A stretch of 64,000 nucleotides of DNA, taken from NCBI GenBank assembly GCA_050273025.1, contig CP158635.1:14384001-14448000 (forward strand), written 5' to 3'. The translations under genes were made by a program, and so were the position numbers. Source of the stretch: Cenococcum geophilum (taxonomy: Eukaryota). This document shows, in pieces, positions 1 to 64,000 of this stretch. Numbering within the stretch: position 1 is the first letter of the stretch; every line of letters starts with the position of its first letter. The notes under the pieces were generated by a model, which saw only the letters and a program-made list of their open reading frames with translations, searched no databases and was not told the DNA's origin.

Positions 1-1492
1 CCTGCCTCAGAAGTTTCGGCGGCTGTTGGGATTTCTCGGCCTGAGTTTTATAATTTGTAACCTTGCGCCTCGGGTTTCCACATTTGAGCATTGAAGAATT
101 GCGAGAACTGTTCGTCGAGACAGTATCACTTCGAGATACTGGTGAATACATGGGTCCGGAGTCAATAGGCGTTGCTCTTGGGACTGGGAAGTGGGCTGCA
201 AAGGGATGGTAAAGTTTCCGTCTCGCTTTTCAGGCTGATCGAAAAGCATTGACTCAGAATTTGAAGAGAGGACTCATAGTTCACGACTGCGTGGGAGGCC
301 TCCTATCTTAGGCATTTGTATGGGTTCATCAGGCTGAGGGAAATAAGGCAACGGCTTCAGCCTTCTGTGCCGGTGACTCCAGCTCGGCCGAATTGATTGG
401 CGGGGAGAGAACCTCAATGCAACATTTGGGGCGGCAGTCGTCCTGTTCATAATGTTAGCCGATCGGGCCTAATGGGAACGAATACCAAATACTCTCTAGC
501 CTTATTCGACCTTTGTAATATTCGCCCTTGGGCGCATGTTTTAGAATACACGAGATAAAAATTTTGAGGCATGTTATACGAGGCTAAGATGCTTAGAGCA
601 GGGCAGCTCAAACCTCTAGAGCAGATAACCTTTTTCGTTGATGTCGTGTCTAAGTATTCTATCATTCCTAAAAGAGTGTGAGGTGATAAACACTCACGCT
701 AATTGAGTAGCGCTTAGCTTTCCGATGCCCTGAAACTTGCAAACTCATTATACTGAAGGAACGCGCGGACAGACGAAGACGGGCGAGTTTGGCCACATAT
801 TTTCCAGTCCAGACTACCCTATTAGATTGTCATTGATGTTTGAGATCTACCTCAAGAGTTATTTGATGGATTAGGGCCACGCCGTACTTTTAAACTCTGT
901 AAATGGCTGTCAGACAGTTTTCTTCTAGCAAAGACTACTTCAGCCGCAACTATGTCACTTTCGTTGAGCTGCCATAATTGAGTTGTTTTCGTCGACATTT
1001 ATATTCCTGTGTCCTTTCATATGAGATTAGTTCGAATATCGCGAAGGAATGTGCGGTGTTTGTGCATGGTGGAGCTGGTAAATGGATCTAGCAATGAAAT
1101 CGAGGAATTTACCAAGTCCGCCAGGGTTAGAAATATAAGGGCTAGCGCTCAGTAATGCAACCATCGGCCTGCCATAAATTGTGCCATCAACTGTAACTAT
1201 TCAAACTCCGTCAACAATAAAGGGGGAAGGGGCGAAAAGGGATGAGTAATCCCCGTCTCGTCGTGTATTTGGCCTTGCGTCAATAAAAATATTGTGAATG
1301 TAACTTTAGATCCTGGCATGAAATGAGCAGAATGGCTCCAAGTATTTCAGAATGAGAAAGGAAAGCACTGTAGTTCTGAGGTAGGTCGATATATCATTCA
1401 GAAGCTTTGCCTCGTCCATGTAAGCCTAGTCTAGCTAAAGCTTTGTGTGCTGAACAATATGCTAGAATTCAGAGAAACCAATGATGATAAGT

Positions 1493-3746
1493 TTATCCTT
1501 CGCCACCATCAGCGCCATCTTCGGACTCTATTTCGTTCCACTTGTCTTGCTGTCTGCTTTTGCCCTTGTTGCTACCGATTGGATCTTGAGTAGCGGCGAT
1601 GCCGCTAGAAGTAAGGTAGAGAAATGTTGGTTCTTTGTAGTTGTCAATGTGCGTAAAAAGGGTGTTGAAACTATTGGATCTTTCAGTAAAAATTAAAGCT
1701 GTGGAGGCACTTCAATCATGGCTACTTACTGGTTTCCTTCCTCTTCCTCTCGGAAAATTCTCTCGTAGATCTCCCTCTGTTTGAATTCATTGATAACTTG
1801 TTCATACCTACTAAAATCAATATTCTCTCTTCCATGTCTCTCTGCTTGATGGGTGTTGTAGCTGTCGAAAACGGGCTGTTCCAGCAAGAGACCGAGACCG
1901 GGAACTCTCGGAATGCTCAAATTTACGTCTTCAAATGATTCTGTGATTCTGCTTGTTGGGCAGCCGCACCGTACTACCAGCGCAGCCATGCCGACCATCT
2001 TGCGAATTTGATGCATCATGAAGCTCTGTCCATGAACTTTTAAGCTTAGCCATTCGGTACCGTTGATGATTATAGGTTTCTCGCCGGTCTTGAATGACTT
2101 GATATGTCTTTTCGCGGATGGATCCTTGAACTTTTTTAACGTTGTGTAGTTGTGATAGTTTTTGGTTCCTATGTATTGGTCAAGAACTTCTTGAAGACGC
2201 GCTATCCGAGCGGGTGAGATACGGTAAGCTTTCCTAGCATTTATGTATGCTTTCTTTAGAGGTTTCATGGTGGCCTCAAGAGCTTTCTTTTCAGGTGTTG
2301 AATCAGGAAGGGGGACGATGTCGTCGATGCTATTCACTATGAAGTCTGCTTCGCTAGTATTGGTGATTTTATGGTGAGAAATGACTTCGGTGTCCAAATT
2401 AGGGGCACTCAATGTCTCTTTGACATCACCTCCAACGCTGGGCTGGGCCTCCTCAATTTCGATGGTCTGAGTTGTTTGCGGTGGCGCCTGCAAGCTTGGT
2501 TCCCCCCCTCTTACTTCCTCTGAAGCATAATCTCCCTGCGCGATTTTGCCATCAGCATGATCGATGACTTTAGTCGGTTGTATCTTGTCAGCTTCTAGTT
2601 GGGCACTAGTACGTGGGCCACCTTCCTCTATTCCATCAGCTTCGTACAGAGCCATCTCTATTAGAGGTCGTATAGACCCATCCAAAGTCTCGAGTATAGG
2701 CTTGATGTGTTTTTCTTCCACTTCAGGCCAGAAATTCGCGACCTCTTCTTGCCGTCTGTTGTATTCATCCAGCTCACCAAACTTTTCCGCCAATTCAACG
2801 AGCTTCTTTCCCAAAAAGCTTGAAGGGTGTGGAGGAAGGAATGAATATGTTGGTATCAGGTATTCGTACCACCGCGAGTCACATGCCTGGTAGCAACTGA
2901 AGGCACCTGTTGTTCGTTCAATACCCCATATCCTGATTTGAGGGGAAAGGTGGCTGTTTATTTTCTCGACAATATCTGAGTCTTCGATAATCAACTTTAA
3001 GGAAATTACGTTGCCAGCAGCGTGAACTCCTTTATCCGTCCTTGCGCAGCGCACGAGCGAGGATTTTTTGGGGTCGTCCGCATTGGCTTTGGAGATTGCT
3101 CCAGCGGCTACGAAGGCCGTGAAGAGGTCACCCTCAATCGTCTTTTGAGTAGTGTCTCTTTCAGCGAGTTAGCGTAATTAGCTCCAGGTAGGGCGATCTT
3201 AGTGTTTACATTTGCATTCCCTTATAGCCAGTTCCAGAGTATCCAAGCAGAACAGCAACTTTGCGTTTAGGCTTTCTCTCCTCTGCATCAATCTCATCCT
3301 TAGAGAATGCTGACGGTAGAACTGAGTCAAATTTCTTGCCATCCTCTTCTATTTTTCGCCGCTTTGACTGCTCGGCCTCGTTGCGGCCTCTTCTGTCTAG
3401 TTGCTCGCGGCTTGCTTAGTTAGATTTGCGCTTCAATAGGGCAATTGGCTCGTTACAAGTGATCCCGACGTCCCAGATTCTTTTTCTTATCTCCACCGCG
3501 ACTGCCATGCTGCAACTTTCCCTTACCTTCCCATTTGTGTTTTCTGTCATTTCGGCCCGAGCCACCACGCTGTTGGTCTGGGACGTTTTCGCCAGGTGAC
3601 TTATTGCGCGTAGACTTGGGAGCTTGGTTTTTTGTAGGTTTAAAGTCCATTGTGGCCGTTGAAGAAGTACTTTGGGGGTTTTCAGGAACCTCCCAGGCGC
3701 TGGCCACAGGAACATCTGCAGTTTGTACTGTATAAGAATTTGGCAT
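1493..3746 (-). CDS. PUS1: tRNA pseudouridine synthase 1 (TruA family), 4 exons
   Basis: Spliced translation gives KRKVAVLLGYSGTGYKGMQ...TIEGDLF...RCARTDKGVHAAGN (catalytic RTD) and GQSFMMHQIRKMVG. Three GT-AG introns near 3455, 3210 and 1729; stop TAA at 1495-1493. Confidence 0.93.
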
Positions 3747-3990
3747 TGAACATCAGCACTCTAAGTTTCATCGGCAGATTTTCGTCGGAGGCTTCCTTGG
3801 CGCTCAGGCAGAATTATATACCGCCAAACTTACCGCAATATATAGGGCTGGCTATCAATCGCGTTTGCGATGCATTTCCTTCTGCCTTGGATCTCACCTC
3901 ACCCACCACCTCTTCATCGTTGAACGTCAAAAATCTGTATCGGATGAGCAATTTAGTGTCCTCGGAGTGCTGAGCCTCTCAGGAGCAGAC
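3747..3990. promoter_or_regulatory. Short bidirectional promoter between PUS1 and TFA1
   Basis: Divergent start codons at 3746 (-) and 3991 (+), 244 bp apart. Confidence 0.6.
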
Positions 3991-5331
3991 ATGGATCCCG
4001 TGGAACTTGCGCGAGTCTTCGTCAAGACAGTTGTGCGCATGTTTTACGAGACTGAGCACGTCGTAGTCATCGATGCGCTTGTATTCCATGGAGCGTGCGT
4101 CTATATGCGCGTTCTTTACATAAGGCTCTAGCTGATGAGTCCTAGGCTATCACTTGCTGACGTTGCTATGGTTTTGGATTATGGCAAACAACTCAAGACA
4201 GCCCAGAAACTCTGTGGTAAACTGAAAGAAGGTGGACTTGTTTCGGTGTAAGTGTGCAACACTCTTAAAGAGAGGCTTATCTCTGACTTCCTTAGATTTG
4301 CTCGCCCTGAACTTCGTGATGGGGCCATGAAAGCCATTACTCGAGAATACTACTACGTCGACTACCGCCGAGCCATCGATGCAACCAAATATCGGATACA
4401 TATGTTGGATGAGAGAATAAAGGACCACAGCAAGCCGACACAAGAAAAGAAGGAGTTTTTTTGTCCACAATGCAGGTCACAATGGACGACAATGGAGGTT
4501 CTGGATAAGATAGATCCTCTAGGGCGAGAAAGCGGGTTCCTTTGCAAGCAATGCGACCATCCTCTTGATTCTATCCACAATACACGAGATGCTGAGCCAG
4601 AGAATGACGATACACCTGCGAAGTTCAACAGGCAATTTGCGAGTCTTCTGAAACTGATGCAAGAAATTGATCAAGTTACCATTCCGGCTATCGAAGGCGA
4701 AGAAGCCGTACAACGTGCGATTGAGCTTCCTCGTGACAGTGAGATTAATCCAGCTGCGAAACATGAGCCGGTAGCAATGCAGACAGTTCGACCTACCGCC
4801 GTGAAAGGGATTGCCACCGATCCTGAGAAGATCGAAATTTCCATCGCTACAGACAAGGAGTACACAGAGGCAGAACGAGCCGCAGAGGCTCAGAGAAATG
4901 CTCAAATTGCCAAACAGAATCAGCTTCCCGAGTGGCATGTCAAGTCGACTGTAGACAACAAAGAGTATACCACAGGTGTGACTAGCTCAACTCTTCCGGT
5001 TAACGGAGCCGATACACCTTCCTATAAGCTGGAGCCTGAAGATGATGTTAAGAAGACTGGAGATCCAACGCTGGATGCTTACTTCGAGCAATTGAAAGCA
5101 GAGCAAGAACGACAAGCCAAGGAGGCTCAAGAAGAAGAGGAGGAGGAGGAAGATGATGATGATGAGTTTGAAGATGTAGTCGCTCTGGAAACGAATGGGA
5201 CTCCAGATGTAAAAAGGGTGAAGGTAGAATCACCTGTCCAGAAGATCGAACTAGCTTCTCCCGCTAGAGTGCCATCTCCTCTAGCTCTAGGGGAGGAATC
5301 TGATGAGGATGAGTTTGAAGATGCTATTTGA
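3991..5331 (+). CDS. TFA1: Transcription initiation factor TFIIE alpha subunit, 3 exons
   Basis: Starts MDPVELARVFVKTVVRMFYETEHVVVIDAL; REYYYVDY; zinc ribbon CPQC...CKQC; QNQLPEWH; acidic C-terminus DEDEFEDAI. Two short introns at about 4095-4145 and 4247-4295. Confidence 0.92.
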
Positions 5332-5713
5332 GTTCGGTTGCATACAGCGACGGAGTTGCGGTGATTTTTGGAGTCTTATATCTCTCGGTATTGGCATTTT
5401 TATTGGCGTAATAGATAAGCTCAAGAGAGTGAAAAGGCAGTTCGAAAGCGCGATGCCTCTCGTGCAATTGTATCAATAGCTCGTGCAAAGGTCATAAATA
5501 TAGATATTTGGTTCAAAATGTTAGTAATGCTAGCTCTTCTTAAGGCCCACTAGGGGATCATTCAGCCCTATGGAGGCATACAATGATTTAGCGAGCATCA
5601 CCCACTTCCCCACCACGAACATTACAAACTCCGAGATCCTTTGATTTCTGACCCATCAAGTGCGATCCGATACATCTTTCCCACATGGAGCAATTATAGC
5701 GCGAACTCGAACC

Positions 5714-7831
5714 ATGGCCGCACCAATATCTGCCGCCGCAAATTCTCTTTTGACCCTCCTCCGCCAAACCACCATCGACGACCACGAAGAGGTCCTGAAA
5801 GCCGCCAATGCCGCACTCAAGAAGACCAAATCGGACTTAGAAGCGCAGCATGTTAAGGCTGTCGCACTGTTGAACCTCGAAAGATACGATGATGTGCTCA
5901 AGGTTTTTGAGGACGGCGGAGATAGGTTGAAAGAGAGGGCGAAGTTGGAATATGCATATGCGTTGTATAGGGCTGGACATCAGGTTGAGGCGGTGAAAAT
6001 TGCGGAGGCTGTGGATGGTGGGCGTGGGGTGAGGCACGTTCTGGCCCAGGCAGTAGGTTTGAGTGGTTTTGGATATGTGGACATCCGATTGATGTTTGAT
6101 ACAGGCATACCGTACGGAAAACTTTGAGCAAGCAGCGGAAGTTTACAGACAGCTATCAGGCAGACAGGCCGCTGTGGAGGACGAAGAAAATGATCTCAGG
6201 ATCAACAGCGGAGCTGTGGATGCACAATTAGAATGGACAGGGCTCGGACATCTGGCACAGAAAAAGAAGCCAGCAAGGGAGGATATGGAGGCTTTTGAGA
6301 CGGCATACAATGCAGCATGTGGAAGCATATCTAGAGGGGAGTTCGGCCAAGGGGAGATCCTGCTGAAGAGAGCAAAGGGTTAGTGACCTCTGCTCTGGGG
6401 CTTCGACACGCTAGCTGACTCGAGTCCTAGACCTATGTAATGCCTTGGAGGACCTTACAGAAGCCGAGAAAAAGGCAGAATTGTTGCCGATAATTGTGCA
6501 ACAGGTATACGTCCTTATTCAACTGGGCAAGGTCGACGAAGCTGAAGAGCTCTGCATAAATATCCCATTTGCGGAGTATGTATTGTTAGAGGACAAAGTA
6601 TTTTACCTGGTAACTGACGTGCTATAGAATCCGCGAACTCTCAACTCGACATATTGGTCAGGTTAACTCCCTATCAGCGTCGAAACTTCATACGAACCCA
6701 TACCTATCACACCGTCTCTTCCATTCTACACCAAAGCGCGACAAGACCGACCAGCACTTTAAATTCCAAGCGAACATTCTCCACCAGGATGAGTACGTAA
6801 TGGATCTCCTATCAAAGAAATATGCCGGGGTAGCCAACTCCACTGCGGCCTATATCTCTGAGCATCCATCTCCAACCACATCTCCGGATGTTAACTCCGT
6901 TGCCGTCCTTAATGCGGCCGCACACGCACACAATGCAACTGGCAAAGCCGCCTTAAAAGAAATCATTCCCCTCCTTGAGAAACGGCCCAATGATATTGGC
7001 CTTTTACTCACAATCACAAATCTCTACATCTTAACAAATAATCACGCTGCTGCCGTCAACCTCCTCGAAACCTTCTTCAAGCGCCTCGAACAATCTGCCA
7101 CTCTCTCCGACCTGGACGCCCGCTTCGCTCCCGGTCTCATCGGTACTCTAGTCTCCCTCTATGCTCTGCAAGGTCGGAAATCCCAAAGCAAATCCGAACT
7201 CGCAAAGGCAGCGAGCTACTGGCGACATAAGTCCAAAAACCCTCCAAAGGCACTGATGAGAGCAGCTGGTACTGCTCTATTAGAAAGCCAGAACCCGGAG
7301 GACCTAGCCAGCGCAGGCGAGATCTTCGCTGCGTTATACGAGCAGGACCACTCGGACCGCGCTGCTATAGCTGGCCTGGTCGCCGCACATGCAATCACGG
7401 ATCCATCAAAACTCAACCCAGAGCTCGTCGGCTCGCTCCCGCCCGTCTCGCGTCTTGTGGCAGATATCGACGCCGCGGCACTCGAGGAGGCGGGCGTTGC
7501 GGTCCCGCCCGCGGCACCAGTGCCAGAGAGCAAGAAGCGGAGCGCGATGGGGAAAACCAAGCCGGTGAAGGCGAAAAGGATTAGGAAGAGCCATATGCCG
7601 AGTGATTTTGACCCCAACAAGAAGATGGATCCGGAGAGGTGGTTGCCAATGCGCGATCGTAGTTATTATAAACCTAAGGGCCGGAAGGGGAAGCAGAAAT
7701 TGGCCGGACTCACGCAGGGAGGCGCGGTAAGTGAGGAGAAGGAGAAGGCTGTGAGTGAGCCGAGGGCAAGTGGTGGTGGAGGAGGGGCGGCGAAGAAGAA
7801 GAAAGGGAAAGGGAGGGGTGGGAAGTGGTAG
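5714..7831 (+). CDS. SRP72: Signal recognition particle subunit SRP72, 4 exons
   Basis: N-terminal TPR-like helices, FETAYNAAC, C-terminal RNA-binding motif DPERWLPMRDRSYYKPKGRKGK, Lys-rich tail; three short introns. Confidence 0.93.
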
Positions 7832-8018
7832 GCTAGAGTTCGGCACGTCATAGCTGTGATAGTTATGGGTGTTGTGGAAATATGGTATAAGCACGAATGC
7901 TAAGAACAAGATTTGAATGCAAAAATATTTGCCGCGCCTCAAGCCAAAGGGCTATCCTGATTGGAATTTATCTAATTATATATCAGGCAGCGATGGCAGT
8001 AGTATCGCAAAAGGACAA

Positions 8019-9241
8019 TTATATATCACTCTGCGATCGGCCACCACCGGCATAGCCCTTTTTCTTCCTCTCTCCCTTCGACTCCTTGCTATCAACCTCA
8101 TCTCCCTTTCCATCCCCACCTCCCTCACTTGAAATCTTTGTTCCTAGCCACCCACTTCCCACCCCCTCACTCAACATCCCTTCCCTCACCCACGGCACCT
8201 CCACCACCCCGAGCTGGTCCCGTGCATACTGCACTAGCGTGTCCGCTCCCGGCGCCTCTTCCATAATCCCTAGCGCGCCTACCCGCGGTAGGTGCAGCGA
8301 GCTAGCCAGCCGCGTTTCTGAAGCAGGCGAGAGCAGAACTATGCGGGTTGCAGGAAGAGCTGGGTGAGCGAGAGAAGCGAGGTGCGTCAGAATTGGAAAG
8401 TGTGCATGGGGGAGGGAGGATGACGGGGAAGGGTGTGGGAGAACGAGGAGGGATAGATGTGCAGGCGTTAGGGCTCCTGTGCCAGTAGGACCTGTTGCAG
8501 AAGATGGTTGTTGAGGGTTGTGCTCTGGTTGCAGGGAGCGCGGAGCGGAAAGCGCGGCGAGTGATTCGAGGTGGCGGGTTGCGCTGTTGAGGCCGATGGT
8601 GAGGTAAGCGGAGAGAGCTGGGACTGGTGGTGGAGGGCCTGGTGCTGGTTCTGAGGAGAGAGGAAGGCGTTTGCGCTTCTTGCCTTTGGAGCGGACTATG
8701 TGGGTATCACGGTGACGGCCGAGGGGTGCGAGGAGGCTGTAGGGTTAGCTATAGTAATGCGACGATGTGAAGAGGAGTTGGAGGGCGATGGGAAAGCAAT
8801 GGGTGAATATAGATGAGGTGCCTTAAGAGATTTGAAGTTTGATATGTTCAAGCAATTTAGTAAAGACAACAGTAGCATTTGAAATTCAAGAAGTTTCCAC
8901 GTTGAACCGTAAAGATAGAGGTATGTATGAACTGTTATTCGGGATGATGCGGAATCAGGCAATGTATTGGACTAAGAGATGATCATTGACCCAAACCATA
9001 AGACAAAATATTCAAAACAAGAAAGTATTCTACATATATGAGAGAAATATCCTTACTTGCAGAGCATATCTAAGATGATGTCGTGGTCCTTTGGAGCGAT
9101 TTGCGGCCTAGCAGGGAGTAGTGTTGGTTTAGCAAGCCTGTATAATCAGTGGCTAACCTACCATATAGTTGCAGTGAACGGCGAATCGACCTTGAAGACC
9201 TGTTTTAGGCCCTTCTTCGACGGTGCTCCGCCCGGTGCCAT
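8019..9241 (-). CDS. POP3: RNase P/MRP subunit Pop3-like protein, 3 exons
   Basis: Spliced translation MAPGGAPSKKGLKQVFKVDSPFTATIW/PQIAPKDHDIILDMLCN/LLAPLGRHRDTHIVRSKGKKRKR...LTIGLNSATRHLE...LHLPRVGALGI...VEVPW resembles fungal Pop3. Canonical introns; intron 2 is 9056-8737. Mostly missed by the ORF track. Confidence 0.8.
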
Positions 9242-10005
9242 TATGATAAGGTGAGCGGCGATTAGGGTGATGCAGCTTAATTGTAAAAAAATGTTGACAC
9301 TGCCCTAGTATCTCTGCAAATATGTACGTTTCTACAATCAATACCAGATATAGTTGTGATTTTCCAAACCTGTTTGCTGTGTTGGAACAGCGTAGAACGG
9401 TAGGTTTGTGTTTGGACGGGACAGGATAGGAATTTCTTAGATAGCCTCTTTGGTCTCTGGGCGGTGCGTTCGGAGCGCCCGGATTGAATTTTCTGATGCA
9501 GCTAAGGCTAGGTCAATCGAAGCATTGGTGATAGTGACTGTACCTGCTCGTGATCGGTGCCTTGGTGTTGAGTTTTTCGCAGCACGGGCCAAGGTGGACC
9601 AATAAGCAGCGTGTGCCGTCCTCTTTGAACCTAGCGCGGCGCTAATGTTATCGACTCCCGCCGACAAGCCCAAGCTCTTGTGAAAGTGCCATTCTGCCCC
9701 ACGACGCGTAGCTGCAAATCACCATCACCACAAAATTGGCTTCTATCAAAGAAGCTTCTTTCGTTCGTCTTTTTCTCTCCTGCGGGAAGCTCCATGGTGC
9801 TGCTGTGGCGCTGCAATTATTCCCTCCTGCCATTACCATTGCCATTGCCTGTCTAGGCTGCCACCCCAATACCCACCTAACCTTTCCTTCCCAGACCGCA
9901 GCCTTGCCTGCCTCATCCACTAGCTGTGGAAGGCCTTCGCCTGCCTCCCTCTTGGAGTGCTCCGCGTACTCATCATCAAACTTTCCTCTACTAACCTGCT
10001 GACTC

Positions 10006-13000
10006 ATGAATGAGGATGATCTGATGGAGTCTGTTGACCTCACACAAACTTCCGGCACCTCCAGTCCTCCCCGCCGCGACTCCATGGAAGACGCTGACTC
10101 TACGCTGACCCGTAAACGACCACGCCTTGACAGCGGCAGTAGAGCTACACGAAGCATGTCAGCAGATGTGATAGCCAACGGCCCGCAGCCCGGAAACGCC
10201 ACCGCCGAACCCGTCGAAGTTACAATCAATGTTCGATCGCAGCCTCCCTCTTCCGAAGCAGGCAGCTCTGGCGACCCACCCAACGCCGCTCCAGAGCTTG
10301 CTCCCGGCAGCAATGATACCCCTTCGCCACCCTTGATTGTTAATCAAGGAGATCCGGCTGGTGTTGAAAACGTATCGGCGGAGAGCCCACCGGTTGTGGA
10401 GATTGAGCTGGATGATGACACCGAAGAGGGAATGGATGACTACATGGGACAACATGTCATCCAGATTGACGGTGAGGATGAGTCGCCGGCGGACTACTTT
10501 AACCAATTCCCCTACGTCGCGCGATACACGATCCTGAATGCCATGCGTGCCATTACAGAGCATATTCAAGGAGGTACGATTTTAGACTTTTAGACTCTGC
10601 CTCTATAGCATTCCCACCTCCAACCAATACTAACATCTATCTAGCAAATCCAATTGAAGCATCTGCTCTTCCCGGAGTTACCCATTGGCTTGATATCGCA
10701 CCCGATCGTCATGCCCACTGGCGAGCTGTCTACGTCGATCAACCGAACATCTGGGATGAACTGTCGTCTATATTCACAAGGGTACTTCAACGGCGGTACG
10801 GATAAATCTTCTTTACTCATCTGCAAGTCTCGCTTACATGAACAGGTATCCTTTCGGCGACGAGTTTTGCGGTCCAGGTGAGACTGAAGAAAGCATCATA
10901 TTTAGTCTTCTTCGAAGCTACGTGAGGCTTTGTGCACGGCTTCTACACGTCGATGCCGAAATTCTAAACCGCTTTCCCGGTGAAACTCTAGTGGACCACC
11001 ACCTGCTATGTCTCAAGCACCTAAAGGCACTGAACGCCATTCTCCGTGCAGAGGGAGCGGCGCTTTTCCGTCTTCTGGCCAAAGACTACAACGTAGATAT
11101 ACGAGTCATGGGTTTGTCGCTTGTGAGGGACTTTATCAAGCCAACAACAAACGGCTTGCACTACTTAGCTCAGTTTGCAGAGCTGGCGTGGGCTAAGGTT
11201 CAAGGTGCTACTAGGAACCATATTGCAACAAACGTCTTACAGCTTCTGGAATGTACAGGTTGGAGTATCATCGATATTCCCACTCTGGATACTGGCGTCG
11301 ACCGAACCAAATTCTCCCGCACTGCTCTCCGAGTCTTTAGGAAATTTGATGAAGATCTTCAAGTAGCCGGGAAGATTCTTGATGTTGGCTTCAACCGCGA
11401 CATGGTACTGCTATGTGCGAAGCTTCTACACTGCCTTGTTACAATAGACGACCAGACTGCCCGGGATCTCGCAGAGGAATTCCTGGAAAAACCTCGAAGC
11501 CAATCAGTGGAATCCGGTGCTATTCAAAGCATTGACACAAAAGCCAGAGCCAACACCGCCCGGCATGAACCTCAATTTCTGCCTGCTTTAATATCCAACG
11601 CTTGGAAGTTCAAATTACTCAAGAAATATATTTTGAAAGGTCGAATGGAGCTGCGCGTCATGTGCATTGGTACTATGGACTCGGAATTGGTCGAGATTTG
11701 GAAGGAATACAATGCTTCTGACAAGGGGACAAACCATCCGGTTATGCAGTACCTTGCCGAGTTTTTACTTCGAGAGAAGGTCATCGATTATATTATTGGC
11801 GTTGATTCTCATCCACAACTCATCTCACGCAGTGGCAACATTGTTGGCTTCCTTGTTGTCACCCACCGGTATACAGAGGCACAAACTGATGCTATTTGGG
11901 AAACTGTCTCCACCAGCCCAGATCCCCGGGTAGTTTCCGCCACCATTGTAATGCTCAGGAATATTGTGAATCTCATGGATACCCCAGAGCTTCTCTACAT
12001 TTGTGCCAAGCTCTACGAGCTGCCAATTGAGGCTTATACTTTGGAAATATTGAGATTCTGTCGAGATGTCAGCCCAAGGATTCAACAAAGATTCAAAGAT
12101 TGGTCCACCGTAGATCCTAGGTCGAGGCCTTCTCAACTCTGCGTACGACTGATCCAGGACACGGCACCAAGTAGGGCTTCCACCAAGCTCATCAATGCTT
12201 TGCACGTCGAAGCATCCGACCAACTACGTGCCCTTGCACTTTCCGTAGGCCTGTATGAACGCGAAAAAATTTATGAATCCTGTGTTCGAGACATTAGAAA
12301 TAAAACGAATAAGGCAACAGGAAGCGCCCACGCTATTCATATCCTCTGTTGCACATCATCTCCTGAGGATACAATATTATTAACAGAGCGATTTGACTTG
12401 GCACGATATTTGATCCCTGAGCTTTGCGCGTTTGTCCAAGCTGAGAGGACCCAAGATCCCAGCCCGTTTCAAATACCTGCTATGCAATACCGTCTAGATC
12501 TAATAGCCTACATTATTGCCTGGAATGCGAAATCTGTACCACTAGAGTTATACGAGGCGCTCTGGGACCATCTTGTAGGAAAATATGCCTTGGACAACTC
12601 CATTCGCGACATTGCTTGGTCCAGGCTGACTGACGCGGCGAAGTTCAAACCGTCAAATGTTTTTTGCAGTCGCCTCATCTCCGACCATATTCCAAAACTA
12701 GAGCCAGTTTTCTTCACATTTGGTCTCTACGATTTCATTCATCATATTACTCTGCCTTTGATGAAGAAGAAGATGGTTTCTAAGACTGACGGCCGTGAGC
12801 TCCTGGAGGTTCCAGGGGCTAGTCTTTTGTGGCGTTTTATACTAACAGCACCTCCTGGAACTATCGAAGATCTTTCCGCTACCCTATTGGCCACACGGTA
12901 CATAGAGGTCTATCGCTGTAAAGGTGTTTCCCTCGATGAACTAGAAGATGCCCATGTTGCACTTGTAGAGCAATGCACTGAGCGGCTTCTATCGTCGTAT

Positions 13001-16000
13001 CCCGTCCTCAGATCTGGTAGTAATGAGGCTGGGGTGGGAGAAGGCGAGTCCATGGCAGTCGTGCCTTCCGATGACGAACTTCATGACCATGAACGCCGTT
13101 TTACCCGAACTTTGCTGTTTGAAAAGTTGTTCTTGCAACTGATCAGAACAAAGCCCGAGTTTACTCGTGCCCGACGATCGGATTCAAAATGTGAGCCATG
13201 CGAACCAGAAATTATCCGCGGAGACCCTATAGAGATTAGATTCCAGGTCTTCGGTGGTGCAACAAGTGAAAGACAAGCTCTCATCATGGGCAAAGAGGAT
13301 ACCTTCCAGGAACTTCATGAACGCCTCGGACGTTTGACTGGCTTTTCCAAGTTAACGCTCATTGTTGGAGGCAAAAAGCTCGCACTTCAAGAGTGGGCCG
13401 ATAAGCGAATTGGGGGAATCGAGGGTATTACCTGGGTACTCGTTAGCAAGGCAGCGGGCGCGGAACCGATACAGCCGGAAAATGGGCCCAATGTTAATTG
13501 CTCTGCCTTCGAAACCAGCATTCTAAAGCATTTTGAGGAGTTGTATACGTGCATGGATTCAGAAGATGATATAAGCGAGGCGGTTCGTTGTTCCCAGCTG
13601 ATGGCTAGTCCAAGAGGCTGACAGACCATTAGATCTTTGACTTCCTTTGCCTGTTCGCACCGCGTGAGAGGATTGCTGAAGCCATTGCGTCAGGTAGCGC
13701 ATCCGCCCGAGATATATTCCCGCCAGGCAAGGTCTTCCAAGCAAAATACGCCGCACTTGCTCTTCAGAGCCGACTCCGAACCCAACTAAACAAGGTAGAT
13801 CAAGTTCATCAAATTAGCTACCCGCAAATCAGACCTACTCACAACTGCTAGGGTATTGTCGATGAAGCTTTCCTCTCCAATACGATTCAACTCTTGGATG
13901 GGGCTATCCTTAACAGCGACTTGATAAGTCCTTCTTTGACAGGCAGACACGACGTTTCCCTTGCATCATTGTTGATTACTGTGCTTCTCGGCTTTCTAAA
14001 GGGTATTCTTAATATTTTTCATATCGCATTTTGTTGAAATAATTACCTAACGTCAGGCAGAGCGTCCTCTCCAAGACCTTTCGGCCCACTATTTCTCCGA
14101 CGAATCACTTCTGGTAGAGCGTCTGCTGTCCGTTTTGTACAGAGCTCTTGAGACAGAATACGAGAATATACGCGTAGTATGTGACTGTTATGCCACAATA
14201 CTTGAGGCTTCTCTCCACTCTAGAAAGGTGTGGGAAGCCTTTGTCTGTAGAGGGGATATTCGAGGGCTACACAAAACTCTCCTTCTCGTAGATCCGAGAA
14301 TTACTCTACGCCATGGCATTGTTCAGTCAATTGCATCAGTTTGTGGAGGTGACTTGCCGTCGTAAGTCGAATTTGGGTGGTTCCGGCTTTATGTCACCGT
14401 AAACTCCCTAATTTTATCTCTATAGGACATCACCTTTGACTGGAAGCGAACTCGCCGCCTTCTATTGGAAGGTCATCTCTTCAATTCTGCCAGACACTGT
14501 GCAATGGTCTAGTCAGTCTGCACAACTCTTCGGCATTGCAGAGCAGGTCTTCAGGAGAAATGACGAAAGTGACCGAGACGAAAACTCCCTTCGAGGTTTC
14601 TTGTCCATCTGGAGCGGTTTGCTATTGAATTATGAGCATGAAGAGGCTAGTTTGTTCCTCATTTACGGAGCAACATATGCTAACGGTGTTCATTAGTTTG
14701 TCGGTCGAGATGATGTCGATACCGTCGTCATGGGATTTACGAAGCTCCTTCTCTGCTGCATTCAATCACTCAAATCGTTCAAGAAACCTTTGAACGTTGG
14801 GTAACCAGTCAGTATCCAATATAGGAATAATGGCTAACCTTTTATTAGACGCCTTATGGAAGACATCTTTGTCAAGTTCCTATTTCCCCCGTACATCGAT
14901 GTTACACTGGAGGAACATCCAAACGATCATATCGAGCTTCCAGTCTTGGAGAGTTCGACGCGCAAGGAATTGTATGACCTGATCCTAGGCTTGTGTGAGG
15001 ACAAAAATAGTTATAACATGCTCCTTGAACTTACACAAGGGCTCGTTGATGACGGTACGTTTGCACCACCGTATCATCATACTTTTTACCAACACAGCCA
15101 AGAAGAGTCGATGTCTGTGAAATCCTATTCTATCGACCGCACAAACGAGATCCGATCGTCTACGGGCTATGTAGGACTGACAAACCCTCGAGCCATCTGC
15201 TACATGAACTCTCTTCTCACCCAGCTTTTTATGAACTTGAATTTCCGTAGGTTTGTTCTCGATGTCAAGGTCGCCGATGCCGGTGGCTCCCAGAGATTGC
15301 TTTCAGATACACAGCGACTCTTCGCTATTATGCAAAACACTTTTCGCAAAGCTGCAGACCCTCGGGATTTTGCTGCTTGTGTTAAAGGACTTAATAATGA
15401 GCCAATAGATATCAATATCCAGATGGACGCTGACGAGTTTTACAATCTTCTGTTTGATCAATGGGAAGGCCAGATGCTTTCTCAAGAAACAAAACAGCTT
15501 TTTCGTTCATTCTATGGCGGTCACACCGTTAATCAAATTAAATCCAAGGAGTGCGAGCATGTCTCTGAAAGAGTGGAGGGATTCTTCGTTATTCAATGTG
15601 ACGTCCAGGGAAAAGCTACGCTACAAGAAAGCCTTCAGTCGTTTGTAGAAGGCGATGTCATGGAAGGAGGTTCGTCGTGTTCAATTTACCATCGCTCGAG
15701 TTTCCGCCTCTAACATTTAATAGATAATAAGTACAAGTGCGAGTCATGCGGTGGCAAACTCGTCAATGCGGTAAAACGGTAAGTAAGGTATCTTGGTGGC
15801 GGTTTCGGGCTAACTTTCTGCTAGCACATGCTTGAAGGATGTGCCCGATAATTTGATCTTTCACCTTAAAAGATTTGATTTTGATTTGATAGATATGAGA
15901 AGAACTAAGATCAACGACCATTTCGAATTCCCAAACCGCATCGATGTCAGTCCTTATAATGTTGACCATCTTAGTAACCCGGAAAACCCTCGCCAGGAAG

Positions 16001-18222
16001 ATATCTTTGAACTTGTTGGTGTCCTTGTTCACCAAGGCAATTCAGAAAATGGTCACTATTACTCGTTCATTCGTGAACGTCCATCTGCATCTGGCAGCTC
16101 AACAACCTGGCTTGAATTTAACGATCGCGATGTTAGCGAATTTGACCCAAGCCAAATATCACATCAGGCTTATGGGGGTTGGTATGATGATCAGTTCCAA
16201 CGACAGCAAAAACAATTTAGCGCATACATGCTCTTCTACCAAAGGAAATCAGCCATGGATGCAGACTATCAGAAATACATCAGCTCACCACACGCAGGAC
16301 CGCCGAAGGTCCCTGTTCCAGCCGAGCTTGAAGTAGATATTGCCGCCGATAACGAAATCTTCATTCGAGATTACTCTCTGTACGATCCGAATCACTCACG
16401 CTTCATACGGCAAATGCTATCAACTCTCCGAACTGTGAATAATGGAATATGCTCCGAGGACCACAAACAGGAAAAGCTGGCTCTTGGCATAGCTCTCGAG
16501 CATGTCAACCAGGTCATCAGCCGTTTGAGAGACATCGCGAATTTCGACGAAATTATTATACAGCTGAAGAAGACCGTTCAATCCTGCACCAAATGCTGCA
16601 AGATTGCAGTGGATTGGATGTGTAGACGTGAATACGCCCTTGCGGGTCTGCTCTTACGATGTCCTCACATCAAAGTCCGAGCACAAATCCGCGCCTTCCT
16701 GCTTGATTGTCTAAATTTTCTTCGAGAAAAGGACCCTACTCTCTACGGTGTCGATGTATTCGATTCAGAGCCTGAAAATGAACTGGCCGCTAGTGATAAC
16801 GGTGCTCTCGCCGTTATCGCCACACGCTTGCGCCTCGTAGGCCAACACACAACACTCGGGACCCGCGGCTGGGATGACTACTATCTGACCCTCTGCCAAT
16901 TAAGCAATATGGGTCCGCACGAGACAGCAGCAGTGCTGAATAACGAGATTCTGGTTTTCTGCCTTGAGGTTCTCTGCATGCACGCCACTCCCTACATCAA
17001 ACATCGCTATATGAACTTGTGGCGGCTCGTTGAGAAGAAGAAGGCGATCTATAACCGACTGATTGAACTTGTCTACTGTCTGCTATCCAAAATTGATCTA
17101 CGCATGGAACCAGCCTCTGACGGCGAGGAGCGGTTGGAGAGATTTGATCGTTCCACGTCGAAATTCCCACTAACAGTAAATGAGAAGAGCCTTCTCATGC
17201 TATGGAATGAGGAGGATAAAGCATTCGCCGCTCTTGGCAAGATGATCGAAAGTTTCGAGTTGGCAAAATCGGACCGCTGGTATCCTGGCGAAATAGTAAA
17301 GTTGATGCTGAATACCGACGAGGAAAACATCCTTCGAGGCTTGCACACAACCATTTCAGAAGGCATCTCGTGCCTGTCGGCACCGTACGCTGAACCCTAC
17401 GTACGATCTGCTATTTACTATTGTTCAGCTTGCCCAACCGCAAACGATGCCTTCAGAATCATCCAATGCGTCTCGAGATCCACAGAACAGCTCACCAATA
17501 TAGGTGGAGAGACTCATCTACATTTTTATCACCAGCTAACCTCGGTCCAAAACGAAGAAATCGCGGCGGAAAAGGGCCCTGACTGGTTTTTTGACCAAGC
17601 TATCCTATTCTCGCGGCAATGGGGCATTGCACTGCTTATGTTCGACGATGAAATCCTCCGTAAAAATGCCGTAGCACTCCTGGAGTATCTTTTCATACGG
17701 GCGACACCCACAGTCATGGTCTCGGAACGTTCGATGAGGGTTAAATATGAGTACATGCGAGCCTTGTTCAAAGATATGATCAAGAAGATCCGCATCGAGC
17801 ATGAGACCGGCACAATGCGTTCATACATGCAGCCGATGATTATACTAAGCAACAATATTGCTCATGCGCTCTTAACATTGATGCAAAATCAGGATCCTGC
17901 GATGGAAATATATAAGAGTCCTGGGGATCCGGCTTTGCTTCAGACATTTACTCTGGGTAAGTGAAGCTCTGTCCCTGTCAGTCAGAACTCTGGGGACTCT
18001 TAGAGTTATAGGAGTGAAAATTTTAGAATGCCAAACTAACAATAAGCAGAGGTTGAAAACCGCACACGAAACTGGCTTTTGGAGGATGACACCATTCTTT
18101 CCGGTGGTGGTTTGTAATCTCCAACCCCTTCAAATGTATAATTCACTAAACGTATTCTAGAAGCGTATGATGACTCGCAGTACGCAAGCGACTCCGATGA
18201 CGTTGCGGAAGTCGAATCTTGA
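10006..18222 (+). CDS. Large ubiquitin-specific protease (USP/C19 family, USP34/USP24-like), multi-exon
   Basis: Cys box GLTNPRAICYMNSLLTQLF, QMDADEF, HLKRFDFD, His box GVLVHQGNSENGHYYSFI, FND, AYMLFY. Long helical N- and C-terminal regions. Terminal exons reconstructed to TGA at 18220-18222; internal exon borders approximate. Confidence 0.9.
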
Positions 18223-19400
18223 AACCCCACCACCCTTCAACTACTCACAGTATTGGCTTCCAGCGGCCTGCGAGGTCCTGGATCTTTGTTGTAGACAATT
18301 CCGCGGAGCGGTATTCTGGCGTTTTTTGGTCACTCTCTTTCTACTAAGGGGGCGTTTAGGGATTTTTGCTTTTTTTGGTGCAAAGGGAAAAACAAGACAG
18401 TCGCTTCCTGTAGGCATTTAGTGGCGTAGCGTGGCGAAGGGCTCTTGTTCCCCAGGGATATTACTTTTCTTCTTCTTTTGATGCTGCTGAAAACGGCAAA
18501 TGGAATGAGCCCTTTTCTTTAAAAAGTCAGGGTAAAGCGTTTGATGGATGACGCGATGATGATGGTGATGATGGCCGGAGTGAAGTAGGGAGGAAGGTAG
18601 GGAGGGAGGAGTGGGATATGACTACCTCTTCTTTTTTTTTCTTCTCAGAAATTCTTACAATCGTTTTGAAGCTCTGTGTGATAGACAGATTCTATGAGGG
18701 CATCCTATTCGGAATGAAGCATGCAGGGGTAACGGCCAGGGGGTACTGTATCTTAGGAGAGGGAGGGTTGTGTAGGTCAATGTATCGTTGTGCATGGCGT
18801 GGATCGACTCCGTGAAGCATTGAGTTTGGGTAGGTGCCTGGTAGTTTTACCCCTCCTGTGTGATACCAGAGATGGAGATGGAGATGGGAGTTCATCGTGA
18901 ATTGCGCCTTGATCCTGTCTTACCCTGATTCCGCCAAATAATACCTCTTTCACCATCCCCATGGTCTTCTTTGGTTCCGTCCACACCACACCCCGCACAA
19001 TGAAAAAAGCCGTGGCGTTGTCTGGGCAGCATCTCCACCTGCAGCCCCCAAACGAGGACTAACAGCATTCAAGAACATCTACAGAGGGAAACAGGAGTAT
19101 TCGGTGATTCTAAGAATGCTGATTGATCCTATCTTACAGCTCGTTCCAGCAAGTCCAGCCGCAAACCCGCCACAGCTCAACAGCGTATCGCTATTGCAAT
19201 CCCAGATACCCAAAGATTCCGGAAAATGAGGCTTACATCGCCATAAATGCCTTAATACATAGCAGCGAAGTCAAACAAAACAGTCCTCGCGCCATCCCAA
19301 CCCAAATTCACCAACCAAGAGCCGTACCTCGAGACACCCTTCAAGAAAAACGCACAAATACAGCAACAGCCCACAAAACCCGTTGAATGCGCCGTAGACC

Positions 19401-22001
19401 TCACAAAACGCCCTCTTGAAACCTCTCCACGCCCTTCTTGATCTCCCGCACAATCTCCATGGCCTCGCTCTGGCTCGCGGCCTCGAAGTCATACCGCTTG
19501 GTCTCGCGCTCCTTGAACACGACAACGCGGAACATGCGCGGATGCCTCCTGCTAACCTTGCTCCCGACGACGCTGCTGAAATGCACGGTCGTCGTCTTGG
19601 GCGGCGCCTCGAACAGCGTCTTCGTCCCGCCTGCGTTCTCGCCCGGCATGATGTGCATGTACTCGCCGTCGAGCGCGAGGATGCGCGAGCTGCTGGACGA
19701 AAAGGACATGGGCTGCTTGCGCGTGACGGCGTAGCGCCGGTACGTCGACGTGTTGGCCGTGAGGAAGGCGTCGTGCTTCTGCGCGAGCGGGTGCAGTAGC
19801 CCTGCGGCGGTGCCCGCGGCGCCGCCCGCGGCACCCCTTTTCACTTTCTTGGGCGTGCCGCCGGTGCTGATGAGGAGGGGCGCGTTGGGCGAGCTGGAGC
19901 CGGGAGAGCCTGAGAGCCCGAAGGCGCCGTCGCCGATGAAGCGGCGGCGGGAGAGGTCGAGGTCAGTGCGCGTGCCTAGCGCTTCGACTGTTCGGTCGGA
20001 GGGAGCCACGGTGGCGGTGCCGGACACTTTGAGGACGAAAAGCCCCTTGTCGACTTGTATGTCGCGGCATACGCCGTCGAAAATCTCGGCAATGTAGGTG
20101 TCGGTTGTGCATGAGACAGGGATGTGCTTGGTGTTGAAGTTGTCGTCTGTGAAGTGCACCATGATTGTCTTCGGAGCGCCAGTACGTGGAGTGGCATGTG
20201 AAGTTGGGACGGCTGGTGCATCCATAAGATTGGTGGAGTCCTTGCGGGGAGCTGAAGGCGCAAACGACGGCCCAATAATTGGGTTGCGGAAAGCGCGGGC
20301 TGGAGCTGGGGGCGGTTTGGGAACTGGCTCTGATGGGGTTGGAGTTACAGAGGCGGGCGTGGGTGCGGGTTCTTGGGCAGCGGTTGCTTCACGGCTGTAT
20401 GGAGTGAGCTGCTCGTTTTCTGCAAATTCTCGCTCAGAGGCTTCCACGAGGGCAAACTCGTCCCACGGCTTTTCGCGTGATCGAGCACGCATCCCGCGGT
20501 TGTTGTTTGAGGCGAAATCGGTGATAGCTTTTGTCCTCGTCAAGGCCGGGAACTCGTAGTCAACCTCGCCATCCTCATACATGCGTAAGACCCAGCGGTT
20601 GATGTTCATTTTCTCAACAGATGTAGGTGGCTCAAGGCCTTCTTCGACATACCTCCACAGCGCAAGGCCGATGGCTTCAGCAACGGTTACTTTAGTGCCA
20701 TCATCAGTCGTTTTCCGTAGAAGCACTTCAATCGGTCTCGTCGATTTAGAGGAGAGAGGTGCGTAAATTTTGATGTATAGTGGATTGGGGTCGCCTTTTC
20801 CAGATAAAGTGACAAAACGCTGCAATGGGTTCTCTGGTTTCTTGTCCTTGGCTTTCAAAGCTAGAGTTAATGCACTAACGGGTTGAAGAATGCTAATAGG
20901 TCGTGGTGGAGGCAATGCTTGGAGAACAGGAGCGGCTTGCTTCGTCTTTTTTGGCGATGTGTTGAAAGGAGTAATGGGTGGGGGTATGTTCGTCAGATCC
21001 GTTGGAGGGGATGAGTCCAAGGGATCCGCAACCTCTCCTAGTAGAGAGTTGCTATCTGCAGTTCCAGCAAATTCGGAGGACAGCGTGCTGTCATCTGATT
21101 CGGCCCCCTGGTCAGGATCTTCCAGATGAGCCTCGCCCTCCCTGTCATCCTCCTGAATTCTCTGAGAAAGCAGGTGGCTCGCCTTCGCTGCACGATGCGG
21201 GTTTAGCTTCTTCCTTTGAAATATCACGGGGTCCAATTCGTTCTCTGAAGACATCTCGCTACTGGTAACAGTATCTCGTCGAGCTCGTTCTTTAACGGCC
21301 TCGACTGCCCCTAAAGAACCCCTACGTAATCTACTATCAAGAGGTCGCGAAGGTGATGTTACAAGCAATGAGGGGCCTTCCATGAGATTGAGATTAGAGC
21401 TGCGGAGAGGTGAGGACCCAGCTCTCGTGCGCAACGGCATCTTAGTGAATTTGATTTGCTGTGCAGCTCTACACATCCCTCGATATTAGCCTTAGCATAG
21501 CGTGCGGAAAGGGTAAAGATAATACCTTTGCGTGCCATCACCATCTTCGTCGCTCTCATCACTGAGATCACTGCTATCATCCTCCTCTAGCTGTTCTTTC
21601 CTTCTTCTCCTTTTGGTGTTCAATGCTGGACCAACAGTATCGTTACTCCCGCCTCCTCCAGTAACCATACCTCCTTCGTCCTCATCGTCACCAAACCCAG
21701 GGCCTGATAGACCTGCTGATCTCGGCGCTTGGAAGTAGTCGGAGGTTATAGCGGTGGGAATGGGGGGTGAATAGGTTCGCTTGGTGTCAGCAGCGTTGGG
21801 AACCCAACCTGCAGCGCGAAACGCAGGGTTATTGAGTACAGCAGAATTGACATTGATCAGCCGTTCACCGACGCCATCTTTGATGCATGATAGGTATGCG
21901 GTACGAAGTTGATAGAGCACGAAACTGGTGGGAGTCTAGTTGAGCAGGCGCAAATGCGGAGGCGTTCGCGGGGCTTACTCTTCGTTCTGTAGGAGAGACA
22001 T
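19401..22001 (-). CDS. SIN1: TORC2 subunit Sin1/Avo1 (SAPK-interacting protein 1), 3 exons
   Basis: N-terminus MSLLQNEDFVLYQLRTAYL; CRIM region TVAEAIGLALW...WVLRMYEDGEVDYEFPAL; C-terminal PH domain ILALDGEYMHIMP...KRYDFEA. Confidence 0.9.
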
Positions 22002-22244
22002 AGTGCTAGCTTAGTAGAAACATCTTCTCATGATGGGCATGTACTCTGATAACCGTGAGGGTCTTCAGACCAGCTGAAGAACACGTACGCAGAGCATTTT
22101 TGGTGTGGAGAGGGGGGTGTCGATGTTCTGGATGCGCCACTGGTGGTGAAAGACGGGGAGATCCCAGTCGACGATCTCTCCAGCCAAACACCAGCCAACT
22201 TCACAACAACACGAAATCCCCATCTGGCCAATACTCCATCTAAT

Positions 22245-23459
22245 ATGAATTTAGTTGCCTACTCAGATTCAGAGGGCTCAGACAATGAAGCCCAGCCAGC
22301 CCTCAAACCGGCCCCAAAGCCCGCCGCAAAACCCGCTGTGACCTCATCGAAGCCTGCTTTCCAAAAAGTTGTCGACCGCACTAACCCACACAGGATCAGA
22401 GTCAACCTTCCTACAACCTCGACCGCCAGCGCAGGCAAAGATGATATCGAAGCAGAGGCCCCGCCAACCAAGAAGGCGCGTACAGGGGGAGGTGCTTTCA
22501 GCGGGTTCAATGCTCTATTACCTCCACCGAAAAGAACAGCACTCGCTACGAACAGCACAGCAGAGGGCGGGAAGAGAGGGCTTGGTAAGGGTTTGAGAGC
22601 GGGAATAAGCCTGAGGACAGGAGCAGCACCTGCATTCAGCAGAGAGCCCGTGGATGTGCCAAATTATGGCGAGGAAAATTCCACAGAAAAGACACCTGCG
22701 CCATCATCGCCAGACCATTCTTCTCTTTCGACAGCACCAAATAGTGAGGCGCAAGAGGTAAAGCTTGTGGGGAAGCCTATGATGTTCAAGCCTTTATCAG
22801 TGGCCAACAAGAAGAAAAAGAAGAGGCCAATACCTCCTCAGGTATCAGATACCTCGGCAGAAAAAGCCGTACCATCAGTCGCATCCCAGATCTCAGACCC
22901 AAAACCTGCGCCAAAACCAAAGGTTTCTCTATTCTCCATATCAAAGGAGGAAATGAGCGCACCGCCAACATCTACATCGAGAGAAGAGTACCAGCCACTG
23001 CTTTATGGAGCAGAGGAATCCGAGTCCGTAGTCCAACCCTCGGAAGAGGACATACAGGACCCCTCTCAGCAAAGCTCAACTTTCACATTTTCACATCCAG
23101 CGCCTACGACTTCTAGCAAGGGCGCTCAAAGCCTCAACGACATTGCTGCAGACCTGAATCTTTCTGAGGCTGACCGCCGTCAACTTTTCGGGCGCCAACG
23201 AGGCAAGAAAGGCCAGCAAGATCTATCAGCCATCAACGTCGTGAACTTCAACACTGACCAGGAATATGCTCATAACGAGGCACTCCGGGCTGCTGGTGAG
23301 ACAGCGCAACACAATCCTCTTAGATCAATTGCTGGTACAGGCAAGAACAGCTTAAAGCAACTTGTTAATGTAGCTACAACGCAGAAAGATGCCCTAGAGG
23401 AGCATTTTGCAGCTGGTAGGAGGAACAAGAGAGAGGCTGGGAGCAAATATGGTTGGTAA
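22245..23459 (+). CDS. PRCC-like proline-rich protein (mitotic checkpoint regulator, MAD2B-interacting family)
   Basis: Starts MNLVAYSDSE; ends KNSLKQLV...LEEHFAAGRRNKREAGSKYGW, the PRCC C-terminal signature. Single exon, divergent from SIN1 (243 bp apart). Confidence 0.85.
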   Translation: MNLVAYSDSEGSDNEAQPALKPAPKPAAKPAVTSSKPAFQKVVDRTNPHRIRVNLPTTSTASAGKDDIEAEAPPTKKARTGGGAFSGFNALLPPPKRTALATNSTAEGGKRGLGKGLRAGISLRTGAAPAFSREPVDVPNYGEENSTEKTPAPSSPDHSSLSTAPNSEAQEVKLVGKPMMFKPLSVANKKKKKRPIPPQVSDTSAEKAVPSVASQISDPKPAPKPKVSLFSISKEEMSAPPTSTSREEYQPLLYGAEESESVVQPSEEDIQDPSQQSSTFTFSHPAPTTSSKGAQSLNDIAADLNLSEADRRQLFGRQRGKKGQQDLSAINVVNFNTDQEYAHNEALRAAGETAQHNPLRSIAGTGKNSLKQLVNVATTQKDALEEHFAAGRRNKREAGSKYGW

Positions 23460-23833
23460 ATGAGAGAGACATGGTGAGCGGGGGCTGCACAGAATTTGAT
23501 TCGAGCGATGATGCGATCAGCACGGATTCGAGGTCGTGCTTATGAAATGCGACGTCCTCTGGTTCTGGCGATACGCAGATACACCTTTCGGTATAAATAC
23601 GGTGAGAGAATCCGTTATGGTTTACGTAAGAGGAGAGCCTTGAACTTAGGGATGACCTACACAGCTGTTGTATGCGGACTGAAGTTTTTGTAGGCAGATA
23701 TTCTAAGTCTTTAAGGGTCAGAAGCCCAACCTGAATATAACAATTCATCTTAATCTAAGCTTGAGAACCTTCATACGCTAGCCTTGCGCACCATCTCGTC
23801 CATACTCACCTTCCATTCGTCTAGTCCGCTTCC

Positions 23834-25241
23834 CTACTTCCTCTCGCTCTCTTTCACCGCTTCTTTCAGGCCCTGTACGAACCGCTGATAATCCGCGAAC
23901 TCTGGGTCATCACTACCAAGACAGCACTGCGCGACATCGAGGCCCTTCTGCGCATGCAGTACTGTCGCCTTATTACGTCCTAGGATATGGCAAAGCGACG
24001 CAGCAGCTCGTCTCCTGCTTAACGTTAGCAAACCCAACCATAACACTACCTCTACTAACCTCTCGAATCCAGGGAAATACTCACGCCCTCGCGACCTCCT
24101 TCCCCGCACCCTCCTTCTCAAGCCCTACCACAAGCTCCAACGCCCACCCCAGTGCCCTCCCCACGTCCTCCCCCCTCCCCTTCCGAAACCCCTGCAACAG
24201 CAGCTGGTTCCGCAGCAGCATCGCCCTCCGCCGCTCATGCCGCTCGCCCTCCTCCCCGCCCCCGCACGCCGCGCATGCACACTCGAAGCCCCACCGCCGC
24301 AGTCCCTCCTGCCGCCGCTCGCGCGGCATGTAGAACGACGTCGCGCCTAGATACGGAAACGTGATCTCCTCCGCCGGCAGCACGTCGTGCGTCGCGTGCA
24401 CCGTCAGCTGTCCGATGCGCTGGTTGAACGTGACGTGTGCGTTCGGGAGGCAGGAGTGGTTGAGGCGCGCGGCGATCGGGAAGAGGCCTACGGCCGGCTC
24501 GTCTGCTCCTTCGTCTGCTTCTCTCTCTCCCTCCCCCTCTCTATCCCCCTTCCCCTCCCTCTCTTCCTCCTCTTCTGGCTGAGCCTCTGGCTCTGTCCCT
24601 GCGCTCCCCATGTTAAACGCATTCGTCCTGAACACGCTGATGACCTTGAACTCCTCCAGCGCGACCAGCAACGCGGCTTGCAGATCCGGCGTGTCGTGCT
24701 CCTCGCGCTGTGCGGCGAGCTCGGCGATGTGCGTGCGGAAGGGGCCGGAGTCGGCGTCTTCGACGGCGTCGAGGCCGATGATGGTGGCTTGGGCGGCGGC
24801 GGGCAGCGCGAGGAAAGCGGTGTGGATGGATGAGGGATCGGTTTCCGAGGGACAGAGAGCTAGGAGGGGTGGTTCCGAGAGGATGCGTGTGCCGCGGGGG
24901 ATGGGGGATGTTGCGAAGAGGCCGAGGCCGGCGTGAGGGGTAGGCCTAATTTCGAAGAGGGGCAGCGTATTGCCGTTGTTGATTCCATGGTTGTTGTTGA
25001 TAGCGAAGCTACCTGCGGTGCTAGAGGAAGCTTCGAGGGGTTGGTGGTCGAAGATGACGAAGTCTGCGGATGGGTTGGCTGTGAGGGTGGAGGTGTCGGT
25101 TTGCGCGCTCTTTTTCTTCCCACCACGGCGGTTCTTGCGTCTCACGCCTGTCTTCTTCTTGGGCTTGCTTTTGCTTGCGTCAGTCAAGTGAGTTTCTGCC
25201 ATGGTGTTGGCCGCGCTGGCTGTTTCAGTATCTGACTCCAT
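23834..25241 (-). CDS. SET-domain protein lysine methyltransferase (SMYD/Set5-like), 2 exons
   Basis: GLGLFATSPIPRGTRILSEPPL, FRTNAF, GLFPIAARLNHSCLPNA, EEITFPY, post-SET WGFECACAAC. Intron GTGAGT...CTAAC...AG joins the C-terminal exon (CCLGSDDPE). Confidence 0.88.
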
Positions 25242-26136
25242 GGCTAACGGATGTTGTGGGGAGGAAGAAATGAGAGGTAGAGATTGAATCTGGTGGGTGA
25301 GAATGAGAGAAGGCGTGAAATTTACTAATTATCAATGTTGTGGCTTCACTGACATGAGCACTGCCTAGCGGGAATCGTTCACCAGTAAGGGGAGGTATGA
25401 GGAACGAAGTTATTTAGATTCTCTGCGCAACAACTAATGAGTACCTTTCTAGCCTATCGCAGGCACTTTTAGGCTGGTGCATAATACGTCGGGGCAGGAA
25501 TTTCACTAGAGAATGTATGAGCCAAGATAAAACTTGTGACAACAATGTTTTTTGGATGGGAAATAGTACTTTCAATCCATGAGTATAAAACTTGCCAACA
25601 ACATTCTTCCGTCTGAGTGAGCTATATAGAGAGTTGAATAACGAGAAAGGTAATGCTCATTTTAGAAAATAAAAGGGTAGAAGGATTGGCTTGCTTCTTA
25701 CATTAGCGCCTCCATTCATACATTCTTAGGGGATACCCGTAAGCCTTTGCCCCTTTGGGGTACTGCATGAGGAAATTTTCCACATCTCCCCCAATGTCAT
25801 CTCTATCAAGCCATCCATCTAGACAACATAAACGCATCTAGACTTCCGCTTGCCTTTAGGAATGGGGTTGTTTTGGGAACTATTGAGTAGGTGTTGAAGG
25901 TTGGGTTTCCCCCTCTTAATTGTTCCCCTGTCCAGAACAATAGCCCGTTGTAGCTTCTGAGATAGCAAAATTCTAGGTTAATGAAAGAAATCAGTAGCCC
26001 TGATTGTCTTCAGTTTCAAACACTGAAATGTGCTCTGGCGTGTAAAGGGTGTTTCAAGATGCTCTACCATTAATCACAAGTCTAAAATCAACTTTCCCAC
26101 TTGCCCACCTATTTTCTACACCGCCGATCGTTTAAT

Positions 26137-26400
26137 ATGGGTCAAAAGGAGCAGAACCTATAAATGACTATTGCTGATTTTAATGCCGGCAAATTTAAAT
26201 CTGGTACCTAAGCTGCACGAGCGTACAGTGTCCCTCCGTCAACTTTTCACAATCACATAAGTGCTAAGCAGCCACGACGAATTGCTCACCAGCACGAACA
26301 GCAATTGACCCCTACACGAGACTTCCTTGCAAATTAGGTGCTTAAATAAGACTTACAAGGATTTACCGTTATATGCCCAATTATAAGAAATAGTGGCTTA
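26137..26400 (+). mobile_element. Degenerate 5' fragment of a Fot1/pogo DNA transposase
   Basis: MGQKEQNL*MTIADFNAGKFKSGT*AARAYSVPPSTFHNHISAKQPRRIAHQHEQQLTP resembles the pipsqueak-type HTH of fungal Fot1/pogo transposases; in-frame stops. Confidence 0.7.
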
Positions 26401-27049
26401 AATAAATAAATAAAATTATAATACTAAGCTCCTTAATAAGTGTGAGGGGCTCTACGGTGATGTGCACGGCCACCCCCGCTCGCTAAATCGCCACCAACTG
26501 TACATACTAAGGCATAAGTTTCGTTAGTACGTCCCGTCTGACATGGATTATTGACAAGGATAAGACAGGCTATCAGACCAATGATGTATGATAATCTTTT
26601 AAAGTAACCAATGAGAAAAGAGGAATTCTTTTGCCAAGCTCTACGTATGCTAACGAAACTTATGCCTGATACCGTAGTAGTAATTGTAGCGAAGCAATAT
26701 GCTCGGCTGCAAGAACCGGCGACCAGCCTTCCTCCGCAGTGTCGTGATCTTTGTCAAATATCGTGAGGTTTCCACCCGTACGATATTGCCAAACTTCATC
26801 AGCCACTGCAGAGACAGTCGTGGGCAAAAGAGGGAGAAAGAGGAAGCGTACGTCAGGCAAGTTCTGAATTACCGGCGTTCATGCACCGCCCCACCGTGCC
26901 TTACGCCACAGCCTGAACAACTCTACGTAGCTTCTAATTTCACCCCAGGATATCAACCCTTCCACCGTACTATACATATAAACTCCTCGCGGCCTCTGAT
27001 ATATTTTTGGCAGATTCATTATACCCTCAGCACATCTCATTCCATCGCC

Positions 27050-27992
27050 ATGCGCTCCCTCCGCACCATCGCGGGCTCCCTCCTCCTCGCCGCCATACGC
27101 CCCTACGGCATTGCCATCATCGACTGGTCCATGCACCGCAAGATGCGCAGGCGACAAGAGCGAAAGGAAAGATGGCAGGCCAAAGGCAGAGCAACCTGGA
27201 ACGCGCGCCTCCCCCCAGCTCGTTCTACAGAAAAAGATTATCTCGACGTCGTCGGAGGAGGAGGAGTAGATGTGTCGACCCAGCAGCAATCCTCCTTCTT
27301 CACAAAGCTACCTCTAGAAATCCGACGACTCATTTATGCGTATGCTTTGGGCGGAGAGCAGCTCCAGCTCGAAGTTGTTGACGAATTTATTGACGAAAAG
27401 ATGTATGAGAAAGCGCCTTTTAGGCTGAGATGCCCTTCGGCACAACGGCTCTTGGCTTTTCCGAAATCGTGCAAGATGGTGTATGTACATACCTATCTCT
27501 TTTTCTTTAAAATTTTAAGAATTGGTTAGTTGACTGAACTCTAGATACGAGGAAGCAGTGCAATTCATTTACACCTCCAACACATTCCTAATCCCCAACA
27601 TCACAGCATATTTCTGCCTCCAACGCCTCCTCCCCACCCACTCCTTCCAAGCCATCCAGTCCATCCATCTAAATTGGGCACACCCCGAAGCCCGCGAGAT
27701 GTTCGATTTCCTCGACGGCATTCCTCCCTACGATGTCTCATCTTGGAATCAAACCTGGCAGGAGATTTCGAAGATGAAAGGGTTGAAGTACGTGAGGGTC
27801 AACATGGTGATTTACGCGCCGGATGTCAAGCCCGCGTACGAGGAGCTTTTGTTTTCCTCGTTGGCGGCTGTGCAAGGGGTGGAGAAGATTGAGGCGCGCG
27901 TCAGTTGGGAGGAGGATGGTCAGCCCAACGAGGATAGGGGAAGGGTGTGGCCGTTTACTGTGAGGACTAGACTGTGGGGGTTGAAGAACTAA
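27050..27992 (+). CDS. Fungal-specific hypothetical protein with an F-box-like motif, 2 exons
   Basis: QQQSSFFTKLPLEIRRLIYAYALGG...LLAFPKSCKMV/YEEAVQFIYTSNTF. Intron 27481-27544 (GTATGT...TAG) joins the two ORF-track pieces in frame. Confidence 0.75.
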
Positions 27993-28140
27993 GTATGTAG
28001 CCACTATGGATGGTTGGAGTATTTACGGAGTGGGATTCAAAGATTGAAGTATTGGTATCAGTATTTCAATGACGTCGGAGTTACCGCATCTAGTAGGTTC
28101 TATTCGCGAGTAGCATCGCCGTATCTATCAATCCCATTTA

Positions 28141-28918
28141 ACGTGGTACTCGTGGCACCCACTAGTAAGCAGCGCTTACTAGTGGTCCCGGGCTCAATGC
28201 AACAACCGAGCTCAATGCAACTTTTATATTTGTATGGCGTCTCATACAAAATCAACCTTTTTCCAAGTTGAATAACTCAACAACAACGCTATAATAAATT
28301 ATTAAATATATATACTTCTTTTTTTTATACCTAAATAAGTATAAAGAAACTTAATTTTAATATTAATTTTCTATTTTATAGAAGTTTTAGTATTTACTGG
28401 CCTTAAATAAAATATAATAATAAAAAGTATAGAAATACAATAAATACAATAAATATCAGCTTTAAATAAGTTATATTATTGATTTTTAAAGGATTATATA
28501 TAAGCCTTTAAATTCTTATATAATTTCTATGTAGTATTGTTAAGTTATTCAACTTGGAAAAAGGTCGATTTTGTATGAGACGCCATACAAATATAAAAGT
28601 TGCATTGAGCTCGGTTGTTGCATTGAGCCCGGGACCACTAGTAAGCGCTGCTTACTAGTGGGTGCCACGAGTACACGGGGTTTTGCACGAGCCCTGAGTT
28701 TTGCACGAGCTAGTAGGCCGCTTCCTAATGTAGATGGAACACCAAAATACTGCCAAAATGCCTTAGAAGTGTTGGGTCTTGCACGACCCAACAGCGTGCA
28801 CGACCCAACGGCTACTTCTAAGGCATTTTGGCAGTATTTTGGTGTTCCATCTACATTAGGAAGCGGCCTACTAGCTCGTGCAAAACTCAGGGCTCGTGCA
28901 AAACCCCGTGTACCACGT
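28141..28918. mobile_element. Fot1/pogo-type hairpin MITE, about 250 bp once the nested insert is removed
   Basis: TA-flanked ends ACGTGGTA(C)ACGGGGTTTTGCACGAGC...GCTCGTGCAAAACCCCGTGTACCACGT; about 100-bp near-perfect arms with internal direct repeats GTTTTGCACGAGC x2; left TIR split by the element at 28149-28671. Confidence 0.8.
28149..28671. mobile_element. Tc1/mariner-class MITE, about 137-bp TIRs, TA target duplication
   Basis: CTCGTGGCACCCACTAGTAAGC... at 28149 and its reverse complement ending at 28671; TA at 28147-48 and 28672-73; very AT-rich spacer. Confidence 0.85.
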
Positions 28919-28925
28919 TACATCC

Positions 28926-31900
28926 TGTAAGCTTTGCAGTGCGAAGAATTAAATGAACGACTTGATTGTGAATGTAGCTCTAGAGGCTCTATATATACAC
29001 GAAGAAGGTAGAAGTGATGGGGTAATAGATAGCTGAAATGGGAACGGTAATCTGCCACCAATATTAATCTGCAACCAATATATTAGGTGGCGTTAACGCC
29101 GTCTTGGAGCCTTCCAAGCGGTGATCTTGTGTCTCAGCGCAGTGTCGGTAGTCGGTTACACACCCCCCCAGATTTAACGATGTAGTTAAAGCTGTAGAAC
29201 ATAAAATAAGGGCAGAAGCTATACCAAAATAGGAAATTTAGATACAATTTGAGAGTAGCAAAGGGTAGGGTAATTAAAATGGCATATTGCGAATATTGCG
29301 AATATCGCGGATATTACGGATATCGCGGACATTGCGAATGGAGTCAATTGATCTGATGTCGAATATCCACCAAATTTAATTGCTTTATCCATGCCTCGTG
29401 CTTTTGACGGGGTAAGATCTTGGTAAGGCCGTTGGCAGGCATCTTGTCTGTAGGGACCTATTGGACGTTAATCTTTTTATCTTAGACTTCCTGTCTCAGC
29501 TAGTGCTGATGGACGTCGATATGTCGAAGCTTGGTGTCAAGCTTTGGTGTATTCTGTCTTAGGAGTCGTACGGTCTACATATTGTCGCAGAGCATAGTAA
29601 AATCGCGTTCTAAATTAAAGCCTATTGCTTTAAAGAATCGTTGCCACCAGATAATTTTAACGGCAGTAATAGATAGGGAAAGAAGCTCTACTTCGGTAGT
29701 TGAGCGTGTAACAGATCGCTATAGGGTTGCTTTCCAATTAATTAGTCCTCCAAATAGGGTAAATAGATATCATTAAGAGCTCCATCTAGTTTCTGTATAG
29801 TCCGCAAATGCTGCGTCGGATGCTCCGTAAAAGGTGACGTCTTCTCCTTTAGGGTTTCTGAAGTAGACGTGGGCTCTAAATACTTCGCCAGAGTATTTAA
29901 TAGCTATAGATTTTGTTCTAAGACAGTAAGCAATAGCTTAGTTTACTGCGTCAAGGTGTTGTTAATTTAGATTAGTAAGGAATTCGGCTAGCTTAGAATG
30001 CGTCTTAGCAATATTAGGTCTTTTAAATACGGCAAGGTGTGTAAGTGACCCTACTCGTTTCTGGTAGGCTAGGGTTCTTTAAGAGTTCGTCTGCTAGTTA
30101 GACGGAATTAGTTCTTCGGCAGGAAGTGGTAACTTAGGAAATCTTTCTGGTGGTTAAATATTGAATTAATTGGCTATCTTTTCGATATAGGAGTCTTGGC
30201 AAAGCTAGAGCTTCCTACTTGCTCAATCTCGACTGATTTGAATACCTAGGAACTACTGTAGGTCTCCTAGTGCACGGATCTCGTATCGGTGCAGCAATTT
30301 TGCTTTAAATTCTTTAAGTCTTAAAAGGTCCTTTTTGGCAAATAGGACGGCTATATCGTCTATATAGAAGAAGATAATAAGTCGTCTATCGGTAAATAGG
30401 TAGTTGGTACCTGGGATAAGCTTTAATCCAAATTTAGACAGTGTATTGGTAAGCTCTTTGTACTAAAGTAGTGGTGAGATTTTTAATCTATATAGCGCCA
30501 TAAGTAGCTTTAGGATATGTCCGTTTTGATTAAATCCTTCTAGGCAGTAGTAGTAGATTGGTTTACTAAGCTTGGCGTTTATAAATGCGTTTACAGCGTT
30601 ATACTGTCGAATTTCTAGGTCGAATGCGGCTGCTATAGCTATGAGAGTATGGAATATTCGAGCAGCTAGGGTTGCTGCATAGGTCTCTTCTTTAGTGATT
30701 TATAGGTCTCCGCGGATATATAGTTAAGCTTTAAGCTTTTAAAGGTAACCGTCGCTGTCGAGCTTATATTTGAAGACCTATTTTAGTAGAAGGATCTGCT
30801 CGTTACCTGCTTCTGCTTTTGGTACAGTCTTAAATGTCCCTCAGCGTTTTAGGTTATTGTATTCTTTTTCTATAGCCTTTTAAAAGCTAGTAGTTAAAGG
30901 GTGCTTTCTTAGATCTTTAAGATTCTTTAGTTTAAGAGAAAGGTTGTCCTAATGTAGAGATGAGGATCTAGTTCGGTTAATGTCCTTTACTAGTCCTGTG
31001 GCAAATCTAGCGTAGTAACTAAATAGGGTAGATAGATTGGTTAGTGCTGCTGTATATGCTTAACGTCGAATTCGTTTTGATCCTTCTGGTAGGATAAGGT
31101 TGGTAGAAGGTTTGGCCGAGACTTTGTTAGCTCGTAAAGCTATATTGGTTGCTCTATTAGATAGTTCTAGAGAGGTTAACTAGGTAGGAATTGTTTTAAT
31201 TATATCTAGGATGTCGTCTTAAAGTCCTTATAGTGAGGTGTTCAATTTTAGTAAATCTGGAGATACCGTTCTACTAGGTGTCGGTAACTGTTTAGTATCC
31301 TTCGTATAAGGCTCTGCCGCATCGTTTAATTTAGGTATAGTCGTTTATTCTACATTTAAGGTAGGTCTATATAGGACAGATTTATCCTTAGACTTATCCT
31401 TATGGAGAGGTTCTAGTAGACTGATCGTCTAAATAGTGTCCTCTAATGCTTCCCTTAGCAGGTAGTCGATGTCTTAACCCTTAGGGTCATAAAACGAGGT
31501 CTCGTCAAATGTGACGTCTCTAGTTCGAATGACCTTGCGGAGACTCGGAATCCAGATTCGATAGATATTGGTTGAATTGTAGCTGACCAGGTGTCTAATT
31601 AATGCATAAGGAGCTAGTTTATCTCCCCTTTTAATTCGTTTGTCTAGTGTATAGATTTTGCAGCCATATACGTGCATATAGGTAAGTGACGGTGGCTTAC
31701 CGTAGGCGATCTCGTACGGAGTTTTCCATCCTAGTTGCTTATTTAGGGTTTAATTAAGTGCGTAGCTAGCAGTAAGGAAAGCCTCTGGTCCTAGAGATGG
31801 GGGTAAGGATGCTTCTAGCTGTATAGCCCTTAATTAATCCATAAGGGTTCGTCCAGATCGTTCAGCTTTGCTATTTTGTTCTTTTATATACGGGGCTCGG

Positions 31901-32101
31901 CATTCAAAAGTAATGCCTTCGTCTGCGTACCATATATTTAAGGTGTCTCCTATTTATCCAAAAGCTTATTCATCGTCGCTCTAGAAAAAGATCACGTCTT
32001 AGTGGAATTGTATTTTAATTAAACAGTAGGTCTTGCGGATGGTAGGTAGGACAGTAGCTTTGTCCTTATTCTTGGCGGTAAATACAAAATTGAATTTAGA
32101 A
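28926..32101 (-). mobile_element. RIP-mutated Ty1/Copia retrotransposon, 3' half (integrase, RT, RNase H, PPT, 3' LTR 28926-29160)
   Basis: Minus-strand motifs EQNSKAERSGRTL (integrase), KVIRTRDVTFDE, FYIDDIAV (RT), SDAAFAD...STTEVELL (RNase H), HIDV, MPANGLTK. G-rich PPT abuts a TG...CA LTR; many RIP-type stop codons. Confidence 0.92.
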
Positions 32102-32103
32102 TA

Positions 32104-32726
32104 ACGTCTTAGCCACCTAGACGAGACAGCCACCCACCTAAGACAGTGCACGGACCTCCTACGAAAATCAAAATCAATTTGATATTAAAATCGACCCTAA
32201 AATCAACCCCAAAGTCAACCTAAATCTACCCTATTATATAAATACACTATAATCCATTAGTAGTTCCTTCCAACCCTTCTTTACAAAGGTAATAACCCCC
32301 TATAATGCAGCCTTCCTTTCCTTTACCCTCTTCTCTTCCTGTTCCTTTTGAAGCTTTTCGTCGTTCTTCTTCTATGCCTCTGCTACTAATAAAACTCGTG
32401 CCTTCCTATAGGCAGCTCTTGTCTTACTAATACGCTCCTTCTTCTGTCTTTTAAGAAGCTCCTAATTTGTTCGCTTGAGGATTATATTATTAGCTACCGT
32501 ACTTAATATAAACTGCCGAATATTATGTATAACTTGAGAACGTAGGGGTGATGTACCTTGTAAGAGCTGCCCAAATATTTTAGTAAGTCTCTCCTCTATG
32601 GAAAGAGACACGGGTATATTAAATTTGTGGCTATTTTTGTCTGTAAAGCTTATACAGGAAGGAGTTGTTAGCTAAATCTTTTTTAAAACAACCGAAGGGT
32701 TAAACGGTAGAAGGCCAGTTGCCCGC
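32104..32726 (-). mobile_element. 3' end of a Fot1/pogo DNA transposon inserted into the Copia integrase region
   Basis: TA followed by an ACGT-starting TIR with internal direct repeats at 32104; minus-strand RATGLLPFNPSVVLKKI motif typical of Fot1 transposases downstream of the DDE domain. Confidence 0.75.
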
Positions 32727-34510
32727 TATCACGGCACTGACCTAACGCATACTGTTTCATACTGTCTCATACTATTTCCTATTATTGGCTGGCCCACCAC
32801 TAGTGACTTGGCGGCCGGCCCTACTATTTATATACAATACCCCCTTTCCACCTTCTTCCCCTCTTTATACCACAACGTAGTTATTCAGTCTACTTTATTG
32901 CAGCACTGTAACAGTTTATGGTATCTCCAATTTGCGCCCCGTCGCGATTACTAATTCCCTATACCCCAGCCAATTGACCTCCGCCCTAGAGCAATCGCGA
33001 CCTACGCGCGCCTCTGCTAAAACCGACACATCCCCAGCACAATCCTAAAACAATCCTTAGTTTTTACCTAGCGCCTAGATGGGCGATATTAATAACGCCA
33101 AAATGGCCGAAACCTAGAACCCCCGCGACGTTTTTATAGACCTCTTTATAAAGATATACCCTAATATCGCATAGACAATCCACCGCTCCCCACTGTACCC
33201 TAAGACCTTTAAGCCTAGTAAAGCTTACCTTACCCTTATTAACTATACTAACGAGTTCCTTAATAATATTAAAGTAGGACTATAGTATATATATAATATA
33301 AATACCGCTAATAAGAAAGCTAATAAAAACCTTAGCGCCCTTATCACTTCCTAAATAGGAACTATTAACTCCTAAGTAGAGACTATCGCCGTTCTAAAAT
33401 AATTAACCCCTATAATAATAGTAGTAACCTAGCAAAAAAAACGGAGATCTAAAGACCCGCCAATATTTAGCGGAAAAGGCACCCCGCTAGAATAATAAGC
33501 TAATTTTAAGACCTGGTATATTAAGATTAAGGGAGTTTTTAACTAGGACTAGGACTACTTTAATACAGTTTAGTCCTAAATCCTTTACATCTTAGATATG
33601 CTAGAGGATAAAGCCTATAAGTTTATTAAGTAGGGCCTAGAGCTTATATATAAGAACCCAAACAATATATTTACGTAGAAATGGCCCGTTAAGGAAGATA
33701 TACTTAAAGACCTTACCGCCTACTATAAGGTCCTTAATATAACCTAGGTCGCAAAGAATAAACTTAACTATTTCCCCTAGGGCGAGCGTAATTACTAGTC
33801 CTAAAAGGGAGAGCTTAATAAGCTAATAGTCCGCGCTAAGAAGATAAACAAATAGAAGGTAGACCTACTTTAAAAGTTTATCTCTCTAAAGATAGAAGAG
33901 CTAGTACTTAGACTTGCCTATAAAATTAACAACAGCGACTATATAAGTTAGAGTAAGTAGATAAATATGTTTACTAAAAACCTTATAAACTATATACACT
34001 AAGCCAACCTTAAGAAGAATACTAACCACCACCTACCTGCCTAAGCCCCTACCCCTATATTAACCCCGACCCTAATAGTAACTAGAGAACCTATAGACCT
34101 TAATAAAATCTTAGATATAGAGCGTAAGTACCGCGTTAATAATAGATTATACTTTACCTGTAGCCTACCTAGCCACTAGAAGGACGCCTATAACCCTACT
34201 AAGACAGTAAACCTAGTTCTAATGCTACCCTATTAAATAACGCAAACTAATAACCGCAGACGCGGCGACCATAGAGTCTATTATAGACGCGGCGACCGCA
34301 AAGCCTATTATAGCCGTAGTAGATAACCCCCCCCCTTTAACCCTACGGCTTAGTTACTCTAAACTATACCCTATATAGGAGCCTAACCCGTTAATAACGC
34401 CTAGTATTAGTAACTCCGCGCTAGCGAATACGAACACGGCTATATTATTAGCGAGGTATTTTCTTCCTATACCCTAACCGAGACTAAAACCCATACCGCC
34501 AGCTAGACGG
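32727..34510 (+). mobile_element. RIP-mutated Ty3/Gypsy 5' fragment (LTR 32727-32913 plus gag)
   Basis: LTR TATCAC...GTAACA (RIP-altered TGTCAC/GTGACA); gag motifs KDPPIFSGK and EPIDLN...NNRLYFTCSLPSH (degenerate PMDLD plus CCHC knuckle). Truncated near 34510. Confidence 0.8.
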
Positions 34511-34872
34511 ACACTGGAAGAAGTTTTTAACACCTTGAAATGCATTCTCCACATCGCTTTCATAAGACAGTTTACGTTTTGAATACCCGGCAACAACTTA
34601 TGAAATAAGTTTTAAAATTGATTTTCCTTCTCATCTGAAGTCTGTACTCATCAAGACCCCGTTCACAGTTGATAATTTTGTGAATGTTAAGATTTCCACC
34701 TTTGTAAGTTTTCCGTGAGGCATTGAAAATATACTCAATCTTTCGCAAAAGTCAAAAGCCTCTTTGACAAAAGGCGCTCTTTATAAGTCCACGAACGTGT
34801 CCCAGACACATGAATTTACCGAATTCCGAAACTCCGGCTGAGAATTTCCGATTACTAGTCCGTGGACATCAA

Positions 34873-35177
34873 CAGGGTTGTTAATCAATCACCCTGGTTT
34901 CAATATTGAATTGAATTGATTGATAATATTGAAACTTTTAATATTATATAGAAAAATGCTGAACATAACATATAATAACGCTCTGAACCTTATTTTTCTT
35001 AGTCCTCCTCCGTCAACACCATGCCAAGACTCGCGACAATTTCTGACTACTACGTAGTTGCAATTAGTTGTAATCGTTTCAATATTGAATCAATTAACTG
35101 AGCCTTCCGCTTACAAAGCTTTCAATTCAATCGATTTGAGGCCTCAATTAAATTGAATTGACTGATTTACAAGCCTG
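34873..35177. mobile_element. hAT-type MITE inside the HET pseudogene
   Basis: 19-bp imperfect TIRs (CAGGGTTGTTAATCAATCA / TGACTGATTTACAAGCCTG); 8-bp target duplication GACATCAA / GACATCGA; subterminal CAATATTGAA/AATTGA repeats. Confidence 0.75.
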
Positions 35178-35523
35178 GACATCGAAAAGAAGCAATGGTA
35201 ACTGCAATCTGTCCGGCGCAGTGCCAAACAGTCCAACACTATCATTACTTCCAGCCGCAGCAACGATACAAGACGGCACCACGGTATATTGACTCCATCG
35301 TTTTGAATTTTCTCATGCTTGTTTTGAGTGTCCTGCATTATACAAAGCGAATTCACCGACAGCCAGCGTAGGCCCAACTCCTTACAAACGCAAATTACAT
35401 CCGCAATTGTCCTTGGGGAGACTGTCCAAATTGATACCCCCGTCTTGTCGCAGCCTGGGTTCATTGAAGCTCGTTAATTGCTCCGACATGGCACCTTTGG
35501 AACTCGGGACTTCTGTGGAAATC

Positions 35524-35757
35524 TGTAACCGACTACTGGTGCTCTGATGAGCCTACCCTTGACTCACTCAACGACTCGCTCACCTTGACTCGTTCACCGA
35601 CTCGAGCCACCGACTCGACCACTGACTCGGTCGATGACTCGGTCAATCCCTTTCTTATCTCATTATCTATACCTTCCTCATGTATATATATAGACCCTTT
35701 AGACCTCCATTTACAATCAAGTCGCTCGTTCAATTCCCACACACTGCAAAGCTTACA
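35524..35757 (+). mobile_element. Solo LTR of a Copia family related to the element at 28926
   Basis: TGTAACCGACTAC...CTGCAAAGCTTACA with perfect 5-bp target duplication AAATC; both ends match the reverse complement of LTR 28926-29160. Confidence 0.9.
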
Positions 35758-37400
35758 AAATCTCCTTTTGCCTCCAACCATAACCGAGACTAGCATATCT
35801 GCAATTTTTTGGAGCCTGGGTAATGCGGAATCGCTGTGCATCTACAACATCAGATGATAAATACAGTCCTTGATACACGTCTTTCGGGACAAGCTCCTGT
35901 GAATGATGTTGCTGCTCAGCGTAACTTATGGCTTCTTCGCAAGTATCTAGCTAAGAGCTGTGCTTCTAGAACTTAGTATATCGTGTCACCCTTGCCGAGT
36001 ATTCCGAGATTATGCAGCTTGGTTCATCTGTTTGAACGGATTTCTTGCTATTTTTTACGGGGACAGGAGAGGGACTACGCGTTCCGGTGGTCTCTTTAAA
36101 AGTTTGAAGTTGGTAGAGGCATTGGATCCTGTCATCCTTTGGCTCTTGATAGACTCGTATTGTGGGTTTAGGTCGGAGGGGAGATTGGAATTGCCAGAGC
36201 CGAGACTCTTTATCTGCGGGCTGCTCTTGTCGTCGAAGCTGGGTATTGGAAGGAGCTCACTTTTCACTTTGAAAAATTGTGGGATCAAGTAGCTTAGTGA
36301 CCCCGGACAAGCCAACTCCGGTCTTACATATTCCAAACAAGCTCTCCGCCGTCCGAAGTTGGGGCCAGCCAATGTAACAGCCGCATCCAAAACACTTATG
36401 CTACGTTCGCTACTTGTAACAGTGGCCAACTGGATTTGGTCGGAGTTTGGGGTAACTTCGATTTCATGAGCAAACACTCAGTAGAGTCTTGGAAATTATC
36501 GTCCGACTGATAAACATATAAGGTGTGCGAAACAAGTCGGCAGAAAACGCAGGTTTTTCTTTCCTTGATCTTGCCAAGGTAGCCTAATGAAATACCATTT
36601 GTAAGTGGGCACTTGTTTCCATTTGCTTGAACAAAGATTCCACGTAGAAGGTTTTTGAAGAGGAAACGAAAGTCTAACTGTTGGGAATTGAGGTAAAGGC
36701 ACTCATTATCTAGACTGCGCTTTTCGACTTCAGCCTGGCTTCTGGGCCATGAATAGATCTCTGGCGTAGAACTCTGGGAGGAAGCCAGAAACGACCAGTC
36801 AGCACCTCCACGACTGATATGGATTGGTATGGCTATTTGGGAGGGTTTCAATGGAGGCCCGAGGTAGTCCAAAAGAGAAGTGGTGTTGAAGAGAGACTTT
36901 CATGACCGGGCTGGGCTGGGTTGGGCCGCGTTTGATGTGAAGGCTAGTTCGTGGGCTAATTTGAAGACACCGTTCACGCCAATAGGAGCCATCTCGCGTT
37001 TGTGTGCAACACAGCATTTCACTGCCGTGAACTTAGTACGAAGTGTGAATGCGCTATCGAACGCATCAGAAATTGTTCGTTCCTACTTCATATAATAGTA
37101 TACTTATCAAGTTAGAACATACGGTTCTCATCTTGCCCAAGCTAGCGGCTTTGAAAATCAATTACTTCCTTCCTAAATCCTCATTACAGACCTTCTCGGT
37201 TCCTATATCTTCACGTCCGTCAAATTGTAATGCGATATAACCTCACGCACCGCAATTACGAAGGAGACACCTGAAATCCAATTTGTGATGACGCCATAAT
37301 GCAATGCGGTTTTCAACGCAGTCCATCTCCCAAACCATTATCGTCTCCATGAACACAACCCCTCCAAGTATCAGCAGCCATATCAGTCTATTACCGCAGT

Positions 37401-37975
37401 TTAGACGTTGCAGTAGCTTGAACCGACCTGCGCAAAAGTCGCGTCGACCCTTCCAGATTGTTCCGCATTGCCACCCGTCAAGTCGTTCATGGCGGCCTCG
37501 GCGATGTTGAAGCCCGCTGCAGTATGGTCGATTGCAAGAACATAGATGATCTTGCCATTGAAGGTGAGTGACCAGCAGGTGCCGCACTGTAGCCATGTTA
37601 GCTCCTCATCAGCAATTGAATCTTTGAACAGCGCGTTTTTGCAAAAGAGAGATGACCCACTTGAGCACTGTCCCAACTAGCAACTCCCTCATAGCCGCCA
37701 ATGTATGGGAAGTGTGGGATCTGACCCTGAGTCTGCCAGCCGTACTTGGTGATGAGGCCGTTAGCTCCGTCAGAGCAGGATACATCAGTCAGAGATCGAG
37801 AAGCGTTGTCATAGCCGGTGTCGTAAGATACTGTGAGTTGACATTCGTATCAGAACAAGTTTCGCATGGAGTTGACGAGTTGAGACAAGAGAGACCTACC
37901 CGTAATGGCTTGAGCGGACAGGGCGAGGTAAGAAAACCCGAGGGCTAGGGATGAGAGAACATTGGAAAACTTCAT
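37401..37975 (-). CDS. Cerato-platanin family secreted protein (SnodProt1/Epl1-like), 3 exons
   Basis: Signal peptide [66 protein letters not shown], final Cys; two canonical introns. Confidence 0.93.
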
Positions 37976-39347
37976 GGTGCTGATTTTAGGCGGAAGAGCT
38001 TGAGTTGGCGCTTTTAAAGGTTATTCTCGACTGGAATACTTGGTACTGGCTCTGTTTTCGAGGCAAGCCGTAATGATACCGCGTGGATAGACTGGAATGA
38101 AGATGATGAACCTTCAGAGAAAAACCCATCATTTATACCCCGGCCTCGTTCCATTGTTGTTGAGCAAGCAGCTACCCAGGATGGCCGTGTATCCGTAGAA
38201 AGGGTAGAGATGGGCAGTTACAAGGTAGAGGTAGTATTGAACGTTATTGTCTTGGTGCAGCTGACCGTAGGAAGTGGCAATCCCGTATAGACAGTAAGAG
38301 CCGCGTCGGGGTATAAGCAGGTACGAGGTGTAGTTGTGATTATTTTTGGAAGTTGCAGATGGCAGGGCTATGGAGAGAGACCATTAGAAGAGGCCCGAGG
38401 TTGAGGTCCTGGTTACATTGCCAAGTAGAGCGTGCGCCGGAGCAACCTAGTAATTGTTCGCAAGATCCAGTTGTCTTCGGAAGTAACGGCTAAAGGCCTC
38501 GTAAAGCTCCAATAAATATTTATTCAGGTAGACAGGTACATCTAATCCTAGTAGATGGTGGTGTAAAATGATGTTGTTCACCTGGGTGTCCTGTACGGTG
38601 TTGTATTCGCGGCTCCACACACAGGAATACAACCGTAACACCCTCCGAGAATCGCATCCAGCTCGCCCGAAACAAACTTCCCAAAGCACACAAGCTTTGT
38701 TGGACTCCTCCAGGGCTGGGGAAAAAGCTTGCCCGTCCCGTGTCTTAAGCCGGACTGCAGGGGCGTTCTTCGCTTCTTCTTCACCACCAACATCAGGGGC
38801 ATCATGAAACATGTCTCATCATTTAGTGACATCTACATTCGGTTTCACACCCATCCAAGAAACGTCTTATCCATGCCAATAAGGAACCAAGCTTATGCTC
38901 TACCCCTTGGTGCTTTAACCAGGCACCCGAAGCACATGAGGCAGGGCTTGAAGTGACAAGAGATGCTGGTGGCTAGACTCAAGCGCTGATGGCGTCGACC
39001 CCCAATCACACGACTTGATAGAGCCGCCCTGTTTCGAGGGGAAGACCCCACGATGCTCTAAAGCAGGTGTAGAGCGTCTGTGCTCGCAACACATATCGTC
39101 TCGAAGGTGTTCCGCCATGGCTCGCGCGGCCTGCGCCCTCATGTTCTGGCTCTCAAGGGCAGCAGATGGGCCAGTTTCCTTTTTTCTATATAAGGGAGCT
39201 CTTAGTCTCCAAATCGAGCATCACACCAGGCAGGCCCAGTTCTCATTCTCTAAACATTCGACTTGAACTTCGAAATAATTTCGATTCCTTCATTAATCAA
39301 TCAAATATCCAAATAACTAAAATCAGACTCTCCCACACACCACCATA

Positions 39348-40027
39348 ATGCTTTTCCAATCCATCCTCGCCAGCGCCTCCCTTATGGGACTTGTCTTTGC
39401 GGCGAACCACGATGTCAAGGTCGGCATGGACGCCCTCACCTTTACGCCTAACACTACCACCGCTGCTGCCGGTGATACTGTCACCTTCCACTTCTATCCC
39501 CAGAAGCACAACGTCGTTCAAGCAGCATTTGCCTCCCCATGCGAACCCTCAACCAGTGGTTTCTTCTCAGGATTCGTTCCTACCAGCAGCGGCGAGTCAA
39601 TGACAACCTTCATGATTACAGTGAACGACACCAAGCCGATCTGGTTCTACTGCTCGCAAGCAAAGCACTGCCAGTCTGGTATGGTTGGCGCCATTAACGC
39701 TGCGTAAGTTCCACACTCCTAACATCCATACCATGATCTTCAAAACTAACTAGCGTCATCAGAACCACTGGTAACACAATCGAAAAGTTCATTGCGGCGG
39801 CAGCGTCAGCATCGAACAACACAACACCATCTGTTCCAGATGGCATGGGCGGCACGCTCTCCGCCATGAACACGACCGCGTCAGGCACAATGACAATGTC
39901 CATGTCGAGCACTGCCACCGGCGCTGCTGCCTCAGCCACAGGCTCTGGTGCCGCATCCGCCCTCGAAGTGAGCAAGGGTCTCGGATTCTCAGCAGCCTTC
40001 GCCTTCTTGGGCTACCTCTTCGTGTAG
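39348..40027 (+). CDS. Extracellular cupredoxin-like Ser/Thr-rich protein, probably GPI-anchored, 2 exons
   Basis: Signal peptide; AGDTVTFHFYPQKHNVVQ...PC; WFYCSQAKHCQSGMVGAIN (His/Cys/His/Met copper-type ligands); Ser/Thr/Ala-rich stalk and hydrophobic C-terminus. Confidence 0.88.
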
Positions 40028-41029
40028 GAAAGAAAACGGTGTTATGCAACCAAGACGAAGGATGATGATTAAGAAAAGATCACAGCGAGAGTTCCACGTG
40101 CTCTTGGCGTTAGGTTTGGGTAAGGGCGTATTTGCGGCATCTAAATCTGACTCAAGATATGCAGGAAGCAGGTTCTGTCCCTTATCTCGGGCTTTATTTA
40201 CGAGAAATTGGCGTCGGCTGTGCGATTGTACAAAAATGTTCCTGTAGCGATGTTCCAATGAGATTATATCATGACCTCACACTTTCTGCCTCGGCCAGCC
40301 ATCGTGACCCCAGGCTGTACGCGCAACCCACTTCCGAGCCTCTAATGCTTCACTGCTTAGTCTCGTGCACACTAAGTTGCTTGGCCCTTGTTGCAGGCCC
40401 TTCTTTTGTGGCTGCACTACTAAATATGCTTATCTTAACCTGCGCTCACCGACACTCCTAGCTGACGCCCACAGAAGAAGCAACAGCTCACTTTAGCTTT
40501 TTCACATCGCCCCAACCTCGTTAGTTGAAACCGTTGATCCCATTTCCGGCACCACTCGTAAGCTTAAGAGGCAATGCAAAGCTTATCAAATTAGCACAAA
40601 GCTACCAGACCAGCCACGCCCGCGAAACTTTGGTTCTACATGTCTTGGCGAACGCGCTTTGCATCGATAGCTCTCTAGAGAAGCGGAGAATTAACTTACG
40701 TGCCGGGCCACTACGGCAGCGAAGGACGGCAGAGCGCCGCCATCCACCACAGCCGCCGAACCGGTTTCGCGAAGAAAAAGCAACCCAACGCTAAAAGTAA
40801 GACATTTCTGACAACAGACGACTCAAACACTAACTACGCCTACAAATATACCATTTATTCTGTGCCGCGTTGGGGAGCAATTTATTTTGCTCTTTTCATA
40901 CCAAATTGTATTTGGGTGACAGTTTGAAGCACCTTAGAGCTTAACATATAGAGGAACTTAATTTCTCAATCATCTGTAGCCTTTCACAAATACACAATAC
41001 GAGCCCTAATTAGATTATACGCCTCGACG

Positions 41030-42847
41030 TTAGGCGCTCTGCTCTCTCACTTTCCTCTTCCGGATCAGCACCCTCGCACTCGAATCTAAGAATATGTTAT
41101 CGTCGATCATAAAATTCTTCGGCCTGCCTTCACCCTCCTTAAACTTGATCTCCCAACCCATCAACAGCCTCACCAGAATCATCTTCATTTCCGTGCTAGC
41201 AAAAAAGCGGCCGGGGCATGCGTCACGCCCATGACCCCAATTCAAACTGTTTTTGTCCGTCATCACGAAGCGATGCTTGTTCATCTCAGATTCCGCCGAT
41301 AGCCGCTTACGCTCCCAGCGGAACGGATCGAAAACCCCAGGGTCAGGCACGATCGCGGGGTCGTGCTGCAGGTTGGAGGCCGCACATGCGAGGTGCGTGC
41401 CGCGCGGCAGGAATGTTCCGTCGGACAGCGTGATGGGGACTTTCGCTACGCGTTGGAAGGAGATAATGGAAGGTGGCCCGAAGCGCTGCGATTCGCGGAG
41501 GAGTGAGTCCATTTTACGCAGCTTGGGGAGCGTTTCCTTCTTCACGCCTCGGTCCTCAGCGAGGACTTGAGCGATTTCCTCACGGATCGGAGCTAAGTAT
41601 TCGGGATGCGCGCAGAGGTCATAGATAGCATGGGTCAGGCCCATTGTGGTTGTGTTGATTGAAGCGATGGTTAGGATCATCTGACGACTTGCTAGTGTAG
41701 CGGGAACTCGCTCCTTTCCCTTTGCAATGTCAACCATCCAATTTAGGAGTGTTGGCTGCTCTTCGCAGGTTTTCCCTGCCGCAACCTTCTCAAGATGTTC
41801 TTGGATCATTGGATATATGATCCTCTTGGCAACGCGAAGATTGCGGTGCATCTGATACCAGGTCGGCACCACCCAAGCTAATATGGGATGAAGGATTGGT
41901 GGAAATCGACGAAGAATGAAGGCTGTCATAAACACATTTAGCGTGTAATCGATCGAGGCCGTAAGCCATTCTTCGTTGCGACAGACTGGGTGGCCCAGAA
42001 AGACTCTTGCAGTGATACGGGCGACAAGGCGTTGAAGCATGTCTTCAATATTGATCTCAGTCCATTCTGTACATCCTCAGTCACCGTGTACTCCATCCCC
42101 GGTTAGAATTTAATGGGGCAATACCTTCAGATTTTGAAACTTCTGCTTCAATGGCAAAGTCCGCTTCATCTTGGATAACACCTGATATCTTTCCCAGATT
42201 TGGTGTGAGTTTGGCTTGGAGGACTCGAATGTGTAGATCACCATCCAAAGCGATTTCGGTAGTCGTAAATTTTCCCATATTCTAATGCATATCAACAACA
42301 TGATCACGACAACTTGGCATATATTCCCGCCAATTTTCTGACATCTTCTGAAGAATGGGATCCATTACTGTGATGCAACTTCTTACACCTTATATTCCTT
42401 TGAATGTGTCTAGCCGAAAGATGCCACATTTCCCGATAGGAAACAAGTACTTACTTTTTGAAGCGCCTCAATTGCACCAAGTTTTGAGTGCGGAATTGAC
42501 CGTAATTCTTCGACATATTTGTTGGAAATGATCAGCATATCTGTGTCCATTCGATGAACGACGAACATGCTATCGCGGAACTTTCGATATCCCTCCTGAA
42601 CCATTGTTCGCGCTTCAAACATAAAACGAATCCGCAACCAAAAGGTTGGCTCCCAAAAGCCACGATACCCAATATACGGTGCTTTAACTTTGTTGACATT
42701 GTTGATGATTAGAGATATCAAAAGTGACGAAGCGACAGTCGCGATTATGTACCTGAAAGTTCTTTCCTTCTCAAAGAGATCTATCCACGGTTCTGTAGTT
42801 GATACCGCAGTGAGAAAATACCCCTCTAATTGACGAGAGACATTCAT
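41030..42847 (-). CDS. Cytochrome P450, ent-kaurene-oxidase-like (CYP503-type), 528 aa, 3 exons
   Basis: Exons 42847-42455, 42281-42125 and 42066-41030 join in frame. N-terminal TM helix, GYRGFWEPTFWLR, LQAKLTPNL, I-helix ASINTT, ESQR, FDPFRW, heme motif WGHGRDACPGRFFA. Family assignment is from recalled motif similarity. Confidence 0.9.
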
Positions 42848-43299
42848 GATTGACAGGTGAATTGATATGACAGGACTGATTGACGACCACGAGGTTCCAG
42901 ATAATAGGAAATGATAGCAGGCGAGGGATCATCCAAGCGAATAGCACGGACTAACTAGAACTTGGAACATCGTTATAAAGAAACTCTTCATAACGGTGAA
43001 TATGTAAAAGATAGAGATTTTTCGGCTGTGGAGTCTAGTCTGGTTAGAAGACCCGGAGACGTCCAATGGGAAGGGAAGTATCATGAACAAGATCCGCGTC
43101 AACCGCGTGAGGAGGCAAAATCTGACAGGTTCTCTTCCAAAGACTTACAGCAATCGGATGCATCAAGAAAGCAAGCAGGGTTCTGAGTGGTGTCCTTCGA
43201 GAACGTGTACGAAGAAGTATCCATACGGACCAGATCCGTCTGCGCAGCTAATGCGGGGCCCTGTATGTACAGCAGGGGTGCGTAAGTACTGGCATGTTA

Positions 43300-44657
43300 C
43301 TGTGGTTTTCTTATCTTCTGCAAATTCGCTTGATAAGAACCGCCCGCATCACAATACGCATCAAAAAATACACACCCTATCGTCCCACTAAATATAGCTC
43401 TGTATTTTATATATAGAGGCCTATTTTATAGCTCTATTCTAGGGCTATAAAATAAGCCCTTATTTATATAATTTAGGGCTGTTTTTGTGGAGTTATAGGG
43501 GGTGCTTATTGATAGGAATGGAGGAGGGTCGCGATCGCGCAGAGCCTTAATTCAAGTTTTACAGCTACCTCCCACAACTCTACCAAAATAGCTCTAAATT
43601 ATATAAATAAGGGCTTGTTTTATAGCTCTAGAATGGGGCTATAAAATATGCCTCTGTTTATAAAATATAGAGCTGTATTAGTGGGGATATAGGGGGTGCT
43701 TGTTTTGGGGGCAGGGTGGTTCCTAGATTAGTCAGCGCAGAGCCTCAATTTAAGTTTTTCGGCTGTTGCAAAGTACCCCATATAATTCCACCAATATTAG
43801 TCCAATTTGTATAAATAATGGCTTATTTTATAGCCCTAGAATAGAGCTATAAAATAGGCCTCTATTTATAAAATATAGAGCCGTATTAGTGGGGCTGTAG
43901 GGGGTAGCTGTAAAACTTGAATTGAGGCTCTGCGCGATCGCGACCCTCCTCCATTCCTATCAATAAGCACCTCCTATAACTCCACAAAAACAGCCCTAAA
44001 TTATATAAATAAGGGCTTATTTTATAGCCCTAGAATAGAGCTATAAAATAGGCCTCTATATATAAAATATAGAGCCATATTTGGTGGGGCTATAGGGGGT
44101 CTATTTTTTGATGCGTGTTGTGATGTGGGCGGCTCTTATCAAGCGAATTTGCAGAAGATACAGTCGTTTAAGAAATATCGGGAACTCGCTTGGAGCGACG
44201 ACGCGCGCATCCACCCTACCATCAAAACAATACACCCCATATAGCCCTACCAATATAGCTCCAATTTATATAAATAAGGGTTTATTTTATAGCTCTATTT
44301 TAAGGCTATAAAACAAAAATTTATTTACACGATTTAAAGCCAAATTGGTAGAGCTATAGGGGGTGCTTTGCTAAGGCTGTAAAACTTAGATTGAGGCTCT
44401 GCGCTGACTAATCTGGCCCCTCTCCCTCCAAATATAAGCACCCCCCATAACTCTACCAATTTGGCTTCAAATTGTGTAAATAAAACTGTATTTTATAGCC
44501 TTAAAGTAGAGCTATAAAATAAACCCTTATTTATATAAATTGGAGCTATATTGGTAGGGCTATATGGGGTGTATTGTTTTGATGGTAGGGTAGATGCGCG
44601 CGTCGTCGCTCTAAGCGAGTTCCCGATATTTCTTAAACGACTGTAAGAAAACTGCAG
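43300..44657. mobile_element. Modular foldback element A (TA-flanked; right TIR split by element B)
   Basis: Ends CTGTGGTTTTCTTATCTTCTGCAAATTCG... and ...CGAATTTGCAGAAGATA[B]AGAAAACTGCAG; inverted arms of more than 250 bp built from repeated, internally palindromic modules. Confidence 0.75.
44161..44643. mobile_element. Foldback/MITE element B, about 200-bp TIRs, TA duplication
   Basis: CAGTCGTTTAAGAAATATCGGGAACTCGC...GCGAGTTCCCGATATTTCTTAAACGACTG, flanked by TA at 44159-60 and 44644-45. Confidence 0.85.
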
Positions 44658-45030
44658 TACAGTCGATGGCCTCCCAGTTTCCAGCATCCTAGAAGTATGT
44701 TGAGTCGGTGCACCGCAGCAAGATTAGTCAATTAGTTCGTCTGATGACATGGCGATTGGGTTCCTAGTGCTACTCAATCCTATCCTACGGTTATCGATAA
44801 GGGACCAACCAACCGGAGAACCCGGTTCAATGCAAGTGCCCAATCAAAAATTTGCCCGGCCCAGCACTCCCAAAATGGATTGATAACGACAACACAACAT
44901 CTTCTCTAGGCCTGCGCTGATCGCCTGCAACACCCAAGCGCTTGCAGAATCCTATGGCAATTCGAAAACATCACACATGACTCTAGTACCGTCCCCTGCG
45001 TTCCCTGTGCCGCCTGCAGTGTTCGGATTC

Positions 45031-45285
45031 GCTATCATGATTCTGGTGACCCAACGCCTCGTCGCGGCACAGTAAGGGACGCGGCACAATTACGGCATTC
45101 TCAGTAGTCCAACTATCGGGTCTTCCAACTTTCATTCCCAATGGCTGATATTCTCGGGCTTGCTATCATGATGCTAGCGAAGCAACTCCTCGTCGCGGCA
45201 TAGTAAGGGATGCAGCACAATTACGACATTCTCAGCAGTCTAACTATCGGATCGTCCAACTGTCATTCCCAATGGCTGATATTCT
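45031..45285 (+). repeat. Tandem direct duplication (period 131 bp) upstream of the diterpene synthase
   Basis: GCTATCATGA...CCTCGTCGCGGCA.AGTAAGGGA...CATTCCCAATGGCTGATATTCT at 45031-45154 and again, diverged, at 45162-45285. Confidence 0.85.
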
Positions 45286-45588
45286 GGTCTGACCGGAACG
45301 ACCGATGTCCGTCTTCCATGCGGTGAACAAAACGAGTGGGGTTGATACAGTTGCCAATGCATACATAGTCTAGTTGCAGGTCCATAGCTAGCCACCATGT
45401 ATCTTTTGTGGGGTGTTCAAGGTAGCTTCTATGCCTTTTATATCTTGGGATGTGTCTGGAACTCCTCTTTGCCGAGGTCATAGCCTTTCACGCTTTTTTT
45501 TTCATCCCTTCTGCCTCCCTCTGTGATTCTCGAAGCTTACGGGTTTCTATATGGTCGTTTTTCTCCCTTAAAGTTTCAATTTATCTCA

Positions 45589-48500
45589 ATGCCTTGTGGA
45601 TGTGGAATACAAACCAAGGCTGCAAGCCTTGTGCGATCGCTGGCGCTGGCTTGCACCCAACGCCATGGTTTTGGATCGATGTCAGCTGGGATTTACGATA
45701 CCGCCTGGGTGGCCATGATTGAAAAGACCGTGAACAACAAGAAGGAATTTCTTTTCCCCGAATGTTTTCAATCCCTGTTGGAGAGCCAGCTCCCTGATGG
45801 GTCGTGGCAAAGATATGCGTCAGATTTGGATGGCATATTGAATACTTTGGCAGCTCTTCTGGCATTAAAGAAGCATATGGGAACTATGGGTCTACAATCA
45901 GATGATCTTGCTTCTCGATGCTCCAAAGCGGAGAAGTCTCTTCAAGCCATGCTAGGTAAATGGGACGTTGGTGCAGCCAACCACGTTGGCTTTGAGATTT
46001 TAGTGCCAGCGTTGCTCCGATTGCTGGAGGCGGAACGGATTTTCTTTCATTTTCACGGCCGTAAGCTGCTTATGGACTTAAATGCAGCGAAACTTGCACG
46101 ATTTGATATCAACATTCTCTATAAGCCCATACCAATCACCCAGGTACACTCTCTGGAAGCCTTCGTTGGTACTCTCGATTTCAACAGGGTCATCCATCAC
46201 AAAGCTAATGGAGCAATGATGGCTTCTCCCTCGTCTACAGCAGCATACTTGATGAACTGCTCGGTATGGGATGAGGAAGCTGAAGCGTATCTACGAACTG
46301 TATTAAATTCAGCCCAAGGTACCGACAGGCGTAGTCTTCCATGCGCTTTCCCAACTACAGTATTCGAGCTGTCATGGGTATGGCCTTTTAACTCTATATT
46401 CTATTTGGGGATTGACCAGTATTAGGTAATCACCACTCTCCTGGAAGGAGGATTTTCCGCCAGCGAATTAGATCCATCCCAGCTCTCCGTGATCGCAGAT
46501 TGTCTAGAACAAAACCTGACGACTCACGGCGGTGTTGTTGGTTTTGGTACTCTCAAATGACTCCGCTGGTTGTGGAAATACCCAAGCTAATAGTGAGCAG
46601 CGACTTCCTGTCTACCAGATGCTGATGATACAGCGAAGACTATTATGGCCCTACATCTCCTTGGAAGGTCGGCATCCGCCACACCCATGATCAGAGAATT
46701 TGAAGGCCAATCACATTTCATAACCTACAAAGGCGAACGAAATTCAAGTTTTAGTGCAAATTGCAACGTTCTTACTTGCCTTCTTCATCTCCTGGAGCCA
46801 TCAAAATACTCTCTCCAGATAGTCAAGGCGACGAAATATCTTATTTCCTCATGGCGAAGTGGAAAATTAAAAGATAAGTGGGTAAGTACTCGAAACCTGT
46901 TTTTAAATAAAAAATTTAATACAACTCGTCTGATGCAAGAATACAGAACTTGTCACCACAGTACTCTATGATGCTTTTGGCTCAAGGGCTCGTCCAGTTA
47001 TTATCATGTTGGCAGGAAGATAAGATCACGGATTTGCCGGAAGTTCTTCTAAACTACCAAATTCCTTTGGTCTCGTTCCAGATCCTTCTCCAGACAATGC
47101 AACGACAACAATCAGATGGGTCTTGGGAATCGAAGCATGAGGCTACAGCATACGCCGTATTGACTCTTACGTGTCTGTCTTCTCTCCCCTGGATACACGC
47201 CATGGCGGTCGATGTGGTTTCCGCAATTGAGCGAGGAAAGGAATATCTTCACCAGACTCGCCAACTCTGGACGTGTGGTGATTACCTTTGGGTGGAAAAA
47301 GTAACCTACTCCTCGACAAATTTGTCCCAAGCTTATTGCATTGCTGCAATTAAAGCTACCGCCTTCTCTCGCCATTGGGGATCAGAAGTACAGAGACTCA
47401 GCGATGTCCCACTGAAATCTGTTACAAAGTTTGTGAAATTCTTTGCCATGATACCAATGTTTTCGGAGGAGCTCGCGTGGAAGCTTAGAGCCGCCATGAT
47501 TGAAGGTTATCTTTTTCTTCCGGAGCTAAAACGAGTCCGGTCGGACATCTTTCCTCCACAAAAATCATTGAAAGAAGACAAATATGTGGAGTACCTCGCC
47601 TTCACTTGGACTGCACCGAATACGCTAAACGGAAGCTTTCTCAACACCGATATAATGTCCGATATGATCATTCTGTCCTTGCTCATATTTCAGATTGACG
47701 AGTATATGGAGCTGGTTATCATCGAAAATTTCCGACACAACCTCGACCCAATCAAAGAAATAGTCCGCCGACACTGCGAAGCTTTCAGTGGCTGTCTACC
47801 ACATGCCGGTCTAAACGGAACTTCGAAAGTCAACGGCAATACCAACATTTCAGCCACTCCTTCACCAACTTCCATTAGCCCGCCCGGTAGCCCCAAAAAT
47901 AGCACGAGCCCTCATACTCTCTCATCGGTCAGCTCCGTTCTGGCTAAATTTATTTCCTGGGTCCTTCAGCATCCGAAAGTCGTCGCCAGCACCCCTAAGC
48001 TACAGCGCCAGCTTGCACAGGAAACCGAAGGCTACATCCTCGCTCATCTTCACCAACTGGAGGATAATACACGGTTCTGGCAGCAATCCGATATGCCCAC
48101 TGACCGCACCATTACCTTCTCCACGCCACGCAGCACATACTTCAGCTGGGTACGGAACATCGCTGCAAACCATATCGCTTGCCCTTACTCCTTCGAGTTC
48201 TTCTCATGCCTTATCAGCGGGAGCCCAGATAAAGATCCATTCCCTGGTGCACGCGCAAAGTATCTCGCGAATGACCTCTGTCGCCACCTCGCGTGCCTCT
48301 GCCGACAGTACAATGATGCTGCCTCGATTCCGCGTGACCGCCTAGAGCGGAACCTCAATAGCGTCAACTTCCCAGAGTTCAGCGAGCACCATCCCACCGG
48401 CAAGGACGAATCTCCTGAGGATAGGGAAGCCAGGATGAAGAAGGACCTGCTGTGGATCGCGGAGTATGAACGAGAATGCTATACGGCTTCCATGAAGCAT

Positions 48501-48809
48501 TTGGGTAAGGAAAAAGAAGTCAAAGAGGAGACGATGAAGGCCCTGAGGGTGTTTGTAGATGTGACAGACTTGTACGGCCAGATGTATTTGGCGAGAGATA
48601 TCACGACGAGGATCAGAGGTGAGGGTTATCAGCGCGAGGAGGGGGGAGAGGAGGTGGCTAAAGCTGAGGTAGGCAAAACGGAAGTGGTTCGTGGGGTGAT
48701 TCAAGAGCCCGAAGAGATCCAGAAACCAGGGGGAATGATAGTGCGAAAGGACTCTGGAATCATGATTGATGGCGAGTTTCCGAGCTTGGAAGTGCAGGTT
48801 GTGGCTTAG
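45589..48809 (+). CDS. Bifunctional class II/class I labdane-related diterpene synthase (CPS/KS-type), 1017 aa, 4 exons
   Basis: Exons 45589-46377, 46426-46546, 46601-46881 and 46947-48809 join in frame. YDTAWVA, QLPDGSW and QQSDGSW (QW repeats), SPSSTAAY, class II DADD, LWVEKVTY, class I DEYME, NSE-like YNDAASIPRDRLE. Confidence 0.93.
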
Positions 48810-48960
48810 CGGACAGGATCCGGGCAGCAACTCTTGGCAGTAACTTTACTGCCCGAATCTTTTGATCAGCGGCGGCCCAGCAGGCGGTAAGGGTAGCCAA
48901 GGCACTACTCGAGCACCTATTTTACTAGTAAAAGCCATACAAATGCAATGTTTACTAATA

Positions 48961-49297
48961 CAGTAAAATCTCCTTAATACGATATAGGGTATATAACGAT
49001 AACCTCTACATTACGATCTACACCCCTTAATCAAGCCTTTTTTGGTGTAATATTACGATAATCTGACTTTTGGCAATATCGTTAAGCACCTACCACCAAT
49101 ATCGGTATAACCAGTAGAGAATTTGTATGGAGAGGACCCTATTTAGCCCGCGAGGTAGACATCCTAAGCCTTTTTAGGTATTAAGCTCCTCTTTTTCCTA
49201 CTTATTCACCCAACACGTGACTCTTAATATAACAATACCATTGGTATTACGATACGCTCGGCCGAACAAACGGTATCGTACTAAAGAGATTTTACTG
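48961..49297. mobile_element. pogo/Tigger-like MITE (337 bp)
   Basis: TA-CAGTAAAATCTCCTTAATACGATA...TATCGTACTAAAGAGATTTTACTG-TA; a related copy lies at 57416-57761. Confidence 0.85.
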
Positions 49298-49479
49298 TAC
49301 TCCGTTTTAGCCGCCCTAAGGGCGCTATACCGGGTCTTCTATTTTATAGAGGTAGATCCTAGGTAACTACCTATCTTAACTACAGAAGTGATTCCGTAAG
49401 GCCCTTATCCGCCTATCTACTATATGCTATAAGCATATAGTGCCCAAAAGAGAAGCAAATACCTAAAATTAAAATTATA

Positions 49480-50450
49480 AGAATATATATTTTATATTTT
49501 ATATTTTATATCTATTGTATTATACTACGTATAATACTACACATATAGCCTTAGGCTATAGCGCTATAGTTCTATATATATAAATTCTTTCTAAGCAGCT
49601 TAATATATACTAGTAGCTATATTCTAGTAGTTTATAAACTCTTAAACTAGGAGTTTATAGTACCTTAGTAAACTACTAAGTTACTATAACTACTAGAGAA
49701 TAAGAAAACGGTAGCAAAGGTGATAAGAAATCTTAATACCTATCCCTATCCTTTTGCAATTTATTTCTATCCTTTTACTCTTTAATATCTTTTTAAGAGC
49801 CTAGGAGGAGTTGCCTCTCAAAATCCTATTAATTTTATTCTTCTATAGAACCTTCTTCGCTAGTACTATCTACTAGTTTGGCTGCTTTAAGAGTCTTATA
49901 GTCTTTACTATTAATAAAGTGTTTTTCCTTACAATTAATATAAAGAGGGGTAGTATGCTTATAAGGCTTGCCTATTATTATATAGGTAGAATAGGCGTGG
50001 TCTTAAGATAGATATATAGCCGCATAATATCTATAGGCCCTAGTAAAGCATCTATCTCCTATATAGCCAAATTTTTGGCAGCTAGTGCACTGCGTAGTAG
50101 GAGAGACTTTAAGGTATTTTACTACCTTAGTAGCTGTACCTGCAATTAAAATATCTTTTTACTTAAGGATTTCCTGTCTTTTTTCTTTATTCTTTATAGT
50201 AAAAACTATAAAGCCAAATCTAGTTTATAGATTATGCCTTTTTACACTAGATAGGATCTATTTAGGTAGTCTTTGTATCCTTATAGGATTAAAGGTCTTA
50301 ATTTCTTCTTTTAAAAGCTTAGAGCCTCCTTCTCCTAGGAAAAGTAAGGTAGGAAACCTATAGGCTATAATTTAAACCTATAGTTCTAGTTTTTATTCCC
50401 TTTAAAAGGTAAAGTAGTTATACTAGATTTCTGTAAGAGGCTAGCCTAAC
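49480..50450 (-). mobile_element. RIP-mutated LINE (Tad1-like) ORF1/gag remnant
   Basis: Minus strand EEIKTFNP...IAGTATKVVKYLKVSPTTQCTSCQKFGY...INCKEKH, i.e. tandem degenerate CCHC knuckles with C/H to Y RIP changes; AT-rich tail near 49490. Boundaries approximate. Confidence 0.7.
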
Positions 50451-51333
50451 TAGAACGTATAATTATCTAATTAACAGTGTCACCGGTAAGTAGAAGGTAA
50501 GTTAAAGGTAAAATAAGTTTTTATATATTAAAGGACAAATACTTTTAACCACTTCTATTTAGAGACTAATTGCTAGTTCTTCTCTAGAGGGGAACTAGCT
50601 TCCTATATATTTCTTCCAAGATGCTAATAAAACCTTTCGCCCCTAACCTATTTAACTATATCTTCTAGAATATAGATGGGATATAAATAAAACCTCCTAC
50701 CGTCTTATTGGATATGTACCTCTTAGGGGATTCTATTACAATTACCTCCCCTTTTAGGGTCTTAGTCCTTTAAGACTTCGCCTCTACTAAGCTTTTATAG
50801 AGTTCCGGCTAAAACTACTAGGGAAACCCTTAGTAGAAAGGTACTCTATAATGCGACTTATCGCTAGCTCTTTACTAGCGCGGAACTTTACTTTATCTTT
50901 TATTCCTCTGCTCTTCTCCTACCCTAGCTCCTTATAGTGTTTTCGTAATAGGATTTTAATAATAGTAATAAAAATTTAGTGGGATTTACCTCTCTAATTT
51001 TAGGAATTTGTTATAAATGGATCTGGAGGTTATCCGGTATAACACGTTAACTAACTACTATTCCTATTTACCTAAATAGGCCTTAATAATAACGTCTTTT
51101 ATTTTAATTTCTTTCTATTTATAAGTTATCGTCTCTCCCTCGTCCTTCTATTAATAACACTATTCGTCTTATTCTTAAATAGGCTGTTTTCATTATATCT
51201 CGCCTTTTAGCTTCTATATCTCTAGCCGTACTTCCATTACTACCTTATTATCTTTTCTTAACGCGTTTATAAGCAATAGGATCCCTACCTTATCTCTTAT
51301 AATAATGCTAACTTCTTAGAGTATTCTCTTATA

Positions 51334-52151
51334 ATAGCTTGTAGTCCTTCTACGCGTCCCTAGACCGGTAGTAGTGTCGTTAATCTTCTAGTGACGCCCT
51401 AGACAGCGTCTGTTGCTCCTACGGCAGTTTCCCTAAAATGCTGTTATCGCTGCGTTTATACTCTTACGTAGGATCCTTCCTACGTCTATAAGATGCCTCG
51501 CTCCGGCAAAAATAAATCTAAGTGCTCTTATTATCGCAGTAGGAGAAAGACCTGCGTCCTAGTATTTCCTATTCCGTCCTATTCTAGATTTCGCTAATTA
51601 TACTAGATCCCTACTATCTATACGTATAAGACTTATAGGCTCTAACACGCTATCTAAGATTTCCGCTAATATCCTAATAGTAACAGGCGGGGACAGAAGG
51701 TGTCTTCCCTTGCTTATAAACTCTTTAATTCTATAAGGGTTTCTACTGCTATAGAGATATAACGTTCTTAGATATATAGTGTCTAGGAGCGTATATGCGA
51801 ACAGCTCGTCCTTATTAATAATAACATTTATACTCTTACGCGGGCTACTCTAGCTAGGTAAGTTTCTCTAGTAACTTACTTAGGAACTATACTAACTCCT
51901 TTAGCCAACATCTCTCTAATCCCTACTTAGATGCCGATTTAAAACCTAGGGATACTAAGGATAGCAACAAAGGTTAAGATAAACGTTCTCCTCACTAGTC
52001 TCCCGCCTATGCTAGTCCTTCTAGTACCTATCGTTCTAAGAAGAATATTAGTGGAAGTGCTAATACTTCTAGGGATAAAGAAGCTGATAATACCGTTAAT
52101 AATAACGTTAAGATAGAAGAAGAGGCTCCTATTGCTACTGTTAGTATTTAA
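51334..52151 (+). pseudogene. Antisense, two-intron accessory gene inside the Gypsy element; variant Zn2Cys6-like protein of about 241 aa, RIP-inactivated
   Basis: Exons 51334-51561, 51607-51857 and 51905-52151. Intron 2 is GTAAGT...ACTAAC...TAG; intron 1 is GTATTT...GCTAAT...TAG. Exon 1 reads CYRCVYTLT*DPSYVYKMPRSGKNKSKCSYYRSRRKTCVL. All internal stops are TAA/TAG; the start is ATA, presumed RIP of ATG. Confidence 0.65.
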
Positions 52152-55100
52152 GTTATTACTTAGCTTTTTCCTTCTTCTTATAGAATAGCTTTATATAGTG
52201 CCTCTTAGGTGCCTCTAGAATGCCCTATTATTAGGAATTAACTTTATACTTTAGGGATGCCTTTATTTTAGGCTTTAGTGACAATCTATATAAACGCAGT
52301 GCATTACTATAATCCCTATATATAATAAACGGGTAGTATTCCTATAGGTGCCTTATAATTCCTTAAAATTTCTAATTCTTTATAGGCTATCCTTTTACTC
52401 CTCTTCGTACTATTAATTTTATTACGTATCTCTAGTGCCAGACTAAATACTCTCCTTTTATCCCTAGGGGGTCCTTTTAAATCCTTAAGGCCTTTTCTTA
52501 TATTACTACTGCTTATTCTTAAATAGCGTCTTCTTTAGACAGTATCCCTAGTGGTTCTTCTATAGATCCTATAGGCTTCCCCTTATAGGATTCTAGGATC
52601 CCTGTTATAATAGTAAAATATTTCCGTTCTTAATGCCTATACTTAATCCTATAGTTTTAATTTATAGGGTTTTCCCTATTGCTTTACCTATAGCATATCT
52701 AGAACCATTTCTAAATCTTTACCTTTAGTTCTTAGGAAGGTTTTAATTACGGTATTATATCCTAGCTAAAGGTACTCCTTAGGTTCCTAACTATTATACG
52801 CCTAAAAGTATCCTTCCTAATAAACTAAAAATTTGCGCTTCTTCTAGCGCCATCTTTAGTCTAAAATATCTTCTATATTCCATTCCAGTTCCCTATTAAT
52901 TTCGCTAGGTAGGGGCGGTTCCGCACTATCTCTTCTTTAGTATAGCTCTAGTAAGGAAACATAAAATATAGGATATATTAGATAAGATTTTAGTTATTCC
53001 AATTTATAGGCTTAGTTTCCTTTAGTTTTCTTAACTATCTTAAAGGGTCCAAGCTACTGGTAATCTAGCTTCTTCTTAATGCGTTTTATTCGGATATTTT
53101 TTATAAATAGTAAGACTTTATCTCCTATCTTAAATTCTTTTAGTATATATTTTTCGTTATAGTACCTTTTTTGTACGGCTTAGGCGTCTAGTAAGTGCTT
53201 TTCAAGTTCCTCTCTGCAAATTCTTATTTGCTTAATTCTTTTGGACGCCGCCAGTGCCTCTCTTTTAGGAATAATATCCTTAACGTTTTAGGGGTTATTT
53301 ACTTTTACCCCAAACAATGCTTTATAAGGGGTCATTTTTATACTACTATAGATGCTTATGTTATATACATGCTGCGCTAAAGCTAACTATAATATCTAAT
53401 TATCCTGTTAATAATTAATATAGTAGCGGAGGTAGTGTTCCAACAACGTATTTAGACGCTTTATTTACCCGTCTATTTACGGGTAGAAGGTAGTGCTTAT
53501 CCTTTACTATATTTTTAATAAGAGATAGAATAAAGACCAAAATGCACTATTAAATACGGTACCTCTATTTGATATAATTCCCCTTAGCGTACTAAATAAG
53601 AGCCACCGTTCTAAAAACAGGTCTGCTAGTTCTGCTGCCGTAATCGTTATTATAACAGCAAAGTATCCTAAAAACTTTATATACCTGTTAACGATTACTA
53701 GGATAGCATTAGCAACCTCTCCAGTTCTTATCTTAGTAGGGGGTAAGCCTATAATAAAAACCATTATTAATTCTAATATAGGTCCCTATAAAATAGGAAG
53801 CACTAATAACTCGCTATATAGGCGATGCCTGGATATCTGTATTCTTTAGTATATATTATACCTTAATATATAGTCCTTAACCTCTTTAAATATTCCGTTC
53901 TAAAAGTATTTCCTTTAAACGGCCTTAAGGGTTCTATTGGCACCGTAGTAACCCCTAAGAGGGTTATTATAGAAGACCTTTAGAATTTTATTTTAAATCG
54001 CTTAGTCCTTTAGGACATATATAGTACCCTTAAAGCGTAATAGACCCTTTTAGTCTTGCTACTATAGCTTCTTAGTAACTCCGGCTAAGTTAGTCTCTAC
54101 TATATCTTTCTACCTCTCTCTAGAGGCGAAGGCGTCCCTTTATTAAGCTTAAAGAAGAAGATCTGGAAAGGTTTTATATAGGTCACTCGCTTCTATTTCG
54201 CCTACCGCTATTATAGACTTAAGGCGTAGCATAAGACGTTTTAAACTATTAGTGCTAGTAGATTCTCCTACCGTTATATAGTGTGCCATACTGCGGATAG
54301 GCATCTCGCCTATCCCCCTTAGATTTAAAAACTTATAGCTAATACGCCGTCGAGTCGAAGGTACCGCGACACCTCTAGCACATCCCGTAGAATTCTCGCT
54401 AATTCTAGGGTACGCTAATTTTATAATATCTACTTAGTCTATAACCTAGTCTATAACTATATCCTACGGCTCTATAATTATATTGCTTTATAGCTATATT
54501 ACTAGAACCTCTACCTTATTACAAAATTCTATAGTTTTAGGGAAAGAGTCTTCTTTCTTCCTAAGTAAATTTTGTAATGTGGGGATTATTTCCCCTATAC
54601 TATCCTAGATTCTCCCTATCTTATAATCCGGACGTCTTAATAACCTATTAGCAGGATTTGTCTTTCCTAGGCGGTACATAATTTTAAAGTTATACTATAA
54701 TAGTGCCTCTACCTATCTCGCTTGTTAACCGCTTAATACCTTTATAGTTATAAAGTATTCTAGGTTATTATAGTCTATAAGGACTTTAATAGGATAATTA
54801 CTTCCTATATAATAATATCGCCAGTACTTTATTGCTGCAATTATTACGAGTAGCTTTTAGTCGTGCGTTATATAACGCTGCTTTATAGGGGTTATTTTCC
54901 TTAACTAAAACGCTATAGGATGCTATTCTCCGTCTTTTAATTAAGATATAATTACCCTTAGGGTAAAGCCGGATATATCCGTTTTAAGGTATATACATAG
55001 CTCTTAGCAAAAGTGTATTAAAATAGGCGCCGACGTAAATAAATCCTTTAACCGGTCTATTGCCTGCTTAGTAGCTTCCCTAAATATAAAGGGTCCTAAC

Positions 55101-57361
55101 TTCTTGCCATTTTTAGATCCTTTTAGTAGATTAGTAATTAGGAGTATTACTTATAAATAGTAAACAATGAACCTTTGGTAGAAGTTTACCGTGCCTAAGA
55201 AAACCTATACTTCTCTAAACGTTATAGGGTATAGCTATTCCCTAATAGCGTCTACCCGGCTTTTCTCCATTGATATTTTATTAACACTAACGATAAAGCC
55301 TAGAAAATTAATGCTAGTAATATAAAAGGAGTATTTTTTTAGATTTATATAGAGCTTATATTCCCACAGTCTTTCTAGTATTATTTGCACGTAGTGTGTA
55401 TATACTTCGTAGTTATTAAAGTAGACTATAATGTTATTAAGGTAGACTATATATATAGTATCTAATAGGCCTAATAATGCCTTATTAATATAGGCCTAAA
55501 ATATCGCCAATGCGTTGGTAAGCCTAAATGGCATCACTAGGTACTTAAAGTGGCCGTACTATATTTAAAACGCCGTTTTCTACTTATTACCGGCTTTAAT
55601 CCGGATTTAATAGTATATATCTTTTAGATCCAGTTTTATAAATATCTTTACGCCTAATAGCCTATTAATAAGCTCCCCTATTAAGGGTAGCGGGTAGTAA
55701 TTCTTTATAGTAATCCTATTAAGCGCCTAATAGTTAATATAGAGGTAAAGGGTTCTGTCCTTCTTTGGTATAAATATAATTGGTACCCCTACTAGGCTTA
55801 TAAAGAGCCGAATCTATTCTTTCTAAAGATTGTCTACTATATACTAACGTAATACGGCCAGTTTATTTTCTAATAAGCTATATAGTGGTTTAAAAGGAGG
55901 TTACTTATCCCCTATATCTATCTCTGTTAGGTGAAAACCTGAGTATATAGTTATATAGCTGCGAGGCACAGGCGACTCGCATGCGACTCGCCTGTGAGGC
56001 ACGTGCAGAGCACGTGCCCCTAGGGAAACCCCTTACCTCGCACCTTAGACTCCTCCTTCTCCCTTAAGGATTCGTCTACTTATATAATATACCCTATTGT
56101 TCTATTATTGGACTCCCTATCTACATCCTTACCTTACATTTAAATCCTTACCAATCCCTTTGGGAGGATAGCCGGTTTAATTTTCTACGATCCACAATGC
56201 CTCCGAAGACAAGATCGACGCCTGCACTTAATGGCGACACGCTAGCGATATGACTGCAGAACGCCTTAGGATCTAGTGCTAGAAGCACATTAGTAGAATC
56301 TACGTGACCTTCCGAATCTTAAGACGACTAGATATTTACGAACGCTAGAGACCAGTTTGACTTATATACCTAGGCTTAATAGGAGCTTAGTAAGGTTACT
56401 AGCGTTCTACCAAATACTGCTGACCTAAAGGAGCTAGATAAGCTGGCTAAGAAAATAGCTAACTTACGGAGCATTATCGATTTGATCTTTCGTCGCCCCT
56501 CTAGTAAAGAGTATAAGTTACGCAGTGAACGCATACGACGAACAAATCTCAACGCCCTGGTTAAGAAGTCACCGCCTAATATTAGTGGTACTACTTAACA
56601 GAAGTTTAACTAATGGATTGCCGTAATTAAGAATTAATTTAAGATTAATAACGCTGACTATAACTGCGAGCGACGTACGCGCTAGGCTATTAAAGGTCTT
56701 ATAAAAGAGAAGACAGTTACCTAACTAGTGCATTACCGCCTAGGCGCCAAAAATAAGGGTCCTCTACTATAGGATAAACTTAAGACTATGGTCTAAGACT
56801 AGATTAAGAACCCTACAGTAAGACGCTTTAAAAATGCTACTGCGTACTATATAACTGTAATAAAGGAGAACCAAAAGTTTAACACCTTCTTAGCCCGTAT
56901 ACGTAGCTTAGAGGACCTCTTCTTATACACCCCTTTTGTCAACCCTAATTAGCAGGTAGACTTTTAGTTCTTACGTCTCCCAACCTACCTATAGGTAGAG
57001 CTCTTCCGCCAGAACTTCGCTATACGGGTAAAAACCACTAAGGACCTTTTCGCAGAAATCCGCTATATAGAGTAATTACTTAACACCACAAAGCTTGCGG
57101 AAGACCGCGCAGCTAGCAATAGTAGATCCTCGCGCCTAAAGCGCGGTCGTAGCATAGGCTCTATAGGGTTAGGTTTAGAGAATAGAACCCTAGGAAGGCG
57201 ACGCTTTCCCAACTAAGCTCTAGGGGAGACTACTTAACAGCCAAATAGCTCAGAGGACCCCCTAGACGCTAGTAATATACCTACGCATTACAAGAAGAAC
57301 GTAGGTAGTAATTGCAAAGAACACTAGCGGCAAACCGCTATAAATAATACCTAACTATTAG

Positions 57362-59375
57362 GTAGCAGGTCCGTCTATAACTGGGGTCCTTTAACTAGGG
57401 TCCTTTAACCCGCTACAGTTAAAACTCTTTATAACGATGCGGGTCGTACGGCCGACCGTATCGTAATACCAATGGTATTGTTATACATAGAGTCACGTGT
57501 TAGGTTAATAAGCAGGAAAAGGAGGCTAATGCGTGGCTAGGCATCCTAAAAGGGCGTAGGGCGTCTACTTCACGAGCTAAGTAGGACCCCTCCTATACAA
57601 AATCTCTACTGGTTATAACGATTTTGGTAGAGAAAACTTAACGATATTATGAATAGTTAGTATATCGTAATATCACACCAAAAATATTTTGATTAAGGGG
57701 TGTAGATCGTAATATAGAGTATATCGTTGTAATCAAATATCGTACTAAAGAGTTTCGACTGTAGTAACCTACTAGTAGTAACCTACACTAACGACTTATA
57801 CCGGATAGGTCCATCTATAACCGGGGTCCTTTAACTAGGGTCCTTTAACCCACTAGTAACCTACTAATAGTAACCTATACCGACGACGTATATTGGTAGA
57901 TAGGTCCGTCTATAACTAGGGTCCTTTAACTAGGGTTTACGACCCGCTAGTAACCTACTAGTAGTGACCTACACTAATAACCTACGTATAAGCCTAAAGA
58001 TTTAGATACTATATATCCCTAAACGTATACCTTATATAGGCGCATCGTGACCTAACGCTAGATGGGGAGAAAGGGAATGCATTATGGTATATATTGCGAT
58101 GGATACGCCCTAGGGTAAAGTCCGCCTACGTACTTAATACAATAATAGGTGCCAAATTAACCCTTAATACTATATAAAAGTTGCGGGTTATGGACCTTAT
58201 GGGCAGTCCTAGTGCTACTACACCAATAACCTGGCGCCGGCGGACCAGAGTGTCCTACTATTTTTACTAAGACTTCGACCAACCTATAGCGCTAGACCCT
58301 TAGCCCAGGCAACGGTCCCCTATAATGACCCTATAAGTGACCTATATATCGTATATTACCTCGCTAGCACTGGCTTTACGCAGAGCCTCGTGCTATAGTA
58401 AGTAGTAGTAGTAGCTACCTTAGCCGAAACGGCCTTTACAGAACACCCCTAAGTTACTAATCTATCTATAGAGTATAAGGGATGCCTTTACATGCTCTAT
58501 ACGCGACTACCTAGGGGCGAGTTCCTACTAGCAACACTTAAGGACTCCTAAGGCATAATAAGGTCTGGCCTTACTAAGGACCTCCATAAATACCTAGGTA
58601 CTATAATACCTGCTAACGCTTAAATCGCACTACTATACACCTTATAGTGAGCTATAGCCCTTAAGGCCCCCATATAAGCCTAGCGGTATTACTTACTTAA
58701 CTCTATTACGGATCTCCCTAAGTCTAAGACACCTCCTTATCCTTATAGACCGTTTTATAAAGCTAGTATACTACCACCTAGCCTTATAGCTAAAGCGTAA
58801 GCGAAAGGCAAGCGCTGCTGCTGCTAAGACATAGCCTATATTAAAGAAAGGTAGAGGATATCCTAAGGGATCAAGGAATAAGCTAACACTTATAGTAAGA
58901 GTTGCGGTATATATACGGGGTAAAGCTTAATTCATTAATATCCTATATAAGCCACATTCTACCGCAACCTAGCGACTCGCAGGCAACTTATAGGTAAGGC
59001 TATAGCGTACTACTAGTAACCCTAAAGCAATTAAAAAGTACTCTCCTAGGCCTAGACCTAATCCGTTACTCTATACTACCTTTATAGACTATTTATATAT
59101 TAGGTAATAGGTCCGTCTATAACCGGGGTCCTTTAACCGGGGTCTATAACCCGCTAGTAACCTACTAGTAGTAACCTATATTAACGACTTATACTAGACA
59201 GGTTTGTTTATAACTAAGGTCCTTTAACTAGAGTCTTTAACCCGTTAGTAACCTACTAGTAGTAACCTATACTAATAACTTATATTATCCTACACCCGTC
59301 CGTAACTAGGGTCCTTTAACTAGGGTCTACGACCTACTAGTGACCTACTAGTAGTAACCTATACAGATAACTTGT
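57362..59375 (+). repeat. Two tandem arrays of a roughly 75-bp unit inside element X (about 57362-57985 and 59105-59375)
   Basis: Recurring GGTCCGTCTATAACYRGGGTCCTTTAACTAGGGTC...GTAACCTACTAGTAGTAACCTA units. Confidence 0.8.
57416..57761. mobile_element. pogo/Tigger-like MITE, second copy, inverted relative to 48961-49297
   Basis: TA-CAGTTAAAACTCTTT...AAAGAGTTTCGACTG-TA. It splits a CCCGCTA|GTAACCTAC repeat unit that is intact in neighbouring copies, which confirms the TA duplication. Confidence 0.85.
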
Positions 59376-60044
59376 ACACTATTCCACGTATATGCTATAT
59401 AGATAACGCGTAAGGCTAAGGCAAAGGTCAGCGGCGGATTTAATAAGCATATAGCCTTACCGTCCTAATCTGGCTGTATATAAGTAACCTATAACCTACC
59501 CGCGAAGTATATACGGCGCTACGCCGGTATAGCGCAAGGCTAAAGTAAGGGTTAACGGCGGGTTTAACGGGTATATAGCCTTACTATTTATAAATCTGGC
59601 TGTATGCAAGTAACCTACAACCTACCCATAAGGTACTAGCGACCTACCTATATAAGCGAGCTTTTAGAATATTTCTTATCTACCAAATTCGGGCAATAGT
59701 ATTAAGCTACTAGCTCTACCTGTTAAATAGACTAATTAGGATTTTCTATACCGGGCATATAAAATTACTATTAGCTTAGTGAAATGTAGGGAAGTCTTAG
59801 TAAGCCAAATCTGACTAATTAAATAACTTTAACCGGCGGTTAAAGTTCCTTAATATCTTCGCGCAAGTATACTACCTATCTCTCTATACGCAAAATTAGG
59901 ACGCTTTTTCCCTTCCAATTTTTTCCTTATTAAGGTTTTTATAGGGTTTTATTAAGGCCTAAGTATATAAAGGATTAGGGACAACCCTTTTTAAAGGGGG
60001 GGGCATTGTTAGGTAAAAACCTAAGTATATAGTTATATAGCTGC

Positions 60045-61904
60045 TGTCACAGAAGTGGGCATGAGCTAGAATACAATGTACTAAACAGGGTAGTAATTAA
60101 AGAAGGCTACGTACGTGTAACTATGCGTAGTTAATACAAAGACATTTGGATAAAGAAGAAGATTCTTTATATGCTAGGTTAGGTATAAATAGGGGTTATA
60201 GGGGAACGTGCGTAGGTGTCTTGGGACGAACATAAGCACGGGTTAAGAACGTCAAAACGCGCAGGGACGTAAGAGCGTGTAAGTCCCGTGACAGTACCCC
60301 CCCCTTACTTCCGAGCTCCTGCGAGGCGTGTTGTGTTATATATACCAGAAAAAAACCCAATATAGGAAAAAAAAAAATTTGTTAGCCTTCTCCGCCCTTC
60401 TATATCCTCCGTTACATAGGCTCCTCTAGTTCGGTCCTTCCATGTTTAATTATTAGGCCACTAACTTGTTAGGCCCAAAGCATAGCCTAGCTTCCGTCGC
60501 CAGCTACACTCCTATCCTCGCCGCTTGGAGACGCATTGCTGAAGCTTGTATAGTCCCTTTCTTGCTTCTAGCAGCTCTATGGCCTTCCCTTCCTATACTC
60601 TAGGTCCCCCTAAAAAATTACCCCAATTTTTGGTCCAAAATGGGCGTTTTAGGCAGTATTTATTGGCCTAAACGGCAGTATAGTACGGTCAGTACGGTGT
60701 TCGTGGTCGTGGTAAGGCATATTCTTGGCAGGTTCTTATCGGTGCGGTGCAGTATTCGTATCGTAGGCAGGTTCTTGTCGGTGGCAGTATGGTGCCAGCG
60801 CAGGTTCCGTAGGCGAATCAGCACGGAGCTTATTGGTTCGTGTAGCAGTACAATGCAAGCGACGGGCGGCTTAAGACAGTCTGGGTATCGGATGCGAATA
60901 GCTTCGGCGGCGGCAGTACGATGCTAGCGACAGGTTCGGGCGGCTTAGGACAATTCGGGTATCAGATGCAGAGAGCTTCGGCGGCAGGTTCGGACGGTAG
61001 CAGTACGGTGCTAGCGACGGGGTTGTCTCGTAGGCATATCGGCACGAGGCTTGTCGGTTCATGCGGCAGTACGATGCAAGCGACGGGTTCGGGGGTCTAG
61101 GGAGCGAGGCTCTACCTAGTCGTGTTCGGCTCGTAGGCGTATCGGCACGAGGCTTGTCGGTTCAGGTAGCAGTACGATGCAAGCGACGTGTTCGGGCAGC
61201 AGTACGATGCAAGCGATAGGGTCGTAGGCGTATCGGCACGACGGGTTATCGGGGTCGTTTCGCAGGCGTATCGGCGCGAGGTCTTGTCGGTACGTAGGGC
61301 AGTGCGTGTAGGTCGGTAGGACAGTAGTAAGATACCAGCTTCCGTGTTCGTGTTCGTGTTCGTGTAGCAGTAGGATGCGAGCCATCAGGTTAAACCGAGG
61401 GGCAGTAACGTGCCTGTTCGTAAGCGGTAGTAGTAGGGTGCAAGCCATCGAGGTCGCAGGCGTATTGGCGCGGTGTCTTGTTATTAGGTCCGTATGCAAA
61501 TCGGCGCGGAGACTTGTCATACTAGTTTAGAACCCCAGTGTCCTAGTCTACCCGTAGCCAGTAGCTCCTGTATCTACCCCGTAGGCGTAGAAAGGCATGC
61601 TTCGCGACTAGTAGCCTATAGGCCCGCTAGGTATAGAAAAGGGATCCAAATATAGTGTTACGGAAGTGGGCATGAGCTGGAATACAATGTACTAAACAGG
61701 GTAGTAATTAAAGAAGGCTACGTACGCGTAACTATGCGTGGTTAATATAAAGACATTTAGATGAAGAAGAAGATTCTTTGTGTGCCAGGTTGGGTATAAA
61801 TAGGGGTTGTAGGGGAACGTGCGTAGGTGTCTCGGGACGAACGTGAGCACGGGTTAAGAACGTCAAAACGCGCAGGGACGTGAGAGCGTGTGAGTCCCGT
61901 GACA
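60045..61904 (-). mobile_element. Small non-autonomous LTR retroelement (TRIM/LARD-like, element Y) inserted in the 3' LTR of element X
   Basis: 249-bp LTRs at 60045-60293 and 61656-61904; perfect target duplication GCTGC; minus-strand PPT at about 60296-60307; 1.36-kb interior of short dispersed repeats with no gag or pol motifs. Confidence 0.88.
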
Positions 61905-64000
61905 GCTGCGAGGCACAGGCGACTCGTATACAACTCGCCTATGAGGCACATGCAGAGCACGTGCCCCTAGGGAAACCCCTTACCTCGCACCTCAGACTCC
62001 TCCTTCTCCCTTAAGGATTCGTCTACTTATATAATATACCCTATTGTTCTATTATTAGACTCCCTATCCACATTCTTACCTTATAATCTCGTACTTAACT
62101 AATATAGGGTTAGGTAAGGTCTGTGTAGCCTCTTTATTAGAAACCTTTTTTAGGTCTATATATTCCTGCGGAATCTTTAGTTCCTTAACTACGTATAGCT
62201 AGATATCCAAAAATAAATACCTTATATCTTTATTCTCGGGGTTAAGAGTAGCATATATAGTATATGCCCACCCTTCTTCTTATATATAGCTTAGGAAAGT
62301 CTCTTAATCCTTAACTATCCCTTCGCACGTTGGTTTGCGTCCTACGGTATCGATAAGGGCCTGGCCAATAAGAGGCGCCCGTTGGGCGCCCGTGTGTACG
62401 ATATTCCTAGGCTTGGCGCCAAGTGTAGGACTCCAACGTGCGAAGGGATAATACGCGATTAAGACTTCTAGTGTTAATACAAGGCTAAAGGCCAATTAAT
62501 ATTTGGGTTAACTTAGCAAAGCTATAGGTATCCTAAAATAAGGTTATACCCCTTAATTTCTGCGGCGTAGAAGCGTATCTCCTATATATCCTATAGACCG
62601 TCGCGGTCCTAGCTAGCAACGGGAAATATTTATTCCCCGTAGCACGGAATCTAATAGCCTCCAATATTTTAAACGGTGCGCACCTATAAGCCGCTAAGGT
62701 CCAAATCTAATTCTTTTACTAGTAATTAAGAAATAAACCCTATACTCGCGCTACTGTCCATAAAGCAATCTCGCGTCACCTATTTATTATTAACTTAAAT
62801 AGAGACAGGAATAACTATGCGGTAGTTTATTCCCTCCTTCTTTAGCTGGCCTAGTATAAGGGAGTAAAGATCTACTAGGCTATCTTTTTTCCTAATTAGG
62901 CCGACTCTTACTTCTTTTACCGGTAGAAGCGGCTTATATAGCCCTTTTTGCCGCAGTTATAATAGGTGCGTGTCTCCCAGTTCCCCTTCTATAGATTAGG
63001 TCTCTGCCTATTATTATTTTAGAGTTAACCAGCGTTGCTCTAGGGCTGCGAGGCCTGCTCACGTTATCCTTCCGCAGAGCGGTTAGGTCGGGATCTGCCC
63101 CTATTATTAAAGCTAGGTCTAGTCCTACGCTCTTTATTATTAGCGTCTCGTTCCTTTTACTTGCCTAAATAGTCTCTTTTAGTATTCTTAATCCAAGTAG
63201 CTTTAGAGATAAGCTTTTCTTAAGAGGTAGGAATTTCGCCCTTTTCTTATATAGCCTGTTAAATCTTAGGTTATAGCTTAGCAAGTAGCTAGTGAAGTCG
63301 TATAGCGTCATCCTATAGGTCTAAGTAGGGTATATTGTCTTTTAGTTCTTCTAAGTAGTTTATAAACTAGACCACAGTCTAACTATCCCACTGTTTAGCG
63401 TTGTGGTATCGCTAGTTATAGTCTATCCCTTAATTAGTAGGGTCTTGGACCTAATTAACCAACTAGGTCCTAAGTTCGCTAAATTTAAGGGGTGTAGTAA
63501 GTTTCTTTTTATAGCGTATCTATAAACTCTTAACGGTACCATATAGAAAGGTAGAAGTAATTAGTGTCTAATTATATTTATTAGAGTAACGTTTCGGATC
63601 CAGCTAAAACTTAGTTTTGTATTAATGGATAAAATAATTACAGTTCCAGAGACTATCACTATAGTACTTATTAGGCTCCTTTATACGGAATTTAGGTTTT
63701 TCTAATATTATAGCGTAGTATGGCGTTACCCCTTTAAGTCCGCTTTGTATTTAGGGTGTCTATACTTCTCCTAACTGTCCTTATAATTATTCTTAGTAGT
63801 CCTAATATACTTATCTTAATTATATCTCCAACTCTTTTGTTTTTTATAGGGTCTCACATAGCGACCACTTTAATAACTCCCTAGCGGTAATCGTTTCTAA
63901 GGGTCTTGTAAGGTTAAACGGACTAGCCGTAGCTTCTTTATAGGAAGAGGGAATACGCTCCTCTAGGGAGACTCTCTAAGCCTCTTACGGTAGGGGCGTT

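Follow-up and report, generated by a model that had tools for sequence, protein, structure and literature searches.

Descriptions of LTR retrotransposons usually present them as gag-pol machines. In the human retrovirus HTLV-1, HBZ is a spliced antisense bZIP gene located by the 3' LTR. The antisense promoter of HTLV sits in the 3' LTR, as summarized in PMC7264820. In fungi, an extra antisense gene, brtn, occupies the interval between pol and the 3' LTR of the chromodomain-containing gypsy element Boty of Botrytis (Zhao et al., 2011, Virology 417:248, as cited and described in PMC7264820, PMC4227169, PMC8365987 and PMC5987419). The sequence-only reading from which this analysis started knew of no characterised example of such a gene; brtn, already in print according to these secondary accounts, is one, and our literature search for antisense zinc-cluster genes of fungal LTR elements yielded nothing beyond it. 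Plant antisense open reading frames (aORFs), as outlined in PMC7264820, occur in the majority of copies within a family, are conserved like other element proteins and are without database relatives; some of their products are nuclear, and gene23 of Grande has its own promoter (PMC7264820).

The gene described here is like brtn in position and orientation, the BRTN protein being compared by description only. The plant aORFs also share its position and orientation, again as compared by published description, with plants as the hosts; for the present gene, three introns and a module of seven cysteines are defined. We take the elements that carry plant aORFs to belong to other, non-chromovirus lineages. 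Retand is placed in a non-chromovirus lineage by the account in PMC11963269. As with genes of the aORF-3R and brtn type, the gene lies antisense between the end of pol and the polypurine tract (PPT) and 3' LTR, occurs in all five copies examined and shows conservation at the protein level, the last by a partial test. By analogy, it may also be set beside HBZ, as a spliced antisense gene by the 3' LTR with a first exon before a short intron and a transcription-factor-like product; unlike HBZ, this product has no bZIP and no Pfam match.

The minus strand of the window, i.e., the whole 64,000-nt stretch of Cenococcum geophilum DNA analyzed here, carries a RIP-wrecked Ty3/gypsy chromovirus in which RT, RNase H, integrase H2C2 and SH3_Tf2-1 share one frame (Pfam, six-frame scan). 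The features below were read directly or mapped from L001, an un-RIPed member of the family from a metagenome.

50432..50740, minus strand: 3' LTR, about 309 nt, RIP-mutated, beginning with TG at 50740 beside the PPT
50745..50755, minus strand: polypurine tract AAAAGGGGAGG, read directly
50756..51268, plus strand: spacer upstream of the antisense gene (alignment to L001)
51269..51319, plus strand: remains of a 5'UTR intron, with 51 nt in the window and 52 nt in L001
51334..51561, plus strand: exon 1, 76 codons with 3 stops, Cys-rich basic domain, ATG RIPed to ATA
51562..51606, plus strand: intron 1, 45 nt, GTATTT..CGCTAAT..TAG, with in-frame stops inside
51607..51857, plus strand: exon 2, 251 nt with 6 stops, encoding a basic helical region
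51858..51904, plus strand: intron 2, 47 nt, with splice signals GTAAGT..ACTAAC..TAG
51905..52151, plus strand: exon 3, 2 internal stops, acidic Ser-rich tail with a basic patch, stop TAA at 52149-52151
52152..52648, no strand: spacer from the antisense-gene stop to the pol stop (L001 5759 and 5258-5260 mapped onto the window)
52649..55924, minus strand: 3' part of the pol relic, with RT, RNase H, integrase, SH3 and chromodomain (Pfam with frame read through X, and L001 alignment)
55925..62085, no strand: insertion of foreign DNA, about 6.1 kb, that interrupts the gypsy copy and is not element sequence (gap in the L001 alignment)
62086..64000, minus strand: 5' part of the gypsy copy, gag to protease, running off the window (L001 alignment)

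Alignment with L001 (1985-7008 to window 55924-50892 at 81%, 206-1756 to 64000-62450 at 83%) extends over both parts of the split copy, and at the insertion L001 1766-1989 matches 62309-62086 and the match resumes with 1985 at 55924, a 5-nt overlap. Internal repeats were observed within the insertion itself. The LTR end (L001 45-125) matches window 50512-50432, and many DNA contigs have break-off points at 50431-50434, i.e., at the edge of the 3' LTR; the L001 equivalent of the window PPT is GAAGGGGAGG. When mapped from the intact copy, the chromodomain falls at 52736-52882 and the relic of the pol stop at 52649-52651, so that about 1.9 kb separates pol from the PPT, in agreement with the interval of about 2 kb between chromodomain and PPT/3' LTR that the sequence-only reading had noticed in this minus-strand gypsy element. 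The antisense gene and pol are convergent and, by the mapped L001 positions, do not overlap. In the spacer between the PPT and the gene, a stretch of 74 nt (about 50818-50891) is present in the window and absent from L001, and both DNA runs include contigs that jump from 50817 to 50892. We infer that this spacer is a candidate promoter together with the first (5'UTR) exon of the antisense gene.

Within this interval, the plus-strand frame of 51334-52151 amounts to 726 nt, or 242 codons counting the terminal TAA, and the three exons, their fungal splice signals and the introns, one strong and one weaker, were all recovered on re-reading as previously described, along with the additional acceptor (GCTAAC..TTAG) just before 51334. 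Intron 1 must be removed because it contains in-frame stops, and retention of intron 2 results in a frame shift and an immediate TGA. Upstream, the donor of the 5'UTR intron, GTGAGC, is RIPed to ATAAGC in the window, and the branch GCTAAC and the acceptor TAG are still there. Exon 1 reads C-x2-C-x11-Y-x11-C-x2-Y-x6-C with TAT at both Tyr codons, the pattern noted before. As it stands in the window, the gene is a RIP-killed relic: ATA is found where ATG is expected, 11 internal stops interrupt the frame, two of the seven domain cysteines have become tyrosines and the 5'UTR donor is lost.

The test proposed in the sequence-only reading was whether a de-RIPed consensus would give an open spliced frame with six cysteines, and the un-RIPed copy L001 has such a frame. 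This copy, the sole intact one of five examined, is un-RIPed (GC 0.50, TpA/ApT 0.74), with gag (387 aa) and pol (1336 aa) both open. Its pol comprises Asp_protease_2, RVT_1, RT_RNaseH, Integrase_H2C2, rve, SH3_Tf2-1 and Chromo (residues 1260-1308) and its gag carries zf-CCHC (Pfam); the PR-RT-RNase H-INT order, the C-terminal chromodomain and the CCHC gag are those of a chromovirus. On the minus strand of L001, again antisense between the end of pol and the PPT, the gene starts with ATG at 6564 and runs for 237 codons with no internal stop. It is laid out as follows.

L001 6630-6579, minus strand: 5'UTR intron, GTGAGC..GCTGAC..CAG, 52 nt, located 14 nt upstream of the ATG
L001 6564-6349, 6303-6053 and 6005-5759, minus strand: exons 1, 2 and 3, all open
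L001 6348-6304, minus strand: intron 1, GTATTT..TAG, 45 nt, signals identical to those of window intron 1
L001 6052-6006, minus strand: intron 2, 47 nt, with splice signals GTGAGT..GCTAAC..TAG

These boundaries correspond to the window coordinates to the exact base, and both GT..AG introns within the coding sequence are needed to keep the reading frame. Exon 1 of L001 holds seven cysteines, and both of those previously inferred from the window tyrosines are encoded by TGT, giving C-x2-C-x11-C-x11-C-x2-C-x6-C. Exon 3 displays a strong 3-base periodicity (GC 0.77/0.53/0.36). Exon 3 and intron 2 are the less well supported part of the model, as they depend on the splice signals, this periodicity and the openness of the frame in the single intact copy. 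We consider it very likely that this is a real element-borne spliced gene and, more broadly, likely that this chromovirus family carries its own third gene, on the opposite strand between the pol stop and the PPT.

As judged from L001, the product would consist of four parts: a short N-terminus, a basic module with seven cysteines, a very basic region and an acidic tail containing an RRSKK motif. The charge layout follows this division, with K+R at 10 of 42 residues in the Cys domain and 16 of 84 in exon 2, and D+E at 21 of 81 in exon 3, where the RRSKK patch begins at residue 198. The very basic region is predicted to form a 19-residue and a 57-residue helix (AlphaFold2 model of L001 exon 2, pLDDT 91.2, helices 3-21 and 26-82); the best heptad register of the long helix is 56% hydrophobic at a/d, too weak for a coiled coil, and Foldseek found for these helices no PDB match at E <= 0.001, the hits being long helices of a generic kind. 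Modeled from a single sequence, the Cys exon has no confident fold (pLDDT 60.4).

The classical Gal4-type Zn2Cys6 cluster has the spacing C-x2-C-x6-C-x5-12-C-x2-C-x6-8-C. The present product resembles it in having six cysteines in the order C-x2-C...C...C-x2-C-x6-C within a basic stretch that precedes helices and an acidic tail; it differs in a first loop of 11 residues instead of 6, in a seventh cysteine and in giving no match to the PF00172 profile at E <= 10, with L001 exon 1 and the window exons alike. Thus, of the earlier designation 'Zn2Cys6-like', the six-Cys order with a longer first loop stands and membership in the family is not supported, given the lack of a profile match and the first loop of 11 residues. 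No exon matched any Pfam family at E <= 10 (window exons, L001 exon 1 and a 153-aa ORF), and a six-frame scan of the whole window at E <= 1 gave no Pfam match on the plus strand. A search of PDB sequences with the antisense product returned nothing. Word-index searches of protein collections with the window plus frame, L001 exon 1 and the L001 exon 1-intron-exon 2 stretch read through X detected no relative among proteins of 106-338, 84-268 and 94-300 aa, the 83-aa unspliced L001 ORF itself falling just outside these ranges. No viral contigs were found with P0002, one of the database ORFs discussed below.

Proteins with DUF3716 (PF12511) are known from fungal transposons, e.g., REP9-1/REP9-2 of Zymoseptoria tritici, by the account in PMC8232023. 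Like the element analyzed here, REP9 is described as a fungal mobile element with accessory proteins, but it is a class II element. Membership in DUF3716 was considered and rejected, given that the PF12511 profile has no match at E <= 10 and that the Atlas scores of the product (0.78-0.84) are in the range reached by shuffled proteins; one Atlas cluster near the product, at 0.78-0.82 and so within the noise, has DUF3716 on 28% of its members.

The likeliest interpretation of this layout would be a nuclear zinc-binding regulator, expressed from a promoter adjoining the 3' LTR and acting on the element's own expression or chromatin. Tentatively, and at somewhat less than even confidence, we suggest that the product is a nucleic-acid-binding regulator; that it specifically activates its own LTR is a more doubtful proposition. 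The alternative that fares best accepts the gene and holds that the product is a zinc-binding adaptor or RNA-binding factor instead of a DNA-binding transcription factor, with targets that might be the element RNA, the integrase or chromodomain, or the host silencing machinery. The product matches no DNA-binding family, its Cys spacing departs from that of Gal4, the Cys domain is not confidently folded, and basic helices would suit RNA as well as DNA. Against this, the order of parts, i.e., Cys module, basic helices and acidic tail with a basic patch, is the one usual in fungal activators, a resemblance only. We regard both the adaptor or RNA-factor role and the targets proposed for it as possible but rather unlikely.

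Five copies were compared, namely the window and L001-L004, with other copies coming from public runs and the metagenome. The antisense segment is present in all five, collinear with pol and the PPT in every case, so that it is no independent insertion, and in two DNA runs from two organisms the 50300-53300 region is covered in 30 of 30 bins at multi-copy depth (8530 and 8569 contig pieces), with contig differences that are almost all transitions. The gene therefore travels with the family, as the sequence-only reading had proposed. Coding sequences measure 714 or 726 nt across the five copies, always a multiple of three, with exon 1 longer by 12 in-frame nt in the window, L003 and L004; single-base length changes are confined to introns or upstream sequence (52/51 and 45/44), and intron 2 is 47 nt in all five.

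Selection was assessed by comparing the DNA of L001 with P0002 and P0003, sense-frame ORFs of diverged lineages, codon changes being inferred by parsimony. In exon 1 (72 codons), the amino-acid changes that a single unambiguous base change accounts for are distributed over sense positions 1, 2 and 3 as 11:2:0 for P0002 and 9:2:0 for P0003, counts that see no sense-silent changes (those at the antisense first position) and leave out multi-step or ambiguous differences, 6 in each ORF. All of the exon 1 changes at sense position 1 are synonymous in the antisense frame. Among distinct resolvable sites, 18 of 22 in the exons are at the antisense third position vs. 2 of 8 in intron 1 and upstream (Fisher p = 0.007); for exon 1 taken separately, the count is 14 of 16 (binomial p = 0.002). 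All seven cysteines are kept between the lineages, four of them through TGT/TGC changes. By this partial test, the antisense frame is under purifying selection between diverged element lineages.

This pattern bears directly on the possibility that a host gene was captured once and has since been carried as a passenger without use to the element. Gene capture by retroelements is known (among the cases covered in PMC7264820), and no relative of the product was found, as a passenger of this kind would allow. Nevertheless, retrotransposon copies decay neutrally after insertion, and purifying selection between diverged lineages, retention of three introns with their signals and the presence of the segment in all five copies all indicate selection acting on the line of active elements. 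No host paralogue was found among proteins in the three size ranges searched (106-338, 84-268 and 94-300 aa), and the passenger scenario is improbable. More improbable still is that only the antisense RNA matters, as a source of double-stranded RNA or through transcriptional interference, with the open frame being incidental. Antisense non-coding transcripts of retrotransposons are indeed on record, as noted in PMC7264820, but a function of this kind does not predict the pile-up of changes at third positions, Cys codons that stay conserved or length changes by multiples of three, and the antisense gene does not overlap pol.

It could also be argued that the sense strand carries the real gene, in the form of the ORFs of 179 and 195 codons annotated as P0001/P0012 and others, and that the antisense frame is their codon-aligned shadow. 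In the window, the greatest openness, exceeding that of the antisense frame, is seen in the codon-aligned frames of the minus strand (5 stops over 211 codons and none over 83); sense ORFs are also present in L001, at 5720-6307 and 6043-6582, and 11 database ORFs match the sense frame. The openness of the sense frames follows simply from codon usage in the antisense gene, where TTA, CTA and TCA do not occur (0 of 237 codons). When a codon model was trained on the RIPed pol, the minus strand received the higher score and the antisense frames scored -9 to -21 bits per 80 codons; this model was rejected as it mainly reads strand composition. The substitutions run the other way: the sense frame differs at 17 of 72 residues in P0002 and at 15 of 72 in P0003, on its own first codon position, a placement opposite to that of a constrained frame, and a Trp in one lineage corresponds to a stop in another. 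Moreover, this reading requires two sense ORFs in different frames, with no Pfam match. We therefore hold it to be highly improbable.

A further indication in favor of the antisense gene comes from the database ORF P0003, from a contig that is RNA or DNA in origin. P0003 lacks exactly 15 sense codons, those covering intron 1, and its tail, ENTRRVARR, matches at 8 of 9 residues the translation across the junction that would be formed by removal of the 5'UTR intron. The exact absence of both introns, whether from RNA or from DNA, argues for a spliced antisense RNA, so far as a database ORF can suggest it. In the RNA run X21, of which about 12% was read, 39 reads fall on the 3-kb stretch, none of them in 50704-52016, and no read joint was observed at intron 1 or intron 2 in this same fraction, a result that bears on the RIPed copies and not on intact copies elsewhere.

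The window by itself is weak support for an antisense gene, and the decisive support comes from the other copies. The antisense frame has 12 stops per 242 codons, compared to 21.6 +/- 5.8 for the background and 12.9 for the true pol frame. That all 12 are TAA (6) or TAG (6) is as first reported, and trivial because TGA is nearly absent whatever the frame (32 on one strand and 23 on the other vs. 442-516 for TAA and for TAG). A strict GTAAGT..RCTAAC..YAG unit arises at least once by chance in 18% of simulations (200 second-order Markov runs modeled on the RIPed 11.5-kb stretch). An origin by chance in AT-rich, RIP-mutated DNA, to which the 11 internal stops of the window, the stop-codon bias and the simulated frequency of the intron-like motif might point, is nonetheless extremely improbable, considering that identical boundaries delimit an intact gene in L001 and that selection and the intron-less form go with it.

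A real, spliced third gene of the element is thus the preferred reading. Its introns would survive retrotransposition because, being antisense, they do not constitute introns when read in the sense-strand genomic RNA, and the gene would ride along with each new copy. In the most extended form of this hypothesis, fungal chromoviruses would encode an antisense, spliced, zinc-binding regulator with helix-mediated dimerization and an acidic tail, driven by a promoter beside the 3' LTR, that switches on the LTR or counters heterochromatin or RIP-linked silencing. This general form is unlikely, on a par with activation of the element's own LTR; if true, such antisense regulators would be the fungal counterpart of retroviral HBZ or Tas and a widespread unrecognised class.

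Beyond the brtn precedent, the present locus provides an exact structure with three introns, a protein-level selection test, an indication of a spliced form and a product layout suggestive of a nuclear regulator. Gene callers annotate the wrong strand here, as shadow ORFs of 149-195 codons, and RIP hides the antisense gene in most genomes, so that such genes are systematically missed. A third selected gene with introns and a candidate promoter implies that some of the element's biology is under its own control and, if the product acts on the LTR or on silencing, it would offer a handle on how these elements escape fungal genome defence.

The segment 49000-64000 of the window is heavily RIP-mutated (TpA/ApT 1.3-2.1, (CpA+TpG)/(ApC+GpT) 0.39-0.89, GC 0.33-0.51). 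With stops read as X, Pfam matches to RVT_1, two RNase H models, Integrase_H2C2 and SH3_Tf2-1 fall in a single minus-strand frame, i.e., the element is a Ty3/gypsy retrotransposon on the minus strand. Alignment to an intact metagenome relative, L001, showed that this copy is split in two:

64000-62086, minus strand, 5' part of the gypsy element (L001 206-1989)
55925-62085, foreign DNA of ~6.1 kb between the two gypsy parts
55924-50677, minus strand, 3' part of the gypsy element (L001 1985-7149)
52736-52882, minus strand, chromodomain (mapped from L001)
52649-52651, minus strand, pol stop (mapped from L001)
50745-50755, minus strand, PPT
50740 down to ~50432, minus strand, 3' LTR (many contigs of other copies end near 50432)

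The foreign DNA breaks the gypsy copy at L001 1985-1989, where the 5 nt shared by the two alignments may represent a target-site duplication. The insertion contains ~92-nt tandem units (57322-59374), two pairs of LTR-like direct repeats (60045-60294 with 61656-61905, 92.8%; 55957-56136 with 61904-62083, 95%) whose order is not that of a simple LTR pair, and, at 60797-61236, direct repeats (41-76 nt; families D3, D4 and D6) that are GC-rich (0.48-0.54) and have suffered far less RIP than the sequence around them. An inverted match of ~350 nt (77-78% identity) joins 48956-49299, just outside the gypsy 3' LTR, with 57414-57766, within the nested insertion. A second RIPed block, 28000-36000, holds a minus-strand Ty1/copia relic (RVT_2, 2.6e-22; SH3_retrovirus, 8.7e-18) and, in a different minus frame, a weak match to the HET domain (1.8e-4) that narrowly misses the Pfam cut-off.

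The chromodomain/pol region is separated from the PPT by 1.9 kb, in agreement with the ~2 kb previously estimated. In this spacer, the sequence-only reading had placed a spliced gene antisense to gag-pol (exons 51334-51561, 51607-51857 and 51905-52151, plus strand). Computing the spliced frame reproduced the three exons, the positions and splice signals of both introns, the acceptor immediately ahead of the start and the cysteine pattern C-x2-C-x11-Y-x11-C-x2-Y-x6-C with its two TAT codons. The stops are indeed only TAA and TAG (six each), but this is uninformative because TGA is nearly absent from every frame of the stretch. The 12 stops in 242 codons are fewer than in the background (21.6 +/- 5.8), a comparison weakened by the free choice of introns, and their density is that of the dead pol frame (12.9 per 241). 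When 11.5 kb was simulated 200 times with a Markov model, 18% of the simulations contained one or more strict GTAAGT..RCTAAC..YAG units. Furthermore, the antisense frames exactly mirror, codon for codon, two more open frames on the other strand, which is the strand preferred by a codon model with the RIPed pol as training set:

51849 to 51217, minus strand, mirror frame with 5 stops in 211 codons
52190 to 51942, minus strand, mirror frame with 0 stops in 83 codons

Thus, the window by itself does not make a convincing case for an antisense gene, and on that evidence a frameshifted sense-strand ORF looked at least as likely.

A full HMMER scan with the minus-strand frame identified 11 short ORFs (E 1.6e-57 to 6.5e-4), all from ENA, JGI and Logan contigs and several of them clearly less RIPed, and from one of these four metagenome loci were reached. 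Three (L002-L004) are RIPed copies, whereas L001 (7203 nt) is un-RIPed (GC 0.50, TpA/ApT 0.74), with gag (387 aa) and pol (1336 aa) both open and with zf-CCHC, protease, RT, RNase H, integrase, SH3 and chromodomain, the last ending 28 residues upstream of the pol stop. Differences between the RIPed copies and L001 are almost all C-to-T and G-to-A changes. One of the RIPed copies, L003, lacks ~280 nt of pol (L001 2869-3148) at its positions 2925-2929.

On the L001 strand that matches the window plus strand, the antisense gene is organized as follows:

L001 6630-6579, minus strand, third (upstream) intron, 52 nt, GTGAGC..GCTGAC..CAG, ending 14 nt upstream of the ATG
L001 6564, minus strand, ATG
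L001 6564-6349, minus strand, exon 1, 72 codons
L001 6348-6304, minus strand, intron 1, 45 nt, GTATTT..CGCTAAT..TAG, with in-frame TAA and TAG
L001 6303-6053, minus strand, exon 2
L001 6052-6006, minus strand, intron 2, 47 nt, GTGAGT..TGCTAAC..TAG, giving an immediate TGA if retained
L001 6005-5759, minus strand, exon 3

The coding sequence (714 nt, 237 codons) has no internal stops, and its exon/intron boundaries align to the base with those proposed in the window, where the ATG has become ATA. Both tyrosines suspected of being former cysteines are encoded by TGT in L001, so that the undamaged domain shows the anticipated six-cysteine pattern plus one additional cysteine (KCCRRCVHALTQDPSHVCEMPRSGENKSKCSHCRSRRKTC). 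The acceptor seen just before the window start belongs to the third intron, whose donor has been lost to RIP in all four RIPed copies. Intron 2 is 47 nt long in 5/5 copies, and its support consists of this constant length and the splice signals. The window copy of the gene is a dead relic. Upstream of the gene, the window, L002 and L003 share a 74-nt stretch (window ~50818-50891) that L001 lacks; contigs of both DNA runs analyzed also jump from 50817 to 50892. The candidate promoter region is polymorphic for this indel.

Evidence for splicing comes from the database protein P0003, read in the sense frame. Its alignment has a single 15-residue gap, which equals exactly the 15 sense codons covering intron 1 (L001 6304-6348), and its last nine residues, ENTRRVARR, match ENTRRVTRR at 8/9 positions, a string that arises only when L001 6579-6630 is removed and that spans the resulting junction; the frame of this tail is explained by one additional base in the 14-nt leader. 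Three other proteins (P0002, P0004 and P0011) retain unspliced sequence. Because the element copies itself via sense RNA, where the antisense introns do not act as introns, and P0003 lacks two of them exactly, P0003 probably derives from spliced antisense RNA, and would represent either a transcript contig directly or a retrocopy of such RNA.

In L001, too, sense-strand ORFs of 195 and 179 codons cover the DNA of the antisense gene and have been annotated by gene callers (P0001/P0012 and others). To determine which strand codes, we compared L001 DNA with the sense-frame proteins P0002 and P0003, from un-RIPed lineages ~25% different in this frame, assigning each amino-acid difference to a single explanatory base change; the changes are deduced from protein rather than DNA, sense-silent changes go unseen, and multi-step and ambiguous differences were excluded. 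In exon 1, 17/72 residues differ in P0002 (sense codon positions 1:2:3 = 11:2:0; two multi-change, two ambiguous) and 15/72 in P0003 (9:2:0; two and two). Sense position 1 corresponds to the third antisense position, and each of the position-1 changes is synonymous in the antisense frame. The 22 covered codons of exon 2 give distinct sites at 4:1:1, whereas intron 1 and the region upstream of the ATG give two at sense position 1 against five and one. Overall, distinct sites at sense position 1 versus the others number 18 vs 4 in exons and 2 vs 6 outside them (Fisher p = 0.007), with 14/16 in exon 1 alone (binomial p = 0.002). All seven cysteines of the domain are kept across the lineages, four of them with a TGT/TGC difference. 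This concentration of changes at antisense third positions, together with the retention of all cysteines, indicates that the antisense protein is conserved and the sense "protein" is free to drift, which contradicts the sense-strand ORF as a real gene. The mirror frames stay open for 179-195 codons because the antisense gene uses no TTA, CTA or TCA codons (0/237 vs 45/1336 in pol), and gene callers therefore annotate the sense ORFs instead; this avoidance may be due to chance or selected.

That the antisense gene travels with the family agrees with two DNA runs (organisms A and B), in which contigs (8530 and 8569 pieces, differing mostly by transitions) cover all 30 bins of 50300-53300, so that the spacer is as repeated as pol; over 50906-51511 the depth drops by a factor of two to three. 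About 12% of the raw RNA run X21 was read; only 39 reads fall on 50300-53300, most toward the LTR side, with none in 50704-52016 and no joints at any intron. In this organism, the RIPed copies seem not to be expressed. In X20, a run guessed to be RNA, a 283-nt contig (depth 102.8) covers only 51062-51284 (minus strand), upstream of the gene; its two flanks are GC-rich and do not resemble the window, and the contig may be chimeric or come from a fragment lying at another locus.

The predicted L001 product (237 aa, pI 8.6) consists of four parts:

N-terminus, 30 residues, Ala/Pro/Thr-rich
cysteine domain, K+R 10/42
exon 2, K+R 16/84, pI 11.8, predicted helices 3-21 and 26-82 (pLDDT 91.2)
acidic tail, D+E 21/81, with an RRSKK patch

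Pfam gave no match for the exons at E <= 10, and a PDB sequence search gave none either; Foldseek returned generic helices only, the cysteine exon has a poor predicted fold, and Atlas scores (0.78-0.84, a DUF3716 cluster among them) are in the noise range. The assignment to the Zn2Cys6 family fails. As an inference, the layout suggests a nuclear nucleic-acid-binding regulator. The intact relative, the selection and the intron-less form support the core of the earlier interpretation, namely that the element family carries along a spliced protein-coding gene antisense to gag-pol.

Contrary to the earlier statement that no characterised example was known, genes of this kind are already in print. 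The antisense gene brtn of Boty-like elements was reportedly the subject of a 2011 paper by Zhao et al. Searches for an antisense gene of zinc-cluster type in fungal LTR elements yielded nothing beyond brtn in the article texts covered. Excerpts of the relevant papers mention the brtn arrangement in Sclerotinia (PMC7264820), a Boty-like element "with brtn-106" (PMC4227169), a Monilinia transcript resembling BRTN (PMC5987419), the absence of brtn from the current B05.10 annotation (PMC8365987), and DUF3716 proteins carried by a class II element of Zymoseptoria (PMC8232023). The plant elements Grande, RIRE2, Retand and PvRetro13 are described, again in an excerpt, as having antisense ORFs of unknown function at the equivalent place, some of them nuclear (PMC7264820). 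As far as these excerpts go, brtn-type and plant elements resemble the window family in the position of the antisense gene. The gene described here is a well-defined further case of an already known kind, and its main interest is that the question of what such antisense genes do becomes testable.
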